Origin: an uncultured Gemmatimonadales bacterium
GTDB lineage: Bacteria; Gemmatimonadota; Gemmatimonadetes; Gemmatimonadales; Gemmatimonadaceae
Assembly: GCA_963737895.1 (NCBI GenBank)
Contig: CAVTUF010000001.1
Coordinates: forward strand, 1,289,150-1,353,149
Length of the DNA: 64,000 bases
Direction of reading: 5' to 3'
Both the position numbers and the translations under genes were made by a program. Positions within the stretch are counted from its first letter, which is position 1; every line of letters starts with the position of its first letter. The notes under the pieces are model-generated. The model was not told the DNA's origin and did no database searches. It saw only the letters and a program-made list of their open reading frames with translations. Shown piece by piece: positions 1-64,000 of this stretch.

Positions 1-870
1 ACGGGTCCCGGTGTATTCTGGACGGACGAGGTCTCCAGTCTGGCCGATGCCCGTGAGGTGCTGACCCGGTATTCCGATTTCTACCAGACCCACACGCTCA
101 AGCAGTACATGGTCGGCGACCGTATGGTGCGCCAGTGGGTCCTGATCGCGGCCCGCGAGCAGGGGATCACCCCGACGCTCGAGGGCGGGCTGGACTTCCG
201 GAAGAACATGACCGAAGCGATCGACGGATACGCGGGAAGCGAGCACGCGTACGCGATCATGCCGCTCTACAACGACATCGTGCAACTCGTCGCGTCGAGC
301 GGAATTACGTACACGCCGACGCTCATTGTCGAATACGGTGGCCCATGGGCGGAGAACTACTGGTTCGAGCACTATGACATCCACGGTGATCCGAAGCTGC
401 GGCATTTTACGCCGCACGACGAAATCGATCGCCGCGGCCTCCGGCGCCCAGGATGGTTCGCCGACAGCCAGTACAGCTTCAATCAGGTGGCCGCGGGGGC
501 CGCAAAGATCGTCGCGGCTGGTGGCCGCGTCGGCCTGGGCGGACACGGCGAGCTACAGGGGCTCGGCACCCACTTCGAGCTGTGGTCGATCGCGAGTGGC
601 GGCATGCCGCTCCACGACGTGCTGCGCGTCGGCACGATCTTCGGCGCTGAGGCCATCGGCGTCGACAAGGACCTCGGCTCGCTCGAGCCGGGCAAGCTGG
701 CCGATCTTCAGGTGCTGGACAAGAATCCGCTGGATGACATTCGCAACACCAACACGATCGCTTACGTCATGCGAAATGGGCGCCTTTACGACGCCAACAC
801 ACTCAAGGAGATCTACCCGCGGGAGCGTGAGATTCAAGCACCATATTGGTGGCGTCCAGCCGAACAGTGA
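1..870 (+). CDS. amidohydrolase-family protein, C-terminal part (5' end outside window)
   Basis: Frame 1 is open from nt 1 to the TGA at 868-870. The tail ...GSLEPGKLADLQVLDKNPLDDIRNTNTIAYVMRNGRLYD resembles the conserved C-terminus of metal-dependent amidohydrolases. Confidence 0.7.
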   Translation, partial: TGPGVFWTDEVSSLADAREVLTRYSDFYQTHTLKQYMVGDRMVRQWVLIAAREQGITPTLEGGLDFRKNMTEAIDGYAGSEHAYAIMPLYNDIVQLVASSGITYTPTLIVEYGGPWAENYWFEHYDIHGDPKLRHFTPHDEIDRRGLRRPGWFADSQYSFNQVAAGAAKIVAAGGRVGLGGHGELQGLGTHFELWSIASGGMPLHDVLRVGTIFGAEAIGVDKDLGSLEPGKLADLQVLDKNPLDDIRNTNTIAYVMRNGRLYDANTLKEIYPREREIQAPYWWRPAEQ

Positions 871-1059
871 CTGGTTGACGGCACCGGGCATTTCTATTCC
901 GCGTTCGCCCTTGCGATCGCGGTCATGGGCATCGGAGTGGTGTCGTGGCTTGCAGTCGTTCCCCGCATCGCACCCCTCGATTGGACGACCCGGCCGCGCA
1001 TCGCGGCCAACGTAGTCCCTGAGGCAGCCTGACCGCGCTCACTCCGCGCCCGGCAGCCC

Positions 1060-1731
1060 TTACAGCACCGGCAGCAAGTCGATGACCGCGTGCGCGAGCA
1101 TGTTCGAGCGGAGACCCTTTCGCAGCCATGCGAACAGCCCGAAGATGCACCCCCACACGGCGATGAGCGCCACTTTCTTCGGCCCCTGATACGCGTGGAC
1201 CATGCCGAAGATGACGCCTTGCCCCAGGATGCCAATGGTGACGCTCCCGGTCCAGGCGGACAGTTGCTGCTGGAGATATCCGCGAAACACGGTCTCTTCG
1301 CAGATACCGGCGCTGGTCGCGAGCACGATCCAGAGAGCGACCTCCACCCCGTTCGCCGGAAGCATCCCCTCCGTCGATGCAAATCCGGTGGACCCCAGTA
1401 CCCGCACGACTACCGGGGCAACCAACAGCAGCACCCCGGCGAGCATCGCCGCCATCGGAATATCCCAGAGAAGCGCCCGAGGACTCTTCCACGCGCGCGC
1501 GACGTAACCGGTGAACGCCGAATCGCTACGCCACAGAGAGACCCCGAACACCGCCCATTCGAATGCGATCGCCATCGTGTACAGCGGAATGTGCCCGATC
1601 CGCGGCGCCCCCGACACGGGTCGCGCATACACGAAAAACCCCCCGAACGCTGCGACGAGCGCCATCAGGCAGCAGGTGTGCCACACCGGCGCGATCGGAG
1701 CCGGCGAGACACCGGAGCGGTTCGTGGTCAT
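1060..1731 (-). CDS. CPBP-family intramembrane metalloprotease
   Basis: ATG at 1731 gives a multi-TM protein with CPBP motifs EETVFRGY, FGMVHA and HAVID. The upstream part of the 333-aa ORF is Arg/Gly-rich and looks non-coding. Confidence 0.8.
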   Translation of the reverse strand: MTTNRSGVSPAPIAPVWHTCCLMALVAAFGGFFVYARPVSGAPRIGHIPLYTMAIAFEWAVFGVSLWRSDSAFTGYVARAWKSPRALLWDIPMAAMLAGVLLLVAPVVVRVLGSTGFASTEGMLPANGVEVALWIVLATSAGICEETVFRGYLQQQLSAWTGSVTIGILGQGVIFGMVHAYQGPKKVALIAVWGCIFGLFAWLRKGLRSNMLAHAVIDLLPVL

Positions 1732-1827
1732 CGGGGCCCGAGCGACCGGCTGACGGCACTGCCAATGTACAACGATCGAAGGTGCTGCCGTGTCGTATCT
1801 CCATCCGCCACCCACAGGAGTGCCATC

Positions 1828-2370
1828 GTGCCTCTCTCGTTTGGACAATTCGCTGTCACGCCACGCTCGCTGTCCTGCACGTTGGTGGTTCTCGCGGCAT
1901 TTGCGCTCGGTGCCGCCCCCGCCACCACCGCGGGATGCGCGGCTCCCGAATACCGTAAGTTCGACTTCTGGATCGGCGACTGGGATGTCTTCGTGAACGA
2001 CAAGCCCGCGGGGCACAACCTCGTCACGCGCGAGCAGGACGGATGCCTGCTCGTCGAGCACTGGACGTCGTCAATCGGCGGACAGACCGGCACGAGTTTC
2101 AACTACTATGACATCCGCGACCGGAAGTGGCACCAGCTCTACCTCGACAACTCGGGCAATGCAGGTGCCTACCCGGCAATGGCCGGCGATCTCGAGGGCG
2201 GGAAGATGGTGCTGCGTACCGATCCCGCCACCAAGCCACTGTCGCGCTGGACGTGGTCCGTCATCGCGCCCGGCAAGGTCAGGCAGATGGCGGAAGCCTC
2301 ATCCGACAACGGCGCCACGTGGAAGATCACCTGGAACTCGGTGTACGTCCTGCGGGCCGCATCACAGTAG
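1828..2370 (+). CDS. small secreted protein of unknown function
   Basis: GTG at 1828 is preceded by AGGAG (1816-1820). It has a signal-peptide-like N-terminus (LVVLAAFALGAAPATTAGC) followed by FDFWIGDWDV... The family is not recognised with confidence. The rest of the 426-aa ORF is antisense shadow of the CPBP gene. Confidence 0.6.
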   Translation: MPLSFGQFAVTPRSLSCTLVVLAAFALGAAPATTAGCAAPEYRKFDFWIGDWDVFVNDKPAGHNLVTREQDGCLLVEHWTSSIGGQTGTSFNYYDIRDRKWHQLYLDNSGNAGAYPAMAGDLEGGKMVLRTDPATKPLSRWTWSVIAPGKVRQMAEASSDNGATWKITWNSVYVLRAASQ

Positions 2371-2396
2371 CCGGACGACTCGGCGCGCCGCGACGC

Positions 2397-5300
2397 CTAC
2401 TCTTTCACGTCAACGGTGCGCACGTTGTCCTCGGGAGTCCGGTCGATCAGCTTGTTGTACGGATCGATCCCCGCTTTGACGGGGCGCTCGGACACGACGA
2501 AATCCACCGACATCTGATTGGCGGCCACGTGTACTTTGCGGACCGCCAGCGGCTTCCCCAGCTTGTTGCCTGGCTCGGGCGCGCCAAATACGCCAGCATC
2601 AATGTAATCAGCCACCGGGATCTCGGTCTGGTTGCCCAGGCTGTCCGCCCGGAGCTTCTTCGCCGAGAACGCGAGGTGCACAGCGTAGGTCCCATCGGAG
2701 CGTTTGGCCGCCGTCGCCGTATCCGCCCTGTTGTCGTACAGCGTGATGGTCTCGAACAGGTCGTGGATCACGTACTGCAGTGAGTCCGGCGTGACTGCAC
2801 GCAGGTACTGCAGCAGATCTGTCGTGACGGTGTAGGGCGGATTCTGGAATCCCTTGTCCTTCAGATACCGGTGCAGCGCTGCGTTGAGTGAATCCTCGCC
2901 AATGTAGTCGCGCAGCGCGTAGAAGGCGAGCGAGCCCTTGTTGTAGTGGATGTAGGGCTGCCCTTCCACCAGCATGAGCGGTAATTCCTTCTTTTTTTCT
3001 CCGCTCCGGCCGCTGAGATACCTATCCAGCTCATAGCGCAGGAACTTCTGGGCGTGCGACACACCGTATCGTTTTTCCATCACGGTGAGCGCCGAGTACT
3101 CCGCCAATGACTCCGTGAGCATCGCCGCGCCCTGTACGTTGGCCGGCACAATCTGATGGGCCCACCACTGATGGGCCAGCTCGTGAGCGGTCACGAAGAG
3201 CGGCCAGTCGAGATCGTCATCCCGGTCGCGGACGCGCGCGACGAACCCGATGCCTTCGGAATACGGGATCGTGTTCGGAAATGACTCCGCGAATACCTGA
3301 TATCGGGGGAACTCGATAATTCGGTACTGCCGGAACTGGTAGGGGCTGAAGTTCGTGGTGTAGTAGTCCAGTCCACGCTTCGTCGCGTCGATCATCCGAT
3401 CGACGTCGTACTCGTGTCCGGCGTGATAGTAGACCTCGATCGCGACGCCCTTGTACGCATCGTGGCGCATTACGTAGCGAGCTGACTGGATCGAGTAGAA
3501 GTTCAGGATCGGCGTGTCCATATGGTAGTAGAACACGCGCCGGCCATTTTCCGTTGTGTCGCGCTGGAGATACCCCGGGGCGATCGCGGTCTGGCCTGGC
3601 GCAGTGGACACCACGGCATCGAACGTGATCCAGTCCGCGTCCGTTGACAGTCCGTCCCGGCGCGCCACCATGTCGCCGATCGGCTTCGCCCGCGCCTTGG
3701 GACCCAGCTTGTGCTCTTTGCGCTTGTCATCATCCGACAACTCGGGGGTCTCGTCGTAGCCCAGACCCGGGAAGTAGGAGTTGTTGAGGAACGTCCCGTT
3801 GGCCACGATGTCGTTGTTCGGGTTGGCATTCGGAAAGCCAACTGGCGTGAAATGGCCGCCGAACGACAGCGTCAGTGAATCGCCCGGCGCGAGTGGGGTC
3901 GCGAGCCGGTAGAGGTAGACTCCACGCCCGCTATCAGCGAGCAGTATTCGGTTTGGTTTGCTCCACACGAGTGAATCAGCGTGAAACCCGCCCCCAGCGA
4001 ACACGCCTCCGTTGATATTCGACCCGAATCCCACAGCGGGCAGGCTGACCAGCAGGCTGTCGAGAGGCCGCGCCCGCTTGTTCACGATCCGATAGACACT
4101 CTGCACGCCGAACTCACGTCGCTCCGGCACGAGATCCGCCCGGATGCGCACGCCCACGATCCGCGGCTGCGCCAGATCCTTGAAATGCCGGTAGTCCTTC
4201 TCGTACGTGGCCTGGCGTTTTTCGATCTCCTTGGTTCCGGCGAACGCGTTCAGAACCGCGGTGTTGTAGAAGACGAAGCTGCCGCTGGCGAGCGCACCCG
4301 CTGCGGTCAAGCCACCGGCCAGCTTGGTGGCGCCGGGCTGCCAGCGGGCGGCAGCACTCTTCAACCGGGCGGGCCACCCGTCGTCGGCACCCCGTAGCCA
4401 GAACAGGTACGCCACCACGAGCAGCACCGCGGCGATCGCGCAGTTGTAGATCGTGACCCACGTCATGAACGGCGCGTAGTGCCCGAACCGGTTCATGTCG
4501 GAGTAAATGAACGTGGGCGGCTGGCCATACTGGTACAGGACACGCTCGAATCCCCAGGTACCCAGCACCGCCGTCAGGACATAGAACAGGATCATGACGA
4601 CATGGCCGACGTACTTGTTGTTGATGAGCGTGTGCACCAGCAACGCGAGCGCCGTAAGCTCGATCGTGGTCGGCCAGACCACGCCCACGAGCGCCTGCAG
4701 GTAGAGCGGAAACTCGTAGTTGTGATAGCCCTTGATTGTCTGCACGCCCACGGTCGCCAGCACTGCGACCAGCGTCAGCACACCCATCGCGCCGAGGAAT
4801 CCCAGGAACTTGCCGCCGGCAACGACGGATGTCGGGACAGGAAGTGCGTCGGTCGCGCCGTCGGCGCGTAATTGGCGCTCGCGCCATACCAGTTCGCCCG
4901 CGTAGATCGTCGTCAGCAAAATGGTGAACAGGACCAGCCCACCATTGAGAATGCCGATCATCTCCGCCGTCACGGGCCAGATCGGCGTCCCGTACTGGCG
5001 ATCCACATTCCAGGCGGCCAGACTGACGTTGACCAGGGCGATGATGGCGATCGCGAGGAAGACGGGCTCCCGGACGATCGAAACGAAATAGAACCGGCAC
5101 AGCCCCATCATCTGCTGGACACGCGCCCGCGCATCGAAATGGAGGCCGGGCGCGCGAACGCTGACGCCGCCGAAGCCGCTGGCCGCGGGACGCGGGACGG
5201 AAGCCGGCACCGCCCGCGGACGGCGCCGCAGCCAGGCAGGCAGCAGTGGCACCGCCTCGACTTCCAACCGAACCACGGCGAATGCGACGCCAAGGATGAC

Positions 5301-6053
5301 GACGGCAAGTCCGATCCAGAGGGCGCGGTTCCACAGCATTGGCCCGGTCAGCATGATGTCCCGCGTGTTCTTGTCGGCCACGGTCCAGTACCGTGTCACC
5401 AGACCGCTCGTGGAAAGTGCGAACGGATCCACAATCGCGCCAAGTAGACGCTTGTCGAGGTCGCGGAGGATGTTCTGTGAAATCGCCCAGATAGCGAAGA
5501 GTGCGACTCCCTGGACGTAGATGGACAGCAGATTGCGGGTGATGGCGCCCACGGCGAAGAACAGAGCGCTCACGAACAGAATGTTGGGAACGACGATGAT
5601 GAGGAAGGGACGCAGATAGCTCATCAGCCGGAACTGCTGCAGCCGGTCGTGATCGACCCACGGCATCCAAGTCCCCACCAGCGAGCCCAGTGGCAGAGCG
5701 AGGTAGATCAGCAGCATGACCACGCACGCACCGGCGAACCGGCCCGCCAGGTAGCCGTTTCGGGTGATACGGGTGGTGAACAGAAGCTCGTGCGACTTGA
5801 GCTGTACGTCACGGAGGATCGCCGTACCCATCAGGGCTGTCGTGATGGTCTGCCCGATCGCGCACATGACCGCCATCGTCTGCGCCAGAATGATCGGCGC
5901 GTTCTTCATCACCTGTCCCTGGTTGTCGAAGATCAGGAAGGCATCGGACGCCATCCCGAAAAACGTCAGCAGAAACATCGTCGCGAAGAACAGGTACGTG
6001 CTCGGCCGGCGCCTGTGATAGTCGAGTTCAAATCGGAAGACGGTCCAGAACAC
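2397..6053 (-). CDS. ABC-2-type permease fused to an M1-family (gluzincin) aminopeptidase domain
   Basis: 1218-aa ORF. The N-terminal half is two blocks of hydrophobic ABC-2-like helices. The C-terminal half carries the zinc signature HELAHQWW...LTESLAEY. Confidence 0.85.
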   Translation of the reverse strand: MFWTVFRFELDYHRRRPSTYLFFATMFLLTFFGMASDAFLIFDNQGQVMKNAPIILAQTMAVMCAIGQTITTALMGTAILRDVQLKSHELLFTTRITRNGYLAGRFAGACVVMLLIYLALPLGSLVGTWMPWVDHDRLQQFRLMSYLRPFLIIVVPNILFVSALFFAVGAITRNLLSIYVQGVALFAIWAISQNILRDLDKRLLGAIVDPFALSTSGLVTRYWTVADKNTRDIMLTGPMLWNRALWIGLAVVILGVAFAVVRLEVEAVPLLPAWLRRRPRAVPASVPRPAASGFGGVSVRAPGLHFDARARVQQMMGLCRFYFVSIVREPVFLAIAIIALVNVSLAAWNVDRQYGTPIWPVTAEMIGILNGGLVLFTILLTTIYAGELVWRERQLRADGATDALPVPTSVVAGGKFLGFLGAMGVLTLVAVLATVGVQTIKGYHNYEFPLYLQALVGVVWPTTIELTALALLVHTLINNKYVGHVVMILFYVLTAVLGTWGFERVLYQYGQPPTFIYSDMNRFGHYAPFMTWVTIYNCAIAAVLLVVAYLFWLRGADDGWPARLKSAAARWQPGATKLAGGLTAAGALASGSFVFYNTAVLNAFAGTKEIEKRQATYEKDYRHFKDLAQPRIVGVRIRADLVPERREFGVQSVYRIVNKRARPLDSLLVSLPAVGFGSNINGGVFAGGGFHADSLVWSKPNRILLADSGRGVYLYRLATPLAPGDSLTLSFGGHFTPVGFPNANPNNDIVANGTFLNNSYFPGLGYDETPELSDDDKRKEHKLGPKARAKPIGDMVARRDGLSTDADWITFDAVVSTAPGQTAIAPGYLQRDTTENGRRVFYYHMDTPILNFYSIQSARYVMRHDAYKGVAIEVYYHAGHEYDVDRMIDATKRGLDYYTTNFSPYQFRQYRIIEFPRYQVFAESFPNTIPYSEGIGFVARVRDRDDDLDWPLFVTAHELAHQWWAHQIVPANVQGAAMLTESLAEYSALTVMEKRYGVSHAQKFLRYELDRYLSGRSGEKKKELPLMLVEGQPYIHYNKGSLAFYALRDYIGEDSLNAALHRYLKDKGFQNPPYTVTTDLLQYLRAVTPDSLQYVIHDLFETITLYDNRADTATAAKRSDGTYAVHLAFSAKKLRADSLGNQTEIPVADYIDAGVFGAPEPGNKLGKPLAVRKVHVAANQMSVDFVVSERPVKAGIDPYNKLIDRTPEDNVRTVDVKE

Positions 6054-6126
6054 GGCGAATGCCTCGGATGACGGAAGGGGACAGACTGGCGCGGGATCGG
6101 CGGGCGAGCCGGCCCGGTGTCGCGCC

Positions 6127-7008
6127 CTAGGCGGTCACGGCCTGGGCGCCCAGGCAATGGAAATACACGTCCTCCAATCCGGCTTCGATCGGTGTGAACC
6201 CGTGGCCGGGATCGGTTTCGCTGAATACGTGCACCATCGGAGTGCCAGCGACCAGACGGGTCGAGATCACCTCGTACTGGGAAGAGATCGCCGCCAGATC
6301 CGGGCGCTGCACCGCGCGCCGCCACACGTGGCCGCGCAACTCTTCGATCACCGCCGCGGGATCGCCCGTCAGCACGACGGCGCCCTGATTGATGATCGCC
6401 ATCCGGTGGCAGAGCTCACGAACGTCATCCACGATGTGCGTTGACAGTATGACGATGACGTCCTGGCCGATCTCCCCGAGCAGGTTGAGGAACCGTCGGC
6501 GCTCGGTCGGATCGAGACCCGCCGTCGGCTCGTCGACGATCAGCAGCCTCGGGCTTCCGGCCAGCGCGATCGCAATGCCAAGGCGCTGCTTCATCCCGCC
6601 GGAGTATCCGCCGACTTTCTTGTTCCGCACCTCGTAAAGGTTCGTCTGTTGCAGCAACGCCTGCACCAGGTCGCGTCGCTCGCCTCTCACCGTCACGCCC
6701 TTCAGTTCGGCGAAGTGATCCAGCACGCTTTCCGCGGACTGGTTGGGATACAGTCCGAACTCCTGTGGCAGATACCCGAGCTGCTTCCGCAGCTCGGCCG
6801 GCTGCGCCAGCACATCGATCTCGCCGAGGTGGATCGTGCCGGAATCGGGCCGCTGGAGCGTCGCGATGGTGCGCATTAGGGTGGACTTGCCCGCCCCGTT
6901 CGGACCGAGCAGTCCGAACATCCCGGGCGCGACGCTCAACGTGACGTCCCGGAGGGCTCGCACGCCGTTGTCATAGGTCTTGGATAGCCCTTCGATCACC
7001 AGTTCCAC
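6127..7008 (-). CDS. ABC transporter ATP-binding protein
   Basis: Walker A GPNGAGKST, ABC signature SGGMKQR and Walker B LLIVDEPTAGLD. It lies directly upstream of, and co-directional with, the permease/M1 gene. Confidence 0.92.
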   Translation of the reverse strand: MELVIEGLSKTYDNGVRALRDVTLSVAPGMFGLLGPNGAGKSTLMRTIATLQRPDSGTIHLGEIDVLAQPAELRKQLGYLPQEFGLYPNQSAESVLDHFAELKGVTVRGERRDLVQALLQQTNLYEVRNKKVGGYSGGMKQRLGIAIALAGSPRLLIVDEPTAGLDPTERRRFLNLLGEIGQDVIVILSTHIVDDVRELCHRMAIINQGAVVLTGDPAAVIEELRGHVWRRAVQRPDLAAISSQYEVISTRLVAGTPMVHVFSETDPGHGFTPIEAGLEDVYFHCLGAQAVTA

Positions 7009-7278
7009 ATCTTCCCCTGGGTCCAGAGTTTGGCAGTGGCCGCCGGCCTCGCTGCTGCCCTACGCGACGCGATCACAATGCGTTTCAGCGCGCCGCCCGG
7101 ATCCGCCCCGCTGGCGATTCAGTGCCGCCCGCGCAACCCGTAATGTTCTGATCGGATGCGGCGATGCAATGGTTGCCACGCGGCATGCCCGTAGCCCTGG
7201 CGCCAGAGCACTCTGGCGAGGCCAATTGCCACCCGGCACGCCTCTCGGGGCTTGTCTAAGCGTCAGGCCATCACTGGC

Positions 7279-8095
7279 TTATGGGGCTTGATGACCGCCG
7301 TTCGGGGGTTTCTGAGCGCGACACCGCGGATCGCCGGCCTTCGAGGAGCGTGCGGTCCGCGGCTCCAACGCCGGGCCAGGCGTCAGGTCGCAGAACACAA
7401 ATCCGTCGCGCTCCACCACCGAACCAACGATGATGGGCACGGGCCGGATGAATACGGGACCGTTGAACACGAATGTGTGGAACTCGCCGTTCTCGCCGCA
7501 GGGATCGGCGCCGCCGGGCAGATCCTGCAGGAGCTTGGAATCGAACAGGCGCCCCGCGAACGACGGGCCGATCTTCGCGGGGTCCACGCACACGAGCACG
7601 GCCTCGAATCCGCGATCGATGAACTCACGCGCCAGCGCCCGGGTGTCGCGCAACCACAATGGAAAGAGCGCGCGCATGCCGAGTGCGGCGAGCTGCCGCT
7701 CGCGGTACGCACGCACGTCGGACAGAAACAGGTCGCCAAATGCGATGCGCGTCGCACCCGCCGCGCGGACCGGTGCGACTGCCGCGGCGAACGCAGCCTC
7801 GTAGCTGTCGTTGGAGGCGTGAACGGGGATGCGCGCCTCGAATGAGCGGCAGCCCGACCGCAGCCGCCTGAGCCTGGAGCAGCGCTCGCCGAACCCCGTG
7901 CATGCTGATCCGCTCGTAACCTGCCGTCACGGTGGTGATCAGCCCACACACGCGAACGTCTGCCGCAGCACGCAACGCGCCGAGCGCCAACGCGCTGTCC
8001 TTGCCCCCGCTCCAGGCGAGGAGCACCGGCTCTCTGGAGTCCCCGGGTGTCGCCGAAACGAGATCGGCGGCTGATTCTTCAGGAACTGCTTTCAT
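7279..8095 (-). pseudogene. Dph6-related / MJ0570-type ATP pyrophosphatase (adenine nucleotide alpha-hydrolase), interrupted by a 1-nt frameshift near 7840
   Basis: The N-terminal ORF has the PP-loop LLAWSGGKDS and runs to ...AAAVGLPLI. The sequence continues sensibly only in the frame of ORF 7279..7716: EARIPVHASNDSYEAAF...DVRAYRERQLAALGM...GENGEFHTFV. After 7840 the first frame turns Arg-rich. Confidence 0.75.
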
Positions 8096-8268
8096 GCTGT
8101 GAACATACGTCCAACGCGCATCGATGATCTCGGAAAAAGAGGTGCGGGAATGATTCATCGCCACACACGTCCGAGCTACCGGGGCCGGGCGAACCCAAGC
8201 TACCTGAGCGAGGGCGCCCGGCACTACTTTGCGGCTCACACCCCCACCGGCCGCACGAGACTCGGCGT

Positions 8269-9306
8269 TTGATGCAAATCGGCATCTATACTTTCGCGGA
8301 CACATCGCCCGATCCAGCCACCGGCGCGACTATCAGTAGCGCGCAGCGGCTTCGCCAGGTGCTCGAAGAGATCGAGCTCGCGGACCAAGCCGGACTCGAC
8401 GTGTTCGGCGTCGGCGAGCACCACCGCGTCGATTTCGCGGCGTCTGCCCCGGCCGTGGTTCTCGCCGCCGGCGCCGAACGCTCGAAGCGGATCCGCCTCA
8501 CGAGCGCGGTCACGGTTCTCAGCTCCGATGACCCGGTTCGGGTCTTTCAGGATTTCGCAACACTGGACCTGATTTCCGGCGGACGCGCGGAGATCATGGC
8601 CGGACGCGGATCGTTCATTGAATCGTTTCCGCTGTTCGGCTACGACCTCGACGACTACGACGAGTTGTTCGCCGAGAAGCTGGGGCTATTGCTGGAAATT
8701 CGCGACCACGTCCGCGTGACGTGGTCGGGCAAGCACCGTCCCGCCCTCGACGGCCTCGCGGTCTATCCGCGCCCGATCCAGGAGCCGCTCCCGGTGTGGA
8801 TCGCGGTCGGCGGCACCGAACATTCGGTGATGCGCGCCGCTACACTCGGGCTGCCCATGGCGCTGGCCATCATCGGCGGCGCGCCGGAACGTTTCGCGCC
8901 CCTGGTCACGCTCTATCGCGAGACGGCCCGGCGGACGGGGCACGACCCCGCACAATTGCCCGTCAGCATCAACTCGCACACGTTCGTTGCCGCCAGCTCA
9001 CAGCAGGCGGCGGACGACTTCTTCCCCTCGTACGCGGCGACCATGACGAAGATCGGCCGCGAGCGGGGCTGGCCGCCGGTCACGCGGCATCAGTACGAAG
9101 CACTGCGCTCACCTCGCGGTGCGCTGCTCGTGGGCAGCCCGCAGGAAGTGATCGACAAGATCATGTTCCAGTACCAGCTCTTCGGCCACCAGCGCTTCCT
9201 TGCCCAGCTCGGCGTCGGCGCCATCCCGCACGACAAGGTCATGCACTCGATCGAGCTGCTCGGCACCCAGGTTGCTCCAGTCGTCCGACGGGAAATCACG
9301 GGGTAA
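8269..9306 (+). CDS. LLM-class (luciferase-like) flavin-dependent oxidoreductase
   Basis: 345 aa. The pattern MQIGIYTF...FGVGEHH...[14 protein letters not shown]...VWIAVGG is typical of the luciferase-like monooxygenase class. Confidence 0.85.
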
Positions 9307-9398
9307 GTGCCGCCGCGCACCAATTCGTCGCCGGTTGGGGCGGGTCATGATCCGCCCTCTGTGGTTGCCGTTACACCACCGCCTGTAGCCCACGCCAC

Positions 9399-9438
9399 GG
9401 GGGCCGCTCGAATACGGCCCCCGCGGCAGAAGCCGCGG
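9399..9438. terminator. two GC-rich hairpins between convergent genes
   Basis: GGGGGCCG-ctcgaata-CGGCCCCC (9399-9422) is followed by CCGCGGC-agaa-GCCGCGG (9421-9438). There is no clear U-tract. Confidence 0.45.
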
Positions 9439-9455
9439 CCAGTGCGCGATGCTGC

Positions 9456-10056
9456 CTACTTGGACCAGGGCGGTTTGACGCCGTTCATCCTGGAGTAAGC
9501 GATGAGCTGCCCCAGATGCTCGTGCATGTCAGCGGCCATGCCAAGCGATGTCTCGAGGATCGTATAGTTCCCGCCGAACAGTTTCCTCGAGCCAACCAGG
9601 TTGGCGGGATCGACGCCACCCACCGCCGATTGCGCGTACGCAAACCCTTCCTTGAGGTGTTTGAGCACGTCGGCCTTGGTGGACATCTTCTCGAATGCCT
9701 GGACGGCCGGCTGCCCCTTGGCAATGACTGGCGAGCGCTCGGCGCCGAACGACATCGGCACATACAATGTAGTACTCGCTCGCGACATGCATGAACACCT
9801 CGCCGATGGAGCGCACGCCAGGCGCCGGACGCCAGGAGTACTTCTCAGCCGGTATCGCCTCCGCCAGCGCCAGGTACTTCGACTGGAGCGTGTCGAGATC
9901 GAGCAGATACTGCTTGCGGACTTCGGTCGCCGCGGCGCGGTCCGGGACGTCCTGCGCCCGCGCGATGACGGAGAATCCGGATGTTCCGGCCGCCATCACC
10001 ACCAGAACGGCACATCGCCGGGCGAGCCGTTGCATTGACAAGGATGTCTGATCCAT
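9456..10056 (-). pseudogene. DinB-family protein with signal peptide, interrupted by a 1-nt frameshift near 9762
   Basis: The N-terminal ORF (ATG 10056) reads ...GVRSIGEVFMHVASEYYIV and then turns Arg-rich. The adjacent frame continues VPMSFGAERSP...DMHEHLGQLIAYSRMNGVKPPWSK, a typical DinB C-terminus. Confidence 0.75.
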
Positions 10057-10181
10057 AGTGCTGTTCCTCAGGGTGGAATCGTGAGAGCATTGGTACGGGC
10101 TCGAGCGGGCCCCGCCCGCCAGTGGGTCGTTGGACACCCTGCCGCCGTCGACCGTTGTCGGCGAACCGGGCGTCCGCGGGA

Positions 10182-11102
10182 CTACTCGATCCTGGCTACC
10201 CCATTCCCCGGTGCCGGGAACCGGACGAATATCTGCGGGTCGTGGCCCGGGATGATGAGTCCAGGACTCAATGCGATGCGCCGCATCCGGTCCTGCGCCT
10301 GCAGGTTCGATACTGAATCGGCCGGCGAGAACGTCGCTCCGATCGGCGCGTGCTTGGCGAGATTCTCGAACATGTACATGTTGTCGGACGCCAGCACGAC
10401 GACGCCCTTCGCGGTCCGCACCCCAGCATACTGCGATGCGTAGGTGTGCCGGCCGCCCGTGTAAACCGTAATGCCGGGTATCACTTCGCGCGCGTCGCCG
10501 TCGACGAGTTGAACGCGTCCCGCGCGATGCAGTTGCGCCAGCATCTTGGCATCCACTGTGTCGATGGCTTCGCCCAGTGGAAGGCCATTGGCACCGACGT
10601 AGTGCTCGTATTCAGCCTTCTGAATCCAGATGCGTGCTTTGGGAAACAGATCCGCCCCGTCGAGGTGATCCCAATGCACGTGCGAGATGATGATGTCGGT
10701 CACGGCACCGGGGGTCACCCCGGCTTTGGCGATCGCGTCGGACGGACGCTGATAGTCGAACGGCTTCCACGCCGCGAGAAACTGCGGACGGTAGAACCCG
10801 GCATCGAGCAGCACCGTGTGCCCGTTGTTCCCCTTGAGCACCCCGATGATGAATGCCAGGTCGGTCCGGCGCGCGGTGTCGGCGCCCTTCACGAGTTCGG
10901 CGACGGGAAACCCATGGAAACCAGCAAACCGCACCATGTAGACTTCGTACGCCGGCGCCGCTTGGGCCGATAGCAGCGATCGGCCGCCGGTCAGCGCGAG
11001 CAGCCCTGCCAGAACGAGGAGATGCCGGGCGACGAGATGCCAGGCAACGGCCCGGTATACGGCGCCAAACCTGGTGAAGCGGGCAAGACTGTGACTGGAC
11101 AC
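10182..11102 (-). CDS. MBL-fold metallo-hydrolase (lactonase-like), probably secreted
   Basis: Contains the motif IISHVHWDHLDG. The start is uncertain: GTG at 11102 has GGAG 9 nt upstream and yields a signal-like LLVLAGLLALTGG. The ORF itself is open to 11249. Confidence 0.75.
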   Translation of the reverse strand: MSSHSLARFTRFGAVYRAVAWHLVARHLLVLAGLLALTGGRSLLSAQAAPAYEVYMVRFAGFHGFPVAELVKGADTARRTDLAFIIGVLKGNNGHTVLLDAGFYRPQFLAAWKPFDYQRPSDAIAKAGVTPGAVTDIIISHVHWDHLDGADLFPKARIWIQKAEYEHYVGANGLPLGEAIDTVDAKMLAQLHRAGRVQLVDGDAREVIPGITVYTGGRHTYASQYAGVRTAKGVVVLASDNMYMFENLAKHAPIGATFSPADSVSNLQAQDRMRRIALSPGLIIPGHDPQIFVRFPAPGNGVARIE

Positions 11103-11275
11103 GACAGGACGCTCCGGAGAGGGTGGACGTCCCCGGCGATCGGACGGCCGCGGGAGATTGACCGGGTAGATTCTAGGCCGATTGGCCTGGCCCCGCCACA
11201 CGCCCTTGCTGCGTGTGACGACTGCGCGTAACCTCACCCCGGCACTCACTCCGTCCAGGCCGGGCCAATCTCCCC

Positions 11276-12847
11276 ATGACGTTCCAGCGCAAGCTGCTCC
11301 TGGGGTTCTCGCTCATGGCCCTGCCCGCACTGCTCGTCGCGGGTGAGGCGATCCGCACCAATCTGCTCGAACGGGCCGCACTGAAGGCTCTTGGCGAGGA
11401 TCTCGCACGGTCGCGCACGTACGGCGAGCTCGAAACCGCCATGTTCAATCAGACGGAAACCGTCTGGCGATACCTGACCGGGATGGATCCGACTGCCCGC
11501 CAGGAATTCGATCTCAATGGCGAGGTCATCGACTACTGGTTGCAGCGTTGGAGATCCGAGTTGCGCCCCGATGAGGCTGGACTCGCCAACGACGTCCGCG
11601 AGGTGCAGCAGCAAATCCGTCTTGCCTCTGTGCACGTGTTCGCGGTCTACGACTCCGGCCGCCACGAAGATGCGTACCGCCTCGCCCAACAGGACATCCG
11701 CGACCGGCTCCTGCCCATCCTCGACAACCTGAACCGCGACATCTACCGGCGTGCACGCGAGTCCAGCGTCCGCGGCGCCTACGCCAACCTTGCGGACATC
11801 GTCGCCGCCGAGAATCGCGCCGTAGTCGCCATTCTCATCCTGGCTCTCGCGACTGCGTTCATCGCGTCGTGGCTCATCTCGCGCAGCCTCGCGCGCCCGA
11901 TCAGCCAGCTCCGCGAAGCGATGGCCGTTGTTGGCACGGGGAGGCTCGACTATCCCATCGAGGCGCGCTCGCCGGATGAGATAGGGGACCTCGCGCGCTC
12001 GTTCGCGATCATGACCGAGCACCTGCGCGAATCCCGAGCGGGCGTGGAGCGGCTCAATGCCGAGCTCGAGGCCAAGGTCGCGCAGCTCGAGCGGACGCAG
12101 GCCCAGCTCCTGCAATCGGAACGGCTCGCGTCGATCGGCGAGATGGCCGCAGCCGTCGCCCATGGTATTCGCAATCCGCTGGCGAGCCTCCGCGCCGCCG
12201 CGCAGCTCGCGCTCCGCCAGGCGCACCTCCCCGCCCCTCGGGAACACCTCGGCGTCATTATCGGCGAGGTGGACCGCCTCGACCGGCGCGTCAGCCACCT
12301 GCTCAACTTCTCGCGACCTGCGCCGGTCCACCAGATGCGCGAAAGCGTCGCCCGGTTGGTCGAGGACCTCACGCCGCCGTTCACCGAGTTGCTGAAGGAG
12401 CGCCACATCGCACTCGACGTGCAGATCGCGCCCGGGCTTCCGGATGTCCGCATCGACCCGATGCAGGTGGAGCAGGCGCTCGTGGAAGTCGTATCCAACG
12501 CGCTCGACGCCATGCCCGGCGGCGGCAAGCTGCGCATCGCCGCCTCCGCGGCTGCTCTTGGCGGCAATCCGGGTGTCGTGATCGAGATCGCCGATACCGG
12601 TGCCGGCATCCCGGAGCACGTGCTGCCATCGGTGTTCGACCCGTTCTTCACGACGCGCCCCGAAGGCACCGGCCTCGGTTTGGCAGTGGCGAAGCGTTTC
12701 ATCGAGCAGAACGGTGGCGCGGTCGCCATCGTGAGCGCGCAAGGCCAGGGCACTACTATTCGGCTGCAGTTGCCCGTCGCGGTGGACGACAATGACGCCA
12801 GCGCGGCGCGTGCAGCCGGCAGTCCTCCACCCACGAGTAATTCCTGA
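11276..12847 (+). CDS. sensor histidine kinase (TM sensor domain, HAMP, HisKA, HATPase)
   Basis: H-box SIGEMAAAVAHGIRNPL, G-boxes IADTGAGIP and GTGLGLAVAK, and HAMP-like SRSLARPISQLREAM. Confidence 0.9.
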   Translation: MTFQRKLLLGFSLMALPALLVAGEAIRTNLLERAALKALGEDLARSRTYGELETAMFNQTETVWRYLTGMDPTARQEFDLNGEVIDYWLQRWRSELRPDEAGLANDVREVQQQIRLASVHVFAVYDSGRHEDAYRLAQQDIRDRLLPILDNLNRDIYRRARESSVRGAYANLADIVAAENRAVVAILILALATAFIASWLISRSLARPISQLREAMAVVGTGRLDYPIEARSPDEIGDLARSFAIMTEHLRESRAGVERLNAELEAKVAQLERTQAQLLQSERLASIGEMAAAVAHGIRNPLASLRAAAQLALRQAHLPAPREHLGVIIGEVDRLDRRVSHLLNFSRPAPVHQMRESVARLVEDLTPPFTELLKERHIALDVQIAPGLPDVRIDPMQVEQALVEVVSNALDAMPGGGKLRIAASAAALGGNPGVVIEIADTGAGIPEHVLPSVFDPFFTTRPEGTGLGLAVAKRFIEQNGGAVAIVSAQGQGTTIRLQLPVAVDDNDASAARAAGSPPPTSNS

Positions 12848-12857
12848 GCCCGACCGC

Positions 12858-14273
12858 ATGAGCGCAGCCACCGTATTGATCGTCGATGACGAGCGCACGC
12901 TCGCGCGGTCGATCAAGGCGTTCCTCATCGAGTCCGGCTACGAGGCCGAGGTCGCGGGAAGCGGCGAACAGGCGCTCGAACAGTTGGAGCGCGTGCGGCC
13001 GGATGTGATCTTCGCCGATGTGCGCCTGCCGGGCATGAACGGCATCGAACTTCTGCGCCGGATCCGGGAGTTCGACGCCGCCGTCCCGGTCATAATGATG
13101 ACTGCGTACGGCACGATCGAAGGCGCCGTGGAAGCGGTTAAGCTCGGCGCCTTCGACTATCTGAAGAAGCCTGTCGATCTGGACGAGCTCAAGCTGCTCA
13201 CCGACCGGGCACGCGAGTCGTCGCGACTCAAGCAGGAGTTGTCCTACTACAGGCGCCGCGACACACCCGAAGTCCGCTTCGCCGAGATCGCCGGCCAGTC
13301 GCCGGCTATGCAGGCCGTGCTCGATCGCGCCAGACAGATCGCCGCGCTGGATGATGTGCCGCCAGTCCTCATCACCGGGGAAACCGGAACCGGCAAGGGT
13401 CTGCTCGCGCGCAGCATTCACGCCGCGGGACCACGCTCCGCGAAGCCATTCATCGAGGTGAACTGCACGGCGCTGCCCGGAACGCTGATGGAGGCTGAGC
13501 TGTTCGGCCACGAACGCGGCGCCTTCACCGACGCGAAGGAATCGAAGATCGGACTCTTCGAAGCCGCCGAAGGCGGCTACCTGTTTCTCGACGAGGTCGG
13601 CGACATCGAGCTGTCGCTCCAGGGGAAATTGTTGCGCGCCATCGAAGACCGGATGGTCCGGCGCGTGGGAGGCATCCGCGACCGCAAGATCGACACGCGG
13701 ATCTTCGCCGCCACGAATCGCGATCTCGAGCGCGATGCACAGCGAGGATCGTTTCGAAAGGACCTCTACTTCCGGCTCGCGGTCATCCTGCTCCGGCTAC
13801 CGCCGCTTCGCGAGCGGGGCGATGATGTGCTCCTCCTCGCCGAATTGTTCCTGCGCCAGTTCGCCGCGAAGTATGGCAAGGACGTGCACGAGCTCAGCCC
13901 CCGCGCACGCGCGCTGTTGCTGTCGTATCCGTGGCCCGGCAACGTGCGCGAGCTGAGTCACGTCATCGAACGCGCCGTGCTGTGGAGCCGCGGTGCGATG
14001 CTCGATCCCGGCCACCTGTCGCTCACCGAGCCTGCGGCCTTCGAGCCACCTGGTGCCTCCGGCGGCGACTCCTATCCCGATCATATCGGGGGGACCTCGA
14101 ACCCGGGTCCCGGAATCCCGCCAGGCGGAGGCGACCTGCCGCAGTGGGAGAAAACAGTCATCGAACAGGCGCTGCGCGAAGCAGGCGGCAATCAGACCAA
14201 GGCCGCCCAACGGCTCGGCATCAGCCGTGACACGCTCCGCTATCGGCTGAAGAAGTTCGGGATCGCAGGATAG
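12858..14273 (+). CDS. sigma-54-dependent response regulator (NtrC family)
   Basis: ATG at 12858 lies 8 nt after the kinase stop. It has a receiver domain (LIVDDE...DVRLPGMNG), an AAA+ domain (GETGTGKG, ELFGHERGAFTDA) and a C-terminal Fis-type HTH (AAQRLGISRDTLRYRLKKFG). Confidence 0.92.
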   Translation: MSAATVLIVDDERTLARSIKAFLIESGYEAEVAGSGEQALEQLERVRPDVIFADVRLPGMNGIELLRRIREFDAAVPVIMMTAYGTIEGAVEAVKLGAFDYLKKPVDLDELKLLTDRARESSRLKQELSYYRRRDTPEVRFAEIAGQSPAMQAVLDRARQIAALDDVPPVLITGETGTGKGLLARSIHAAGPRSAKPFIEVNCTALPGTLMEAELFGHERGAFTDAKESKIGLFEAAEGGYLFLDEVGDIELSLQGKLLRAIEDRMVRRVGGIRDRKIDTRIFAATNRDLERDAQRGSFRKDLYFRLAVILLRLPPLRERGDDVLLLAELFLRQFAAKYGKDVHELSPRARALLLSYPWPGNVRELSHVIERAVLWSRGAMLDPGHLSLTEPAAFEPPGASGGDSYPDHIGGTSNPGPGIPPGGGDLPQWEKTVIEQALREAGGNQTKAAQRLGISRDTLRYRLKKFGIAG

Positions 14274-14284
14274 ACCCAAGGGGG

Positions 14285-14321
14285 TGGGCTATTTCACCCA
14301 CTCCTTGGGTAAATGACCCAA
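14285..14321 (+). promoter_or_regulatory. candidate enhancer (UAS): two adjacent inverted repeats TGGG-N6/7-ACCCA
   Basis: TGGGctatttcACCCA (14285-14300) and TTGGGTaaatgACCCAA (14305-14321) lie about 100-135 nt upstream of the -24/-12 promoter. Confidence 0.45.
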
Positions 14322-14418
14322 TGAATGCGCACTTTGAATTCACGCATGGGATCGGTCATGAGCGCATAACGCATGGACTGGCCGGAGGTTACGCGCATAC
14401 AGGCGTTTGCGGTGGCGC

Positions 14419-14434
14419 TGGCACGACGGGTGCC
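14419..14434 (+). promoter_or_regulatory. sigma-54 (-24/-12) promoter
   Basis: TGGCACgacggGTGC, with GG at 14420-14421 and GC at 14432-14433 (GG-N10-GC spacing). It sits 88 nt upstream of the pqqA-like ATG and directly downstream of a sigma-54 activator gene. Confidence 0.7.
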
Positions 14435-14521
14435 TATAGGCAAGGCGCAGCCGGTTGAACGTTGTGAGTGTCCATCGGCTTTTCGACCCACCCGGGTCCG
14501 TCCTTTTCTGCGGAGCGCCTC

Positions 14522-14593
14522 ATGTGGACCAAGCCTGAATTCGAAGTCGTAGAAGTCACGATGGAAGTGACTGCCTACGTCGCCCGGCGCTAA
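14522..14593 (+). CDS. pqqA: pyrroloquinoline quinone precursor peptide PqqA-like (23 aa)
   Basis: ATG 14522 to TAA 14591-14593 encodes MWTKPEFEVVEVTMEVTAYVARR. GGAG lies 6 nt upstream. Length, the N-terminal MW.KP and the Glu15/Tyr19 pair (EVT.Y) match the PqqA family. Confidence 0.8.
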   Translation: MWTKPEFEVVEVTMEVTAYVARR

Positions 14594-14618
14594 GAGCCGG
14601 ACGGATCGGTAAGACAGA

Positions 14619-14648
14619 GGGGGCCCCGAAACGGGCCCCCTGTTCTTT
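14619..14648. terminator. rho-independent terminator (possibly bidirectional)
   Basis: GGGGGCCC-cgaaac-GGGCCCCC followed by TGTTCTTT. It lies between pqqA and the convergent gene that ends at 14678. Confidence 0.75.
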
Positions 14649-14677
14649 CCCGGCGGAGCCTGTGTAGCTCGGGCGGC

Positions 14678-16330
14678 TCACGTGTTGTTCGTGAGTACCC
14701 CCACCAGCCACGTGCGAGCTGCGGCCACCTCGCCATCGCCGATCGAATGACCGCCCAGCTCCCAATGGAGCGTCACCGATGCGCCGCAGCGCCGCAGCAG
14801 CTCGGCGAGACGTTCGGTTTCCGCTGGCGGCGCGATCGGATCGGCCCGCCCGGCTCCAATGAACACCGGCGTCCCCGCGAGATCGGGTAAGGGGTCCGGC
14901 TCGAACGGCACCATTGGACTGAGCAGAACCGCGGCCCGCAGCACGCCCGGCCGGCGCAGCAGGAGACTCGCGGCAATGTTGGCGCCGTTGGAGAATCCGG
15001 CAGCCACGATTCCGTCGCGATCCAGGCCATACGTTGCCGCCGCGGCCGCGACGAACTCGGCCAGCTCGGTCGTGCGCCGCGCGAGGTCCTCCTGATCGAA
15101 CACACCTTCCGCGATCCGGCGGAAGAATCTCGGCATCCCGCGCTCCAGCACCTGTCCGCGGGGACTCAGGAGCCCGGCACCGAGCACGAGCGCGCGGCCC
15201 AATGGGATGAGGTCCTCTTCGTTGCCGCCGGTACCGTGGAGCAGGAGCAGGGTGGTACCGCCCGCATACTCGGAGCCGGGAGCCGGCGGCACGTAACGGT
15301 GCACGAAACCGAGTGCGTCGCCACTCACATCTTCGGGCCCGCCGGTCGCATTGCTGAGGGCAATGTCGGCGCCCGGCACCGGGAGATGGATCGGCGGCAG
15401 CACGGCCTCGATCTGCGACCGGTATGACTCGTATTGGGCCGGTAGCATCAACCGCTCGCCGAGGTGCTCCATGGGCTCGTCGATCGCGAAGCCCGGCCCG
15501 TCGGTGGCGATCTCGAACAACACGCCGCCAGGTTCGTGAAAGTACACCGAATGGAAATAGGTCCGGTCGATGACTGGAGTCGGCGTGGGGCCCGCCGCGG
15601 CCACTTGCTCGCGTAGCGAGAGTTGCGCCGCGTCATCCGCTGCGCGGAACGCCACGTGATGCACGATCCCGGCGCCGCCCGCCCCGCGCGGGAATCCGCC
15701 GACGGCCCGCACGTTGACCAGCGTCCCTGCGCCGCCATCGCCGGCCGCATACCGCCGCGTTGTGTGCTCCTCACTCACCGGCCGGAACCCCAATGTGTCG
15801 ACGAGGAGGCGCTCCGTCGGGTCATGCTTCTCCTCCCAGAGCGTGACGCCGTGGAATCCCCGGATCGCCTGATCGGCGCCGATGCCCGGCGAACCGGCCC
15901 ACGCGGGACGCACCTCCGCGCTCGCGTGCGCGACGATCTCGAGCATCATGCCGTCGTGGTCCCGGAACGCGATCACCTGCTCCGCGGCCGTACCGGTCCC
16001 GCGCTTGGAGGGTCCCTCGAATGCGACGCTATGCCTCACCAGCCGGGCCACCCAGAATCCGAGCGCCGGCGGCAGCACGGCGAACGACGTCACGGCGACC
16101 TGCCCGGTGCTCTGGCGCCCCCGATGCGCGCCGGGCCACGGGAAGAAGGTCATCACGCTGCCCGGCGTCCCCGTCTCGTCGGCAAAGTAGAAATGGTAGG
16201 TTTGCGGATCGTCGAAGTTGACGGTGCGCTTGACGAAGCGCAGCCCGAGCAGCCCCACATAGAAATCCAGATTCCGCTGGGGGTCGGCGGCGATCGCCGT
16301 GACGTGATGAATGCCGAGTACGCCTGTCAT
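14678..16330 (-). CDS. fusion of a two-domain VOC/glyoxalase-type ring-cleaving dioxygenase with a phospholipase/carboxylesterase-type alpha/beta hydrolase
   Basis: ATG at 16330. The N-terminus GIHHVTAIAADPQRNLDFYVGLLGLRFVKRTVNFDD... is MhqO/YfiE-like. The C-terminus TLLLLHGTGGNEEDL...AAGFSNGANIAASLLL is MhqD-like. Confidence 0.8.
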   Translation of the reverse strand: MTGVLGIHHVTAIAADPQRNLDFYVGLLGLRFVKRTVNFDDPQTYHFYFADETGTPGSVMTFFPWPGAHRGRQSTGQVAVTSFAVLPPALGFWVARLVRHSVAFEGPSKRGTGTAAEQVIAFRDHDGMMLEIVAHASAEVRPAWAGSPGIGADQAIRGFHGVTLWEEKHDPTERLLVDTLGFRPVSEEHTTRRYAAGDGGAGTLVNVRAVGGFPRGAGGAGIVHHVAFRAADDAAQLSLREQVAAAGPTPTPVIDRTYFHSVYFHEPGGVLFEIATDGPGFAIDEPMEHLGERLMLPAQYESYRSQIEAVLPPIHLPVPGADIALSNATGGPEDVSGDALGFVHRYVPPAPGSEYAGGTTLLLLHGTGGNEEDLIPLGRALVLGAGLLSPRGQVLERGMPRFFRRIAEGVFDQEDLARRTTELAEFVAAAAATYGLDRDGIVAAGFSNGANIAASLLLRRPGVLRAAVLLSPMVPFEPDPLPDLAGTPVFIGAGRADPIAPPAETERLAELLRRCGASVTLHWELGGHSIGDGEVAAARTWLVGVLTNNT

Positions 16331-16390
16331 GGGAACGGGTTCGGAGGAGACGGCCGTTGGGCAACCGGGGATGCCACGCGACGCGCCAAA

Positions 16391-16420
16391 CGAATCGCAG
16401 AGCGAATCGCAGAGCGAAAG
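16391..16420. repeat. tandem 12-nt repeat CGAATCGCAGAG x2.5 in a divergent promoter region
   Basis: Perfect copies at 16391-16402 and 16403-16414, plus a partial copy at 16415-16420. A perfect TATAAT lies at 16488-16493 upstream of the NmrA-like gene. Confidence 0.6.
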
Positions 16421-16564
16421 ATGAAGGAGGGCCGGCCCGCGCCGCGAGGGCCCGCCCAGCCGCATACCCCTGCCCTATTATTCGCCCTATAATTCACGGT
16501 CCCACACACCAGCGCACGATCCGCGGCGGTGACGCGAGCGACGAACGCCCACTCTGGAGTAACG

Positions 16565-17503
16565 ATGTCGCAGAAGAAGATCATCGCGGTGGCCGGCGCG
16601 ACGGGCGCCCAGGGCGGCGGCCTGGTTCGCGCAATTCAGAATGACAAGAGCGGCGACTTCGTCGCCCGGGCGTTGACACGGGATGTGAACTCCCCCAAGG
16701 CCAAGGCGCTGGAACGCATAGGCGCGGAGGTCGTCAGCGCGAACGTCGACGACCGGGACAGCCTCAAGGAAGCGTTTCAGGGCGCATACGGCGCGTTTTG
16801 TGTCACGTTCTTCTGGGATCACCTCTCGCCCGAGAAGGAAAACGCGCACGCCAAGGCGCTGGCCGGAGCCGCCAGGAGCGCGGGGGTGCAGCATGTGATC
16901 TGGTCCACGCTCGAAGATACGCGCCGCTTTGTGCCCGTCGCCGACGCCCGAATGCCGACGCTCATGGGCCGCTACAAGGTGCCACACTTCGACGCGAAGG
17001 GAGAGGCCGACCAATTCTTCAAAGGCCTTCCCGTCACGAACCTGCTGACCACGTACTATTGGGACAACCTGATCGGCATGGCGCCGAAAAAAGGCCCCGA
17101 CGGCACGTTGGTGTTCACGCTACCGCTTGCAGACAAGAAGATCGCCGGCATCGTCGCGGAAGACATCGGGAAATGCGCCTACGGGATCTTCAAGCGGGGC
17201 CAGGAATTCGCCGGCAAGACGATCGGTATCGCCGGCGAGTTGCTCACCGGCAAGCAGATCGCCGCCGCACTCGCCGCCGCACTCGGCCGCGAGGTACGCT
17301 ACAGTCCGGTGACGCCGGAGATGTTCCGCGGATTCGGATTCCCGGGCGCCGCGGATCTCGGCAACATGTTCCAGTTCTACGCCGAATTCGAATCGCACTT
17401 CGCCGAGACGCGCGACATCGCTCTCGCGCGGTCGCTCAATCCGTCCCTGCAAACGCTGGCCCAGTGGCTCGCTGGCAACGCGAAACGCATCCCCATCGAA
17501 TGA
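16565..17503 (+). CDS. NmrA-family NAD(P)-binding protein
   Basis: ATG at 16565 with GGAG upstream. It has the Rossmann motif IIAVAGATGAQGG and NmrA-like length and composition. Confidence 0.85.
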   Translation: MSQKKIIAVAGATGAQGGGLVRAIQNDKSGDFVARALTRDVNSPKAKALERIGAEVVSANVDDRDSLKEAFQGAYGAFCVTFFWDHLSPEKENAHAKALAGAARSAGVQHVIWSTLEDTRRFVPVADARMPTLMGRYKVPHFDAKGEADQFFKGLPVTNLLTTYYWDNLIGMAPKKGPDGTLVFTLPLADKKIAGIVAEDIGKCAYGIFKRGQEFAGKTIGIAGELLTGKQIAAALAAALGREVRYSPVTPEMFRGFGFPGAADLGNMFQFYAEFESHFAETRDIALARSLNPSLQTLAQWLAGNAKRIPIE

Positions 17504-18480
17504 GCAGCAGCCTCCGTAATCGCGCGGCGCGGGCGGCTGGTGCCGCAGCCGCGCTCGCGGTGACACTCGCCACGATGGCTGCCACGACCCTGGCACCCCG
17601 CCCCCATCAGGGCTGGATCACTACGGCGGACTCGACACGCCTGTACTACCGCGTGATCGGGCACGGCAGCGATACGGTCATCGCTATCCATGGCGGACCG
17701 GGCGTCGATCTCGAGAGCATTGCCGGCGACTTCGTGCCGCTCGCCGAGCATCACGTGGTCATCTTCTACGACCAGCGGGGAACGGGCCGGTCTACGCTTC
17801 CAGCCGACACCGCGCGGCTCGGCGCAGAACAGCAGGTCGCCGACCTCGAGGCCGTCCGGCAGTACTTCGGACTGGCGCACGTCACGCTCGTCGCCCACTC
17901 GTACGGTCCACTGCTTGCTGCGACCTACGCGCTCGCACACCCCGATGCGGTGCGGCGGATGGTGTTCTTCGGCCCGGTGCCTCCCCGCCGCGGTGATTTC
18001 TGGACGCGCTTTGGCAAGACGATGGGTTCACGCCTCGACAGTGCGCAGCAGGGCCGGCTCGCCGCGGCGAACCGGCGGCTCGCCGATACGTCCGCCAATG
18101 CGCGCCAGGCGTGCCGCGACCTGTGGGCGATCGCGCTTCGGCCGCGCCTCGCCGATCCGGATCGCACGCTGTCGCTCATCCGCTCAGACCTCTGCGCCTC
18201 TGATCCGGCCGGCATCCGCTATGGCTTGACCACCACGAACCGCGTCGTCATGGCCTCGTACGGCGACTGGGATCTGCGCTCGCGGCTGCGCGGCCTGGCG
18301 GTGCCGGTCCTCGTCGTCCACGGTGAACAGGATGCCATCCCCATGGATCTCGTCGAGGAGTGGACGACGTCACTCCCCCACGCCCAGCTCCTGCGCGTGC
18401 CCGGTGCCGGCCACTTCGCGTACGTCGAACAGCCGGAGATCGTCTGGCCCGCCGTCGAGCGCTTTCTAGGATCCTCGTAA
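17500..18480 (+). CDS. alpha/beta hydrolase (proline iminopeptidase-like), secreted
   Basis: ATG at 17500 overlaps the upstream stop (ATGA). It has a signal-like N-terminus, IAIHGGPG, the nucleophile elbow LVAHSYGP and VVHGEQDAIP...GAGHF. Confidence 0.85.
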   Translation: MSSSLRNRAARAAGAAAALAVTLATMAATTLAPRPHQGWITTADSTRLYYRVIGHGSDTVIAIHGGPGVDLESIAGDFVPLAEHHVVIFYDQRGTGRSTLPADTARLGAEQQVADLEAVRQYFGLAHVTLVAHSYGPLLAATYALAHPDAVRRMVFFGPVPPRRGDFWTRFGKTMGSRLDSAQQGRLAAANRRLADTSANARQACRDLWAIALRPRLADPDRTLSLIRSDLCASDPAGIRYGLTTTNRVVMASYGDWDLRSRLRGLAVPVLVVHGEQDAIPMDLVEEWTTSLPHAQLLRVPGAGHFAYVEQPEIVWPAVERFLGSS

Positions 18481-18651
18481 CCAGCCTGCGACCGCCTGCC
18501 ACGGGAATTGCTCGGTCATTTTCTCGTAGAGCTGCTGCGGGAAATCGCTGTCACCCGAACCGGGCGGATCGCCCGCTGGGCAACGATACCAGCCGGCCGA
18601 ACAACCTCTATCTTCTCATGTTCGTGCACTCCTGGCTTTCTTCATTGACCG

Positions 18652-19614
18652 ATGCCCCACGCGCTCTCGCTTGATGAAATAGAGGATGCCCGGCGCAGGC
18701 TGCGCGGGATCGCCCTCCGCACGCCGCTCGTGCGGCTCGCGCTCCCCGGCGGGCAGTTGGCGGTCGGCCTCAAGCTCGAGACGCTGCAACCCATCGGGTC
18801 CTTCAAGATCCGCGGGGCTGGCGCGGCAATGACCGCGGCATCGCCGGAGGTGCTCGCCCGTGGTGTGTACACCGCCAGCGCCGGCAACATGGCGCAAGGT
18901 GTAGCGTGGTGCGCTCGGGAGCTCCGAGTTCCCTGCACGGTCATCGTGCCCGGCCACGCGCCCGATACCAAGGTCGCAGCGGTCGAGCGCCTCGGCGCGA
19001 CGGTCATCCGCGTGCCCTTCGACCGCTGGTGGCAGGTGCTCGTCGAGCACGCTTATCCCGGACTCGAGGGCCTGTTCGTTCATCCCGTTTCCGATCCCGC
19101 GGTCATCACCGGCAACGCGACCGTGGCGCTCGAGATCCTCGAGGATGTGCCCGACGTGGATACGGTCCTCGTGCCCTATGGTGGCGGCGGTCTCTCCTGC
19201 GGCATCGCCATGGGGCTCAGGGCAAAGGGTTCTGCCGCGCGTGTGATCGCCTGTGAGGTCGAGACGGCCGCGCCGCTCGCCGCATCGCTTCACGCCGGCC
19301 ATGCGGTCCAGATCGAGTATCGCCCGAGTTTTGTCGACGGGATCGGCGGCCGGAGCGTGCTGGCCGAGATGTGGCCGCTCGCGAGCACGCTCCTGAGTGG
19401 CAGTATCGTGAGCAGCGTCGAACAGATCGCCGGCGCCGTGCGCCTACTGGCCGAGCGAGCGCACATCGTCGCGGAGGGCGCGGGTGCGGCGTCGGTCGCG
19501 GCGGCGATGTCGGGACGCGTCACCGGCCGGTCCATCGTATGTGTGGTGTCTGGCGCCAACATCGACATGGCCAAGCTCGCGGCCATTCTCGCGGGCGGCG
19601 TCCCCGCGACCTAG
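18652..19614 (+). CDS. PLP-dependent threonine/serine dehydratase-family enzyme
   Basis: PLP-lysine motif LKLETLQPIGSFKIRGA, a glycine loop GGGGLSCG, and a length of 320 aa. Confidence 0.85.
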   Translation: MPHALSLDEIEDARRRLRGIALRTPLVRLALPGGQLAVGLKLETLQPIGSFKIRGAGAAMTAASPEVLARGVYTASAGNMAQGVAWCARELRVPCTVIVPGHAPDTKVAAVERLGATVIRVPFDRWWQVLVEHAYPGLEGLFVHPVSDPAVITGNATVALEILEDVPDVDTVLVPYGGGGLSCGIAMGLRAKGSAARVIACEVETAAPLAASLHAGHAVQIEYRPSFVDGIGGRSVLAEMWPLASTLLSGSIVSSVEQIAGAVRLLAERAHIVAEGAGAASVAAAMSGRVTGRSIVCVVSGANIDMAKLAAILAGGVPAT

Positions 19615-19727
19615 CACTAGGACGAACGGCTTCAGTTGCTGCCACCAACCCCAGCCGTCGAGGGCAGCCGCCGCCGTTTGAGAACCATCGGTCGCCCTGT
19701 CCGGGCAACGGCGGCTAGGCGCGGCGA

Positions 19728-20630
19728 TCAGTAGTTGTCAGGGGTGGTCATGTGCCCGTCGCCGACGATCACCGTCGTACCACCGACCCGCACGCGCAAC
19801 ACTTTCCCGTCGCGTTTCTCCGCCGACGCCAGAATCAGGCTCGGTCGCCCCATCGCGACGCCTTGCTCGATGCGCCACGCGAACTCGCCCGTCCGCTGCG
19901 GCAATGCGTCGGCGAGACTCCCAGCCAGTGCCGCCGCCGCAGATCCCGTCGCGGCATCCTCGGCGACGCCCAGCGATGGCGCGAACATGCGCGCGTACAC
20001 GTTGTCGCCGGCTGGCCCGTCGTTCGCGAACAGGAACAGGTTCGACGCCCACGCCCGGCCGAAGGCGGCGCTCCATGCCACACGATCGAGCACGCTGCGA
20101 TCGACCATCATCTTGTCGGTCAGCTTGATGAAACAGAAGGGCAGTCCATAGCTCGCGAACCACGTGTCGGTCACCGCCGAGGGCGGCAACGAGAGGGCCG
20201 CAGCGGCATCGGCGGGCCGAGGCGCCGAGGCGGACCGCTCCATGGGACGCTCGAGAGAGAAACGTGTCATCACCGCCTTGCCGTCGAGCTGCACTTCGAC
20301 CGACACCGGTCCGACGCCTTCTTCCAGCACAATGGTGGCCTTCCCGCCCGGTGTCTCGACCATTCCGAGGCGAGCCAGCACCGCCGCCGTTCCAACGGTG
20401 GGATGTCCGGCGAACGGGACTTCCGCGCCCGGCGTGAAGATGCGCACCCGCCGCGCGTGCGCGGGATTCCTGGCCGGCAACACGAATGTGCTCTCGGCGA
20501 AGTTGAACTCCCGCGTGAGCGCCTGCATCGCGCGATCCGACATCCCGCGCGCGTCCGGGAACACGGCGAGTTGATTTCCCCCGAACGGATTCGCGGTGAA
20601 GACGTCGGCGATCACGAAATGATGTTCCAT
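19728..20630 (-). CDS. PhzF-family isomerase
   Basis: FVIADVFTANPFGGNQLAVF...FNFAESTFV...FAGHPTVG are typical of the PhzF family. Confidence 0.85.
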   Translation of the reverse strand: MEHHFVIADVFTANPFGGNQLAVFPDARGMSDRAMQALTREFNFAESTFVLPARNPAHARRVRIFTPGAEVPFAGHPTVGTAAVLARLGMVETPGGKATIVLEEGVGPVSVEVQLDGKAVMTRFSLERPMERSASAPRPADAAAALSLPPSAVTDTWFASYGLPFCFIKLTDKMMVDRSVLDRVAWSAAFGRAWASNLFLFANDGPAGDNVYARMFAPSLGVAEDAATGSAAAALAGSLADALPQRTGEFAWRIEQGVAMGRPSLILASAEKRDGKVLRVRVGGTTVIVGDGHMTTPDNY

Positions 20631-20640
20631 CGCGCGATGC

Positions 20641-21429
20641 CTAGACCAGGCTCTGGATCGAGCCGCCGTCGACCTGAATCGCGGTTCCGGTCACGAAGCT
20701 GGCTCTCGCGGAAGCGAGGAATGCGACGACCGCTGCCATCTCCCGTGGTTCGCCCGCGCGGCCGAGGGGAATGGTGCCGGCGCGCTGATGGAGGATGTCG
20801 TCCACCGGCCGCTTCTCGCGTGCGGCCCGCATCGACGCCAGCTCGGTCGCCCGTGCCGTGTCGAAATGACCCGGCAGCACGGTGTTGACGAGTACCCCGT
20901 CTTTCGCGACTTCATTCGACAGCGTCTTCGCGAATCCGAGGAGGCCGCTGCGTGCCGTGTTCGACAGGATAAGTCCGGGTACGGGCTGCTTCGCGGCCAT
21001 GGATGTGAGAAAGATGACTCGCCCCCAGTGCCGTGCCCGCATCCCCGGGACACACGCCTGCGCAAGATGGATCGAAGAGAGCAGATTGAGCTCGAACGCC
21101 GCCCGATACTGGGCGTCGGTCGTGGTCTCGAACACCGTCGACGGTGGGCCGCCGGCATTCGCGACGAGGATGTCGACGGGCCCGAGCGCGGCCTCCGTGT
21201 TTCGTACGAACTCCTCCGCGGCCCCGGCAACCGTCACATCTCCGGCGATCGCCAGCGCCCGGCCGCCCGCTGCAATGATCTCGCGTGCATACTGCTCGAG
21301 ATCGGCACCCCGCCGCGCGACCAGCGCGACCGCGGCACCTTCAGCCGCCAGTTCCCGTGCGATGGCGAGTCCAAGGCCCGAGGACGCGCCGGTGACCAGC
21401 GCCACTTTCTTCGTGAGTCCGAGATCCAT
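20641..21429 (-). CDS. SDR-family oxidoreductase
   Basis: TGASSGLGLAIA cofactor motif and NAGG. 262 aa. Confidence 0.9.
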   Translation of the reverse strand: MDLGLTKKVALVTGASSGLGLAIARELAAEGAAVALVARRGADLEQYAREIIAAGGRALAIAGDVTVAGAAEEFVRNTEAALGPVDILVANAGGPPSTVFETTTDAQYRAAFELNLLSSIHLAQACVPGMRARHWGRVIFLTSMAAKQPVPGLILSNTARSGLLGFAKTLSNEVAKDGVLVNTVLPGHFDTARATELASMRAAREKRPVDDILHQRAGTIPLGRAGEPREMAAVVAFLASARASFVTGTAIQVDGGSIQSLV

Positions 21430-21561
21430 GATCCCGTAATCTCACGGAGTCAGGGCTGCCGCACAAATGGGCGGCCCGCGGGGCGGTCCCAGCCGGCGCC
21501 ATGGCGGCGGTGCCGGTGGCGCGGATTGCCCCTCGAGGCCGAGGGATGTCGCGGCCAGGGG

Positions 21562-22161
21562 CTACCCGGCGGAATCCCGGCGGAAGAGCAGTTGGTAGAC
21601 CAGCGGCTTGGGCAGCCGGTGGCTCGTGACGGTCACCCGGAGGTGCAGCCGAGCCCCACCATCGCCGAACGAGATCGCATTCTCCCGGTCCCCGTCGGAC
21701 GCGGAGATCGTTTGGCGCAGCGTGTCGCCAGCGATCGCCACATGCGCCTTGTCGGTCTCCTTCGCGAGCGCGTTGTACCAGGGCACCACCGCCCCGTCCA
21801 ATGGCGTCACGACGGGGTCGCCGTTGTCGAACGCCACACTTACGGTGTCCGCCGCCAACCGCAACCGAAGACTGTGGGGAAGCGGGTTGACCTTGGTGAG
21901 GCGCCCCCTGGCGATGCCCCGGACAATGAAGTTCATAGGCGACACCGTCGTGTTGATCGCCGCCTTGATATCGTCGCTCGAATCCGGAACCAACGTATAG
22001 GTATACGAACCCGCGGCCGGCATTCCGGCTGCTACCACGTGAGCCGTATCGCCCCCAGCGGCCCGCGCGGAGTCCTGCGCGGCGCTTTGCCCGGCGGCCA
22101 TGGTGCCCGCCAACACCAGCACGCTGGCGGTCGTGCACGCGAGGACGCGCAGCCGTGGCAT
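21562..22161 (-). CDS. hypothetical secreted protein
   Basis: ATG at 22161 gives the signal peptide MPRLRVLACTTASVLVLAGTMAAGQSAAQ. No recognisable family. Confidence 0.55.
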   Translation of the reverse strand: MPRLRVLACTTASVLVLAGTMAAGQSAAQDSARAAGGDTAHVVAAGMPAAGSYTYTLVPDSSDDIKAAINTTVSPMNFIVRGIARGRLTKVNPLPHSLRLRLAADTVSVAFDNGDPVVTPLDGAVVPWYNALAKETDKAHVAIAGDTLRQTISASDGDRENAISFGDGGARLHLRVTVTSHRLPKPLVYQLLFRRDSAG

Positions 22162-22466
22162 CTCACGCAGCACACGAGGAAGTAACCGGCCGCGTGACCG
22201 GTGGGATGGTTGTGTGAACACTTGGTGCATGCCCCGTTCAGGTAACGGACCGGGCAACGGATGCCGGCCCTCCCCAAATCCTAGGACGCCCGCGCCCGTC
22301 CCGCGTGGGCTCTGGGGCGGATGACCATCCGCCAGGGGTGAACGACCTTTGGCGTGGCTGCCTGTGCGGCTACCGAATGCAGTTGCCGAATGCGGTTACT
22401 TATTGCGGCTGCGCTGCTCGCGTGGCCAAGCGTTTCGCCACTCGCGACCGAAAATCCTGCGGCACG

Positions 22467-23267
22467 TCAATGCGCTGGAGCTTCACGCGGACGTCCCGGA
22501 TCACGCTCGCCTCGAATTTGAATTCCGCTGAGCAGAGTGCACACACCTCGAGAATGATCCCGCACGAGTTTCATCTCGGCCTCTGCCAGCTCGCGGTCGA
22601 GGTAGTCGTCGAGACGACGGAACGCGACTTCGCACCCGGCGCGGTCGAGTCCGCGCTTCGGGATCGCCACACGCACGCGGCTGACGATTCCTTCGTCCTC
22701 CGCCACTCGCCACAATCGCTGCTGCAGCAGTTTGCGGGCCCGGTGCAACCGGCTTCGCACCGTCCCCGGCGGTACATCGAGCACTGCGGCGATCGCCTCG
22801 TACGAGAGGTCTTCAATGAAGTAGAGCGCCGCTACGACCTGATACTCTTCCGGTAGCTTGCGGAGTGCGGCCTGCACCGCCTCGCGCGACAGGTTGGTCG
22901 TGAGACGGCCGGCCGGGTCGTCGCCCCCCACCGGCAGATCCGCGATCTTGAATGTGTTGTAGAGGAAGAGGTCGGGCGCATCACCCATGCTCACGGTGAC
23001 GAGCCGCCGAGCGCGAGCCCGCCACGTCATGCGGTGGCAGTTGGTCAGAATCCGGAAGAACCACGGCTTGAATGGTGCACCGGGCTGAAACGTCCGAAAG
23101 CCCTTCCAGGCCTGGAACGTCGCGTCCTGCACGAGATCCTCGGCGTCGGCCTGGTTGCGGGTCAGGCCGAGTGCGTACCCGTACGCCTGGCTCAGGACCG
23201 GGGCCAGGAGCATCTCGAAGTCCTGGCCAACCGGCAACCCAGCAGGCAACACGGAATCGGCAGTCAT
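22467..23267 (-). CDS. ECF sigma-70 family factor fused in frame to a zf-HC2 (ZAS) anti-sigma domain; the ZAS motif is broken by a 1-nt frameshift near 22553
   Basis: Region 2 reads AEDLVQDATFQAWKGF and region 4 reads LSYEAIAAVLDVPPGTVRSRLHRARKLL. Without any stop it continues CEVAFRRLDDYLDRELAEAEMKLVRDH. The +1 frame then reads LEVCALCSAEFKFEASV..., ending at TAA 22400-22402. Confidence 0.8.
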   Translation of the reverse strand: MTADSVLPAGLPVGQDFEMLLAPVLSQAYGYALGLTRNQADAEDLVQDATFQAWKGFRTFQPGAPFKPWFFRILTNCHRMTWRARARRLVTVSMGDAPDLFLYNTFKIADLPVGGDDPAGRLTTNLSREAVQAALRKLPEEYQVVAALYFIEDLSYEAIAAVLDVPPGTVRSRLHRARKLLQQRLWRVAEDEGIVSRVRVAIPKRGLDRAGCEVAFRRLDDYLDRELAEAEMKLVRDHSRGVCTLLSGIQIRGERDPGRPREAPAH

Positions 23268-23386
23268 GGCGTCCTGAGTACGGAATCTGCAGCCCGGCCG
23301 CGCCGCGGCATCACCGGGGAGACGTAATGCGGCGGTACGCCCTACGTCAACTTGCACACTGGTGGTGCCGCCCGCACCTTCACCCA

Positions 23387-24511
23387 ATGAATGACTCCAG
23401 CGAGGCCTGGCACCGGGTGGGGGTAGGAAACGACTTGCGAGCCGCGGCGCCAGTCGCCGTCACGGCCGGCGGCCACCAGATCGCGATCTTTCAGTACGAC
23501 GGACGGCTGCGCGCCATCTCCAATCGCTGCAACCACAAGGGTGGTCCGCTCGTCGAGGGCCGGCTGCACGGCGAATTCGTGATGTGCCCGTGGCATGCCT
23601 GGGAGTATAGCGTGATCACGGGGCGAGGCCCGCAAGGATACGATGAGGAGCAGGTACCCGTGTTCGCCATCGAGGAGCGGCCTGACGGCGTGTACGTCCG
23701 CACGCCGCCCGCGATGCCGCGACACCTGATCCCGCATAAGGCATCGCTCCTGCTCGAGGAGCACCCCAAGCCGCCGGGCGCGCCAGTTCGCGTGCTCGGA
23801 CTGTCCACCACCGGAATGGATGATGGCAATCCGCGCTACTCCACGTCCGACGCGCTGCTGGATGAGGCACTGGCCCACGCGGCGGCCAGCGGCGCCGACA
23901 CGCAGTGCCTCCGCCTTCGCGAGCTCGCGTTCCGGCACTGCGAAGGGAATTACTCCAAGGCGGCGCGCGCCTGCACATGGCCGTGCGCGATTACGGAGCG
24001 CGACCCGGCGGACCAGCTCACGCCTGTCTACGAAGGCCTCGTGCATTGGGCCAATGTCGTGCTGATCGCGACGCCCATTCGCTGGGGTAATGCGTCGTCG
24101 CTGTATTTCAAGATGGCGGAGCGCCTGAACTGCGTGCAGAATCAGGTGACGATCAACAATCGCGTGCTGATCCATCACAAGGTGGCCGCGTTCATCATCA
24201 CGGGTGGCCAGGACAACATCCAGGCGGTCGCTGGATCGATGCTGACGTTCTGGTCGGAGTTGGGCTTCATGTTCCCGCCGTTCCCGTTCATCGCGCATTC
24301 GCGCGGCTGGGATGCCGAGGACATGCAGAACAACGTCAAAGTGGTGAAGATGAGCGAAGGGTTGCGGGAAGCGGCGCACGAGCTGGTGGAGCGGGGCATT
24401 GCGACATGGCGGATGGTGGATGCCACGCGCGGCTCCGGGATGCCGCCGATGGAGCGCGCCGGTCGCAAAGCCAATCCGGTGGCCGACAGTATGGCGGTTC
24501 CCAATGGCTGA
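23387..24511 (+). CDS. Rieske [2Fe-2S] domain fused to a flavodoxin-like NAD(P)H-dependent FMN reductase domain
   Basis: ATG at 23387. Rieske ligands CNHKGGPL...CPWHAWEY, followed by VRVLGLSTTG...IATPIRWGN...FIITGGQDN, which is flavodoxin-fold reductase-like. Confidence 0.75.
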   Translation: MNDSSEAWHRVGVGNDLRAAAPVAVTAGGHQIAIFQYDGRLRAISNRCNHKGGPLVEGRLHGEFVMCPWHAWEYSVITGRGPQGYDEEQVPVFAIEERPDGVYVRTPPAMPRHLIPHKASLLLEEHPKPPGAPVRVLGLSTTGMDDGNPRYSTSDALLDEALAHAAASGADTQCLRLRELAFRHCEGNYSKAARACTWPCAITERDPADQLTPVYEGLVHWANVVLIATPIRWGNASSLYFKMAERLNCVQNQVTINNRVLIHHKVAAFIITGGQDNIQAVAGSMLTFWSELGFMFPPFPFIAHSRGWDAEDMQNNVKVVKMSEGLREAAHELVERGIATWRMVDATRGSGMPPMERAGRKANPVADSMAVPNG

Positions 24512-25001
24512 TTTCCGCATCGGCACTGCAAGCGCCAATACTCCGGATGCACCAGGTAGCGCCGCCGCCCGTCTCGCAACGGGTCACGCCTACGAACGTG
24601 CGCTCTTCGGCGGCCGCATGGACGAGTTGGGCGAGTACCTGACGGATGACGTGACCTACTGGGTGGCGGGCGCGCCGCCAATCGGCGGTACGTGGCGCGG
24701 ACGCGAGGCCGTCGTTGGGGCGTTCGCGAATCGCGAGTTCGGCCTTGGCGCCGCCGACTGGGGCTACGAGGAACTGAGACGCGACTGGTCGGCGCCAGGC
24801 GATGACCGCGTGGTCGTCGAGATCCACGAGAAGAGCTGGCTCAAATCCCACCCCTCGGATGTGATCGATCAGCGTACGTATTGCGTCCTGCGCTTTCGTG
24901 ACGACCGGATTGCGGCGATCGAGGACTACACCGACTCGCATCTCTACGAGGAGTTCGTCGAGCGGCACCGGGCGGATCTCCCCAGGTTCCGGGGGTCCTG
25001 A
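24504..25001 (+). CDS. SnoaL-like / NTF2-fold protein
   Basis: ATG at 24504 overlaps the upstream gene by 8 nt. The ~165-aa alpha+beta pattern (...DDVTYWVAG...VVVEIHEKSW...RIAAIEDYTD) is typical of SnoaL-like proteins. Confidence 0.65.
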   Translation: MADFRIGTASANTPDAPGSAAARLATGHAYERALFGGRMDELGEYLTDDVTYWVAGAPPIGGTWRGREAVVGAFANREFGLGAADWGYEELRRDWSAPGDDRVVVEIHEKSWLKSHPSDVIDQRTYCVLRFRDDRIAAIEDYTDSHLYEEFVERHRADLPRFRGS

Positions 25002-25148
25002 CGGCCCCGGAGCCGGCAGGACCCGCTCGGCACGACGGAACCTGGGAACCGGCCCGGCGATAACGGCATATTTGAGTGGGCAGGCGCCGGACCCGCCCAG
25101 AGAGCCAGCGGGCAGGATCGCACGGCGCCGCCTCATCAGGAGATTTCC

Positions 25149-26252
25149 ATGATCCGCATCGTTTCCCTGCTCGCGGCGACCACGCTGACCGTCGGCGGTG
25201 GGCTGGCGCTCTTCGCTACTCGCCCGCACTCAGCAGCGAGTTCGCCGCACCTGGGCGCGCGCACCGCACCACCGCTCAAGGACGAGGGCGCCTTCACCGG
25301 GTTCGATGGCAACACCGGTTGGGTCAACTCACCGCCGCTCACCGCCGCAGGACTGCGCGGCCATGTCGTGGTCGTGGATTTCTGGGCGTTCTCGTGCAGC
25401 AATTGTCTCGCGGCTCTGCCACACGTCAAGTCGCTCGAAGCCAAGTTTCGCGACAAGGGCGTGGTCGTCGTCGGCGTGCATACGCCGGAGTTGGACAACG
25501 AGCGCGTCGAATCCAACCTGCGCAATGCCGTCCGCGAACTCGGCATCATCTACCCGGTCGCCATCGATGGCAATAACCGGATCTGGAACGCCTTCCACAA
25601 CGAGTATTGGCCAGCCATCTACATCGCGGATACGCACGGCCGGATCCGCTATCACTTCTTCGGCGAGGGCGCGTACGATCAGGAAGAGGAAGTCGTCGCG
25701 ACCCTGCTCAATGAAGCGGCGCGCGAGCGTGACGCCACAGCCGGTACCGGTTCGGCTGCCGGCACAGCTGGCCGCACCCACGACTTCTCCGCGTGGCACA
25801 AGCCCGGCGACGCGGAGCTGAAGGCGCACCTCACTCCGCTCCAGTACTCGGTCACGCAGCACGACGACACGGAACTGCCCTTTCGCAACCAGTACTGGGA
25901 CAACCACGAGCCGGGGATCTACGTCGACGTGGTATCCGGCGAGCCGCTCTTCAGCTCAATCGACAAGTTCGAATCGGGGACGGGATGGCCCAGCTTCACG
26001 AAGCCGCTCGTTCCAGCCAATGTCGTGACCCGTACGGACAATTCGATCGGCATGGATCGCACCGAGGTTCGCTCGGCGCACGCGGACTCACACCTCGGCC
26101 ACGTCTTCGACGATGGACCGGAGCCGGCCGGATTGCGCTACTGCATGAATTCGGCGGCGATGCGCTTCATTCCGGCGAGCCAGCTCGCCACGAATGGCTA
26201 TGGTGAATACGCACACCTGTTCGCCACCGCGGCAACGACGACGAAGCAGTGA
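25149..26252 (+). CDS. msrB: secreted thioredoxin-like (redoxin) domain fused to methionine-R-sulfoxide reductase MsrB
   Basis: Signal peptide, then a redoxin CxxC (FWAFSCSNC). The C-terminal MsrB part reads [27 protein letters not shown]...[10 protein letters not shown]...RYCMNS. Confidence 0.88.
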
Positions 26253-26268
26253 TCCCCGTGCCAGCCGC

Positions 26269-27696
26269 CTAGTGGCCGAAGACCACCGTGTAGTCGTGGA
26301 TGCTGCTACGCCGGGCGACCGGAAAATGCCAGACGAACACACGGTGGACGATGCAGGACTCCACCTCGGTCGGGACCGCCGCGGTCCAGCTCCGGTTGAC
26401 GACCGTCGCGCGCATGACTTCGCCCGAGTCGCTGAGCGAGATGCGGACGGTCACGCGGCCACGCAACGCCGGATTGGCGCTGAGCCCATACTGGGAATAG
26501 CAGGCCGTTATCGCTGACTCGCGACAATGTACTTCCGTCGTGAACTCATCGTCGGACAATCCACCATCTGACAACGCCCCGGAATCAGATAGCACGCGCG
26601 CGGGAGGCGGTGTTGGAGCGGCCGCCACCGTCTTTGGTGTCGCCGGCGCGGACGGAATGACGGGTGTCGCGGTCGCAACAATGGCGACCGTCGCAGGCTG
26701 CGGCGCCGAACGAACGGTGACCGCGGTGGTGCGCGCGCTTGGCGGTGCCACGAGGGATGTGGATGCCGCGTAGGCCTTGACGCGCACTCGGGCTGCCGCC
26801 GCCAATGGACGCTGGGCCAGGTTCGCGGCTGGCGCGGCCGCGACAGGCGCCGTGAGGCTCGCGACTGCACTTGGATCGGCTGCAGGCACCACCGGAATGA
26901 GCGGCGCGGGCGACGAGGAATCCGCCGGGGCCGGCGCAGGCTGCGCCACAGCCAGCGGTACCTGCTGCACCGGCATGCTGGCTGCGGCCAGTGATGCCGC
27001 TCTCGCCGTGCTGTCGGCGGCACGGTTGGCCGCCATCTCGCGTGCCGCCCGGGCGGACTCGCGGATGGCCTGCACCACCGATCCGAGGGTTGGTGCGAGG
27101 AACGTCGTCGTCACGCCGCCGGGGCCGAGCGCGCCGATCTTCACGGTGAGTGATGGCGGATCGGTTCGGGGCCGCGAGAGCAGGACGAAGTCGCCGCGGG
27201 CGAGTTCGTCGCGTGCCGATGTCGTGTCGGGCCGGTCCCGGCGCGCAGCCATGAAACGCAGGCTGTCGGCCGTCAGAGGTTCCGCCAACGCGGCCCACGC
27301 GTCCGCTTCATTCGCGGTCAACTCAACGGGCTGCGCAAACGCATTGCGAAAATTCACGGACGCGTACACGAGCACCGTGCCGGCATCGGTCGCACGGATC
27401 CACACGAACGTATTCGAGTTGTGGAACATGGCCATCTCGCGCATGTCGGTCACGCGCGATGAGGCGCCGGCGAGTTCCGCCTGCTGTGACGTGGCCACGG
27501 CGGGCTGCGAGACCAGGGGCGCGACGCCGAGCGCAATGGTCAGCGCTAACCGAACGATCGGCCGCCCGTGGGCCGCGCACGCCGGCCGGTCCGCCGGGCG
27601 CGCAGGCGCCCTCGAATTCAGTACGAGACAGTGCACACTGGCTGACGCGCGGCGAACTCCTCGGGTCACGCCATCCTGCACCCCGGGCCGGTGCAC
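26269..27696 (-). CDS. hypothetical envelope protein with an Ala/Pro-rich linker and a TonB-C/AgmX-like C-terminal domain
   Basis: It has a long low-complexity A/P/V region. The C-terminus CYSQYGLSANPALRGRVTVRISLSDSGEV...ESCIVHRVFVWHFP resembles AgmX/PglI-type domains. The start codon is uncertain. Confidence 0.5.
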   Translation of the reverse strand: MHRPGVQDGVTRGVRRASASVHCLVLNSRAPARPADRPACAAHGRPIVRLALTIALGVAPLVSQPAVATSQQAELAGASSRVTDMREMAMFHNSNTFVWIRATDAGTVLVYASVNFRNAFAQPVELTANEADAWAALAEPLTADSLRFMAARRDRPDTTSARDELARGDFVLLSRPRTDPPSLTVKIGALGPGGVTTTFLAPTLGSVVQAIRESARAAREMAANRAADSTARAASLAAASMPVQQVPLAVAQPAPAPADSSSPAPLIPVVPAADPSAVASLTAPVAAAPAANLAQRPLAAAARVRVKAYAASTSLVAPPSARTTAVTVRSAPQPATVAIVATATPVIPSAPATPKTVAAAPTPPPARVLSDSGALSDGGLSDDEFTTEVHCRESAITACYSQYGLSANPALRGRVTVRISLSDSGEVMRATVVNRSWTAAVPTEVESCIVHRVFVWHFPVARRSSIHDYTVVFGH

Positions 27697-27763
27697 CCCC
27701 GCAGGGCGCGGCTCCTGGGGCTTTTTGTCCCTTGTGCGCTCGCCTGTCTCCTTTCTCTTCCCC

Positions 27764-29899
27764 TTATTTCTGCGCCGTCGCCACCCCTCCAGGGATGTAC
27801 TTGGCGTACCAATCGAGGTACCGCCGCAGCCGGTCCACCTTGAAGCTGGGGCGCGTGAGCCCGTGGTATTGGCCCGGATAAATCACGAGTTCCGTGGGCA
27901 CGTTGAGGACACGCAGTGCCTGGTACATCTGTTCGCCGCCGATCACCGGCACATTGAAGTCCTTGTCCCCACCGAGAAACAGGGTGGGCGTGGCAATGTG
28001 CGTGGCGTGAAAGAAGGGGTAGGAGAGTTTGATCCACAGATCGGGGTGCTCCCACGGCTGGCCCAGCTCTGCGACGTATTGCTGGATGTACTCATCGACG
28101 CCATACATCGAGAGTTGCAGCGCACTCCCCGCCCCGCTCGTCGCGGCCTTGAACCGGGGGTCGGTCGCGATGGAGTAGTCGGTCAGTATCCCGCCGTAGC
28201 TCCACCCGCCAATTCCGAGTTTGCCGGGGTCGGCGATCCCCGTCGCCACGACGTGGTCCATGGCGCCGAGCAGGTCGACGACTTCCTTGTGTCCCCAGTC
28301 GGCGAGAATCGCCCGTTGGTACGCGGCACCCCTGCCCGAGCTCCCCCGATAGTTCGGCGACACGACAACGTATCCGTTGGCCGCGAATAGCTGGCGCTCG
28401 AAACTGAAGTCGTGTTCGTCCTGGCCGTTCGGGCCGCCGTGAATCCGCAGGAGCGTGGGGTAACGGTGCCCGGACGCCGCGCCAGCGGGCTTGATCAGAA
28501 TGCCATGGACATCGGTTCCGTCTTTGCTCCGCGCCGCGAAGTCCTCGGTCGTGCCAAGCTGCACGCCGGCGAGCCACACGTCGTTGCAATGCGTGAGCCG
28601 CCGCACGTCGCCATGGTCGATCACACACACTTCGGGCGGCGTGCTGTCGGTCGCAATCAGACCGGTGAGCGCTCCATCGTGGGCCATGGAGATGCTGGAG
28701 ATCACGAATGAACCAGTCAGCATCCGCGTCACGGCGCCGCTCGCGACATCGACACGTGCCGGGTATACGGACCGGTCATCCTCCACGAGCACCGTGATAC
28801 TGCGCCCGTCTGCCGACCACTGCGGCTGGGATACCGCGCGATCCAGCGCTGCCGTGAGTACTCGTGGCTCGCCCCCCAATGCGCTCACGACCGCCAGTTG
28901 CAATTCGTCGTACGCGAACAGCCGCGGGTCGGCATTTCCCCGCACATAGGCGATCGAGCTGCCATCGGGGCTCCACGCCAGCCGCCCCGCCTCGGGCGGG
29001 TTGTCGGGACCGGGCCAAGTCGTGAGCTGCATGGCCGCGGCGCCGGGCTGGGTGTCGACGGCAAACACGTCCCAGTTGTTCGCGCGATCCACATCCACCG
29101 GAGTCCGCTTGCTCACAAATGCGATCCGCCGCCCGTCGGGTGACCATGCCGGCTGCTCTTCGTCGAACGCGCCCGCCGTAAGGATCCGTGTGGCGTGCGT
29201 GGCCACGTCGAGCAGGTAGAGATGGTCGCGAGATTTGCCGAGGTAGCCGGTGATGTCCTCTTTGAACTGATAGCGGTCAATGACGATCGGCTTCGGTTTC
29301 TTGTGCTCGCCATCCGCTTTCCGCGCGGCGGAATCCCGGTGGGCCGAATCGGCCACCGCTGAATCGGGATCGTCTGCCACCACCAGCACAATGTGGGTGC
29401 CGTCGGGCGACCACACGTAGTCGTTGACGTCACCGGTGAAGCTGGTGATCCGGATCCCTTCGCCGCCCTGGCGGCTCATCAACCACAACTGCAATGTCTC
29501 GTTCGCGTTGTCGCGCGCGGACAGGAAACTGATGTAGCGGCCATCCGGGCTCCAGCGGGGACGCGATTCGTTCGAGGTGTCCGTGGTGAGCTGAATCGTG
29601 TTGGTGCCGTCGGAGCTGGTCATCCAGATCTGGGTGTGACCCTTGTCGCGCGCTGAGTCCGGCGTGCTCACGGTATACGCGACCCACTGGCCATCCGGTG
29701 ACCGCTCCGGATCGCGCACATCTTCGAGGCGGTAGAGATCCTCGGCACGCAGTGGCCGGCGCGCGTTCGTACTCGCAGTCGCAGCCGGGGACGGCGCGGA
29801 CCCCGACGTCTGTGCCATGGCAGGCGCGATCGCGAAGCAGCCGGCTGCGATGACGACAGCGATGACGACAGCGATGAACTGTCGCATGAGGATTGGCAT
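27764..29899 (-). CDS. S9-family serine peptidase with an N-terminal TolB-like beta-propeller
   Basis: ATG at 29899 with a signal peptide. Repeated SPDG... propeller blades, the nucleophile elbow GIGGWSYGG, and a C-terminal GDKDFNVP...H. Confidence 0.9.
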   Translation of the reverse strand: MPILMRQFIAVVIAVVIAAGCFAIAPAMAQTSGSAPSPAATASTNARRPLRAEDLYRLEDVRDPERSPDGQWVAYTVSTPDSARDKGHTQIWMTSSDGTNTIQLTTDTSNESRPRWSPDGRYISFLSARDNANETLQLWLMSRQGGEGIRITSFTGDVNDYVWSPDGTHIVLVVADDPDSAVADSAHRDSAARKADGEHKKPKPIVIDRYQFKEDITGYLGKSRDHLYLLDVATHATRILTAGAFDEEQPAWSPDGRRIAFVSKRTPVDVDRANNWDVFAVDTQPGAAAMQLTTWPGPDNPPEAGRLAWSPDGSSIAYVRGNADPRLFAYDELQLAVVSALGGEPRVLTAALDRAVSQPQWSADGRSITVLVEDDRSVYPARVDVASGAVTRMLTGSFVISSISMAHDGALTGLIATDSTPPEVCVIDHGDVRRLTHCNDVWLAGVQLGTTEDFAARSKDGTDVHGILIKPAGAASGHRYPTLLRIHGGPNGQDEHDFSFERQLFAANGYVVVSPNYRGSSGRGAAYQRAILADWGHKEVVDLLGAMDHVVATGIADPGKLGIGGWSYGGILTDYSIATDPRFKAATSGAGSALQLSMYGVDEYIQQYVAELGQPWEHPDLWIKLSYPFFHATHIATPTLFLGGDKDFNVPVIGGEQMYQALRVLNVPTELVIYPGQYHGLTRPSFKVDRLRRYLDWYAKYIPGGVATAQK

Positions 29900-29930
29900 C
29901 GATCTGATGGTGTGGAAGTGAGTGATCCGA

Positions 29931-30818
29931 TCAGAGACGCGTGATCGCAGGACGCGTGTGGCGCCACATGGCACCCACGAACGACCCGCGAGTGACAATC
30001 TGCGCCGCGGACCGTTCGAGCACACCCCAGCCGCCGGCCACTGGCGGCGCCGCGGACCACGGGTAGACTGGCGTGCGCGGCACCGCGAGCGCATCCCCGC
30101 GCCACCGCGAGAGTACGGCAAATCCGAGCCTGTAGCCTGCCGCACGCGCCAGCTCTCGCTCGCGAGACCCGGCCGCGCCATACGGATAGGCGACCGCCAG
30201 GACTGGCGCACCGAGTACCATCTCCAACATCGTGCGCGACCGCGTGAGTTCCGACGCCGCCTGATCCGCCTCGAGCCACGACAGCCGCGGGTGCGTCGCG
30301 GTATGCGAGAATGAACTCGATCCCGCGTCCATGCCATCGCGCAATGTCGCGCCACGCCAATGCGCGAACCGCCGGCCGCCGATCGCCACGTCCCATCGGT
30401 TCAGCCGGCCCGCGTACTCCGTGATCACGGCGCACGCCGCCGTGAAACCGCCATCCGCCAGCGCGGGAAATGCGTAGTCCCTGAGTCCGCGGTAGGCATC
30501 ATCGAACGTGATCGCGAACTCACGTGGTCCCGCTGGCCGCGTGCCCGCCAGTGTTGCCGCCAGCTCGTTCAGCGTCAGCGTTCGCCAGCCGCCAGCAGCC
30601 AGCGACTCGATCTGCCTGGCGAAGCGCCGCGGGGAGAGCCGCGTCACGCCGATCTCGCTCCTGCAATCGACCTTGTGATAGACCAGGACGGGCGGGATGA
30701 GCCGCCCGGCAGCATCGCGCGCAAAAAAACCGGTCTTGTTCGGTGCCACTTGGTCAGCAATCACTATCGTCCCCCAACCCACGGATCGCACGGTATAATT
30801 GGACCTCCGAGACGGCAT
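29931..30818 (-). CDS. polysaccharide deacetylase (NodB-homology) family protein
   Basis: VLVYHKV...ITFDDAYRG...SHTATHPRL. ATG at 30818 is preferred over the TTG at 30884. It lies 31 nt upstream of the S9 peptidase on the same strand. Confidence 0.8.
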   Translation of the reverse strand: MPSRRSNYTVRSVGWGTIVIADQVAPNKTGFFARDAAGRLIPPVLVYHKVDCRSEIGVTRLSPRRFARQIESLAAGGWRTLTLNELAATLAGTRPAGPREFAITFDDAYRGLRDYAFPALADGGFTAACAVITEYAGRLNRWDVAIGGRRFAHWRGATLRDGMDAGSSSFSHTATHPRLSWLEADQAASELTRSRTMLEMVLGAPVLAVAYPYGAAGSRERELARAAGYRLGFAVLSRWRGDALAVPRTPVYPWSAAPPVAGGWGVLERSAAQIVTRGSFVGAMWRHTRPAITRL

Positions 30819-30864
30819 GCCTGCGGAGATCCCAGCGTTACCACCGAACGGCCGAGGAATCAGA

Positions 30865-32664
30865 ATGTCCCAGATTGTGAGCAATTACCGCCCCGCGGTC
30901 AATGCCTGCCCGATCCGCGAGGCCGGCCGCACGGGCTGGATGCTCCTCGCGGCCATGACGCTGGGAGCGGCGCCGCTCCCCCTGGGCGCGCAATCCGCAT
31001 CGTCGGCCGCCGCCCTCAACGCCGCGATCGATCGCGCCGTAGCCGCGGTGTCCGGCAAGGTCGTCGCCTGGCGCCGTGACATCCACCAGCACCCCGAGCT
31101 CGGCAACCGCGAGTTCCGCACGTCGAAGCTCGTCGCCGATCACCTGACGTCCCTCGGGATGACCGTCCGCACCGGTGTGGCCCACACGGGCGTCGTTGGC
31201 ATTCTGCGCGGCGGCCGTCCCGGTCCAGTGGTCGCGCTCCGCGCCGACATGGACGCCCTGCCCGTCACCGAGCCGGCCGGCCTGCCATTCGCATCGACCG
31301 CGCGCTCCACCTACAACGGCCAGGACGTCGGCGTCATGCACGCCTGCGGACACGATACGCACACCGCGATGCTCATGGGCGTGGCGGAGGTCCTCTCCAG
31401 CGTACGGCGCAATCTGCCTGGCACCGTGATCTTCCTGTTCCAGCCGGCGGAAGAGATGGCGCCTGCGGGTGAGGATGGCGGGGCCGAGCTTATGGTGCGC
31501 GAAGGCGCCCTCGACGATCCCAAGCCCGACGCGGTGTTTGGGCTGCACGTCGTGCCGTTCGTGCTGGGCCACGTGCTGTACCGGTCCGGTCCCTTCATGG
31601 CGAGCAGCGATCCGATCACCATCGTAGTTCACGGCCGCCAGACGCACGGGGCACTCCCGTGGAAAGGGGTCGATCCGATCACCGTCGCGGCACAGATCGT
31701 AACCGGTCTTCAGACGATCGTCAGCCGGCAGACCGACCTCACCGCCGGCCCGGCGGTCGTCACGATCGGCAGCATCCAGGGCGGGGTGCGCGGCAACATC
31801 ATCCCCGACAGCGTCGTCATGCTGGGCACGGTCCGGACTTTCGACTCCACGATGCGCCGCGACATTCGCGAGCGCGTAATCCGCACCACCCAGTTGATCG
31901 CGCAAAGCGCGGGTGCCACCGCCGACGTCAGTGTCGATCTCCGCTATCCCGTCACCGTCAACGATCCGGCGCTCACCGCGAAGATGCTCCCGGTCTTGCG
32001 GCGCGTCGTCGGCGATACCGGGGTCGTCGAAAGTCCGCTCGTGACGGGAGCGGAGGATTTCTCCTTTTACGGGAAGCGCGCCCCGGCACTGTATGTCCAT
32101 CTGGGCGTGACCCCCCCGGACTCGAACTGGCGAACCGCCGCGCCGAACCACTCGCCGAAGTTCTACGCCGACGAGCGTGCGTTCCCGACGGGCATGCGCA
32201 TTCTGGCGCATCTCGCGGCTGACTTTCTCGAGAATGGGCCGCGGAGCATCGAGTACCGCCAGCGCGCCCTGAGCAGGGCTCGCCGGCCGCAACTCGGCCT
32301 GTCACACGAGCGCCGGACGCGGCGGTACGGATTCTGGTCCGTACCGCCGCGTTTGAACATTCCATCTCACGCACGCCTGCACGCACCGGCATTCACGGTT
32401 TCGGCGCCACCGTGTCGGCCGGCGTTTGGGTGTTCGTTTGGGTGTTCGTTTGCGTGTTCGTTTGGGGATTCGTCTGGCCCGAGCTGTTGTTGCCGCCGCT
32501 TCCATTCGCGCCGGTCGCCTGCGTGCCCGGAGATGTGCTGTCACACCCGGCTGTGGTCTCCACATCGTGTCCGGCGCGCCAGTCACCGATCTGCGCCGCG
32601 AACTGCGTGCCCAGCGCAGCCACATCCACCGGCTCGGCGTCCGGCGGGTCCTGCCGCCCCGTAA
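30865..32664 (+). CDS. M20-family amidohydrolase (N-acyl-amino-acid amidohydrolase type); the last ~130 codons are probably an artefactual read-through
   Basis: ATG at 30865 with GAGGA 6 nt upstream. DIHQHPELGNREF...MHACGHDTH...FQPAEE. Homology ends near ...ILAHLAADFLE (about 32240). The ORF then crosses a terminator hairpin and overlaps the convergent TPR gene. Confidence 0.8.
   Translation: MSQIVSNYRPAVNACPIREAGRTGWMLLAAMTLGAAPLPLGAQSASSAAALNAAIDRAVAAVSGKVVAWRRDIHQHPELGNREFRTSKLVADHLTSLGMTVRTGVAHTGVVGILRGGRPGPVVALRADMDALPVTEPAGLPFASTARSTYNGQDVGVMHACGHDTHTAMLMGVAEVLSSVRRNLPGTVIFLFQPAEEMAPAGEDGGAELMVREGALDDPKPDAVFGLHVVPFVLGHVLYRSGPFMASSDPITIVVHGRQTHGALPWKGVDPITVAAQIVTGLQTIVSRQTDLTAGPAVVTIGSIQGGVRGNIIPDSVVMLGTVRTFDSTMRRDIRERVIRTTQLIAQSAGATADVSVDLRYPVTVNDPALTAKMLPVLRRVVGDTGVVESPLVTGAEDFSFYGKRAPALYVHLGVTPPDSNWRTAAPNHSPKFYADERAFPTGMRILAHLAADFLENGPRSIEYRQRALSRARRPQLGLSHERRTRRYGFWSVPPRLNIPSHARLHAPAFTVSAPPCRPAFGCSFGCSFACSFGDSSGPSCCCRRFHSRRSPACPEMCCHTRLWSPHRVRRASHRSAPRTACPAQPHPPARRPAGPAAP
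32319..32350. terminator. 13-bp-stem hairpin between convergent genes
   Basis: GCGGCGGTACGGA-ttctgg-TCCGTACCGCCGC followed by GTTTGAAC. Confidence 0.65.
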
Positions 32665-33481
32665 CCCGCGCGAGGCTCACCCGGGCTTTGGTATACGTGC
32701 TGTCCGCGTTGAGCGCATCCTGATACGCACCTGCCGCGGCAGTCACATGCCCGCTGCGCTCGAGCGCGATGCCAAGGTTGTTGTGGAACACGCTCACGCT
32801 GGGGTCGAGCTGCACCGCCCGCGCGAGTGGCCCCAGTGCATCGGCGTACTGCCCTCCGCCGATCAGCAGCAATCCCATGTTGTTCATTGACCAGACGTCC
32901 GTCGAGTCGAGCGCGATCGCGGCCCGGTAGGCGCTGAGGGCTTCGGTCCGGTGACCAAGGCTGCTCTGCGCGCGGCCGAGTACACGCCACGCTTCGCCCG
33001 ATGTGGAATCCGCCACGAGGACGACGTTGATCCGGTCGAGCGCATCGTTGGGCCGCTGCTGCTCCAGCAGGACCCGGCTCAGGTTGATGAGGCTCTTCGT
33101 ATGCCCGGGATTGATCGCGAGTGCCGTCTCGAACGCAGCCCGCGCCGTGTCGAGCTGCCCGGCCTTCCAGGCTGACACACCACGCATGTAGTGGCCCCAC
33201 ACGTTCTGCGGATGGCGCGCCGAATAGTTGCTGAACATGACCGCCGCGTCCGTGTAGCGATGTGCCGCGTACACCGACTCGGCGGTCGCATAGGAGACGT
33301 TGGGGTCGGCGGTCACGGAAGTGGACGCGACGGGGGCGGGTGCCGGACTGTCCACCGGATCCGGACTCGCCGCATCGCGATTCGCGGTCCGGGCGGTGCC
33401 GCGTGAACCGCCGCACGCGGCGGCGCAAAGGATTGCCATGGCCGTGATCGCCACAGCGCGGGGGTGAGAGTGCGCGGACAT
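32393..33481 (-). CDS. TPR-repeat lipoprotein
   Basis: Lipobox-like signal AILCAAACGG, multiple 34-aa TPR-like repeats, and a low-complexity (TNTQ)n C-terminus. Confidence 0.8.
   Translation of the reverse strand: MSAHSHPRAVAITAMAILCAAACGGSRGTARTANRDAASPDPVDSPAPAPVASTSVTADPNVSYATAESVYAAHRYTDAAVMFSNYSARHPQNVWGHYMRGVSAWKAGQLDTARAAFETALAINPGHTKSLINLSRVLLEQQRPNDALDRINVVLVADSTSGEAWRVLGRAQSSLGHRTEALSAYRAAIALDSTDVWSMNNMGLLLIGGGQYADALGPLARAVQLDPSVSVFHNNLGIALERSGHVTAAAGAYQDALNADSTYTKARVSLARVTGRQDPPDAEPVDVAALGTQFAAQIGDWRAGHDVETTAGCDSTSPGTQATGANGSGGNNSSGQTNPQTNTQTNTQTNTQTPADTVAPKP
32423..32470. repeat. tandem 12-nt coding repeat (CGTTTGGGTGTT x4, last two copies degenerate)
   Basis: Units at 32423-34, 32435-46, 32447-58 and 32459-70. 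They encode QTNTQTNTQTNT in the TPR lipoprotein tail. Confidence 0.85.
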
Positions 33482-33763
33482 ACTGAACCTCCTGAGGTGT
33501 CGCGTCCGTGTGACGGGCGCTGGCCGGTGCTACGGTGAGCGAGGTCCAGGAAAGGCAAGCGCGTGGCCGCGACGCGGCGCGCAGCGGCCGTCGCGGCGAA
33601 TCGCATGGTGTCATGTGGGTTACGACTCTGCAGTCGCGGTTCGCGACCGGCCGCGTGACGCGGATCGTGTCGTGATGGACACGCCTGCAAACTCTCGGAT
33701 GTGTCCATGCGGACACGCATCTCGCCGCGATGCCGCTCCGGATGATCGAGGGCGCAGCGCGCC

Positions 33764-35137
33764 TCAGGCCGCCGGCGGCCGCGTGAGTCCGTGCCGCCGC
33801 ATGATCTTCAACAGGCTGGCGTGATCGGCCAGCTCCAGATCCTGCGCGGTCTTCGTGACATGCCAGTCGTGCTGGTCGAGCGCGGCAATCAGGATCTGCC
33901 GCTCGGCCTCGGCTTTCCGTTCGAGGAAACTGCGCCCCACCATCGTGCCGTTCGTTTCCCGCGACGCACCTCCCTCACGGACCTCCAGCGGGACGTGCTC
34001 CGGTCCGATCGTATCGCCATCCGACGCGATGACCATGCGCTCCACGACGTTCCGAAGCTCGCGCACGTTGTTCTGGTGCCAGTCATAGGTCATGAGCAGC
34101 GGGATCACGGAGGGCCCGAGCTGCTTGCGGCGGCACCGGAAGCGCTCGCAGGTCGACGCCAGCAGGCGGCCGACAAGATCGGGGATGTCCGAGAGGCGGT
34201 CCCGTAGCGGCGGCACGCGCAGCACGTGCGTATTGAGGCGAAAGTACAGATCCTTGCGGAACCGTCCCGCCTCCACGTCAGCGGCAAGATCCCGGTTCGT
34301 GGCGGCAACAACGCGCGCGGGTACTGGCAGCGCGCGGGAACTGCCCAACCGGACGATCGCGCGCTCTTCGAGGACTCGCAGGAGTTTGGCCTGCGCCGGA
34401 AGCGGCAGCTCTCCGATTTCGTCCAGGAAGAGGGTTCCGCGTCCCGCGCTCTCGAACGCGCCTTTGCGCTGCATGACCGCGCCGGAAAATGCCCCGCGCT
34501 CATGACCGAACAACTCACTCTCGACGAGTTGGTCCGGCAGCGCGGCACAGTTGACCGCCACGAATGGATCGCGCGGATTGGACCCCAACCGGTGCACGTC
34601 GCGGGCGACCAACTCCTTGCCGGACCCGCTCTCGCCCGCGATCAGCACCGCGCTCGGGATCGGCGCGACACGGCCGATCGCATCCTTGAGTGCACGCATC
34701 GCCGGACTGGCGCCGAGCAGTGCACTCTCATCATCGGCGTAGCGGCGCAGCATGGCGATCTCGTCCTGCATGCGCCGGCGCTCGATGGCCATCCCGATCT
34801 CGTGCGCGACTCGCTCGACTGGCTCCTCCTTGTCGATGAACGCGAGTGCGCCTCGGCGAATGGCCTCCGCACACCGGTCATAGCTCCCCGTTCCGGTGTA
34901 CACGATGACGGGGACAGGAGACCCACGATCCTGCAGTGCCTGGAGAACGCCGAAGCCGTCCATTCCTGGCATCTCGAGATCGAGCACCACGCAATCGATC
35001 GCGTCGCGGCCCAACACCTCGAGCGCGGCCGCGCCCGACCCCGCGACCTGGACGTCATGGTGGCCGAGGCGCCGGAGATCGTACGCGTATTGCTCGGCGA
35101 CTGCGATGTTGTCGTCACACACGAGTATTGTGGACAT
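33764..35137 (-). CDS. sigma-54-dependent response regulator (NtrC family)
   Basis: ATG at 35137 with GAGGA upstream. Receiver (ILVCDD...DLEMPGMDG), AAA+ (GESGSGKE, ELFGHERGAFSGA) and a C-terminal HTH. Confidence 0.92.
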   Translation of the reverse strand: MSTILVCDDNIAVAEQYAYDLRRLGHHDVQVAGSGAAALEVLGRDAIDCVVLDLEMPGMDGFGVLQALQDRGSPVPVIVYTGTGSYDRCAEAIRRGALAFIDKEEPVERVAHEIGMAIERRRMQDEIAMLRRYADDESALLGASPAMRALKDAIGRVAPIPSAVLIAGESGSGKELVARDVHRLGSNPRDPFVAVNCAALPDQLVESELFGHERGAFSGAVMQRKGAFESAGRGTLFLDEIGELPLPAQAKLLRVLEERAIVRLGSSRALPVPARVVAATNRDLAADVEAGRFRKDLYFRLNTHVLRVPPLRDRLSDIPDLVGRLLASTCERFRCRRKQLGPSVIPLLMTYDWHQNNVRELRNVVERMVIASDGDTIGPEHVPLEVREGGASRETNGTMVGRSFLERKAEAERQILIAALDQHDWHVTKTAQDLELADHASLLKIMRRHGLTRPPAA

Positions 35138-35145
35138 GCCGATCC

Positions 35146-36945
35146 TCACGATGCGCGCGTCTGGAGGGGCGCCGCGCTGATGCCAGCCACGCCGCTGCCA
35201 GCTACGCTGGGAGTGGCTGGCCCCGGGAAGGTGAGCGTGACACGCGTTCCGCTCCCCGGAGCGGTGTCCACCCGAAGGACGCCGTTGACGTCGCGCACGA
35301 GACGCCGTACGATCGAGAGCCCGAGGCCGGTGCCGTTCGGCTTCGTTGTGAAGAAGTCGCTGAACGCCGACCGCAGCTCATCAGGGTTCATCCCACACCC
35401 GTTGTCAGCAATGGTCACGCACACGTCGCCTCCGGCCGGCTCTGTCATGATGGTCACGCCGCCACTCACGTGGCGAGTCGCATCGAGTGCGTTCGACACC
35501 ACGTTCTCGAGGATGCGGCGTATGACCAGCGGATCGGCCGTCACTGGCGGAGCCTTTGGATCGAGCCGCAGCGTGATCGCCGCTGTCTCACCCGCCCCGG
35601 GGGCAGTCTCGGGCGTCGCATAGCCGGACGCGACAGCCGCCGCCACCGCGTTGATGTCGCATGGACCGATGTCGGCACGGGGACTGAGCCTGGCATAGTT
35701 GCGGGCCAGTTCGTCGAGGTACCCAATGCTCGCATCGAGCGTCGTCCGGCGCTCCGCGAAGACTGCGGCCAGTTGCTCGGGTGTTGAACGCTGGATCTCG
35801 GCGAGATGCCGCATCACGTGGCGGATCGGGACCAACCCGTTCTTGACGTCATGGGTGACCTGCCGCGCCAGATCACCCATTGCCGCACGCCGCTCCGCCT
35901 CTCGCAGTCCCGCAGCGGTCGTGCGAAGACGTTGCACCATCGTGCCCAGCACGCGCGACAGCACGCCGATCTCGTCGGTGCGATCGGTCGAGAATCCAGT
36001 GGCTAGCGGCGCGGTAGTTGGCACGAGATCGACTTGTGCGGATTGCTCCGCCAGCATCCGGATCGGCCGAGAGATTCGCTCGGCCAGCGAGTTGGCAGCC
36101 AGCAGCGCCGCCGCGGCGGCCAACAGTGCCGCGACGAGGCACCACCACAACACCGCGGCCCGCAGCAGGCGCAGCCCGCTCAGTGATTGTGTGACGTCGA
36201 ACCTGGCCAATGAGAGAGTGCGTGCGCCATTCGATGTCGCGGTGATCGCCGGAAAGGTGAACGACGAGACCAGCGATGCGCCGGGCTCGCGGGGATGCGA
36301 GACGACTGCGTTGCCGGGGAATGGGCTGGCCGCTGGCTGGGCGACTATCAGCGCCACCGACAGCTCGCTATCCGCTGCCGCGTGCCCCAGCCGCTGGGGT
36401 GTTGCTTCGGCTCCGCCGACCAGCACGAACCGCCGGCCGCCGAGCTGGAGGGAATCGGCACGTGCGAGGACCAGAATCGGACCGGCTGGGGTCCGTGCCC
36501 ACATGAGCGCCACGCCATCCGGCGCCCGCCGGAGGACCGAGACGAGTCCGGTATCGAGGCGGTCGTACTCGTTGCGATAGTGCCCCGAACTCAGAATCCG
36601 GCCGCTGTCATTCTCGATCTGCAGCATAGCGAGCCCGGAGAGACGCATCGCGCGCGCGGCATAGTCGAGGAGATACGGACGCTCCGCCGCCGTGCCGAGC
36701 ACCGCAGCCGCGCGGAATCGATTGTCGTCAGCCAGCCCGTCTCGCACGGACGCCAGACGCTCGGCGACCCCGGACGCGACGCTCTCGACGTCGCGACGAG
36801 TTTGCGCCGCGAGCCCATCGGCGCGCCGCCGGTCCGCATCTCGGAGCCGCCAGTCCAGTTCGTGCGCGATCCCCGCGGCGAGAACGGCCAGCGGTATCAC
36901 GGCGGTCGCGGCGAGTGCGACGAAGAGCCGGGTGCGAAACGTCAT
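35146..36945 (-). CDS. sensor histidine kinase
   Basis: ATG at 36945 overlaps the upstream stop (ATGA). Two TM segments flank a large periplasmic region. H-box AAMGDLARQVTHDVKNGL and G-boxes IADNGCGM and GTGLGLSIVR. Confidence 0.9.
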   Translation of the reverse strand: MTFRTRLFVALAATAVIPLAVLAAGIAHELDWRLRDADRRRADGLAAQTRRDVESVASGVAERLASVRDGLADDNRFRAAAVLGTAAERPYLLDYAARAMRLSGLAMLQIENDSGRILSSGHYRNEYDRLDTGLVSVLRRAPDGVALMWARTPAGPILVLARADSLQLGGRRFVLVGGAEATPQRLGHAAADSELSVALIVAQPAASPFPGNAVVSHPREPGASLVSSFTFPAITATSNGARTLSLARFDVTQSLSGLRLLRAAVLWWCLVAALLAAAAALLAANSLAERISRPIRMLAEQSAQVDLVPTTAPLATGFSTDRTDEIGVLSRVLGTMVQRLRTTAAGLREAERRAAMGDLARQVTHDVKNGLVPIRHVMRHLAEIQRSTPEQLAAVFAERRTTLDASIGYLDELARNYARLSPRADIGPCDINAVAAAVASGYATPETAPGAGETAAITLRLDPKAPPVTADPLVIRRILENVVSNALDATRHVSGGVTIMTEPAGGDVCVTIADNGCGMNPDELRSAFSDFFTTKPNGTGLGLSIVRRLVRDVNGVLRVDTAPGSGTRVTLTFPGPATPSVAGSGVAGISAAPLQTRAS

Positions 36946-37952
36946 GGCGCCCTCTCCTCGGCCACGACGGCCCGGGCGCCGAGTGCGGCGATCCGTGAGA
37001 CGGCATCGCGGCGCACGATGGCCCAGGCTCGCGTCTCGATCAACGGAACGATCGCCGCCTGCCGATCGCCGGACTGCATCGTAAGGCGCGGCGCGCTCGC
37101 CGGAATCGCACCTGTCTCGCCGCACGATTGTAGCGTCGGCAATGGAATGGCGACGACGTATGCTTCGCCGCTGGCCCCCATCACGGCCCGCGGAAGATCG
37201 CGGGCCGGTAGTCCCGTCGCGTACATCTCGGCACCCATTCGGCCAAGTGCCGGCGCAACGCCACCAAGCAGGCTGCTGCCGGTCGACGCGAGGACGGCCA
37301 GCCTCTCGGCCAGAAACCGCGCAACGCTGTCCTCCTGGTCGTAAAGGATGCGCGCTGCACTCGGCAATCGCGCGGAAGCCGGGCCGGGGGTCACCACCAC
37401 GCTCGGGTGAGCAGCATCTCCGCCACAAGCGCTGTCCGGCAGCGCAATCCCGGCACCGAACGCCCGAGCGTCGGCGTGGACCACGTCCGAAGCGAGTGCC
37501 GCCCCCAAGGGATTTGCGGCTGAGTCTGGCCGTCCGGGCTGGCGACGCACGACCAGCACGTAGACGCGGTCCCACGGGAGCGGAACCGATACCAGACCGG
37601 GGTGGCCGGCCGCATAGGCTACCACCGATCGGTCCCGCGTCACCAGGATGTCTACGCCCTGGTCGAGCGCATCCCGCGCCCCGCGATCGCTAACCCGCCG
37701 CAGGACGACTGTATCCTGCCCAGCCGACGGAGGGGTACGGCCAGGCCGAGCCGGCGGCCTGGGATTCAGGCATTCCGGCGGAGCCACGGCGGCTCCGATC
37801 TGGCTCAGCAGACGCGGAACGGCGGACGCCGGGTCGCGGACGCCCAAGGAGTCAGGCGCCCCGGCGATCGTGACGGCGATCGGCCGGCTGGGCCGTTTGC
37901 CGGAGCACACAGCACCGCGAGGGGAGCCGGATCCGGCGATGGGCCGGCACAT
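36942..37952 (-). CDS. periplasmic solute-binding-protein-like protein (first gene of the kinase/regulator operon)
   Basis: Weak resemblance to ABC substrate-binding proteins (...ARDALDQGVDILVTRDRSVVAYAAG...VPLPWDRVYVLVV). The start is uncertain: ATG at 37952 or TTG at 37988. Confidence 0.5.
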   Translation of the reverse strand: MCRPIAGSGSPRGAVCSGKRPSRPIAVTIAGAPDSLGVRDPASAVPRLLSQIGAAVAPPECLNPRPPARPGRTPPSAGQDTVVLRRVSDRGARDALDQGVDILVTRDRSVVAYAAGHPGLVSVPLPWDRVYVLVVRRQPGRPDSAANPLGAALASDVVHADARAFGAGIALPDSACGGDAAHPSVVVTPGPASARLPSAARILYDQEDSVARFLAERLAVLASTGSSLLGGVAPALGRMGAEMYATGLPARDLPRAVMGASGEAYVVAIPLPTLQSCGETGAIPASAPRLTMQSGDRQAAIVPLIETRAWAIVRRDAVSRIAALGARAVVAEERAP

Positions 37953-38237
37953 ACGCTTTCCCACAGGCCGCGGCCGCAGCCACTCCAATAAGGCCTCCGA
38001 TCCGGCCCAATCGGCAAACCCAGTCCATGCGTTCCGGCGCGTCCGGAGCCAGTGGGATCCGTCGGCGTCGCCCGCGACGCCCCGTCGTCTCCCCGCTCCC
38101 CTGAGCGTCGCCCCTCCTGCGGGTTATACCCCAATGGCCGAGCCCGGGATTACGTCCGGATTAGGACTGCATGATCAGTCGGTTCCGTTCCGGCTTGCTT
38201 ACCTTTGCTGGCGAGTTGTGGGTGCTCAGGGAACCGG

Positions 38238-38252
38238 TGGCACCATTCCCGC
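38238..38252 (+). promoter_or_regulatory. sigma-54 (-24/-12) promoter candidate
   Basis: TGGCACcattcCCGC, with GG at 38239-38240 and GC at 38251-38252 (GG-N10-GC). It lies 52 nt upstream of ATG 38304, divergent from the binding-protein/kinase/sigma-54-regulator operon. Confidence 0.6.
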
Positions 38253-38303
38253 CGTAGTACCCCTGGGAACTACCACCTTACCGACGCACGCAAGGAGGAA
38301 TTG

Positions 38304-38669
38304 ATGCTCCAGAAACTCTCCACAGTTGTCGCAGTGGCCGGCGCCATCGCTCTCGGTGCGGCATACTCCGCCCACGCAGCACCGGCCGGAGTACCCACCG
38401 TCCGCGGCGTAGCGGCGGACAGCGTCACGGGCTGTCTGAAGAAAGGCGACAAGAAAGACGTGTACTCAGTGACCGACGCGTCGGGCAAGAAGCATTGGGT
38501 TACCAGCTCGACGGTGGCGCTCGCTGGGCATGTGGGGCACACGGTGACTGTGTCCGGGGCAGCGCCCATGGACAACAAGAATGGGCAACGACACGTCAAT
38601 GAAAATGTCGGGAGGCGACATGGGCCCGATGAACGTGACGTCCATGACCATGGTAAGCGCCAGTTGTAA
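38304..38669 (+). CDS. small secreted protein (DUF5818-like guess); the C-terminus may be frameshifted
   Basis: AAGGAGG lies 6 nt upstream of ATG 38304. Signal peptide VVAVAGAIALGAAYSAHA, then VTGCLKKGDKKDVYSVTDASGKKHWV...HVGHTVTVSG. The +1 frame ends with the Met-rich MKMSGGDMGPMNVTSMTMVSASCK (TAA 38671-38673). Confidence 0.7.
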   Translation: MLQKLSTVVAVAGAIALGAAYSAHAAPAGVPTVRGVAADSVTGCLKKGDKKDVYSVTDASGKKHWVTSSTVALAGHVGHTVTVSGAAPMDNKNGQRHVNENVGRRHGPDERDVHDHGKRQL

Positions 38670-38699
38670 GTAACACCGCTCGAGTTTTTGCATGCGCGC

Positions 38700-38736
38700 G
38701 AGGAGCCGGCTGTGAAGAATTGGCAGCCGGCTCCTC
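38700..38736 (+). terminator. rho-independent terminator
   Basis: GAGGAGCCGGCTG-tgaagaattgg-CAGCCGGCTCCTC followed by GTGTCTTCGG. Confidence 0.65.
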
Positions 38737-38863
38737 GTGTCTTCGGTGTCCCGGCTGACGGACTCGGCAGAATCATGCTGACGTAACCCGGCGGATGCCG
38801 TCCGACGCCCTGAGTACGTAGATTGCTTACTCCTCTTGATCCCGTCCCCGAAAGGAGCACTAC

Positions 38864-39349
38864 GTGGCGAACAACAAGGATGAAGCCGCTGCCCGAAAGC
38901 AACTCGTCCAGGGTCTACAGGACGACCTGGCACGCGAGTACAAGGCGCTGATTCAGTACATCATTTTCAGCCAGAAGCTCGACAAAGCCCAATACATGAA
39001 CATCGCCGACCAGCTCAAGGTCCACGCTCACCAGGAGCTCGATCACGCGTTGGCGATTGCCCGGCAGCTCGACTACCTCGGCGTCTATCCGGTTCACATG
39101 CCGAAGCCGGTCGAGGTGTCGGAGGACAACGAGGAGATGCTATGGGCCGACCTGCGGGCCGAGGACGATACCATCGCCAACTATCGTGAGCGCATCCGCC
39201 AGGCCGAGGCGATCGGTGAGGTCGCACTCGCCGAGATCCTGAAGGGGATCATCACGCAGGAGCAGGATCACCAGATTGATCTGGCGACGGCGCTCGGTGT
39301 CGTTCCGGATTCGCGGATCCGTCCAGAGAAGGGGAAGGGCAAGAAGTAG
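38864..39349 (+). CDS. ferritin-like (bacterioferritin/Dps-superfamily) protein
   Basis: GTG at 38864 with AAGGAG upstream. Four-helix-bundle di-iron motifs EYKALIQY...AHQELDHA...EDDTIANY...EQDH. Confidence 0.8.
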   Translation: MANNKDEAAARKQLVQGLQDDLAREYKALIQYIIFSQKLDKAQYMNIADQLKVHAHQELDHALAIARQLDYLGVYPVHMPKPVEVSEDNEEMLWADLRAEDDTIANYRERIRQAEAIGEVALAEILKGIITQEQDHQIDLATALGVVPDSRIRPEKGKGKK

Positions 39350-39400
39350 TCGCGGATCAGGATCGAAGAATCAGGATCACGGAGCGCTGCGCTGCACCGA

Positions 39401-40285
39401 TCAGCGCGCGCCTTGTGGCGTTGCTCGTGCCGCGCTTCGCTCCAACAGTACCATCCCCGACATTCGCCGGTACTCTTCGCGTTGCTTCTTCGGAGAGACA
39501 CGCGCCATGAGGCGCCACAGCCACGCGAGCCGCATCTCTCGATGCAGCCGGTGCGCTTCCTCGAGCGATGAGCGGAACAACACTTCTCGCCATCCGAATG
39601 GTGCGAAGAACGCCGTGCCTTCCGCGGGGCCGAAACGAAACGGCGCGCTGCCGGCGTGCAGCGCCGATCCCCAGTGGCGTTCCAGCATCTTGAGCAATCG
39701 CGGGCTCGCCAGGTCGGTCGTCCACCAGCGAAAGTTCTCCGCAGCGTACAGATCGCGCGCGAGCGCTCCAACCTGATCGGACGTGAGATAGATCAGCAGT
39801 CCTTCTGTCACGACGAGGGCGCGCTGCGACTCGGTGCCGAGCCGCGTGAATAGGACAGCGCGGGCCGTGGCGTCGGTGAGGTCGGTCGTGATGGCCTCGT
39901 ACCGGCACGACGGGCGCTCTCCCTGAAGCATGTTGGATTTGTATTCCAGAATCGCCGGCAGGTCGACGTCTACCCATCGCAGCGCTGCCGGGAGGTCAAG
40001 GCGCCACGGGCGTGCGTCGAGACCCGCCGCGAGATTCAGCACGAGATCGGCGTTCTGACTCGCGATCGTGCCGAGGATGATCTCGTCGAGAACGGCCGTC
40101 CGGACGATCATCGCCCACGCTGCCGCCTGGCCTTGCGGCAGGGTCGTCGCGATCTCGCGCCCGTGGGCACCGGCAAGCCGGCGGGCGTACGGATCGCGGA
40201 AGATGGCGTCAGGCCGATCCGTCTCCATGGCGCGGTATTCCGCGACCCATCGAGCCGTGTCCGAGATATGCTCGATCAGGGCCAT
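39401..40285 (-). CDS. class I SAM-dependent O-methyltransferase (LCMT / TIGR00027-like)
   Basis: ISDTARWVAEYRAMET...DPYARRLAG...VLNLAAGLDARPWRL...RWVDVDLP. Confidence 0.85.
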   Translation of the reverse strand: MALIEHISDTARWVAEYRAMETDRPDAIFRDPYARRLAGAHGREIATTLPQGQAAAWAMIVRTAVLDEIILGTIASQNADLVLNLAAGLDARPWRLDLPAALRWVDVDLPAILEYKSNMLQGERPSCRYEAITTDLTDATARAVLFTRLGTESQRALVVTEGLLIYLTSDQVGALARDLYAAENFRWWTTDLASPRLLKMLERHWGSALHAGSAPFRFGPAEGTAFFAPFGWREVLFRSSLEEAHRLHREMRLAWLWRLMARVSPKKQREEYRRMSGMVLLERSAARATPQGAR

Positions 40286-40420
40286 AGCTCATGCCTCCGG
40301 TGACCAAGTGCTTGCGGAATCGATAATGGCCATCGACGGCACGATCCGATCGGCGCCGGCTGGCCACGAGCGGACCTCGTTCGTGCTTCCTGAAGCGCCC
40401 GGAGGCCCAACTCCTGGGAA

Positions 40421-40627
40421 TCAGCCGGCCGGGACGTTTCCTTCGCGGCCACACAGAACGCACCCGAGCACGGTGCCGATCCGGCCCGAGCGCCCCGTGG
40501 CCGTCGTGACCCATTGGCGGACCTGCCAGGGGGGATCATGACGGACGTGCTGCGTATGCCCGCACTCGAGATCCGCGACCCAGTCGCCCTCGGCGTCCAG
40601 GTGGAATCCGGTGATCCGGCGAGGCAT
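40421..40627 (-). CDS. DUF3565-like small protein
   Basis: ITGFHLDAEGDWVADLECGHTQHVRHDPPWQVRQWV matches my recollection of the DUF3565 core. ATG at 40627 is preferred. Confidence 0.65.
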   Translation of the reverse strand: MPRRITGFHLDAEGDWVADLECGHTQHVRHDPPWQVRQWVTTATGRSGRIGTVLGCVLCGREGNVPAG

Positions 40628-40729
40628 GGCGTAGCCAGCCGAAGGATCAGGCCGCAACCTCGGGTATTCCGGAGATACCGCTGTCGGTGCCCGGCACGGC
40701 TATACGCCGTCGCCGGCGCCCCACGAGTG

Positions 40730-40984
40730 TCACCGCCCCCAACTGAGCGCTTCCAATTCCCGCTCCGGCAGGAGCCACCAGTCGTCGGGGTAGTTCGACA
40801 CCCTCCGCATGGCCGACGCCGACATGAACACGAGCGACCGCCCGGATGCTGATACGTGCTCCGTTACGCGCCATTCACGCCCTGCCCCGTCATCGAAGGT
40901 CCGGCCAGGCCGCGCTGGGCCCCGGCGCGATTGTGCGAATGCAGTATCCACGGCTCCCCGAGTCAACAGGCCCTTGGCGCCCAT
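40730..40984 (-). CDS. hypothetical small protein
   Basis: The C-terminal ...REWRVTEHVSASGRSLVFMSASAMRRVSNYPDDWWLLPERELEALSW looks like a conserved small-protein pattern. The start is uncertain. Confidence 0.4.
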   Translation of the reverse strand: MGAKGLLTRGAVDTAFAQSRRGPARPGRTFDDGAGREWRVTEHVSASGRSLVFMSASAMRRVSNYPDDWWLLPERELEALSWGR

Positions 40985-41119
40985 ATCCACTGACGCCTCC
41001 AGACAAGACTGCCGGTGGTAGCAATTCCCGCGCCCGGGGCAGCTCACCGGGCCGCGACGACCGGAAGCCGCCAGCTATGAACCCTTCAATAATCGCCCTC
41101 CATCCTTATAGTATGCGCC

Positions 41120-41926
41120 GTGGACATACGCCGGATCGGGACTTGGACTGAATACGAGGCGTGCGTCGCTCTCCAGCGAGAGGTATGGGGCCCCGCGTTC
41201 GCCGAATGCGTCCCGGCCGCGATCCTGATGGTGACACAACGGATCGGCGGCGTGGTCGCCGGAGCGTTCGGCGACGACGGCGAGTTGATCGGTTTCGTCT
41301 TCGGCATGACGGGGGTCGAGCACGGCCGCCTCGTGCATTGGTCCGACATGCTCGCGGTACGAACCGGCGCGCGAGGCCGCGGTATTGGACGACGGTTGAA
41401 GCTGTTCCAGCGGGACGCCGTGCGCGAGATCGGCGTGGGCACGATGTACTGGACGTTCGACCCGCTGGTCGCGCGCAATGCGCGCCTCAACCTGGTGACG
41501 CTCGGTGCGGGTGTGGCGGACTACGTGACGGACATGTATGGCGCGGTCACGTCGAGCGCCTTGCACCAGGGGCTGGGCACCGACCGCTTCATCGTCGCCT
41601 GGCAGTTGGACGATGCGGCCGCCTCCTCTCCGCGGACCGAGACGCCGCTCGACCGGTGCACCGCCATTCCCGAGCTCAATACGATGTCCATTGATCGCAT
41701 GCCCATTGGTGCGCCTGCGGTCCGCGTCTCGATCCCGCTCCACATCGATCGCATCCAGAAGACGTCCCTCGCCGACGCCGGCCAATGGCGGGCCGAAACC
41801 CGGCGCGCGTTTCTCTGGGGCTTCGAGCACGGCTATCACGTCTCCGGCTACTATCGCAATGAGCCATCGGAGACCGCCGGCTACATTCTGGCTCTCGGCG
41901 CACCGTACCACTCCCGCACACGCTGA
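41120..41926 (+). CDS. GNAT-fold acyltransferase (candidate D-amino-acid N-succinyltransferase)
   Basis: GTG at 41120. The acyl-CoA loop RGRGIGRRLK is followed by a second domain YWTFDPLVARNARLN. It lies immediately upstream of the racemase gene. Confidence 0.65.
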   Translation: MDIRRIGTWTEYEACVALQREVWGPAFAECVPAAILMVTQRIGGVVAGAFGDDGELIGFVFGMTGVEHGRLVHWSDMLAVRTGARGRGIGRRLKLFQRDAVREIGVGTMYWTFDPLVARNARLNLVTLGAGVADYVTDMYGAVTSSALHQGLGTDRFIVAWQLDDAAASSPRTETPLDRCTAIPELNTMSIDRMPIGAPAVRVSIPLHIDRIQKTSLADAGQWRAETRRAFLWGFEHGYHVSGYYRNEPSETAGYILALGAPYHSRTR

Positions 41927-41936
41927 AACCACATCC

Positions 41937-43079
41937 ATGCTTCTCGTCGATCGCATCACCCTGCGCGAAGTCCGGCTTCCGCTCAAGGAACCGTTCCGCA
42001 TCTCGTCCGGCGTCGTTACGGAACGCCGGATCTTTCTGCTGGAACTGCACGATGCCGGCGGCACCAGCACCTGGTCCGAGTGCGTTGCCGGAGAACAACC
42101 CAACTACACGGCGGAGACGATCGACACCGCGTGGTACGCGATCGAGAAATGGATCGCGCCCCGGGTGTTGGGCGTGCGGTTCAACGGGCCGGAAGATGTG
42201 AACGCCGAGCTGAATCGCGATCTGCGCGGGCACCCAATGGCCAAGGCCGCGGTCGAGATGGGCTGCTGGGGCCTGGCCGCGACTGCGGAGGGCGTGCCCT
42301 TGTCGAAACGAATCGGAGGCACGCGTGATCACGTCGCAACCGGCATCTCACTCGGCATCCAGGCGAATCCCGCCGCGCTCGTCCAGCGCGCCACCACCGC
42401 CGTGGCGCAGGGATATCGCAAGATCAAGGTCAAGATCGCGCCTGGATCCGACATCGCGTTCGTCCGCGCGGTGCGCGACGCACTGGGACATGACATCCAC
42501 CTCATGGCCGATGCGAACTCCGCGTACCACTTGAGCGATGCGGATCACCTCGCGCAGCTCGATGAGTTCAACCTGATCATGATCGAGCAACCGCTTGGCG
42601 CCGACGACATTCGCCAGCACGCCGAGTTGCAGCGGCGGCTCCGTACGCCGATCTGTCTCGACGAGTCCATCACCAGTGTGGACCGCGCACGCGACATGAT
42701 CGCGCTCGGCAGCGGCCGCATCGTCAACATCAAGCCCGGCCGGGTCGGCGGCTACGCGGCATCGCTCGCGATCCACGATGTCTGCCGGCAGAGCGGCATC
42801 CCCGTCTGGTGCGGCGGGATGCTCGAAAGTGGCGTCGGCCGGGCCTACAACGTGGCACTCGCATCGCTGCCCAATTTCACGCTGCCGGGCGACCTCTCGC
42901 CGAGCGCGCGGTACTGGGAGCGAGACCTCGTGACTCCCGAGTGGACGATGGACGCGGAGGGGATGGTGCCGGTGCCGCGGTCGCGACCCGGCATCGGCGT
43001 CACCGTCGACATGGATCGCGTCGATGCGCTGACGGCTCGTACAGCGACGCTGACCCCGGCCATGCAGGCGGTCGCGTGA
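41937..43079 (+). CDS. o-succinylbenzoate synthase / N-succinylamino-acid racemase (enolase superfamily, MLE subgroup)
   Basis: ATG at 41937. KxK motif YRKIKVKIAP, metal ligands DANSAY, MIEQPL and CLDESI, and the second catalytic Lys in VNIKPGRVGG. Confidence 0.88.
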   Translation: MLLVDRITLREVRLPLKEPFRISSGVVTERRIFLLELHDAGGTSTWSECVAGEQPNYTAETIDTAWYAIEKWIAPRVLGVRFNGPEDVNAELNRDLRGHPMAKAAVEMGCWGLAATAEGVPLSKRIGGTRDHVATGISLGIQANPAALVQRATTAVAQGYRKIKVKIAPGSDIAFVRAVRDALGHDIHLMADANSAYHLSDADHLAQLDEFNLIMIEQPLGADDIRQHAELQRRLRTPICLDESITSVDRARDMIALGSGRIVNIKPGRVGGYAASLAIHDVCRQSGIPVWCGGMLESGVGRAYNVALASLPNFTLPGDLSPSARYWERDLVTPEWTMDAEGMVPVPRSRPGIGVTVDMDRVDALTARTATLTPAMQAVA

Positions 43080-44320
43080 CGGCACCGGCCGAGGCACAGA
43101 GAGGCACGCCAGCGGCCGGCGTTTCTGTCCCGGCCGCCCTCCGGCCGCTGTTTTCAGGATCGCTGGCCGGCGATCTGGTTCAGCTTCGGCGCGCGCTACA
43201 CCAGCACCCCGAGCTGTCGCTCGCCGAAACCGAGACCGCGCGCCGTCTCGCGACGGCGCTGACCGATGTGGCGGGACTGCCTCGCGCCGATGTTCGGCTT
43301 GTCGGCACGGCGGTGATCGGCCGCGTTCGGGGACGCCAGCCAGGTGCGCCGGTCGTCGCGCTGCGCGGGGACATCGATGCACTTCCCATTCAGGAGTCCA
43401 CCGGGCTCCCGTTCGCATCGCAGGTTCCGGGCGTGATGCACGCCTGCGGACATGATGTGCACGCAACGTGGGCGGTCGGCGCCGCCGCGCTGCTCGCCGC
43501 CGCACCAGCAGCAGGCGATGTCCTGATCGTCCTTCAGCCGGCGGAAGAAATCGACCGTGGCGCCGCGGCTGTCCTGGACGCGGGTGTACTGGACGGCGTC
43601 GCGGCAATCTTCGGCGGCCACGTCGATCGCCGCTTCGCGGTCGGGCAAGTCGTGGCCGACGACGGGCCGCTCGCGGCATCGGCCGACACGTTCACGATCG
43701 AGCTGATAGGACGCGGCGCGCACGCGGCACGTCCCCAGGAATCCGCGGACCCCGTCGTCGGCGCGGGGACGCTGATCGTCGCCGCGCAGGCGATCGTCGC
43801 CCGCCGGGTGCACCCCGCGACGCCTGCAGTGCTGACGATCGCCACCGTGCATGCGGGCACCGCGAACAACATCATCCCGGATCGCGCAGTGCTCACGGGG
43901 ACGATCCGTACCGTGGATCCGTCCACCCGCCGACTGGTGCGTGAAGAGTTGGAGCGGATGGCAGGCGCGATCGCCACCGCCTACCGGCTCGAGGCGAAGG
44001 TCGCGGTGGAGCTCGGGCCGCCGCCTCTCGTTAATCCGCACCAACCTGCCGAGTGGGCGCGCCAGGCCGTGCGCACGGTACTCGGCGACCGCGCGTTGGC
44101 ACCTCTCGGTATTGTGAACCTCGCCGCCGAGGATTTCGCGCGGTACCTGGAGCGGATGCCTGGCTGTTTCCTCCGCATCGGTGCGCGCGAGGCAGGTGGC
44201 GAGCCGATCGCCGCCCACTCCCCGCATTTCACGGCGGCCGAAGAGAGCATCTTTGTGGGAGCCGCGGTGTTGGCGGAGACCGCCCGCATCGCGTCAGGGA
44301 GTCTCGCGGACGGACGTTAG
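43076..44320 (+). CDS. M20-family amidohydrolase (candidate N-succinyl-L-amino-acid desuccinylase)
   Basis: GTG at 43076 overlaps the racemase stop (GTGA). LHQHPELSLAE...MHACGHDVH...LQPAEE. Confidence 0.85.
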   Translation: MTAPAEAQRGTPAAGVSVPAALRPLFSGSLAGDLVQLRRALHQHPELSLAETETARRLATALTDVAGLPRADVRLVGTAVIGRVRGRQPGAPVVALRGDIDALPIQESTGLPFASQVPGVMHACGHDVHATWAVGAAALLAAAPAAGDVLIVLQPAEEIDRGAAAVLDAGVLDGVAAIFGGHVDRRFAVGQVVADDGPLAASADTFTIELIGRGAHAARPQESADPVVGAGTLIVAAQAIVARRVHPATPAVLTIATVHAGTANNIIPDRAVLTGTIRTVDPSTRRLVREELERMAGAIATAYRLEAKVAVELGPPPLVNPHQPAEWARQAVRTVLGDRALAPLGIVNLAAEDFARYLERMPGCFLRIGAREAGGEPIAAHSPHFTAAEESIFVGAAVLAETARIASGSLADGR

Positions 44321-44354
44321 GGGCAAGCGAGTGGCGATCGAATATGTACAAAAA

Positions 44355-44387
44355 GGCCGGCTGCGATTCACCGCAGCCGGCCTTTTT
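44355..44387. terminator. bidirectional rho-independent terminator
   Basis: AAAAA-GGCCGGCTGCG-attcac-CGCAGCCGGCC-TTTTT between convergent genes. Confidence 0.85.
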
Positions 44388-44431
44388 GTCGTTTCTAACT
44401 CCTAACTACTAGCTCCTGCCAACTTCTCTCC

Positions 44432-45978
44432 TCACGGACTGCACGTAAACGTGAACTTCCCGTCGTGCGCAGACGTCACGGCCACTGGAACGGGCAGAAT
44501 CGTGGTATGCTGGTCGGTCACTCCCGGCAGGTGTATGACATCCCACGTCGTGTCCTCCACGGCTTCGATCTTGTACATACGGAGCGCGATCGCCCGGTCT
44601 GAGCTGCCCTCGAAGGCGGTCGAGATCTGCTGTTCCTTCAACAGTGCGTCGCGGACGGTGGTGTAGGTTGACGCGCTGACGGGCGGCTCCCCCCCACGAC
44701 CGTGCGGACGTCGTTGATCAGGGTCATTGCGTTCGCCAGGTTCCCGAGTGCGAGTTGGACCTGCGCCTCGATCAGCGTCAGGGTCTCGTTCCGGATGACT
44801 GGTATCGGTGAATTGGTCGACGGATACGCGGCGTAATGATACGGTGCCGCTGACGGCGAATACGTCGGCTGCTGGATGATGTGCGTAGTATCCAGAGAGA
44901 TCTTTGCCCGCCAGCGCAGGTCGGCCGTGTCCTGGTCGGCAGTCATCTCCTTCAGCAGCCAGAGCGTGTTGGCGAGGCCGTTGATGGGGTTGACCAGATC
45001 TCCCGATGTCGCGCTGAAGTCGAAAAACACCGCAAACGGGTCCGTGGTGGTGAACCCGCCGACCGGATTCGGCGCCAGCGATCCCGGATCGAAAAGCGCC
45101 GATGCGGTGATGGCGCTGTCGGCTTTTGTCAGCGCAGCCACGTTCGGCACCCCTGGAGAGGTCGGCGATGGCGACGACGCCGGCGTGTGTCGCGCGATCG
45201 CGTACGCCCATTCCAATCCCGCCTTTCCAGCCAGCGCGCGGTTGAAGGCCGCGAACGAGCCCTGGGCAGTACTGGGTCCAGCGGACGCACTGACCGCACT
45301 GAATCCGGGCGGCAGGACGACCGGGATGGGGATGTTACCAGCAATGTTCAGGTTGGCGTTTGCCGAATCCAGCAGCGCCACGATATACGCCCAGCCGTCC
45401 TTGACGCAGACTTGGGTGGGAGGCGTCGTCGCCCCGAAACCGGGCTGAATCTCGAGACCCGTCGTGTCGTGGATCTCAGCCACGATCATGTAGTTGTACG
45501 CCTCGAGTGTTTGCACCAATCCGGTGATGGCCGCGATCTGCGCGGTCGTGTACGCCGGAGCCACCTTCGGCAACGTCGCGATGATCTGCTTTCCCTGCAG
45601 GATGTTCGTGTATTCGAACCCCCAGACCCCCCCGGTAGCACCCGTGGACGCCACGGTGGGAACCACGCCCAGGTTGTACGTGATGAAGCGTGGCTCCGTG
45701 TTGGTGAAATTGCCCCCCTGGCGACCGTAGCCCGCCATGTTGAGAACGAAGGTCCCGAGGTCGAGTCGCGTTCCGCTGATCAGCCCGGTGATACCGTTGT
45801 CGATGCCGGCCGGGGTATTCGGCACCGAGGTCGGCGCCGTAAAGAACGGAACGTTGGAGTCTTTGCAGGCCGCCATGGCCGCCAGTCCTAGAACGCCCAG
45901 GATCGCGGCTCCCCGCAACTTCGCCGTGCGACGGGAGTGACCGGCCACTCGGGCTCGCGCTGTATGTGAATGTCTCAT
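44432..45978 (-). pseudogene. SusD/RagB-family outer-membrane lipoprotein, frame broken in a C7 (G7) homopolymer at 44689-44695
   Basis: ATG at 45978 lies 1 nt after the SusC stop, with the lipobox LAAMAAC. Frame A ends ...LINDVRTVVGGSRPSARQ... at 44638. With one more G the protein continues EPPVSASTYTTVRDALLKEQQISTAFEGSSDRAIALRMY... to TGA 44432. Confidence 0.8.
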
Positions 45979-45979
45979 G

Positions 45980-48900
45980 TCAGAGCCCCAAGTCGAGGCC
46001 AAGGAAATACGTCCTGGCCGGAGGGAATGGACTGATGTCCTGGCCGCGAGTGATTGTCTGATTGCCGTTGATGCTGATTTCCGGGTCGAGCCCGTCGTAT
46101 CCGGTGCTCGTCCAGAGATTGTATCCGCTCACCTCGAGCCGGGCGCTCGTGACACGGTTGCCCGGAATCCTCGCGACGAGGTTCGTCGGAAGCGTATAGC
46201 TCAGAGAAACCTGGCGGAGCTTCAGGAAGCTCGCGTCCTGTACATAGGGCGTCAGTCCGGCGCCGAATTTCGCCAGCCGGTTGGCCGCCTTGGCCGAGTC
46301 GCCGTAGAGTTGCGCACTGCCGTCGAAATAGAGATCCGTCAGGTTGATGGTACTGCCCCCGCGACTCACGTCGATCAGCCCGAAGAGCCGGAATGGACCC
46401 AGGTTGAAGGTGTTGCCGTAGCTCATCCTCCAGCCTGGCGTGAAGTCGCCCACCTGAAGCGGCAGGCCATCCTTGCCGATGATGTTTGGGTTGACGACTT
46501 CGGATACCGAGCGGCCAGGTGCCAGGAAGCCCGCCCCGAATCCGAACGTGCTCCCCGCTTCGAACGGCTGCACCGGAAGCGAATTCACGGTGCTGTAGTT
46601 GCGGTAGAAGGTCACCGTCGTGGACCACGTCAGCCCGCGCTGCATCTGAATCGGCGTGGCTTGCAACGACAGCTCGAGCCCTTCATTCGTGAACTCGCCA
46701 CCATTGATGAACTCACTGCTGAACCCTGCCGACGGGTCGACGGTCGGCTGCAGGATCAGGTTGGTCAACCGTTTCTGATAGATGGTCGCGGAGAATTGCG
46801 CCCGTGACTTGAAGAATGTCGCGTCGATACCCGTCTCGATCTCGGCCTCGGACTCCGGCTTGATGTTGGGATCGCCGTTGTTCGAGTTCGCGGTGATGCC
46901 GTTCGCGCCGCCCAGGACGGTCGTGTTGAATGGCGTGTACTTCATGCCGTAGAGCGGCAGGTTGCCCGACTGCCCATATGCCCCCCGGAGTTTGATCTCG
47001 TCGATGAAGCCGGCGAACTGCGGGACGATATAGGACGCCGAAAACCGCGGATAGGCGTAGAACTTGGCGATGTCGCCGTCGTTCGTGGACCGTTCCGCGG
47101 TGACACCGGCCGTCAACGTCAGTTTGTTGTTGAGCGTGATCACCTGCTCCTGCGCGTACAGCGACTGATCGAGCTGTTTCGTCTGGTTGTAGAAGTTCGA
47201 CAGCACCGAGCCGACCGTCGGCACGCCAGCCCCCGCGAGCAGGTTGACGCCCACGGTCACCGGGTTGGCCAGGTCGCGCCGGTCACGCGTGAAGCCAACC
47301 GACGTCGTGGCGTCGAGGAACGAGAATCCCGTGTAGTGATGCGTGAGGTTGATCGAGTAGTTGAAATAGTTGATCGTGGCATTGTTTGACACGGCGGCGC
47401 CCGGCAAGGCCGTCGGGATGCTCTGCTCGACCTGCAGGTCCGGCGGCGCGTACAGAAGGTCGTGCACACTCGCCAGGTCGGCACCGCCCTGAAAGTTCAC
47501 GGTCAGTGTCTGGTGCGTGAGCCTGATCGGTTCCCAGTTGATGTTGCCACCGCCGATGAAGCGGCTGACATCCTCTGGCGTCTGGATCTCGACCGCGTCG
47601 GCGAAGGGGTTTGCCGGACTGAACGGATTGACCGGCCACACACCGCCCGCACCCTGCGTGTTCAGCTTGACGAACGCCGGGGTAAACGAGAGCACGTTGT
47701 ACGGGCTGATGCCGATGTTGTCGTTGCCGGTGATCCCGCGCCGGGTTTGGTCGTGGATGTAGTTCAGATTGGCCGTGACGGACAGCGCGGAGTTGAATGT
47801 CTCCGTCACGTTCGACCGGACCGACTGCTTGTTGTAGCCCGTGTTCTCCATGAGACCATTGTCATACTTGGAGAGACCGGACAGGAAATACTGCGTCGGA
47901 CCCGACGCGCCAGCCACGCTGATGTTGGTCTGATACGAGAGCTGGCTGTTGCCGAACAACTGCTGCTGATAGTCCTGCGGGCCCGCGTAGAGCGATTTGA
48001 TATGCGCGCTGTCCGCGGTGGCAGCCGGCGTGCCGGCATTCGCCGCCTTGACGTCGTTGATGTACCAGAGTTGCGCGCTACCCAGCGTCGGGAACGTGCG
48101 GATCGGTAGTGTGTTCTCGATCGCCGCGTGGCCGACCTTCTGACCGATATCCCACTTGGGCTTGCCGCTCGCGCCTTTCTTGGTCGTGATGATGACCACG
48201 CCCGCCGACGCTTTGGATCCGTAGATCGCGGACGCCGAAGCGCCTTTCAGCACTTCGATGCTCTCGATGTCGTCGGGGTTGATGTCGGCGATGCGGTTCA
48301 CGCCGTTGTCCTGCGGACTCGGCGCCCCGCCGACCGCCGCGCCGGTCGAGGTGACCCCGCCGCCTTCCTGGTTGATCGCGTTGATGTCGGGGTTGATCGT
48401 CTCGTTGTTCACGATCACACCGTCGATGACGTAGAGCGGCGAGGCGTTACCGTTGATCGACGTCACGCCACGCACCTGGATCTGCATGCCGCCGCCCGGC
48501 GCACCGCCGTTGTTCGACTGGATCACCGCGCCCGGCACCTTGCCCTGGAGCGCGTTCTCCATCGTCGGCACTGGCGTTTCGGTCACGTCCTGCGTGCTCA
48601 CGACCGCCACGGCATTGGCCGCGTTCTTCGACGACACCGTCGTCGCGACACCGGTCACGACCTGCGCCTCGAGCCGCAGGACGTCCGGCTCCAAAGCGAT
48701 CGTCGCGGTGGTTTGGCCCGCGGCCACTGGCACGACCACCTGGAGAAACCCGATCCGGCGCACCGTCAGCGTCTTGGCGTCGGGCGGCAGGCGAAGAGTG
48801 AACGTACCGCTGTCGCTCGAATTGGTCCCGACTGTGGTCCCGGTCACCAGGATTGCCGCGCCGGGGATGGGCGCATGGCTCTTGGCGTCCTCTACCCGGC

Positions 48901-49033
48901 CCTTGAGTGTCGCCTGCTGCGCTCGGGCCACAGGCACGGCGGCCCCCATCAGCGCCACTGCGCCAATCAGCCCCCGAAGTCCCCGCAACCCCCGCCGGAC
49001 CATCCACCCGCAGCGAACATTGGATGTCGTCAC
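45980..49033 (-). CDS. SusC/RagA-family TonB-dependent outer-membrane receptor
   Basis: 1017 aa. It has an N-terminal carboxypeptidase-regulatory-like domain (LKGRVEDAKSHAPIPGAAILV), a plug (IESIEVLKGASASAIYGSKASAGVVIITTK) and a beta-barrel ending in ...YFLGLDLGL. The start is GTG 49033 or ATG 49003. Confidence 0.92.
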   Translation of the reverse strand: MTTSNVRCGWMVRRGLRGLRGLIGAVALMGAAVPVARAQQATLKGRVEDAKSHAPIPGAAILVTGTTVGTNSSDSGTFTLRLPPDAKTLTVRRIGFLQVVVPVAAGQTTATIALEPDVLRLEAQVVTGVATTVSSKNAANAVAVVSTQDVTETPVPTMENALQGKVPGAVIQSNNGGAPGGGMQIQVRGVTSINGNASPLYVIDGVIVNNETINPDINAINQEGGGVTSTGAAVGGAPSPQDNGVNRIADINPDDIESIEVLKGASASAIYGSKASAGVVIITTKKGASGKPKWDIGQKVGHAAIENTLPIRTFPTLGSAQLWYINDVKAANAGTPAATADSAHIKSLYAGPQDYQQQLFGNSQLSYQTNISVAGASGPTQYFLSGLSKYDNGLMENTGYNKQSVRSNVTETFNSALSVTANLNYIHDQTRRGITGNDNIGISPYNVLSFTPAFVKLNTQGAGGVWPVNPFSPANPFADAVEIQTPEDVSRFIGGGNINWEPIRLTHQTLTVNFQGGADLASVHDLLYAPPDLQVEQSIPTALPGAAVSNNATINYFNYSINLTHHYTGFSFLDATTSVGFTRDRRDLANPVTVGVNLLAGAGVPTVGSVLSNFYNQTKQLDQSLYAQEQVITLNNKLTLTAGVTAERSTNDGDIAKFYAYPRFSASYIVPQFAGFIDEIKLRGAYGQSGNLPLYGMKYTPFNTTVLGGANGITANSNNGDPNIKPESEAEIETGIDATFFKSRAQFSATIYQKRLTNLILQPTVDPSAGFSSEFINGGEFTNEGLELSLQATPIQMQRGLTWSTTVTFYRNYSTVNSLPVQPFEAGSTFGFGAGFLAPGRSVSEVVNPNIIGKDGLPLQVGDFTPGWRMSYGNTFNLGPFRLFGLIDVSRGGSTINLTDLYFDGSAQLYGDSAKAANRLAKFGAGLTPYVQDASFLKLRQVSLSYTLPTNLVARIPGNRVTSARLEVSGYNLWTSTGYDGLDPEISINGNQTITRGQDISPFPPARTYFLGLDLGL

Positions 49034-49292
49034 GATGCCGCCCGCGTCAATGTCGCCACATGACGCGCCGAACCCGCACGTTCCGCCCTGCTGTCCATGG
49101 AGTTCTCTCCTCTGTGTGAGCCTCAGGGGTCGTTCGCTACCCCGGAGAATGAAGGCGGCTGGCCGCCAGTACGGCTGTGGGGATGCTGCACGTTCGCCCG
49201 TCCCGATCCGCCGAGCCGTGCGAACGAATGTTCCGGACAGCCGCCACCCGACAACCCTCCGCCAAAAGCGAGACGGCGTCTCACGCCTCGCG

Positions 49293-49323
49293 GGTCAGGG
49301 TTCTGTTAGGTCAGGGTTCTGTT
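49293..49323. repeat. perfect 15-bp direct repeat GGTCAGGGTTCTGTT x2 separated by 1 nt
   Basis: Copies at 49293-49307 and 49309-49323, in the intergenic region 260-290 nt upstream of the SusC start. Confidence 0.8.
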
Positions 49324-49369
49324 TATAGTCCGCCAGCCTATCGGCTGTCAAGACAGAAACGTGGCCGGG

Positions 49370-49396
49370 GGCCGGCTGCAGTCACTGCAGCCGGCC
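49370..49396 (-). terminator. hairpin terminator downstream of the LVIVD-repeat gene
   Basis: GGCCGGCTGCAG-tca-CTGCAGCCGGCC. On the minus strand it is followed by a T-rich GTTTCTGTCTT. Confidence 0.65.
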
Positions 49397-49445
49397 TCAT
49401 GTCTCAAATGGTCGGGTTGGCCAGACACTCGGCCTCCTGTCTGTC

Positions 49446-50903
49446 TTAGTTGCCGCCCGCCTTGGTGCCGGGAGCGGGCGCCGGATGGCTCGAGCCCGGC
49501 GGCCCGTGATCCCAGTCCTGTGCGCTCGAGATGTTCGGCATCGACCAGTCGTCGCCATTCCATCCGCTGAAGCCGTCCATCTTGAACAGCCAGGCCCCGG
49601 TGTTGGAGTCGGTGAGCAGAATCAGGCCATCGGCGTTGCGTACCATGACGCCGAATGCGCCGTTGTAAATGCTCGTGCCCTGCCAATCCGGAAGACCACC
49701 GAAGCCGGTTTCGTGCGTGCACTCGCAGGTGTAGTACCATCCCATGGTCTTCGGATGTTTCGGGTCCTGCATGTTGAAGACCTGGAGTCCATCCTCATAG
49801 GCGGACACGAAAACGTAGGGCCAGCGCACTTCGTGGTTGTGCGCGAGATCGTTCCAGTCGGCGTTCCACACCGCGATGGGCTGCGTGATCGCCTGGACCT
49901 TGCCCTCGAGACCCGGACGGAGATCGAAGATCCGGAGCGGCGCCCACTGATACTCCGTCTCCGCGACCGCGAACAATCCATCGGGCGACGGCGTGAACGT
50001 GTGGCCCCAGCTGATGCCAGCCGAGCCGACGACGGACGTGATCAGTTTCGGTGCATCGGTATGCGTGACGTCGAAAACGTAGTACCCGCCGGCGCCGGCG
50101 CCGTAGAACTTGTCCTGCCGCGTCCCGGGGTCATAGCCGACGTAGAAGTCGTGGTATCCGGAAATCGACAGCGGTTTCGCGCTGTTCATCCCTGGGAGTG
50201 CCTCATCCCACTTGGGGCCGGGCGGGATGGGTACCGTTCCCACGAGCCCCTGGTCCTTGTCACCGCTCAGAAGCTTGTCCATGTCGTAGATGTTCGCGAC
50301 GCTGGACGTCGTGGTGGTGAACAGCAGCACCCGGCCATCCGAGTGCTTGTACGCAAACAGGTTGTGGAACCCGCCTGGCAGATTCGGGGCCCGGATGCGC
50401 GCGACCACTTTGATCTTCGACGTGTCGGGCAGCCCCGTGACGTCGAAGATGACGGCGCCAAGGTCGGCGTCGGGTGAACCCTGCAGGAACTGGAAGCACA
50501 CCGCGACGTAGTACTTGTTGTGCAGCTTGAAGTACTTCGCGCGGAGACCGCCGTCGCCGGAGTGGAGTGCGGAGTTTTCGATCTTCCACTTGTAGAGGAC
50601 CTTGACGTTGTTCAGGTCGTGCATGTCGAGGATCGTGAAGCCGGGCCGGTCCCGGAGTTGGCCGACGTAGGCGTACGGGCGCGACATCTCCTGTTCGAGG
50701 TCCGCGTCGCCGACGCGGAAATACCCGCCGAGGGGAATGTGCGCGATCAGGTGCATGTTGGGACTGCCGCCCACTTTCTCGAGCGGCGCCGCGCCCGGCG
50801 CCGTGGCGGCACGGGGATCCTGCCCGCGAACCGTGATCGCTCCGGCCAGAAACAGCCCGGCGCATGCGACCGACAGTGGAAGACCTCGTCGTATCTGCAA
50901 CAT
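49446..50903 (-). CDS. LVIVD-repeat beta-propeller protein, secreted
   Basis: ATG at 50903 with a signal peptide. Recurrent hydrophobic-x-[FIV]D blades (FTILDMHD, AVIFDVTG, ANIYDMDK, YYVFDVTH, LRIFDLRP, LQVFNMQD). Confidence 0.7.
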   Translation of the reverse strand: MLQIRRGLPLSVACAGLFLAGAITVRGQDPRAATAPGAAPLEKVGGSPNMHLIAHIPLGGYFRVGDADLEQEMSRPYAYVGQLRDRPGFTILDMHDLNNVKVLYKWKIENSALHSGDGGLRAKYFKLHNKYYVAVCFQFLQGSPDADLGAVIFDVTGLPDTSKIKVVARIRAPNLPGGFHNLFAYKHSDGRVLLFTTTTSSVANIYDMDKLLSGDKDQGLVGTVPIPPGPKWDEALPGMNSAKPLSISGYHDFYVGYDPGTRQDKFYGAGAGGYYVFDVTHTDAPKLITSVVGSAGISWGHTFTPSPDGLFAVAETEYQWAPLRIFDLRPGLEGKVQAITQPIAVWNADWNDLAHNHEVRWPYVFVSAYEDGLQVFNMQDPKHPKTMGWYYTCECTHETGFGGLPDWQGTSIYNGAFGVMVRNADGLILLTDSNTGAWLFKMDGFSGWNGDDWSMPNISSAQDWDHGPPGSSHPAPAPGTKAGGN

Positions 50904-50975
50904 AGACTCCCTCGGAATTGTGAAAAGAAACTGCAAGACAAACTGCAATGCAAAGAGGAATGCACCGCCGCCGGG

Positions 50976-52769
50976 CTACGGCGCCGGGTCCACCGTGAAC
51001 ATCATGTGCATCCCCGCCTCCAGATGCTCCGCGATGTGGCAATGCGCCATCCACGTCCCTGGATTGGATGCGTCGAGCAGAATGTCCTCCGCCGATCCGA
51101 CCGGGATGAGCTCCGTGTCCTGCCAGGCGAGGTTCGGGTTCGGCACGCCATCACGCGCGATGACCAGAAACCGCTGTCCGTGGAAATGGATCGGATGCCC
51201 CATCGGATGCATGGACTTGGCATCGTTGCGGATCCGGATCTTCGCGACGTCGCCCTGCTTGAAGTGCCAGTTGATGTCCATGTCCTCCTTGCCGGTCGCC
51301 ATGTCGCGCATGATCCAGTGGACTTCCTTGGCGGTGGAAACCCAGTTCATGTCCGGCATCCCGTCGTTCCACTCCACTGGCGAGAAGTACATCGTGTCCA
51401 CGATCATGAACGACACGATCGAGTTCGGCAGCCCCTGGATGTTCACGGTGAGCGCCAACTCGTGATCCACCGGCTTGTCGAAGTATTTCCGGTACCGGTC
51501 GATGTCCAATGTGACGGCGGCATTGGCGCGCAGCGTCGCGAATTCGTGTGCGTGATCGGCGGTCGTGGGGTCGGCTGAGACGGTGACGGTCCCAAGGGTA
51601 TCCACTTCCGGGAAATACTCGCCGGCGTAGTTGTTGACTGCCTGCACCCGATTCGTCAGCGCAAAGGTCCCCGGCGTGTCGAACCGCACTTCAGCGATGT
51701 AGCGCTGGGCCGGCGAGATCACGATGTTGCTGACCATCTGCTCGTGCTCGTAGCGACTGAGATCGGTCGCCACCAGCTTGATTGGCGCGCCGCCGAAATT
51801 GAGGTTGTAGCTGCGAGCGTTCGACGCATCCGTCAGGAAGAACCGGACGACGTCGCCACGGTGTACGGCGAGATGGTAGTTTGGCTCGCCATTGACGAGG
51901 AACAGGTTGCCGAACCGCCCCATGATCGTGAAATCCGCCGCGTCTTTTCCGTAGGGGATGATCCCCTGCCTGTCCACCAGCAGGTCGTCCAGAATCAGCA
52001 CCGCCTCGGCGTTGGCCGCGTTGTAGTAGTGCGGATCGGGCAATGTGACCACCGCGTTGCCGAATAGGCCGAGGTTCTGCTCAATGTCCTCCCGGACGTG
52101 CGGGTGGTACCAGTAGAGGCCCGCATCGGGAAAGTGGACCTGGTAGACGAACATCCCGCCCGGCGGCACCGCATCCTGCGTGAGGCCCACTGAGCCGTCG
52201 AACTTGTTCGCCAGCCTGACGCCGTGCCAATGGATCGATGACGGCAGGTCAATGTGATTCGTGAACCGCACGTAGATCGTCGCGTTCTGATGCACGCGGA
52301 TCAGTGGGCCCGGATACTGTCCGTTGAACGCGTACATCGCGTAGGTCGCACCCTTGATCGTGCGGCGGATCAGCCGGGCGTCGAGGTTGAGGGTGTCGCC
52401 ATCCTTCATCTCCACGGGCGTGCTCGCCACGCCAGCTGGAAGACTGGCCACGTCGGTCCCCGCACCCGGCAAGTAGGCCGGCCCCTGCGGATGGAGCGAC
52501 TCCATACCCGGCATCATCGGGATGTCGGCCGGCATCGGCGGCATCCGGTGGCCCGCGGCCGGACCGGCGTTCCCCATCGCCATGCCGGGCATCCCCGCCA
52601 TCCCACCCATCCCGCCGTGCAATGTGTCCGCCGGCGCGGTCTGCGATGCGGCCGTCCCCGGCCCCGTCCAGCCAGCGAGCGCCGCGATGACCAGCGCGGT
52701 CACCATGGTGCGGAATCGCACGCTGCACTGAACGCTGGACACCGGCCCGGGCCGCCTGGTGGCCGTCAC
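50976..52769 (-). CDS. multicopper oxidase with a Met-rich N-terminal region
   Basis: Copper motifs HWHGV, HPHV, HPIHFHG and HCHIAEHLEAGM. The Met-rich stretch is GGMGGMAGMPGMAM...MPPMPADIPMMPGM. The start is GTG 52769 or ATG 52706. Confidence 0.9.
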   Translation of the reverse strand: MTATRRPGPVSSVQCSVRFRTMVTALVIAALAGWTGPGTAASQTAPADTLHGGMGGMAGMPGMAMGNAGPAAGHRMPPMPADIPMMPGMESLHPQGPAYLPGAGTDVASLPAGVASTPVEMKDGDTLNLDARLIRRTIKGATYAMYAFNGQYPGPLIRVHQNATIYVRFTNHIDLPSSIHWHGVRLANKFDGSVGLTQDAVPPGGMFVYQVHFPDAGLYWYHPHVREDIEQNLGLFGNAVVTLPDPHYYNAANAEAVLILDDLLVDRQGIIPYGKDAADFTIMGRFGNLFLVNGEPNYHLAVHRGDVVRFFLTDASNARSYNLNFGGAPIKLVATDLSRYEHEQMVSNIVISPAQRYIAEVRFDTPGTFALTNRVQAVNNYAGEYFPEVDTLGTVTVSADPTTADHAHEFATLRANAAVTLDIDRYRKYFDKPVDHELALTVNIQGLPNSIVSFMIVDTMYFSPVEWNDGMPDMNWVSTAKEVHWIMRDMATGKEDMDINWHFKQGDVAKIRIRNDAKSMHPMGHPIHFHGQRFLVIARDGVPNPNLAWQDTELIPVGSAEDILLDASNPGTWMAHCHIAEHLEAGMHMMFTVDPAP

Positions 52770-52788
52770 GCGAGCACCGGTGCCGGCC

Positions 52789-53334
52789 CTACCACTGCGG
52801 GTTGCCGCCGTTGTTGAGAATGTGACTCCCGTACCGCTGCATCCACGTGCTGGGCGAGACGCCTTTGAGCAGGATCGTGCCCGACCAGTGTGGCTCCGCG
52901 GCCGGCTTGGCGCCGGGCTGAGCGCCGGTCTTCTCCGCCGTCACCAGTACGATGAACTTGTTCCAGTCGACCTCGCCGGAGCTGGAGCCGTCTGCCGCCA
53001 CGGGTCCCAGCCGCCGCGCAACACTGAGGTCGGGAACGGTGGCCCACGCGACATACGTGGATGCGCCATCATACACGTGCGGATCGGCGGGCAATCCGCT
53101 CACGCGGAGATGGACGTCGTAGCGCAGGTGGCCATCCGGCGTCAGCGACATCCCGAACGGAGACTGCGACCGCGTGAGAACGGCGATGCCGGACGCACCC
53201 CGGGCATCGCTCGTCGGTTGGAGTGCGATGCTGTCGATCGCGGGACGCAGCAGGCGGCTGGCATTCCGGCCCGGACCGGGGGCCATGGTTGCGGCCATGA
53301 GCGCTACGCCCGCGATCATGAGGTCGGCTTTCAT
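52789..53334 (-). CDS. hypothetical secreted protein (weakly RskA-C-terminal-like)
   Basis: The ATG overlaps the upstream S9 stop (ATGA at 53331-53334). It has a signal peptide and no confident family assignment. Confidence 0.55.
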   Translation of the reverse strand: MKADLMIAGVALMAATMAPGPGRNASRLLRPAIDSIALQPTSDARGASGIAVLTRSQSPFGMSLTPDGHLRYDVHLRVSGLPADPHVYDGASTYVAWATVPDLSVARRLGPVAADGSSSGEVDWNKFIVLVTAEKTGAQPGAKPAAEPHWSGTILLKGVSPSTWMQRYGSHILNNGGNPQW

Positions 53335-55304
53335 TGACGGCCCCCGGCGGCACTGGCCGGCAGGTGCTGTTCGCTCTCGTGCACGCCGTCTTTCAGGTAC
53401 TGGTCGAAATACGCCTGCATGTCGCCGAGCATCGTCCGGATGTTCGCGGCGCTCCGGATGTAGTAGTTCTCGTTGGGATATGCCTTGAACTTCCCGGCCT
53501 TGTACCGGAACTCGAGCCGGTCGGCAAACTGGTGGCCGGCGTTCGAACGCGGCAGGTCCTTGCCCTCGCCGTTGATCAGGAAGAGCGGTGTCTGAATGCT
53601 GTCGACGTAGTAGATCGGCGAGAGCGACCGATACAGTTTCTCGTGCGTTGCGAGCGGCCCCAGCTCGTAGTCGAGCAGCTTAATGTGCCGTAGCTCCTGC
53701 TCATTGTAGAAGGCGATCCAGTCCCCGTAGCCCGATCCGGCGATCCCCGCCTGAAACACGCCGGGTGCGAACGCGGCCGCATCGAGTGTCATGCATCCGC
53801 CGTAGCTCGTGCCGGTAATACCCATGCGGGAGGCGAGGATGTACGGCTGCCGTTTGAGGAAATCCACTCCCGCGACCACATCCTTGAGGTCGCAGCGTCC
53901 CCAGCACCCGTTGTTCGCATCCTCGAATTGCCGTCCGTACCCGGAGCTGCCCCTGATATTGGGCAGGAGCACGGCATAGCCGCGCATGGCGAAGTACTGT
54001 GCCTCGGCCTGATACGTGTCGTTGAACGACGCCGTCGGGCCGCCATGAATCAGGAGAATCCCAGGCGCCTTCTCACCAGGCTTGAGCACCGGCTCGTAGA
54101 GATACGCCGCTATGGTCAGGCCATCCGGCGACTTGTAGCTCACTTTCTTCGGCCGGATGAGCGCGGGGGCGATGTATGGCGGTCCGGCGGACGTAGTGAG
54201 TTGCACCGGCGCGCCGCCCGCCGCCGCCACGACGTACAGGTCGGCGGCCGCTGTCGGCGTCTCGAGTGTGTAGCTGATACGCGCGCCGTCCGGCGACCAG
54301 GCGGCGTTGTTGATGACGCCCATGTCCTCTGGCTTTGCGACGACCCGCGGCGCGCCGCCCGCGGCACTCACGACGCGGAGATCCTGCGTCCCGTTCCACA
54401 GCGCCTCGTAGAGGATCGACTTGCCGTCCGGCGACCACCGCGCGCCACTCTGATTGGCGGCCTCCGGAGCGATCGCGCGGGGGGCGCCGCCGCTCATCGG
54501 AACGGACCAGTAGTTGACCCATCCGCTGCGCTGTGACCGGAACAGGAGTGTCGCCCCGTCCGGCGAGATGGCCGGATACCCGAATCCACCGCCCTCGGCG
54601 TAGTCGAAGAATCCGGTGTCCTTCACCACGGCATGCGGGATGGATGCGCCGGCTGGATCGATGGCATAGACGGTATGCTCTGCCCAGCGATCATCGAGTT
54701 GGACGAAGACGACGTGCTTGCTGTCCGGCGTCCACGAGGGAAACACGTCGTTGAGTGCGCCCGTCGTAATGCGCGTGACTGCGCCGCCCCGTACCTGCAC
54801 GACGTAGATGGCGTAGTTCCCGAACTTGTCGCCTGCCAGCGCGATCTCCTGGCCATCGGGGGACCAGGAATAGGAGTTGATGCGCGCGCCCAGGTTCGTG
54901 AGCTGCGTCTCCCGGCCGTCTTGCAGCGACCGGAGGTACACCTCGGCGGGCCCGGTGCGCGTTGACAGGTAAGAGACCCATTTGCCGTCCGGCGAATAGG
55001 CCGCCTGATGCGTCTGGAGGAACGCAATGTCACCCATGTCGATGTGCAGCGAGTGGGGGAATCCGCCCGACGGCCCCACCGTCCACAGGTCAGACTCGCC
55101 CAGAGCGCCACCGAACATGATGTTCGCGCCATCGGGAGACCATTGCGGGGCCGCGCCGCCGACCAGCGACCGGACGGAGACCAGGTCTCCCGCGCTGAGT
55201 ATCTGCTGGCCCGGCCCGTCACCCCCTCCCGTCTGCGCCGGCGCGGACCGTGAGAGCACCAGCCCGAGCGCGGCTGCGCCAATTCCGATCAGGACTCGCT
55301 GCAT
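53331..55304 (-). CDS. S9-family serine peptidase with TolB-like beta-propeller
   Basis: Signal peptide, SPDG propeller repeats, the nucleophile GITGTSYGG, and LLIHGGP...GEGKD...H. Confidence 0.9.
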   Translation of the reverse strand: MQRVLIGIGAAALGLVLSRSAPAQTGGGDGPGQQILSAGDLVSVRSLVGGAAPQWSPDGANIMFGGALGESDLWTVGPSGGFPHSLHIDMGDIAFLQTHQAAYSPDGKWVSYLSTRTGPAEVYLRSLQDGRETQLTNLGARINSYSWSPDGQEIALAGDKFGNYAIYVVQVRGGAVTRITTGALNDVFPSWTPDSKHVVFVQLDDRWAEHTVYAIDPAGASIPHAVVKDTGFFDYAEGGGFGYPAISPDGATLLFRSQRSGWVNYWSVPMSGGAPRAIAPEAANQSGARWSPDGKSILYEALWNGTQDLRVVSAAGGAPRVVAKPEDMGVINNAAWSPDGARISYTLETPTAAADLYVVAAAGGAPVQLTTSAGPPYIAPALIRPKKVSYKSPDGLTIAAYLYEPVLKPGEKAPGILLIHGGPTASFNDTYQAEAQYFAMRGYAVLLPNIRGSSGYGRQFEDANNGCWGRCDLKDVVAGVDFLKRQPYILASRMGITGTSYGGCMTLDAAAFAPGVFQAGIAGSGYGDWIAFYNEQELRHIKLLDYELGPLATHEKLYRSLSPIYYVDSIQTPLFLINGEGKDLPRSNAGHQFADRLEFRYKAGKFKAYPNENYYIRSAANIRTMLGDMQAYFDQYLKDGVHESEQHLPASAAGGRQ

Positions 55305-55332
55305 GCGGCCTCCTCGCCGGACATACGGTGGA

Positions 55333-57087
55333 TCAGGGGGCGTTGCGCCAGGATGCGGTCGGCTCCCCCGATGGAGCGTTCTTCGCGATCTGCGCGGCCA
55401 TTTCCCGCAGCAGGTCTGCGTTGGTCATCGGCTGCCAGCCGTGGCCCTTCATCGGACGTCCGTAGCGGAAATCACCGGTATAGTGCGGATTTGTCGTCCC
55501 GGCGAGGAAATCCTCCATCATGTAGACAGCGGGCGCCAGGTAGAAATCGTCCATGTCGCCAGTCAGGATGTGGAGCTTCCCGACGAGCTGGGGCCCGATC
55601 CGCGGCCAGTTCTGCTCCGCATAGTATCGGAGGTCGTACCCGTGGTCGCGCATGTACGTCGCCACCGTCGGATCGATCTTTCCGGTTCGGAGATCGAAAA
55701 GCTGCCGGGGATAGCCGTCATCACCGACGGGCCCGTAGGTCGCGTTCCAGATGTCGATCTGCGCGGCCGACCGTCCGTGCGTCCCGGACGCGTACTCCAT
55801 CTGCGCGATCGACCGCATCGTCGCCACCGGCTGGGCTTCCGGCGATTGCTGCATCATGCGCTCCGGCGCGCCTGGTGCCGCGTTCGGCACGACGAACGCA
55901 TTGGAATCGGCGTACGCGTCGATGAGCTGGTACCGGCGGAAATCGATCGGATCGGGAAAGAACGTCCACGTGCCGCCGAAGAACTCCGGATGGTAGAGCT
56001 GCAGCGCCAGGGATTCCCAGCCGCCCGTGGATCCGCCACTGAGCACGCGTGCATACGGCTTCTTGATGATGCGGAAATGCGATTCGACGTAGGGTACCAG
56101 CTCGCGCATGATCGCGTCGCCGTACGGGCCGTTGTTGGCGGAATTGACCGCGTACGAGTCGTCGAAGTACGGCGTCGGATGCTGGAACGTCACCACGATC
56201 ATCCGCGGGAGATTGGGCGAGGTCCACGACTTGTAGAACTCGTACCCGGATTCCTTCTTGCCGTTGCCCGTGAACGCCCGCGGACCCTCGACGTTCGACC
56301 GGGGGTTCACTGGCGCCAGCCGCACCGGCGTCATCGAGCCCGCCGGCGGCGCCGAATCCGGCGTGAATCCGAATGGCGCGTCAAGTGAGAAGTGCGACTG
56401 CTCGTAGAGAACGGGATAATACGTGTTCGGATGCTCGTCGTAGCCCTTGGGCAGCAGTACGATGGCGCCAAGCCGCTGCGGGACGCCCCACCATTTGGTC
56501 AGGGTGTCGCTCTGGATCGAGATGCGCTTGACCCATTTGGTGTCGGGGATCGAATCGATCGGCGGCAGCACATGGTCGAATGTGAGCTGGACGTCGAAAC
56601 CGGCTGCCGGGTCCAGGTGCACTTTCACCGGTGTGCTCACCAGGTTGCCGGGCGAGTAGGCCCAGCGCTGTCCATCGCCGTGATCCTGGTGCGCCCACAT
56701 CACGTGGCCGTCGGCGCGGTGGTATTGCGTGTAGACGTTGAAGACGGCCTGCGCGTAGTAGTCGCCCGCTGGCAGGTCGCGGAGATTCCAGAGCGGATAG
56801 CCGGCGGCGCTGGTGTCGATGATCGCGTGGTCGCCCGGCTTGAGCTGGTCCACGTCGGCCGCAAAGAACGGAATCCGGCCCACGCGTACTCGCGCCGACT
56901 GGTACGCCGCGATCCGCGGCTCCACGTCACCCCGGGTGAACAGGGTGATGAAGACGCGGCCCGTGATGGGCTGCCCATTCAGCGACGCGGGGAAACTGAC
57001 TTCGAACCGCGGCGACGACGGATGACTGCACCCCGCAACGCTCGCCAGGAAGAGCCCCGCGAGCGTGACCAGGACACGGCGATTCAT
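55333..57087 (-). CDS. putative esterase-family lipoprotein (alpha/beta hydrolase with an N-terminal beta-sandwich)
   Basis: Lipobox LASVAGC. The esterase core is ARVLSGGSTGGWESLALQLYHPEFFGG. Confidence 0.7.
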   Translation of the reverse strand: MNRRVLVTLAGLFLASVAGCSHPSSPRFEVSFPASLNGQPITGRVFITLFTRGDVEPRIAAYQSARVRVGRIPFFAADVDQLKPGDHAIIDTSAAGYPLWNLRDLPAGDYYAQAVFNVYTQYHRADGHVMWAHQDHGDGQRWAYSPGNLVSTPVKVHLDPAAGFDVQLTFDHVLPPIDSIPDTKWVKRISIQSDTLTKWWGVPQRLGAIVLLPKGYDEHPNTYYPVLYEQSHFSLDAPFGFTPDSAPPAGSMTPVRLAPVNPRSNVEGPRAFTGNGKKESGYEFYKSWTSPNLPRMIVVTFQHPTPYFDDSYAVNSANNGPYGDAIMRELVPYVESHFRIIKKPYARVLSGGSTGGWESLALQLYHPEFFGGTWTFFPDPIDFRRYQLIDAYADSNAFVVPNAAPGAPERMMQQSPEAQPVATMRSIAQMEYASGTHGRSAAQIDIWNATYGPVGDDGYPRQLFDLRTGKIDPTVATYMRDHGYDLRYYAEQNWPRIGPQLVGKLHILTGDMDDFYLAPAVYMMEDFLAGTTNPHYTGDFRYGRPMKGHGWQPMTNADLLREMAAQIAKNAPSGEPTASWRNAP

Positions 57088-57188
57088 GACGACGATTCTC
57101 CGAAGCGATTGGACGCCAGCAAGGACGACACCCGAGGACGGCGGTAGATCGGCGTGGAATGCCGGTCGTGAACCCGATACGCGAGCTG

Positions 57189-59360
57189 CTACTGGGCCGA
57201 TGCAGCCGTCGTTGTCGGGGCGGCCGACGGCGCGGTTCGCAGGCCGTCCTTGAGATACTGATCGAGGAACGCGAGCATGTCCGCCATCTTCTGCCGGATG
57301 TTGTCATGCCCCTCGATGTAGTAGGTCTCTCCCGGGTACGACTTCAGCCGGAAGAGCTTGTAGTGCTGGTCGAGCGCCCGCGCGAAGTCGATCGACGCCG
57401 GCACCGGCATCTCGGCCGGACGCCACGACGCGGTCGCGCCTTCACCCTGCAGCAGCAGCGTCGGCGTCGTCACGCGCGCGATGTTGTGAATCGGCGAGTT
57501 GCGGCGATAGACCGCGGCGCTGTCCGGATACGGCCCGAACTCGTACGCCAGCAACTGATCGTGCTGCATCTCGTCGTTGAACTGGAGGAATGCCTCCCAG
57601 TCACCGTAGCCGGATTCGGGCATCGCCGCCTGGAAGACGCCCGGGGCGTTCACGATCGCCGACATGGATAAGCACCCGCCGTAGCTCCGCCCCGTGATGC
57701 CGATCTTCTCGGGATTCACATACGGCTGCCGCTTGAGATAGTCGACGCCTGCCAGCACGTCCTTGAGATCGCAGTGGCCCCAGCAGCCGTTGTTCGCATC
57801 CTCGAACGCCAGCCCGTAACCGGCGCTCCCGCGAATGTTGGGCATCAGCACGGCGTAGCCGCGCTCCACCAGGTACTGCACCTGCGGCTGATAGCTGTCC
57901 ACCCACTGGCCGGTCGGGCCGCCGTGCACCCACATGATCCCGGGCGCTTTTTCGCCGGGCTTCAACCCGCGCGGTTCGTACAGATACGCCGAGATGGTCA
58001 AACCATCGGCGCTCGGGTACGTGATCTTGCGCGGCGCTACGAGACCGGCGACGGGAAAGCCCGCCGGCGTGGAGGTGGTCAGTTGCGTGGTCTTACTGGT
58101 TTTCACGTCCACCGTGTAGAGGTCCGCGGCGCTGACGCTGGTGCCGAAGGTGTAGCTGATCCGCTGGCCGTCCGGCGACCACGCCGCCTTGGACACGATG
58201 CCCTCGGCCGGCGCAACGAGCGCGCGAGGCGTCCCGCCCGTTGCGCCCACGACGTACAGCCCCTTCGTGCCGTTGTGGTTCGCCACGAAGGCGATCCACT
58301 TCCCGTCGGGTGACCATCCGCCGTCGCTCTGTTCCGCGGACTCCGCGGACACCGCGCGGGGAGTACCCCCTTCGATCGGGACGACCCAGTAGTTCACCCA
58401 ACCGCTGCGCTGCGAGCGGAAGAGCACCTGTTTGCCATCGGGCGACACCATCGGATACCCGAAGGATCCGCCGCCACGATAGTCGAAGAAGTTGTGATCG
58501 GCCACGACGAGCCGCGGCGCCGTGCTGCCGTCCGCGGGTACGGCCACGAGGTCGTGATCGACCCACCGGCTGTCGAGCCGGTCGTACAGCACCGTCTTGC
58601 TGTCGGGGGTCCACCCGGGGAAGACCGCGTAGCGCGGTCCACCAGTCAGCCGGAGAACCTGCCCCCCCGGCACCGACACGACGAAGATATCCTGGCTGCC
58701 ATAGCGGTCATCGGACAGCGCGATGTGCGTGCCATCCGGCGCCCATGACATCGAATAGATGCCGCCGCCGAGATGCGTGAGCTGTGCATCCGACTTCTCA
58801 CGCGCCGACCAGAGCCAGATCTCCGGCGCGTCGCCACCCTTGGTCGAGACGTAGGCGACGTAATCACCCTTCGGCGACCACAACGGATGCTGGCCCGCCG
58901 TGTAGTCGAGCCCCACGAGCGGCGCTTCGCTCACCAGTTGTTCCGGCGCGCCGCTTCCCGTCGGACTGACCGACCAGATACCGGCCGGCCCACCGTAGGA
59001 ACCGAGAAACGAAATGTGCGACCCGTCGGGCTGCCACACCGGATCGTCCGATCCCTTGACCGGAGACCCGAGCGACAACAACTGCTCGGCCGACAGCGGC
59101 GCTGGGTCCGCCGCCGGCGCTGACACGCGTTTTGCTGCCGGTGTCCCATCGCGATGCCCCACGACAACCGTCACGAACGACTGGCTGCCCGCCACCTGCG
59201 CGCCCGCAGGTGGTGCCGCTAGCGCGCCGGCGAGAACCGCGCCGCCGCCGATGGCGAACCATGTGGCCAACACCGTCGTGGCCCGGGTGGTGAACCATGC
59301 CTCGCGCCAAAATCCGGCGCGCGAGCTGTGCGAGGAGGACATCGGATGAGAGCGATACAT
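57189..59360 (-). CDS. S9-family serine peptidase with TolB-like beta-propeller
   Basis: Paralogue of 53331..55304 (GITGRSYGG, WVHGGP). The start is ATG 59360 (2 nt after the SusD stop) or ATG 59342. Confidence 0.88.
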   Translation of the reverse strand: MYRSHPMSSSHSSRAGFWREAWFTTRATTVLATWFAIGGGAVLAGALAAPPAGAQVAGSQSFVTVVVGHRDGTPAAKRVSAPAADPAPLSAEQLLSLGSPVKGSDDPVWQPDGSHISFLGSYGGPAGIWSVSPTGSGAPEQLVSEAPLVGLDYTAGQHPLWSPKGDYVAYVSTKGGDAPEIWLWSAREKSDAQLTHLGGGIYSMSWAPDGTHIALSDDRYGSQDIFVVSVPGGQVLRLTGGPRYAVFPGWTPDSKTVLYDRLDSRWVDHDLVAVPADGSTAPRLVVADHNFFDYRGGGSFGYPMVSPDGKQVLFRSQRSGWVNYWVVPIEGGTPRAVSAESAEQSDGGWSPDGKWIAFVANHNGTKGLYVVGATGGTPRALVAPAEGIVSKAAWSPDGQRISYTFGTSVSAADLYTVDVKTSKTTQLTTSTPAGFPVAGLVAPRKITYPSADGLTISAYLYEPRGLKPGEKAPGIMWVHGGPTGQWVDSYQPQVQYLVERGYAVLMPNIRGSAGYGLAFEDANNGCWGHCDLKDVLAGVDYLKRQPYVNPEKIGITGRSYGGCLSMSAIVNAPGVFQAAMPESGYGDWEAFLQFNDEMQHDQLLAYEFGPYPDSAAVYRRNSPIHNIARVTTPTLLLQGEGATASWRPAEMPVPASIDFARALDQHYKLFRLKSYPGETYYIEGHDNIRQKMADMLAFLDQYLKDGLRTAPSAAPTTTAASAQ

Positions 59361-59362
59361 GA

Positions 59363-60754
59363 TCAGGACCCTGTGACGGTCGTGCAGCCCTTGGGCTGCG
59401 GTGTGCGTGCCTGGCATTCCGCGAGCGGGTACGGAACGATGGGGAATATCCGCTCGCTCGTTTGCTGCTTGGGCAATTGATTGAGCTTGTCGTAGTGGCG
59501 CATGCTGATCCAATTGTTCCCGCTCTCCCACATCAGCGAGTAGCGCTTCTCGTACAGCAGCTCATCGAGCAGCGTCGGCTGATTGGTCGTGGGAACGTAC
59601 GGATTCGCGATCGGCGCAAGATTGCCGGCCGTGGTCCTGATGAAGTTGATGTCCGCTGTCGCACTGGCGACGTCCCCCGTCCCGAGTTCGGCCTCGGCCC
59701 GCAGGAGGATCAGCTCCTCGTTACGCAGCATCGGCTCCGGCGACGTGGTGGAGTTATAGAGAGTGAATTGCACGTTGCTGGTGATGCCGTCCAGCGTGAA
59801 CGATTGCACCGATACCAGCTTCTGCCCAACACGGGCATCGCGGGTGGTGTCGGCCACCTGCCGTTGCGCGTCGGTCACCAGTTGCGGCGCCGCGTACAGG
59901 AACGGAGCGAAATTCGGATTGGGCTCGTCTCCCGAGTTGTTCGAGAAATCGAACTGTGGACCTTCCGACAACGCTGCGGACTCGTTGAGGAACGATGCCG
60001 CCAGGTCCGTCAACGCGCTCGCGTAGTCATTGGTGAGAATGTCGGCGCGCGCCCGCAGCCCGCGATTCACGGTCAGGAACGTCGCGGGCGAATCGAAGCC
60101 TGCGAAGCCGGCCGGCAGGGCGAAGGAGAACGATGACCCCCCAGCCTGCAGATGCGTCTTCGCGGAGTCGAGCAGGTTGATGATGTGCTGGTAGACCTCG
60201 GCTTTGGACGCGACCGGGGCCGGGTCACCGGTCGGGCTGATGTCGACCGCGATCGGAAGGCCGAACGTGTCCCGGGTGGCGGCCAGCATCCCCAGGTCGA
60301 ACGCTTCCATCGTCTGCACGAATCCGGTGAGGCCTTCCTTCTGGGCAGTCGTGAGATCCGGCACCTTCTCCAGGGCATCGAGCACGGTGTTGGCCGCGCG
60401 CAGATCGGCGTATTCACCGGCCCACATCTGCCCCACAAAGAACGTGTTCGGGGTCATCGGCCCGTTGGTGTACAACGGCAGGTCACCCTGCGCGACTCCC
60501 ATCTCGAAACCTTCCCGGCCCAGAATCCCCATGTTCTGGAGAACCAGGGCCAGATTGTCACGGCTGCCGCGCACCAGCCCCACCGCAATCGCGCCGGCGG
60601 CGGCTCCGGTTGGAGCGGACTGAAAGTCGGCGATCGCCGCGTTGTTGAGGTCGGGCACCATGGAGTTGGCACATCCGGCCAATGCACCGGCCGCGGCAAG
60701 CGATACGATGGACCGGCTCCGGCTCAGGCGCCGCACGGTATGTATGAATGACAT
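59363..60754 (-). CDS. SusD/RagB-family outer-membrane lipoprotein
   Basis: ATG at 60754 lies 4 nt after the SusC stop, with the lipobox LAGC. The C-terminus LYEKRYSLMWESGNNWISMRHY is typical of SusD-like proteins. Confidence 0.88.
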   Translation of the reverse strand: MSFIHTVRRLSRSRSIVSLAAAGALAGCANSMVPDLNNAAIADFQSAPTGAAAGAIAVGLVRGSRDNLALVLQNMGILGREGFEMGVAQGDLPLYTNGPMTPNTFFVGQMWAGEYADLRAANTVLDALEKVPDLTTAQKEGLTGFVQTMEAFDLGMLAATRDTFGLPIAVDISPTGDPAPVASKAEVYQHIINLLDSAKTHLQAGGSSFSFALPAGFAGFDSPATFLTVNRGLRARADILTNDYASALTDLAASFLNESAALSEGPQFDFSNNSGDEPNPNFAPFLYAAPQLVTDAQRQVADTTRDARVGQKLVSVQSFTLDGITSNVQFTLYNSTTSPEPMLRNEELILLRAEAELGTGDVASATADINFIRTTAGNLAPIANPYVPTTNQPTLLDELLYEKRYSLMWESGNNWISMRHYDKLNQLPKQQTSERIFPIVPYPLAECQARTPQPKGCTTVTGS

Positions 60755-60758
60755 GGCG

Positions 60759-63749
60759 TCAGAACCCCAGGTTGAGGCCGACCCAGAACGTGCGGCTGGG
60801 CGGGAATGGCGCGACGTCGACGTTTCGGGCAATGGCCTGATTACCGAAGTTGCTGACCTCGGGATCCAGGCCTTGATAATGCGTCCACGTAATCAGGTTT
60901 CTGCCCTCGATGCTGATCGTCGCCGACCGTACGCCGCGTCCGAAATGCGAGATGAGGCTGTTCGGCAGGTCGTATGACAACGTGAGCTCGCGGAGTTTGA
61001 TGAATGACGCGTCCTGCACGTACTGCACGGTGTTCTGGAGCCAGTTGTTGATGCGATAGGGACCGAGCGATTCGGTGGTGTCCTTGCCCCCGGACGTGCG
61101 GACCTGCACCTGCTTCGCGAAGTCGCTGCTCGTCCCACCGAGATCGTAGAGCAACTGGGTCAGGTTGATGTCGTCACCGCCCTTCTGCCAGTTGAAGAGG
61201 AAGTAGACGTGTGCGTTGTGATAGGTCAGCGTGTTGCTGAACCCGATGCGATAGTCCGGATTCGCGTCGCCGATCGTCTTGATGGCCTCCGACCCGTCCG
61301 GCTGCAGCGCATTGCCGATGATCTGCGTCGGTGATTTGCCGTTCTGGATCTCGAACGAGCCGAACTCCGGAGGGAAGCCGCCCGGACTGAATGGAGGAAC
61401 CGGCAGCGACGTGATGATGCTGGCGTCCTTGGAGAAGTTCGCCTCGACCGTCCACGTGAAGTTCCGCTGCTGGACCGGCGCCACCGAGGCTTCGACTTCG
61501 ATGCCTCGGGTGCGGAGACTGCCGGCGTTGAAGAACTCGGTGTCGATACCGGCCGACGGCGCCAACGCCCGCTGGAGCAGCAGGTCGGACACGTTTTTCT
61601 GGTAGCCGGTCACAGCGAGTGTGGCCTTGCTGTTGAACATCGTGAGGTCGAAGCCGAGCTCCGTTTCCAGCTGCCGCTCGGGTTGCAGGTTGGGGTTGCC
61701 CACGGCTCCCGCGATCTGCTGCGTCGGCAGCCCGGTAATGTTCGCGGCCAGCAACTCGCCGAACTTCTGCCCGAACAGCGGCTCGTTGCCGGATTCACCG
61801 ATCGCGGCCCGGAGCTTCACATTGTCGATGAAGCCGAAGCCTTGCGACAGCCGGTAGGATGCCGAGGCCTTCGGATAGAAGAACAGCTTCGTCGGGTTGT
61901 TGTTGTTGCTGCTCTCGTCCGCGCGGCCGCCGACGGTCAGCAACAGCTTCTCGTGCAACGCCAGGAACTCTTCCTGCGCGTAGAGCCCCTTGTCGACTGT
62001 GTTCTGGCGCAACTGCTCGACGTTGCTGATCGTACCGCGGTCGATGTTGGAGAGGCCAGGACTCAGGTTCTTCGCCAGATCGCGGAACGTATTGAGATAC
62101 CGCGTCTCCTGCTGCACACCCGCCGACGTCGTCGCCGTGAAAGCACCGGTGGAGGGCGTGAACACCTCGACCAGGCTCGCGTTGACGTTGGCGTTCTCGT
62201 TGACCGTGGAGCCCGCCACGCTCGTGCCGGGATTCCCGTACACGATCTCGTACTGCAGCTCGGGCGGCGAATACAGCGCGTTGCTCTGCGTGAAGTAGTC
62301 GATACCGCCGTTCAGGATCAGGTTCAGGCTGTTGCGCTGGGTCGTGATCAGGTGCGCCGTACCAGTCCCGGATCCGATGAACCGGTTGACGCTCTCGCCA
62401 TTGGTCAGCAATGCCGCCGTCTGCAGCGGGTTGCTCGGCGCGAACGGGTTGTTCGGATAATTCCCGTCGGAAGCGGCCTGCAGGTTGACGAAGCTCGGCG
62501 TCGCAGGGAGCGCCGTATAGAAGCTGGTCGTGGTGTTGTCGTTGTTCGTCAACCCACGAGCGTCGGCCGTGTGCGAGAAGGTGCTGTTCAATCCGAAGTC
62601 GAGCTTCGGTCCCAGTGTCTGATGCAGATTGAGGTTGAGCGCCTGCTTGTCGAAGAACGTGTTGTCGATGATGCCGCCATCGTGCTCGATCACACCCGAA
62701 GCGTAGTACTGCGTCGCATCCGATCCGCCGCCCAGGCTCGCCGTGGTCTGGTACGAGAGCGGCTTGTGCCCGGCCAGTTCATCCTCGTGGTTGTACGTGA
62801 CGCCAGGAGTGAAAAACTTGAGCGCCGACGGGCCGTACTGGCCGACGACCGCCGCTGAATCCGGGAACAGCCGCGACCCCAGCTCGTGCGAGATCGCACT
62901 CGTGCCGAACCGCTGGCTGAGTTTGAGCTCCGGCTTCCCGGCATGCCCGCGCTTGGTCGTGATCAGGACCACGCCGTTGGAGGCCTTGGATCCATAGATC
63001 GCGGAGGCCGACGCACCCTTCAGGACTTCAATGGTCTCGATGTCGTTGGGGTCCAGGTCCGCGAGACGGTTCAATGCGTTGTCTTCGTTCGACGAGAGGC
63101 CTTGTGAGCCCGACGCCTTGGTGATCGAGTTGGCGCCCGACGCCGTGGCGGCGTTGCTGATGATGACGCCGTCGACCACGTAGAGCGGATCCGAGCCACC
63201 GATGACGGTCGTAGTACCGCGAAGGCGAACCTGCATACCGCCGCCTGGTGCGCCCGAGTTGGCCTGGATGTTCGCACCGGCGACCTTGCCCTGCAGTTCC
63301 TGCTCGGTCGTCTGGGCCTGCACATGCGAGATTTCTTCGGCGTTGACAGTGGCCACCGCGTTCGCGGCGTTCTCACGGGTCACCCCGGTCGCCTGCCCCG
63401 TCACGATCGTCTCGTTCAGCTTCAGGACGTCGTGCTTGAGCGCGACTTCGACGGTCTTCTCGTCCGCGGTGACCGGACGGTCGGCCTGGAGATAGCCAAT
63501 GCGCCGGAAGCTCAGGGTGAGCGTGCCGGGCCCGGTCGGCAGGCTGAATGATCCATCGTCGCCGGTATGCGTCCCAAGCAGCGTACCCTTGATGATGACG
63601 GCCACCGAGGGTAGCCCCTGGCCCGTCTCGGCGTCGGTGACCTTGCCATTGATCACCCGGGTCGCAGGTCCCTGAGCGCGAGCCAACGCCAGCGCCGGGA
63701 GCTGCAGCAAGAGGAGTAGTCCGACGGTAATACGGAGAGATCGATGCAT
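60759..63749 (-). CDS. SusC/RagA-family TonB-dependent outer-membrane receptor
   Basis: ATG at 63749 with a signal peptide. It has a carboxypeptidase-regulatory-like domain (INGKVTDAETGQGLPSVAVII), a plug (IETIEVLKGASASAIYGSKASNGVVLITTK) and a barrel ending in ...FWVGLNLGF. Confidence 0.92.
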   Translation of the reverse strand: MHRSLRITVGLLLLLQLPALALARAQGPATRVINGKVTDAETGQGLPSVAVIIKGTLLGTHTGDDGSFSLPTGPGTLTLSFRRIGYLQADRPVTADEKTVEVALKHDVLKLNETIVTGQATGVTRENAANAVATVNAEEISHVQAQTTEQELQGKVAGANIQANSGAPGGGMQVRLRGTTTVIGGSDPLYVVDGVIISNAATASGANSITKASGSQGLSSNEDNALNRLADLDPNDIETIEVLKGASASAIYGSKASNGVVLITTKRGHAGKPELKLSQRFGTSAISHELGSRLFPDSAAVVGQYGPSALKFFTPGVTYNHEDELAGHKPLSYQTTASLGGGSDATQYYASGVIEHDGGIIDNTFFDKQALNLNLHQTLGPKLDFGLNSTFSHTADARGLTNNDNTTTSFYTALPATPSFVNLQAASDGNYPNNPFAPSNPLQTAALLTNGESVNRFIGSGTGTAHLITTQRNSLNLILNGGIDYFTQSNALYSPPELQYEIVYGNPGTSVAGSTVNENANVNASLVEVFTPSTGAFTATTSAGVQQETRYLNTFRDLAKNLSPGLSNIDRGTISNVEQLRQNTVDKGLYAQEEFLALHEKLLLTVGGRADESSNNNNPTKLFFYPKASASYRLSQGFGFIDNVKLRAAIGESGNEPLFGQKFGELLAANITGLPTQQIAGAVGNPNLQPERQLETELGFDLTMFNSKATLAVTGYQKNVSDLLLQRALAPSAGIDTEFFNAGSLRTRGIEVEASVAPVQQRNFTWTVEANFSKDASIITSLPVPPFSPGGFPPEFGSFEIQNGKSPTQIIGNALQPDGSEAIKTIGDANPDYRIGFSNTLTYHNAHVYFLFNWQKGGDDINLTQLLYDLGGTSSDFAKQVQVRTSGGKDTTESLGPYRINNWLQNTVQYVQDASFIKLRELTLSYDLPNSLISHFGRGVRSATISIEGRNLITWTHYQGLDPEVSNFGNQAIARNVDVAPFPPSRTFWVGLNLGF

Positions 63750-64000
63750 GCGCACATCTCCGGTCTGGAAGGTCCCTGACGGCATCAACGCTTCAGCGCG
63801 GACTAACGAGCTCCCCTCCCGGCCAGCCATGCCATCTGGCAAGCCTCAGGAGCGCGCCCGCGTCCGCGCGCCCAATGGCGCGGCGTTTACAAGACAACCG
63901 AGAACTGCGAAACCCCTCAGATTCGGGGCAGACGCCTACTGGTCAGGGGCCGCCAGCCACCCGGACCTCGGCGCATCGGCCAGGTGCCGGCCGGAAATTC

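Follow-up and report, generated by a model that had tools for sequence, protein, structure and literature searches.

A second pqqA gene in an uncultured Gemmatimonadales bacterium is very probably equipped with its own sigma-54 two-component switch

The analysed DNA, below called the window, is a stretch of 64,000 nt from an uncultured soil bacterium of the Gemmatimonadales (GCA_963737895.1 CAVTUF010000001.1:1289150-1353149), whose genome assembly (G000) is 81.6 % complete. It encodes a sensor histidine kinase and an NtrC-type response regulator, followed by a spacer and a stand-alone second gene for the PQQ precursor peptide, pqqA2 (Table 1). A preceding sequence-only reading had described kinase and NtrC-type activator genes ending at 14273, with which both our coordinates and domain assignments agree. 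The kinase is laid out as a first transmembrane (TM) helix (residues ~7-27), a periplasmic sensor (~28-180) and a second TM helix (~181-203), followed by HAMP (56.6 bits), HisKA (45.8 bits) and HATPase_c (85.3 bits) domains as detected with Pfam, and its H-box reads AVAHGIRNPL. The sensor measures ~150 aa, which corrects the ~170 aa given by the earlier reading.

Table 1. Features of the kinase-regulator-pqqA2 locus, numbered from the first nucleotide of the window.
Feature	Position	Strand	Description
Sensor histidine kinase	11276-12847	+	523 aa; HAMP, HisKA, HATPase_c
NtrC-type response regulator / sigma-54 activator	12858-14273	+	471 aa; receiver, AAA+, Fis-type HTH
Upstream activator site 1 (putative)	14285-14300	.	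TGGGCTATTTCACCCA, TGGG-CTATTTC-ACCCA; variant of the lineage 16-bp palindrome TGGGTGA-NN-TCACCCA
Upstream activator site 2 (putative)	14306-14320	.	TGGGTAAATGACCCA, TGGG-TAAATG-ACCCA; 15-bp dyad
Weak IHF/HU-like bend site	14382-14391	+	CCGGAGGTTA; 37 nt upstream of the promoter element; poor match
Sigma-54 promoter (predicted)	14419-14433	+	TGGCACGACGGGTGC, TGGCACG-ACGG-GTGC; GG 14420-14421, GC 14432-14433
Small leader hairpin	14485-14498	+	GACCCACCCGGGTC, then CGTCCTTTTC; terminator-like, 5 pairs
Shine-Dalgarno GGAG	14512-14515	+	6 nt before ATG
pqqA2, stand-alone second PQQ precursor peptide gene	14522-14593	+	23 aa, MWTKPEFEVVEVTMEVTAYVARR
Intrinsic terminator	14618-14651	+	9-pair G+C-rich stem and GTTCTTTCCC tail

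For the regulator, Pfam returned Response_reg (113.5 bits), Sigma54_activat (209.4 bits), AAA_lid_14 (82.1 bits) and HTH_8 (61.3 bits), and the start conserved among orthologues is the ATG at 12858 (MSAATVLIVDDE), not the upstream ATG at 12792. The receiver shows the DDE...FADVRLPG pattern with the phospho-acceptor aspartate, while the Walker motifs read GETGTGKG (A) and LFLDEVGD (B). Judged by these domains the protein would be a bacterial enhancer-binding protein (bEBP), for which ATP-dependent activation of sigma-54 is presumed. An rpoN gene is encoded at G000:C1:69159-70586 (TIGR02395, 437.1 bits against a cut-off of 277.35). The sigma-54 contact loop is GAFTDA instead of the canonical GAFTGA, a form that is invariant in the seven orthologues checked as well as in all GTDB loci containing the loop. 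The same natural variant is found in DVU2106, a working activator of sigma-54 promoters (PMC4641369), and in VfmH of Dickeya, for which the authors could not show sigma-54 interaction and stated the effect of the G-to-D change as unknown (PMC10714721).

The spacer behind the regulator gene contains the predicted sigma-54 promoter with exactly the GG-N10-GC spacing that had been noted at 14419-14433, although its -12 element is GTGC and not TTGC. Transcription is predicted to start near 14444-14446, leaving a leader of about 77 nt. Taken alone within the window, the motif is weak evidence and not beyond chance, as the single match compares with 0.17 expected and 16 of 100 shuffled sequences contain one or more, so that we relied on comparative evidence and any significance comes from conservation in relatives only. 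Of 66 loci from other Gemmatimonadales species (GTDB species genomes), 64 carry a [CT]GGCAY-N5-NYGC element 58-128 nt ahead of pqqA, compared to 3.05 expected from dinucleotide shuffles, whereby such locus counts overstate the independent support because the compared genomes are kin. A profile anchored on the promoter shows the element and the palindrome blocks to be conserved and the remaining spacer to be unconserved.

The two inverted repeats TGGG-N6/7-ACCCA reported by the earlier reading at 14285-14321 are likewise present, as the putative activator sites 1 and 2. From the start of site 1 to the T of TGGCAC the distance is 134 nt, and site 2, with a spacing one base shorter, is less conserved. 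Their centres lie about 20.5 bp or two helical turns apart, and the congeners L046 and L112, like many other loci, also have two dyads, 18-21 bp from each other. The palindrome TGGGTGA-NN-TCACCCA is located 104-138 nt upstream of the -24 element in 49 of 64 loci, with 0.13 expected. We rejected the dyads as a terminator of the regulator gene, because a stem of 7 bp closed by a 2-nt loop and lacking a T-run would not terminate transcription, and because relatives carry the same sequence at other places too. Upstream of the promoter, CAANNNNTTR matches are concentrated at -37/-38 and -52/-53 relative to the start of the promoter element, as seen for 23 of 64 loci. Congeners carry CAACGAGTTA at -37, and the genome has one HU/IHF-family gene, so that the poorly matching site of the window may be a weak IHF/HU-like bend site.

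One might object that the -24/-12 match is unused and that pqqA2 is transcribed by read-through from the kinase-regulator genes or from an unrecognised sigma-70 or ECF promoter, the dyads serving for example in autoregulation or as an operon boundary. Besides the chance-level pattern in a single window and the departure from TTGC, the non-canonical GAFTDA loop and the lack of a strong terminator between regulator gene and pqqA in the window would fit this view. However, the GG-N10-GC element stands at a similar distance from pqqA in nearly all of the loci and persists even with pqqBCD placed between regulator and pqqA or, in the case of L041, with a hairpin behind the regulator gene. Moreover, no sigma-70-like match was found between 14200 and 14720, and a perfect dyad of 16 bp in which just 2 nt form the centre makes no useful terminator hairpin, which renders an idle promoter highly improbable.

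The pqqA2 gene scores 30.8 bits against TIGR02107 (cut-off 20) and carries the E-X3-Y cross-link motif as EVTAY. Its peptide is identical in four congeners and differs by one residue from that of pqqA1 (G000:C1:1045718), the first gene of a pqqABCDE operon situated 258 kb away, in which pqqE and pqqC reach 539 bits (cut-off 381) and 291 bits (cut-off 240), respectively (G000:C1:1.046-1.049 Mb). The stretch GGAGCGCC..ATG in front of pqqA2 is conserved across five congeners, while the leader hairpin sequence is conserved in the congeners L038-L040 and not in L041. The terminator hairpin after pqqA is conserved in all loci inspected and, with the gene beyond it being convergent, the pqqA2 transcript should be monocistronic. 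A reading of this transcript as a structured RNA was discarded, since its fold z-score is -1.57 and nothing but the terminator stands out. We also rejected that the two-component system controls pqqA1, since the region upstream of pqqA1 holds no palindrome and only a poor GG-N10-GC match, a sigma-70-like promoter being conserved there instead.

Conservation of the kinase-regulator-pqqA order in related genomes, named by the sequence-only reading as a check on its proposal, holds strongly, with seven of seven loci from a genome search and the 66 GTDB-species loci in agreement; pqqA follows the pair in every orthologous locus with enough downstream sequence. Across the seven loci, kinase identity is 84-96 % within the genus and 56-64 % in a second family. 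In a phylum sample of 401 genomes we detected the sensor in 77, as a single copy per genome, and pqqC in 88. Every one of the 77 sensor-positive genomes contains pqqC, and the sensor is absent from all 313 genomes that lack pqqC. The pair-bearing congeners G000, G006, G007 and G009 have two pqqA copies each, and G003 (96 % complete) and G004 (93 % complete) are devoid of the pair and have one. Among the congeners checked, the pair and the second pqqA were gained or lost together.

This pattern also bears on the question of which protein occupies the dyads, as they are assigned to the adjacent regulator by adjacency and co-occurrence only, and at least four further sigma-54 activators are encoded in the genome. 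With a genuine sigma-54 promoter, the palindromes could be the target of another dimeric regulator, either alone or jointly with the adjacent one, in which case pqqA2 would not answer to the neighbouring system only. Against this stand the restriction of the single-copy sensor to pqqC-positive genomes and the joint loss of the pair and pqqA2 in two congeners. The dyads furthermore begin 12 nt past the regulator stop codon in the window and shortly past it in the seven orthologous loci whose spacers were inspected, and both the HTH end of the regulator (NQTKAAQRLGISRDTLRYRLKKFGI) and the half-site are nearly invariant among the orthologues, so that we regard a foreign or shared occupant as quite improbable.

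We then scanned the genome with a palindrome matrix built from 103 orthologous sites, which had been pre-selected for TGGG...CCCA. Site 1 is the top match genome-wide (18.7 bits), and it is the only one among the nine highest-scoring matches that is intergenic and has a sigma-54 element at the right distance, although further targets could be missed because the genome is only 81.6 % complete. The incompleteness and the pre-selection of the matrix sites leave some room for a broader regulon, comprising for instance PQQ-dependent dehydrogenases, transport or the divergent metallo-beta-lactamase-fold hydrolase ORF (10182-11249), which lies just 26 nt from the kinase start; pqqA2 would then be one member among others and the system not dedicated to it. 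Yet the other eight top matches lack this combination, the hydrolase neighbour is not kept beyond the genus, and only 7 of the 66 loci show sigma-54-like motifs 5' of the kinase, a raw count not set against shuffled sequence. We thus consider such a regulon improbable. Sigma-54 autoregulation of the kinase operon is not supported by that same count.

In our assessment the kinase-regulator pair (11276-14273) is very likely a dedicated switch for the adjoining pqqA copy. The sequence-only reading had suggested such a wiring of pqqA to a sigma-54 two-component system of its own, and this proposal gains support from the synteny, the conserved cis-elements, the co-occurrence of sensor and pqqC and the presence of rpoN. 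A periplasmic signal would be read by the four-helix-bundle domain of the kinase, which would phosphorylate the NtrC-type regulator. Regulator dimers at the two dyads (14285-14320) would assemble into an AAA+ ring, which DNA bending may carry to the closed sigma-54 holoenzyme at TGGCACG-N4-GTGC (14419-14433), where the promoter would be opened through ATP hydrolysis. The product would be a monocistronic pqqA mRNA of about 200 nt, ending at the terminator at 14618-14651. One PqqA peptide is consumed per PQQ molecule, and as the processing enzymes come from pqqA1BCDE at a distance of 258 kb, the module would raise the precursor, and hence PQQ, on demand. Binding of the regulator to the dyads, the transcription start, RpoN dependence, the direction of regulation and the signal are what we infer from the arrangement.

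NtrB/NtrC with glnAp2 of enteric bacteria is the paradigm of a two-component sigma-54 enhancer promoter, and the present locus shares with it a kinase and a REC-AAA+-Fis-type HTH activator, tandem dyads some 110-140 bp ahead of a GG-N10-GC promoter and, presumably, the requirement for rpoN. The proteins are not orthologous, however, reaching 400.1 bits for NCBIfam ntrC (cut-off 558.6) and 114.9 bits for NR(II) (cut-off 240). NtrB is cytoplasmic and PII-controlled, whereas the kinase described here is membrane-bound with a periplasmic four-helix bundle, and its target is a 23-codon cofactor precursor gene instead of nitrogen assimilation. AtoS/AtoC of E. coli and ZraS/ZraR resemble our pair in combining a membrane sensor kinase with a sigma-54 response regulator beside a single target operon, but their sensor domains are unrelated in sequence and both binding site and target differ. 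The best named NCBIfam families are AtoC (446.5 bits, cut-off 714) and AtoS (236.8 bits, cut-off 646), with ZraR at 365 (cut-off 760) and ZraS at 187 (cut-off 479); the kinase does not reach the cut-off for any named NCBIfam kinase. We therefore refrain from naming the pair AtoSC, ZraSR or NtrBC, as every score is under the curated equivalog cut-off. The closest solved structures are those of Aquifex aeolicus NtrC1/NtrC4 (4l4u, 1ny5, 3dzd), which match receiver and AAA+ over their full length with E-values from 3e-104 (4l4u, the best) to 1e-84, but they come from another phylum, have a GAFTGA loop and serve targets unrelated to PQQ.

Periplasmic alcohol, sugar and lanthanide-dependent dehydrogenases use PQQ as their cofactor, and these enzymes matter for soil carbon turnover and phosphate solubilisation. 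Control of PQQ synthesis is known mainly from a few Proteobacteria; in Methylorubrum the mxb/mxc systems control pqq genes, and M. extorquens has the copies pqqA2/A3. In Pseudomonas, pqq control involves the LuxR-type AgmR and the ErcS/ErdR/PedS2-PedR2 network, and sigma-54 enters only through CbrB (PMC12997753), while a transcript study of P. aeruginosa found the control of PQQ biosynthesis by CbrAB/Crc to be mostly indirect (PMC3480352). Common to these systems and ours is that sensory systems set the PQQ supply via transcription of pqqA or the pqq operon, but the Pseudomonas and Methylorubrum regulators work through promoters of the sigma-70 type. This review and transcript literature on Pseudomonas describes no bEBP site at pqqA, and our full-text literature searches, like the sequence-only reading, revealed no described sigma-54/bEBP control of pqqA. 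Beijerinckiaceae RH AL1 has three pqqA copies, and changes in pqqA expression are lanthanide-dependent (PMC10848612). The additional copies of methylotrophs are, like pqqA2, near-identical precursor genes away from pqqBCDE and are differentially expressed, but unlike here, no dedicated regulator or promoter class is assigned to them in the literature found.

The sigma-54 mechanism itself is textbook knowledge, so the value of the locus lies in its target, pqqA, and in the signal rather than in a new principle. The second pqqA very probably has its own on-switch, consisting of membrane sensor, sigma-54 activator and matching promoter. Position, conserved cis-elements and phyletic pattern tie a single-copy sensor system to a precursor gene in a soil phylum that is abundant and almost uncultured, and this offers a testable promoter-regulator pair and a natural example of inducible precursor supply (sigma-54) being split from the enzyme operon (sigma-70-like). 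It also provides a candidate signal receptor, the ligand of which would reveal the environmental cue calling for PQQ.

The N-terminal 208 aa of the kinase gave no Pfam match even at an E-value of 0.1, 4HB_MCP included. An AlphaFold2 model of residues 25-185 (pLDDT 86.3) has four helices (2-44, 50-71, 74-102 and 106-160), and the periplasmic domain is predicted to be an antiparallel four-helix bundle between the two TM helices. Best Foldseek matches of the model are 4HB ligand-binding domains (TM-score 0.6-0.75, probability about 1.0), namely those of MCP2201 (citrate/malate), PcaY_PP (aromatic acids), Tar (aspartate), NarQ (nitrate) and the Adeh_2942 kinase sensor, whereby at 8-17 % identity and with every Foldseek E-value above 0.001 the ligand is not inferable from them. 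It is conceivable, if unlikely, that the arginine-rich domain senses periplasmic PQQ, a tricarboxylate, or the demand for it (apo-quinoprotein, lanthanide or calcium), so that the module would act as a cofactor homeostat metering PQQ via PqqA, its sole consumable component. On this reading, the system would govern the whole pqq operon, with a third operator at a fixed position of +53, in about 40 % of the genomes sampled from a sister family, and no earlier sensor devoted to the supply of PQQ would be known.

According to the sequence-only reading, the pqqA-like gene of the window appears to be wired to a dedicated sigma-54 two-component system, with an enhancer plus a −24/−12 promoter. Reading of 14100–15000 together with the ORF listing confirmed the coordinates of the kinase-activator pair, the dyads, the GG-N10-GC element and pqqA, which are compiled in the table. 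ATG 12792 was rejected as start of the activator gene in favor of the ATG at 12858, which is conserved among the orthologues and lies 10 nt past the kinase stop. A promoter scan of the window returned no sigma-70-like promoter in 14200–14720. In the pqqA2 leader (14485–14509) we observed a five-pair hairpin GACCCACCCGGGTC followed by CGTCCTTTTC that was flagged as terminator-like; the hairpin is kept in three of four congeners and could act as an attenuator or a stabilizer.

Table: Features of the pqqA2 locus, the second sigma-54 module and the pqqA1 upstream region (window coordinates unless stated otherwise)
Feature	Position	Strand	Details
Histidine kinase, 523 aa	11276–12847	+	HAMP, HisKA and HATPase_c domains
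Sigma-54 activator	12858 (ATG, MSAATVLIVDDE) to 14273	+	Response_reg 113.5 bits, Sigma54_activat 209.4, AAA_lid_14, HTH_8 61.3
Dyad 1 (putative activator site)	14285–14300		TGGGCTATTTCACCCA
Dyad 2 (putative activator site)	14306–14320		TGGGTAAATGACCCA
Predicted sigma-54 promoter element	14419–14433	+	TGGCACGACGGGTGC, spacing GG-N10-GC
Ribosome-binding site GGAG	14512–14515	+	
pqqA2, 23 codons	14522–14593	+	Peptide MWTKPEFEVVEVTMEVTAYVARR; TIGR02107 (PqqA) 30.8 bits, cut-off 20
9-pair G+C-rich hairpin	14618–14641	+	T-rich tail
Second module, activator	33764–35149	−	REC-AAA+-HTH_8, loop GAFSGA
Second module, kinase, 809 aa	35146–37575	−	HAMP/HATPase
pqqA1 upstream region	L002 (pqqA1 region of the window's genome, G000) 1200–1620		= G000:C1:~1045400–1045840

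A kinase search in 40 relatives yielded full-length orthologues in four congeners (84–96 % identity) and three further ones from a second family of the order (56–64 % identity), and 9–10 kb around each of these seven loci were compared. The kinase-regulator-pqqA synteny is kept in 7/7, with TGGGT...ACCCA dyads just past the regulator stop and an element of the type TGGCACG-N4-NTGC 89–121 nt before the pqqA ATG in every locus. When an alignment of the sensor half was scanned over one genome per GTDB species, 185 relatives were obtained, the best 80 of which all belong to the Gemmatimonadota; the 66 of these 80 loci that hold both the regulator 3′ end and a pqqA were used for comparison. In class 1 loci the peptide ends in ...YVATL and pqqB comes next, so that the pair stands before the whole pqq operon; class 2 loci, among them the window, end in ...YVARR and have no pqqB thereafter. 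Seven loci (L050, L051, L053, L060, L061, L065 and L066) carry approximately 2.3–2.6 kb between regulator and pqqA, and here the sigma-54 element still directly precedes pqqA. L053, the only gapped locus annotated, displays the unusual order kinase, regulator, pqqB, pqqC, pqqD, sigma-54 element and pqqA (7961–10348), showing that its pqqA follows three of its own processing genes while retaining its own promoter.

The promoter motif TGGCACG-N4-KTGC has one match in the window versus 0.17 expected, a number reached by 16 of 100 shuffles; by itself and within the window only it is not beyond chance, and the case for it therefore rests on the relatives. There, 64 of the 66 loci contain [CT]GGCAY-N5-NYGC within the stretch from −200 to −40 relative to the pqqA ATG, compared to 3.05 in dinucleotide shuffles of the same stretches, and 49/64 loci have the strict palindrome TGGG-N8-CCCA 104–138 nt ahead of the −24 element versus 0.13 expected. 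The palindrome follows the consensus TGGGTGA-WW-TCACCCA, and many loci contain a second copy 18–21 bp from the first. In a promoter-anchored profile of all loci, the element and the palindrome blocks stand out from an unconserved spacer. Matches to CAANNNNTTR cluster at −37/−38 and −52/−53 from the promoter start, and it is at this position that an IHF/HU-type bend site would be expected. The genome encodes one HU/IHF-family protein, and the candidate bend site in the window is degenerate (CCGGAGGTTA, 14382–14391).

Class 1 loci additionally feature a third TGGGTGA-NN-TCACCCA starting 52–54 nt past the T of TGGCAC, which places it at approximately +28 to +43 in the predicted RNA; roughly 188 bp lie between its center and the upstream site. 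Of 42 class 1 loci, 38 carry this copy (L056, L070, L075, L096, L108 and 33 further), versus 0/22 class 2 loci. It may act as an operator or enhancer at a downstream position, or form a hairpin in the leader. The block GGGCGTCGTCGGG at the predicted transcript start, noted with the class 1 loci, is likewise conserved.

To assess how far the system is dedicated to pqqA, a palindrome matrix built from 103 orthologous sites was scanned over the whole genome of the window. The genome-wide top score of 18.7 bits belongs to site 1 of the window, and none of the next eight matches (12.4–15.9 bits) combines an intergenic position with a sigma-54 element at activator distance. Only 7 of 66 loci show sigma-54-like motifs ahead of the kinase gene, counted without a shuffle control, and kinase autoregulation is thus not indicated. 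Across 401 evenly sampled genomes of the phylum, 77 encode the sensor domain, each in a single copy, with 8/93 in the family of the window, 68/166 in the second family and 0/141 in ten other families. The same sample contains pqqC in 88 genomes; it accompanies the sensor in 77/77 sensor-positive genomes, while 0/313 pqqC-negative genomes carry the sensor, and although these counts overstate the statistics because kin are not independent, the co-occurrence pattern is clean all the same. Within the genus, G000, G006, G007 and G009 combine the pair with two pqqA copies. The near-complete congeners G003 and G004 (96 % and 93 %) have pqqC and the operon pqqA only, and the module is therefore accessory within the genus, as both lack the sensor kinase and the second pqqA.

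The genome of the window (4.2 Mb in four contigs, estimated completeness 81.6 %) encodes rpoN (TIGR02395, 437 bits versus a cut-off of 277) and two pqqA genes. The copy at C1:1045718, pqqA1, is followed by pqqB, pqqC (291 bits), pqqD and pqqE (539 bits). The window copy, pqqA2, stands by itself as a second precursor gene, 258 kb away from this enzyme operon. Both peptides are one residue apart (T3Q), and the genes differ by many synonymous substitutions, so the duplication is not recent. Upstream of pqqA1, six congeners share a sigma-70-like TTGCGT-17 nt-GATACT together with a leader hairpin, CGCCGGTCGCTCCGGCG, that is conserved among them; in the same six, this region holds no palindrome and only poor GG-N10-GC matches. 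Judged from this consensus similarity, different sigma factors appear to transcribe pqqA1 and pqqA2. A further hairpin lies between pqqA1 and pqqB, and a divergent ECF-type sigma factor gene (Sigma70_r2 + r4_2) is located 260 nt upstream of pqqA1.

The regulator contains Walker A GETGTGKG, Walker B LFLDEVGD and the HTH NQTKAAQRLGISRDTLRYRLKKFGI, and its closest solved structures are Aquifex NtrC-family proteins (4l4u, E 3e-104). The pair would work like AtoSC or NtrBC, yet it lies outside those families, as neither protein reaches the cut-off of any named NCBIfam equivalog (AtoC 446.5/714, NtrC 400/559, ZraR 365/760, AtoS 237/646). The sigma-54 contact loop of the regulator reads GAFTDA rather than GAFTGA and is invariant across the orthologues checked. 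For DVU2106, a Desulfovibrio activator that has sigma-54 targets, GAFTDA figures in a list of substitutions regarded as compatible with activation (PMC4641369); for VfmH of Dickeya, the effect of the same loop is given as unknown (PMC10714721).

No Pfam match was obtained for the periplasmic part of the kinase (residues ~28–180). An AlphaFold2 model based on 47 orthologues depicts the sensor as a four-helix bundle (pLDDT 86.3), and the top Foldseek ranks are 4HB ligand-binding domains, namely MCP2201, the Adeh_2942 kinase sensor, PcaY_PP, Tar and NarQ, with TM-scores of 0.6–0.75 and E-values all above 0.001. The ligands of these domains are anions, among them carboxylates, amino acids and nitrate. 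In the orthologue alignment of the sensor, several arginine, tryptophan and tyrosine positions do not vary.

We propose that a periplasmic signal would be read by this four-helix bundle, upon which the kinase would phosphorylate the regulator. The latter would then assemble on the tandem dyads, and looping, perhaps aided by an HU/IHF-type protein, would bring it to the sigma-54 holoenzyme at the predicted promoter, likely giving a short monocistronic pqqA mRNA with a putatively RpoN-dependent start. Since each PQQ molecule uses up one PqqA peptide, a larger supply of precursor would increase PQQ output, with the processing enzymes supplied by the distant pqq operon.

Synteny, cis-element conservation and phyletic pattern thus support the wiring of pqqA to a sigma-54 two-component system. 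Mechanistically it would be an ordinary enhancer switch of textbook class. In the full-text literature searched, which leaves subscription journals outside its coverage, we found neither a sigma-54 promoter nor a bacterial enhancer-binding protein described at pqqA, nor any description of this sensor domain; the target is new to this literature. A 2026 review of Pseudomonas ped/pqq names AgmR as likely pqq regulator and gives sigma-54 only for CbrB (PMC12997753), and a P. aeruginosa transcript study calls CbrAB/Crc regulation of PQQ biosynthesis "mostly indirect" (PMC3480352). The signal read by the sensor is a testable question.

Several neighboring features were observed as well. A convergent 595-aa ORF (14678–16465, minus strand), combining a glyoxalase/dioxygenase-fold domain with an MhqD-like carboxylesterase (NF047577, 154 bits, below cut-off), adjoins pqqA2 in all five congeners. 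Just 26 nt separate the kinase start at 11276 from the start of a metallo-beta-lactamase-fold gene on the opposite strand (10182–11249, minus strand); this gene has weak lactonase-family matches and is found beside the kinase only within the genus. The window furthermore encodes a second sigma-54 module at 33764–37575 on the minus strand.

Follow-up and report, generated by a model that had tools for sequence, protein, structure and literature searches.

A second, stand-alone pqqA gene beside a conserved kinase and sigma-54 activator pair in a Gemmatimonadales genome

We have found that a gene of 23 codons from an uncultured Gemmatimonadales bacterium, here called pqqA1, is a real extra copy of pqqA and that its product is an ordinary member of the PqqA family. 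The genome encodes the complete PQQ pathway and has pqqA twice; pqqA1 is the copy that stands alone, directly after the genes for a histidine kinase and a sigma-54 activator. This kinase-activator pair is linked to pqq genes throughout the order, and in this lineage only the second pqqA has been kept beside it. We consider it likely that pqqA1 is a functional second pqqA, inducible by a signal through the sigma-54 two-component pair, and that it feeds the distant PQQ enzymes. Pyrroloquinoline quinone (PQQ), whose ribosomally made precursor is PqqA, serves periplasmic dehydrogenases of many soil bacteria as a cofactor. To our knowledge little is understood of how cells set its amount, and no explanation of multiple pqqA copies has gained general acceptance.

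The analysis concerns a stretch of 64,000 nucleotides, termed the window. The elements of the locus, by window position, are as follows.

11276-12847, + strand: membrane histidine kinase (Pfam HAMP, HisKA, HATPase_c), the presumed sensor of the module
12858-14273, + strand: NtrC-family response regulator and sigma-54 activator (Pfam Response_reg, Sigma54_activat, AAA_lid_14, HTH_8), the presumed activator of pqqA1
14285-14321, no strand: tandem dyads TGGGCTATTTCACCCA (14285-14300) and TTGGGTAAATGACCCAA (14305-14321), a putative UAS 100-135 nt upstream of the -24 element
14419-14433, + strand: sigma-54-type element TGGCACGACGGGTGC, with -24 GG and -12 GC (GC at 14432-14433)
14485-14498, + strand: small GC hairpin in the 5' leader (GACCCACCCGGGTC then CGTCCTTTTC), terminator-like by scan and conserved in the syntenic relative L168 (see below)
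14512-14515, + strand: Shine-Dalgarno sequence GGAG, 6 nt 5' of the pqqA1 ATG; GGAG or GGAGG is equally placed in related loci
14522-14593, + strand: pqqA1, stand-alone PQQ precursor-peptide gene, product MWTKPEFEVVEVTMEVTAYVARR (Glu15, Tyr19)
14618-14651, + strand: intrinsic terminator, with a 9-bp GC stem AGGGGGCCC/GGGCCCCCT, a 6-nt loop and a T-rich tail

The pqqA1 gene and a distant pqq operon

The open reading frame runs from ATG to TAA and its translation is a peptide of 23 amino acids. This passes two curated HMMs, scoring 30.8 bits against TIGR02107 (cut-off 20, E = 1.8e-7) and 25.6 bits against PF08042 (cut-off 21.1). The cross-link core reads E15-V-T-A-Y19, and the spacing of Glu and Tyr is identical in 36 of 36 related peptides. 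The initial annotation, made from the letters of the window, had recognized a PqqA-like frame of 23 codons with GGAG placed 6 nt upstream, and had put Glu15 and Tyr19 at the positions that are cross-linked in PqqA. Translation, the position of the Shine-Dalgarno sequence and both HMMs confirm the frame, both residues are present in the E-V-T-A-Y core, and TIGR02107, which had been proposed as a check, gave a positive result.

The gene had also been described as absent from the list of open reading frames, and this agrees with the public record. The ENA and JGI callers placed nothing between the regulator and the next called gene, and pqqA1 is missed by all three public gene calls of its region. 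It is neither adjacent to pqqB nor inside a pqq operon, and its 3' neighbour is a convergent glyoxalase/hydrolase gene. The monocistronic layout with a hairpin terminator is borne out by the terminator scan and by the related loci: the stem (14618-14641) begins 24 nt past the pqqA1 stop, and in every related locus the pqqA stop is likewise followed by a GC hairpin and a run of T.

The window has a G+C content of 65.7%, and because this is high the likely genes were chosen by third-position G+C. Pfam scans of 40 large window ORFs revealed no PqqB, PqqC, PqqD, PqqE, radical-SAM protein or PQQ-repeat dehydrogenase, and no other RiPP maturase. A tblastn search with lineage-specific PqqB, PqqC, PqqD and PqqE from a related genome gave no window match at E<1e-8. 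The earlier statement that the 64 kb hold no pqqBCDE therefore stands. A divergent metallo-beta-lactamase (10182-11249) was weighed as a candidate PqqB and discarded, as tblastn with PqqB was empty and the protein falls below all NCBIfam cut-offs; in NCBIfam it weakly resembles lactonases.

Are the enzyme genes present elsewhere in the genome? The regulator of the window is an exact match to a protein (P0180) on an NCBI contig of 3,472,295 nt and on contig_20127 of ENA ERZ25039543. The M1 peptidase of the window (2397-6053) is an exact match on contig_2257 of the same ENA set, at 3270-6926; an exact look-up of the ABC protein of the window (6127-7008) returned no record. From the peptidase match it follows that the window spans the junction of the two ENA contigs, joining the start of contig_2257 to the end of contig_20127, and coordinate arithmetic places this junction at about window position 9322-9325. 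Contig_2257 (3,288,445 nt) holds pqqA2 (encoding MWQKPEFEVVEVTMEVTAYVARR), pqqB, pqqC, pqqD and pqqE at approximately 249-253 kb (locus L171). The PqqE protein (P0427), found with the PqqE of locus L132 as query, likewise has an NCBI contig of 3,472,295 nt, and its ENA copy is in L171. The location of pqqA1 and the operon in one genome is thus based on the two ENA contigs, which the window joins, and on the identical length reported for the NCBI contigs of P0180 and P0427.

All five operon products exceed the cut-offs of their NCBIfam equivalogs: PqqA2 scores 30.2 bits (cut-off 20), PqqB 348.5 (245), PqqC 288.9 (240), PqqD 79.6 (46) and PqqE 539.4 (381). The two pqqA genes share a strand and are separated by approximately 258 kb, with pqqA2 some 243 kb before the first letter of the window. 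PqqA1 and PqqA2 are identical at 22 of 23 residues, the single difference being T3Q, and their genes differ at 11 nucleotides. One suggestion of the initial annotation was that the gene might supply substrate, from a distance, to a pqq operon in another part of the genome, and a search for pqqB, C, D and E there had been proposed. The search finds the complete pqqA2BCDE operon on the same chromosome and, with the PqqA HMMs, supports that suggestion; the conserved pqq regulators upstream, the sigma-54 promoter and the status of pqqA1 as a second copy had all been missed. The identity of PqqA1 to PqqA2 at 22 of 23 residues gives indirect reason to expect that PqqD would bind it, that PqqE would cross-link it and that PQQ would be made from it.

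The same arrangement is found in a relative whose regulator (P0188) is 89% identical. On JGI contig Ga0209167_10000002 (618,541 nt) the neighbourhood is fully syntenic with the window. The kinase, regulator and pqqA1 genes lie at approximately 414.7 kb (L168), with the same promoter and hairpin, and a pqqA gene encoding MWQKPEFEVVEVTMEVTAYVARR followed by pqqB, C, D and E lies at approximately 146 kb (L132), some 269 kb from L168. A different locus type, with pqqA, pqqBCD and an M16 peptidase gene (L103-L118, L163), was rejected as the operon of the window genome: it belongs to other Gemmatimonadaceae MAGs (GCA_036273715.1), and none of its members derives from the assembly of the window.

The sequence upstream of the operon copy is of another kind. 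The GGCAC-N5-TGC element described below for pqqA1 is absent upstream of pqqA2 and its orthologues (the operon copies with Gln3, or Q3-type). By eye, a TTGCGY-N17-GATAMT pair is conserved upstream of the operon pqqA copies. A sigma-70 scan upstream of pqqA2 scored nothing, so that this pair is taken as a candidate promoter only. An ECF sigma/anti-sigma gene pair adjoins the pqqA2BCDE operon in divergent orientation.

Related loci and conservation of the peptide

Related loci were collected by a scan for the regulator using one genome per species, which gave approximately 42 Gemmatimonadales contigs at 70-82% identity. Among the 80 fetched genome loci (with approximately 42 regulator contigs) a same-strand pqqA-like ORF lies downstream of the regulator in 36. 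The kinase-regulator pair is directly upstream of pqq genes in approximately 40 Gemmatimonadales genome loci and in some 20 metagenome loci, and when PqqB, C, D, E, kinase and regulator were mapped on all loci the pair always adjoined pqq genes. Kinase orthologues (55-90% identity) lie upstream of pqq genes in Gemmatimonadales loci, and in the loci examined the regulator orthologues (70-94% identity) always adjoin pqq genes or an orphan pqqA. With the pair directly beside pqq genes in approximately 40 Gemmatimonadales genomes, the kinase and regulator are not chance neighbours of pqqA1.

The position of pqqA in these loci varies: it may precede pqqB, separate pqqD from pqqE, or precede a lone pqqE. 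Four gene orders were distinguished.

Type A: kinase, regulator, pqqA, pqqB, C, D, E; approximately 26 loci
Type B: kinase, regulator, pqqB, C, D, pqqA, pqqE; L003, L005, L010, L011, L014, L035 and many metagenome contigs (L082-L102)
Type C: kinase, regulator, pqqA, pqqE; L039, with PqqE intact at 376 aa
Type D: kinase, regulator, pqqA only; the window, L032 and L038

Most related PqqA peptides have one extra residue after Met1 (M-S/T/K/R-W). The window peptide is the type B and C peptide minus that residue, with one further difference, V9I, in the case of L039. In a neighbour-joining tree of the regulator the type D loci form the sister group of the type B clade. We propose that the window locus is the regulatory head of an ancestral order (kinase, regulator, sigma-54 promoter, pqqA, pqqBCDE) that was kept in place, and that the enzyme genes and a duplicate pqqA came to lie away from it.

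Comparison of coding sequences reveals strong purifying selection on PqqA1. Relative to the stand-alone genes of L032 and L038, whose regulators are approximately 75% identical to that of the window, 11 of the 23 codons differ synonymously and none non-synonymously. Against the in-operon copies of type B there are 4-9 synonymous and 0-1 non-synonymous codon differences.

Could the peptide or its mRNA have a different fate, acting as a regulator or decoy that titrates PqqD and PqqE, as a small RNA, or as the substrate of another maturase? The comparison with L168 gives some reason to ask. There the coding sequence of pqqA1 is identical at 72 of 72 nucleotides while the intergenic DNA is 83% identical, and 23-31% of the conserved codons in the adjoining kinase and regulator genes have changed synonymously. 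At that rate the probability of finding no synonymous change in 23 codons is about 7.5e-4, and the operon pqqA2 copy has 3 synonymous changes over the same two genomes. This hints at constraint beyond the amino acid sequence, and the stand-alone copy might have an added role at the level of RNA. Nevertheless, the 11 synonymous differences from L032 indicate that the nucleotide sequence is not generally frozen. No Rfam match was found in 14200-14750, and the predicted pqqA1 transcript folds with z = -2.0, most of which is accounted for by the terminator; these results give no support for a structured RNA. The one residue by which PqqA1 differs from PqqA2 lies outside the E-x-x-x-Y core, the peptide with Thr3 (T3-type) is the only pqqA product found in many complete operons of relatives, and the window contains no other radical-SAM protein or RiPP maturase. 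We therefore regard a different fate as unlikely, and the same judgement applies to the PqqA-like peptide with another fate that the initial annotation had allowed for, which found no positive support.

The kinase-regulator pair and the control region

The kinase (11276-12847) has the order transmembrane segment, periplasmic helical region of approximately 150 aa, transmembrane segment, HAMP, HisKA, HATPase. A PDB sequence search with the sensor region gave no meaningful match. The regulator (12858-14273) has a Sigma54_activat domain (E = 3.8e-62) and a Walker A motif GETGTGKG. Its sigma-54 contact loop is GAFTDA, at residue 221, one residue off the GAFTGA consensus. Both proteins are full length. 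The best NCBIfam matches are AtoS for the kinase (236.8 bits, cut-off 646) and AtoC for the regulator (446.6 bits, cut-off 714). As neither protein reaches any NCBIfam equivalog cut-off, they are members of no named system. A second sigma-54 activator gene is present in the window at 33764-35149, suggesting the use of sigma-54 in this genome.

Upstream of pqqA1, TGGCACGACGGGTGC agrees well with the sigma-54 -24/-12 consensus, at canonical spacing, and predicts a transcription start near 14445. A sigma-70 scan of the region upstream of pqqA1 found no sigma-70-type promoter. The earlier claim that the gene has its own promoter is thus refined, the promoter-like element being a sigma-54-type -24/-12 motif and not a sigma-70-type site. 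In every locus examined GGCA[CT]-N5-xTGC precedes the start codon of pqqA by 57-135 nt, and the form GGCACG-N4-STGC occurs approximately once per fetched locus, nearly always at the pqqA promoter position.

A single metagenome locus (L126) contains both kinds of pqqA in one operon. A Q3-type copy precedes pqqB behind a TTGCG...GATAAT pair and has no sigma-54 motif, and a T3-type copy lies between pqqB and pqqC behind GGCACG-N4-STGC. This arrangement suggests that the sigma-54 promoter, the T3-type pqqA and the hairpin act as one unit that occupies different positions. Over all loci the unit of promoter, pqqA and hairpin is found before pqqB, in the gap between pqqB and pqqC, in that between pqqD and pqqE, before pqqE alone, and standing alone.

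Between the regulator and the promoter lie the tandem dyads. In nearly all loci with pqqA behind the regulator, a Python dyad scan detected TGGGTG-N4-CACCCA-like dyads, often doubled, just past the regulator stop and 110-140 nt upstream of the -24/-12 element. The dyad block is conserved between the window and L168. In the window alone the pattern has 1 match against 1.34 expected, which is not above chance, so that the putative UAS draws its support from conserved position. In most loci of type B, with pqqA placed after pqqD and before pqqE, a strict scan for dyads upstream of pqqA was empty. In one subgroup a further dyad falls within the leader of the transcript, downstream of the promoter, and this is a poor fit to a simple UAS model. 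Taken together, the dyads and the -24/-12 element of the window would fit the classical layout in which an enhancer-binding protein acts on a sigma-54 promoter, and the regulator may bind the dyads to activate transcription from the predicted start.

It might be argued that pqqA1 is genuine and yet not under the control of the adjoining two-component system, being transcribed from another promoter or by read-through from the regulator gene. TGGCAC-N6-TGC has 2 matches in the 64 kb, one of them the element upstream of pqqA1, where 0.94 are expected; this is close to chance, as is the dyad count, and the promoter conventions of Gemmatimonadota are poorly known. Against this, the motif lies at a conserved distance in more than 40 loci, whether the gene upstream is the regulator, pqqD or pqqB. 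Moreover it is missing from the Q3-type operon copies, and the kinase-regulator pair co-localizes with it throughout the order. Transcription independent of the pair consequently seems quite improbable to us.

A further possibility is that pqqA1 is a relic, left over after loss of the enzyme genes and making no contribution to PQQ, with the operon using pqqA2. The locus types can be read as stepwise loss of enzyme genes, from kinase-regulator-pqqBCD-pqqA-pqqE through kinase-regulator-pqqA-pqqE (L039) to kinase-regulator-pqqA (the window, L032, L038), and pqqA2 alone could suffice. However, the almost entirely synonymous differences from L032, L038 and the type B copies argue strongly against a decaying gene. 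The peptide is intact and neither the kinase nor the regulator is truncated; the promoter, dyads, Shine-Dalgarno sequence and terminator have all been kept relative to L168 despite the 83% identity of the intergenic DNA. A relic is very unlikely. A chance ORF with accidental likeness to PqqA, conceivable for 23 codons in a region of approximately 66% G+C with many spurious ORFs, is refuted by two curated HMMs, by 36 related loci and synonymous-only codon changes in dozens of genomes, and by the presence of Shine-Dalgarno sequence, promoter element and terminator, and its probability is negligible.

A proposed circuit and its relation to known systems

How might a functional, inducible pqqA1 work? 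We envisage that the histidine kinase would sense a periplasmic signal and lead to phosphorylation of the NtrC-type activator. The phosphorylated activator would bind the tandem dyads at 14285-14321 and open the sigma-54 promoter at 14419-14433, giving a transcript of approximately 200 nt that ends at the hairpin (14618-14651). The abundant 23-aa PqqA1 would then be taken up by PqqD and PqqE for cross-linking of Glu15 to Tyr19, and a protease, PqqB and PqqC would finish the conversion to PQQ, the Pqq enzymes being supplied by the operon approximately 258 kb away. The stand-alone gene would in this way provide a signal-dependent boost of substrate above the basal supply from pqqA2.

The role in dosage that we infer for pqqA1 follows from stoichiometry: one PqqA peptide is consumed for each PQQ made, and a stand-alone copy would therefore raise the supply of substrate. 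Since the operon has its own pqqA, pqqA1 is possibly dispensable. In addition, a small effect of the level of pqqA expression on PQQ output has been reported for P. putida and M. extorquens, as cited in PMC10112286, and this weakens the rationale of a dosage boost.

A wider proposal is that the cassette constitutes a dedicated pathway setting the PQQ output of Gemmatimonadales through precursor supply, with TGGGTG-N4-CACCCA as operator and promoter, pqqA and hairpin as a semi-independent module. We put this forward tentatively, as a possibility that falls somewhat short of an even one.

Compared with the canonical pqqABCDE(F) systems of Klebsiella pneumoniae, Methylorubrum extorquens and Pseudomonas, PqqA1 shares the size of 23 aa, the W-x-K-P motif and Glu-x-x-x-Tyr, and cognate PqqB, C, D and E are encoded in the same genome. 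The hairpin after the gene is also shared, and in relatives it separates pqqA from the next pqq gene. In contrast to the canonical arrangement, pqqA1 is remote from the enzyme genes, whose operon has a pqqA of its own. It directly follows a kinase-regulator pair, and the promoter element upstream of it is of the sigma-54 type, not of the housekeeping type.

Supernumerary pqqA genes have precedents. Methylophilaceae carry between 3 and 12 copies of pqqA for one pqqBCDEFG set (PMC4109929), and M. extorquens AM1 possesses a pqqA described as 'not required' (Toyama and Lidstrom 1998, cited in PMC10112286). The window genome resembles the methylotrophs in having more than one pqqA for a single enzyme set and a copy away from the operon. 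It differs in phylum (Gemmatimonadota), in having two copies only, and in that the stand-alone copy is tied to a two-component sigma-54 pair conserved across the order, a link that we did not find described for the methylotroph copies.

The pair itself is built like NtrB/NtrC, AtoS/AtoC, ZraS/ZraR and CbrA/CbrB, with a REC-AAA+ (GAFTGA-type loop)-HTH_8 regulator and a HAMP-HisKA-HATPase partner, and the putative dyad sites of the window lie some 100-135 nt upstream of the -24/-12 element as in NtrC-family systems. It is distinguished from the named members by the GAFTDA loop and by its presumed target, a peptide gene of 72 nt.

Two-component systems are known to affect pqqA in other bacteria. 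CbrB binds a UAS together with RpoN, and in P. aeruginosa the mostly indirect influence of CbrAB changes pqqA 11-fold and pqqB-E 2.5-4-fold (PMC3480352). The greater response of pqqA is consistent with attenuation at the hairpin that follows it. In Acinetobacter baumannii loss of AmsSR changed the pqqA transcript 31.8-fold, and AmsS is presented in that source as a hybrid kinase with 14 transmembrane segments and a global metabolic regulon (PMC10112286). AmsSR and the window pair are alike as two-component systems linked to the pqqA transcript, the latter presumptively; the kinase-regulator pair of the window type differs in being physically linked to pqq across a whole order. A literature search for pqqA with sigma-54 or RpoN, or for pqq regulation in Gemmatimonadota, found no paper, which given its incomplete coverage is weak evidence of novelty. 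It appears that extra pqqA copies are already known, and that dedicated sigma-54 two-component control of one is undescribed.

There is also a lesson for annotation, in that the 64-kb neighbourhood taken alone leads to a false 'orphan precursor without a pathway'. The known pathway of PQQ synthesis is not overturned by the pqqA1 locus, and what is new is the regulatory architecture. The locus presents a concrete circuit in an abundant and little-studied phylum of soil bacteria, with a specific sensor kinase, a sigma-54 activator, a candidate operator and a tiny target gene whose product is consumed stoichiometrically. If the cassette is indeed a dedicated pathway, it would be the first sigma-54-dependent circuit, and the first centred on the precursor, to be described for PQQ biosynthesis.

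Nucleotide conservation and the leader of the stand-alone pqqA

We have compared the stand-alone PQQ precursor gene pqqA1 (window 14522-14593) with its counterpart in the syntenic kinase-regulator-pqqA1 locus of a relative (L168, 9669-9740). The coding sequences of the two genomes are identical at 72/72 nucleotides. Between the same two loci the flanking kinase and regulator genes carry synonymous changes in 23-31% of their conserved codons (P about 7.5e-4), and pqqA2, the copy that heads the enzyme operon, differs between the two genomes by 3 synonymous changes. The identity of pqqA1 may reflect an additional constraint at the nucleotide level, or else chance.

Two structures were found in the predicted leader, the second of them in one subgroup of relatives.

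Window 14485-14498: small GC hairpin and, after it, a T-rich run, directly 5′ of the Shine-Dalgarno sequence within the predicted 5′ leader
L002, L004, L007, L009, L016-L020, L025, L026, L029, L033, L034 and L041: leader dyad, about 50-77 nt 5′ of pqqA

The hairpin is retained in L168, and could act as an attenuator or as a stabilizing structure. The leader dyad is a second TGGGTG-N4-CACCCA dyad, lying 3′ of the sigma-54 element and within the transcribed leader. This position does not fit a simple model of an upstream activating sequence, and the dyad might serve as an operator for autoregulation or form a hairpin in the RNA.

Other genes and assembly of the window

The window contains a second two-component pair, and two receptor pairs together with accompanying genes.

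33764-37575 (-): 809-aa histidine kinase and 461-aa REC-Sigma54_activat protein
44638-49033 (-) and 59363-63842 (-): two gene pairs, each with one CarboxypepD_reg-Plug TonB-dependent receptor
27764-30355, 53331-55304 and 57189-59531: several PD40/S9 peptidases accompanying the receptor pairs
50976-52769: multicopper oxidase, likewise accompanying them

In the 461-aa protein a Pfam scan gave no HTH_8 domain, and a pattern search no GAFTGA-like loop. Each receptor is followed by a protein of ~450-490 aa that has no match in Pfam, giving a SusC/SusD-like layout.

Coordinate arithmetic places a junction at about 9322-9325 of the window, where contig_2257 starts and contig_20127 ends in the same ENA assembly. 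The two are joined in the source version of the window, an NCBI contig of 3,472,295 nt. Since their summed length exceeds this value, the ENA and NCBI assemblies differ elsewhere too. In L039, a long-read MAG locus with kinase, regulator, pqqA and pqqE, a frameshift near 6960 breaks the regulator gene (6001-7402) in two, and comparable split matches occur in further MFD long-read MAGs (L007, L012, L020, L034 and L038). These are probably assembly indels and not pseudogenes.

Locus types among relatives

A single metagenome operon (L126) contains two pqqA genes, at 1813-1881 and 3186-3254; a Q3-type gene precedes pqqB, and pqqB is separated from pqqC by a T3-type gene that has the sigma-54 motif. 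Five loci with pqqB-C-D-E (L133, L135, L136, L137 and L138) gave no match in the pqqA pattern search, and here pqqA may be more divergent or sited elsewhere.

A further type, from Gemmatimonadaceae, is represented by L103, L108, L109, L111, L114, L115, L118 and L163 (GCA_036273715.1). The order is pqqA, pqqB, pqqC, pqqD, two M16 peptidase-like genes (PqqF/G-like) and a TPP enzyme, with a TTGCGT-N17-TATAGT pair upstream, and both pqqE and the kinase-regulator pair are absent from these loci. In a comparison across separate loci, this type looks complementary to L039 with its order kinase-regulator-pqqA-pqqE.

In each of two distinct locus types, the pqqA2-type operon is adjoined divergently by a gene pair for an ECF sigma factor and an anti-sigma factor of the zf-HC2 type.

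L171 (contig_2257, with pqqA2-pqqB-C-D-E), 6597-7531: ECF sigma and zf-HC2 anti-sigma genes
L163, 7537-8404: ECF sigma and zf-HC2 anti-sigma genes

This adjacency suggests that the enzyme operon may be under ECF control.
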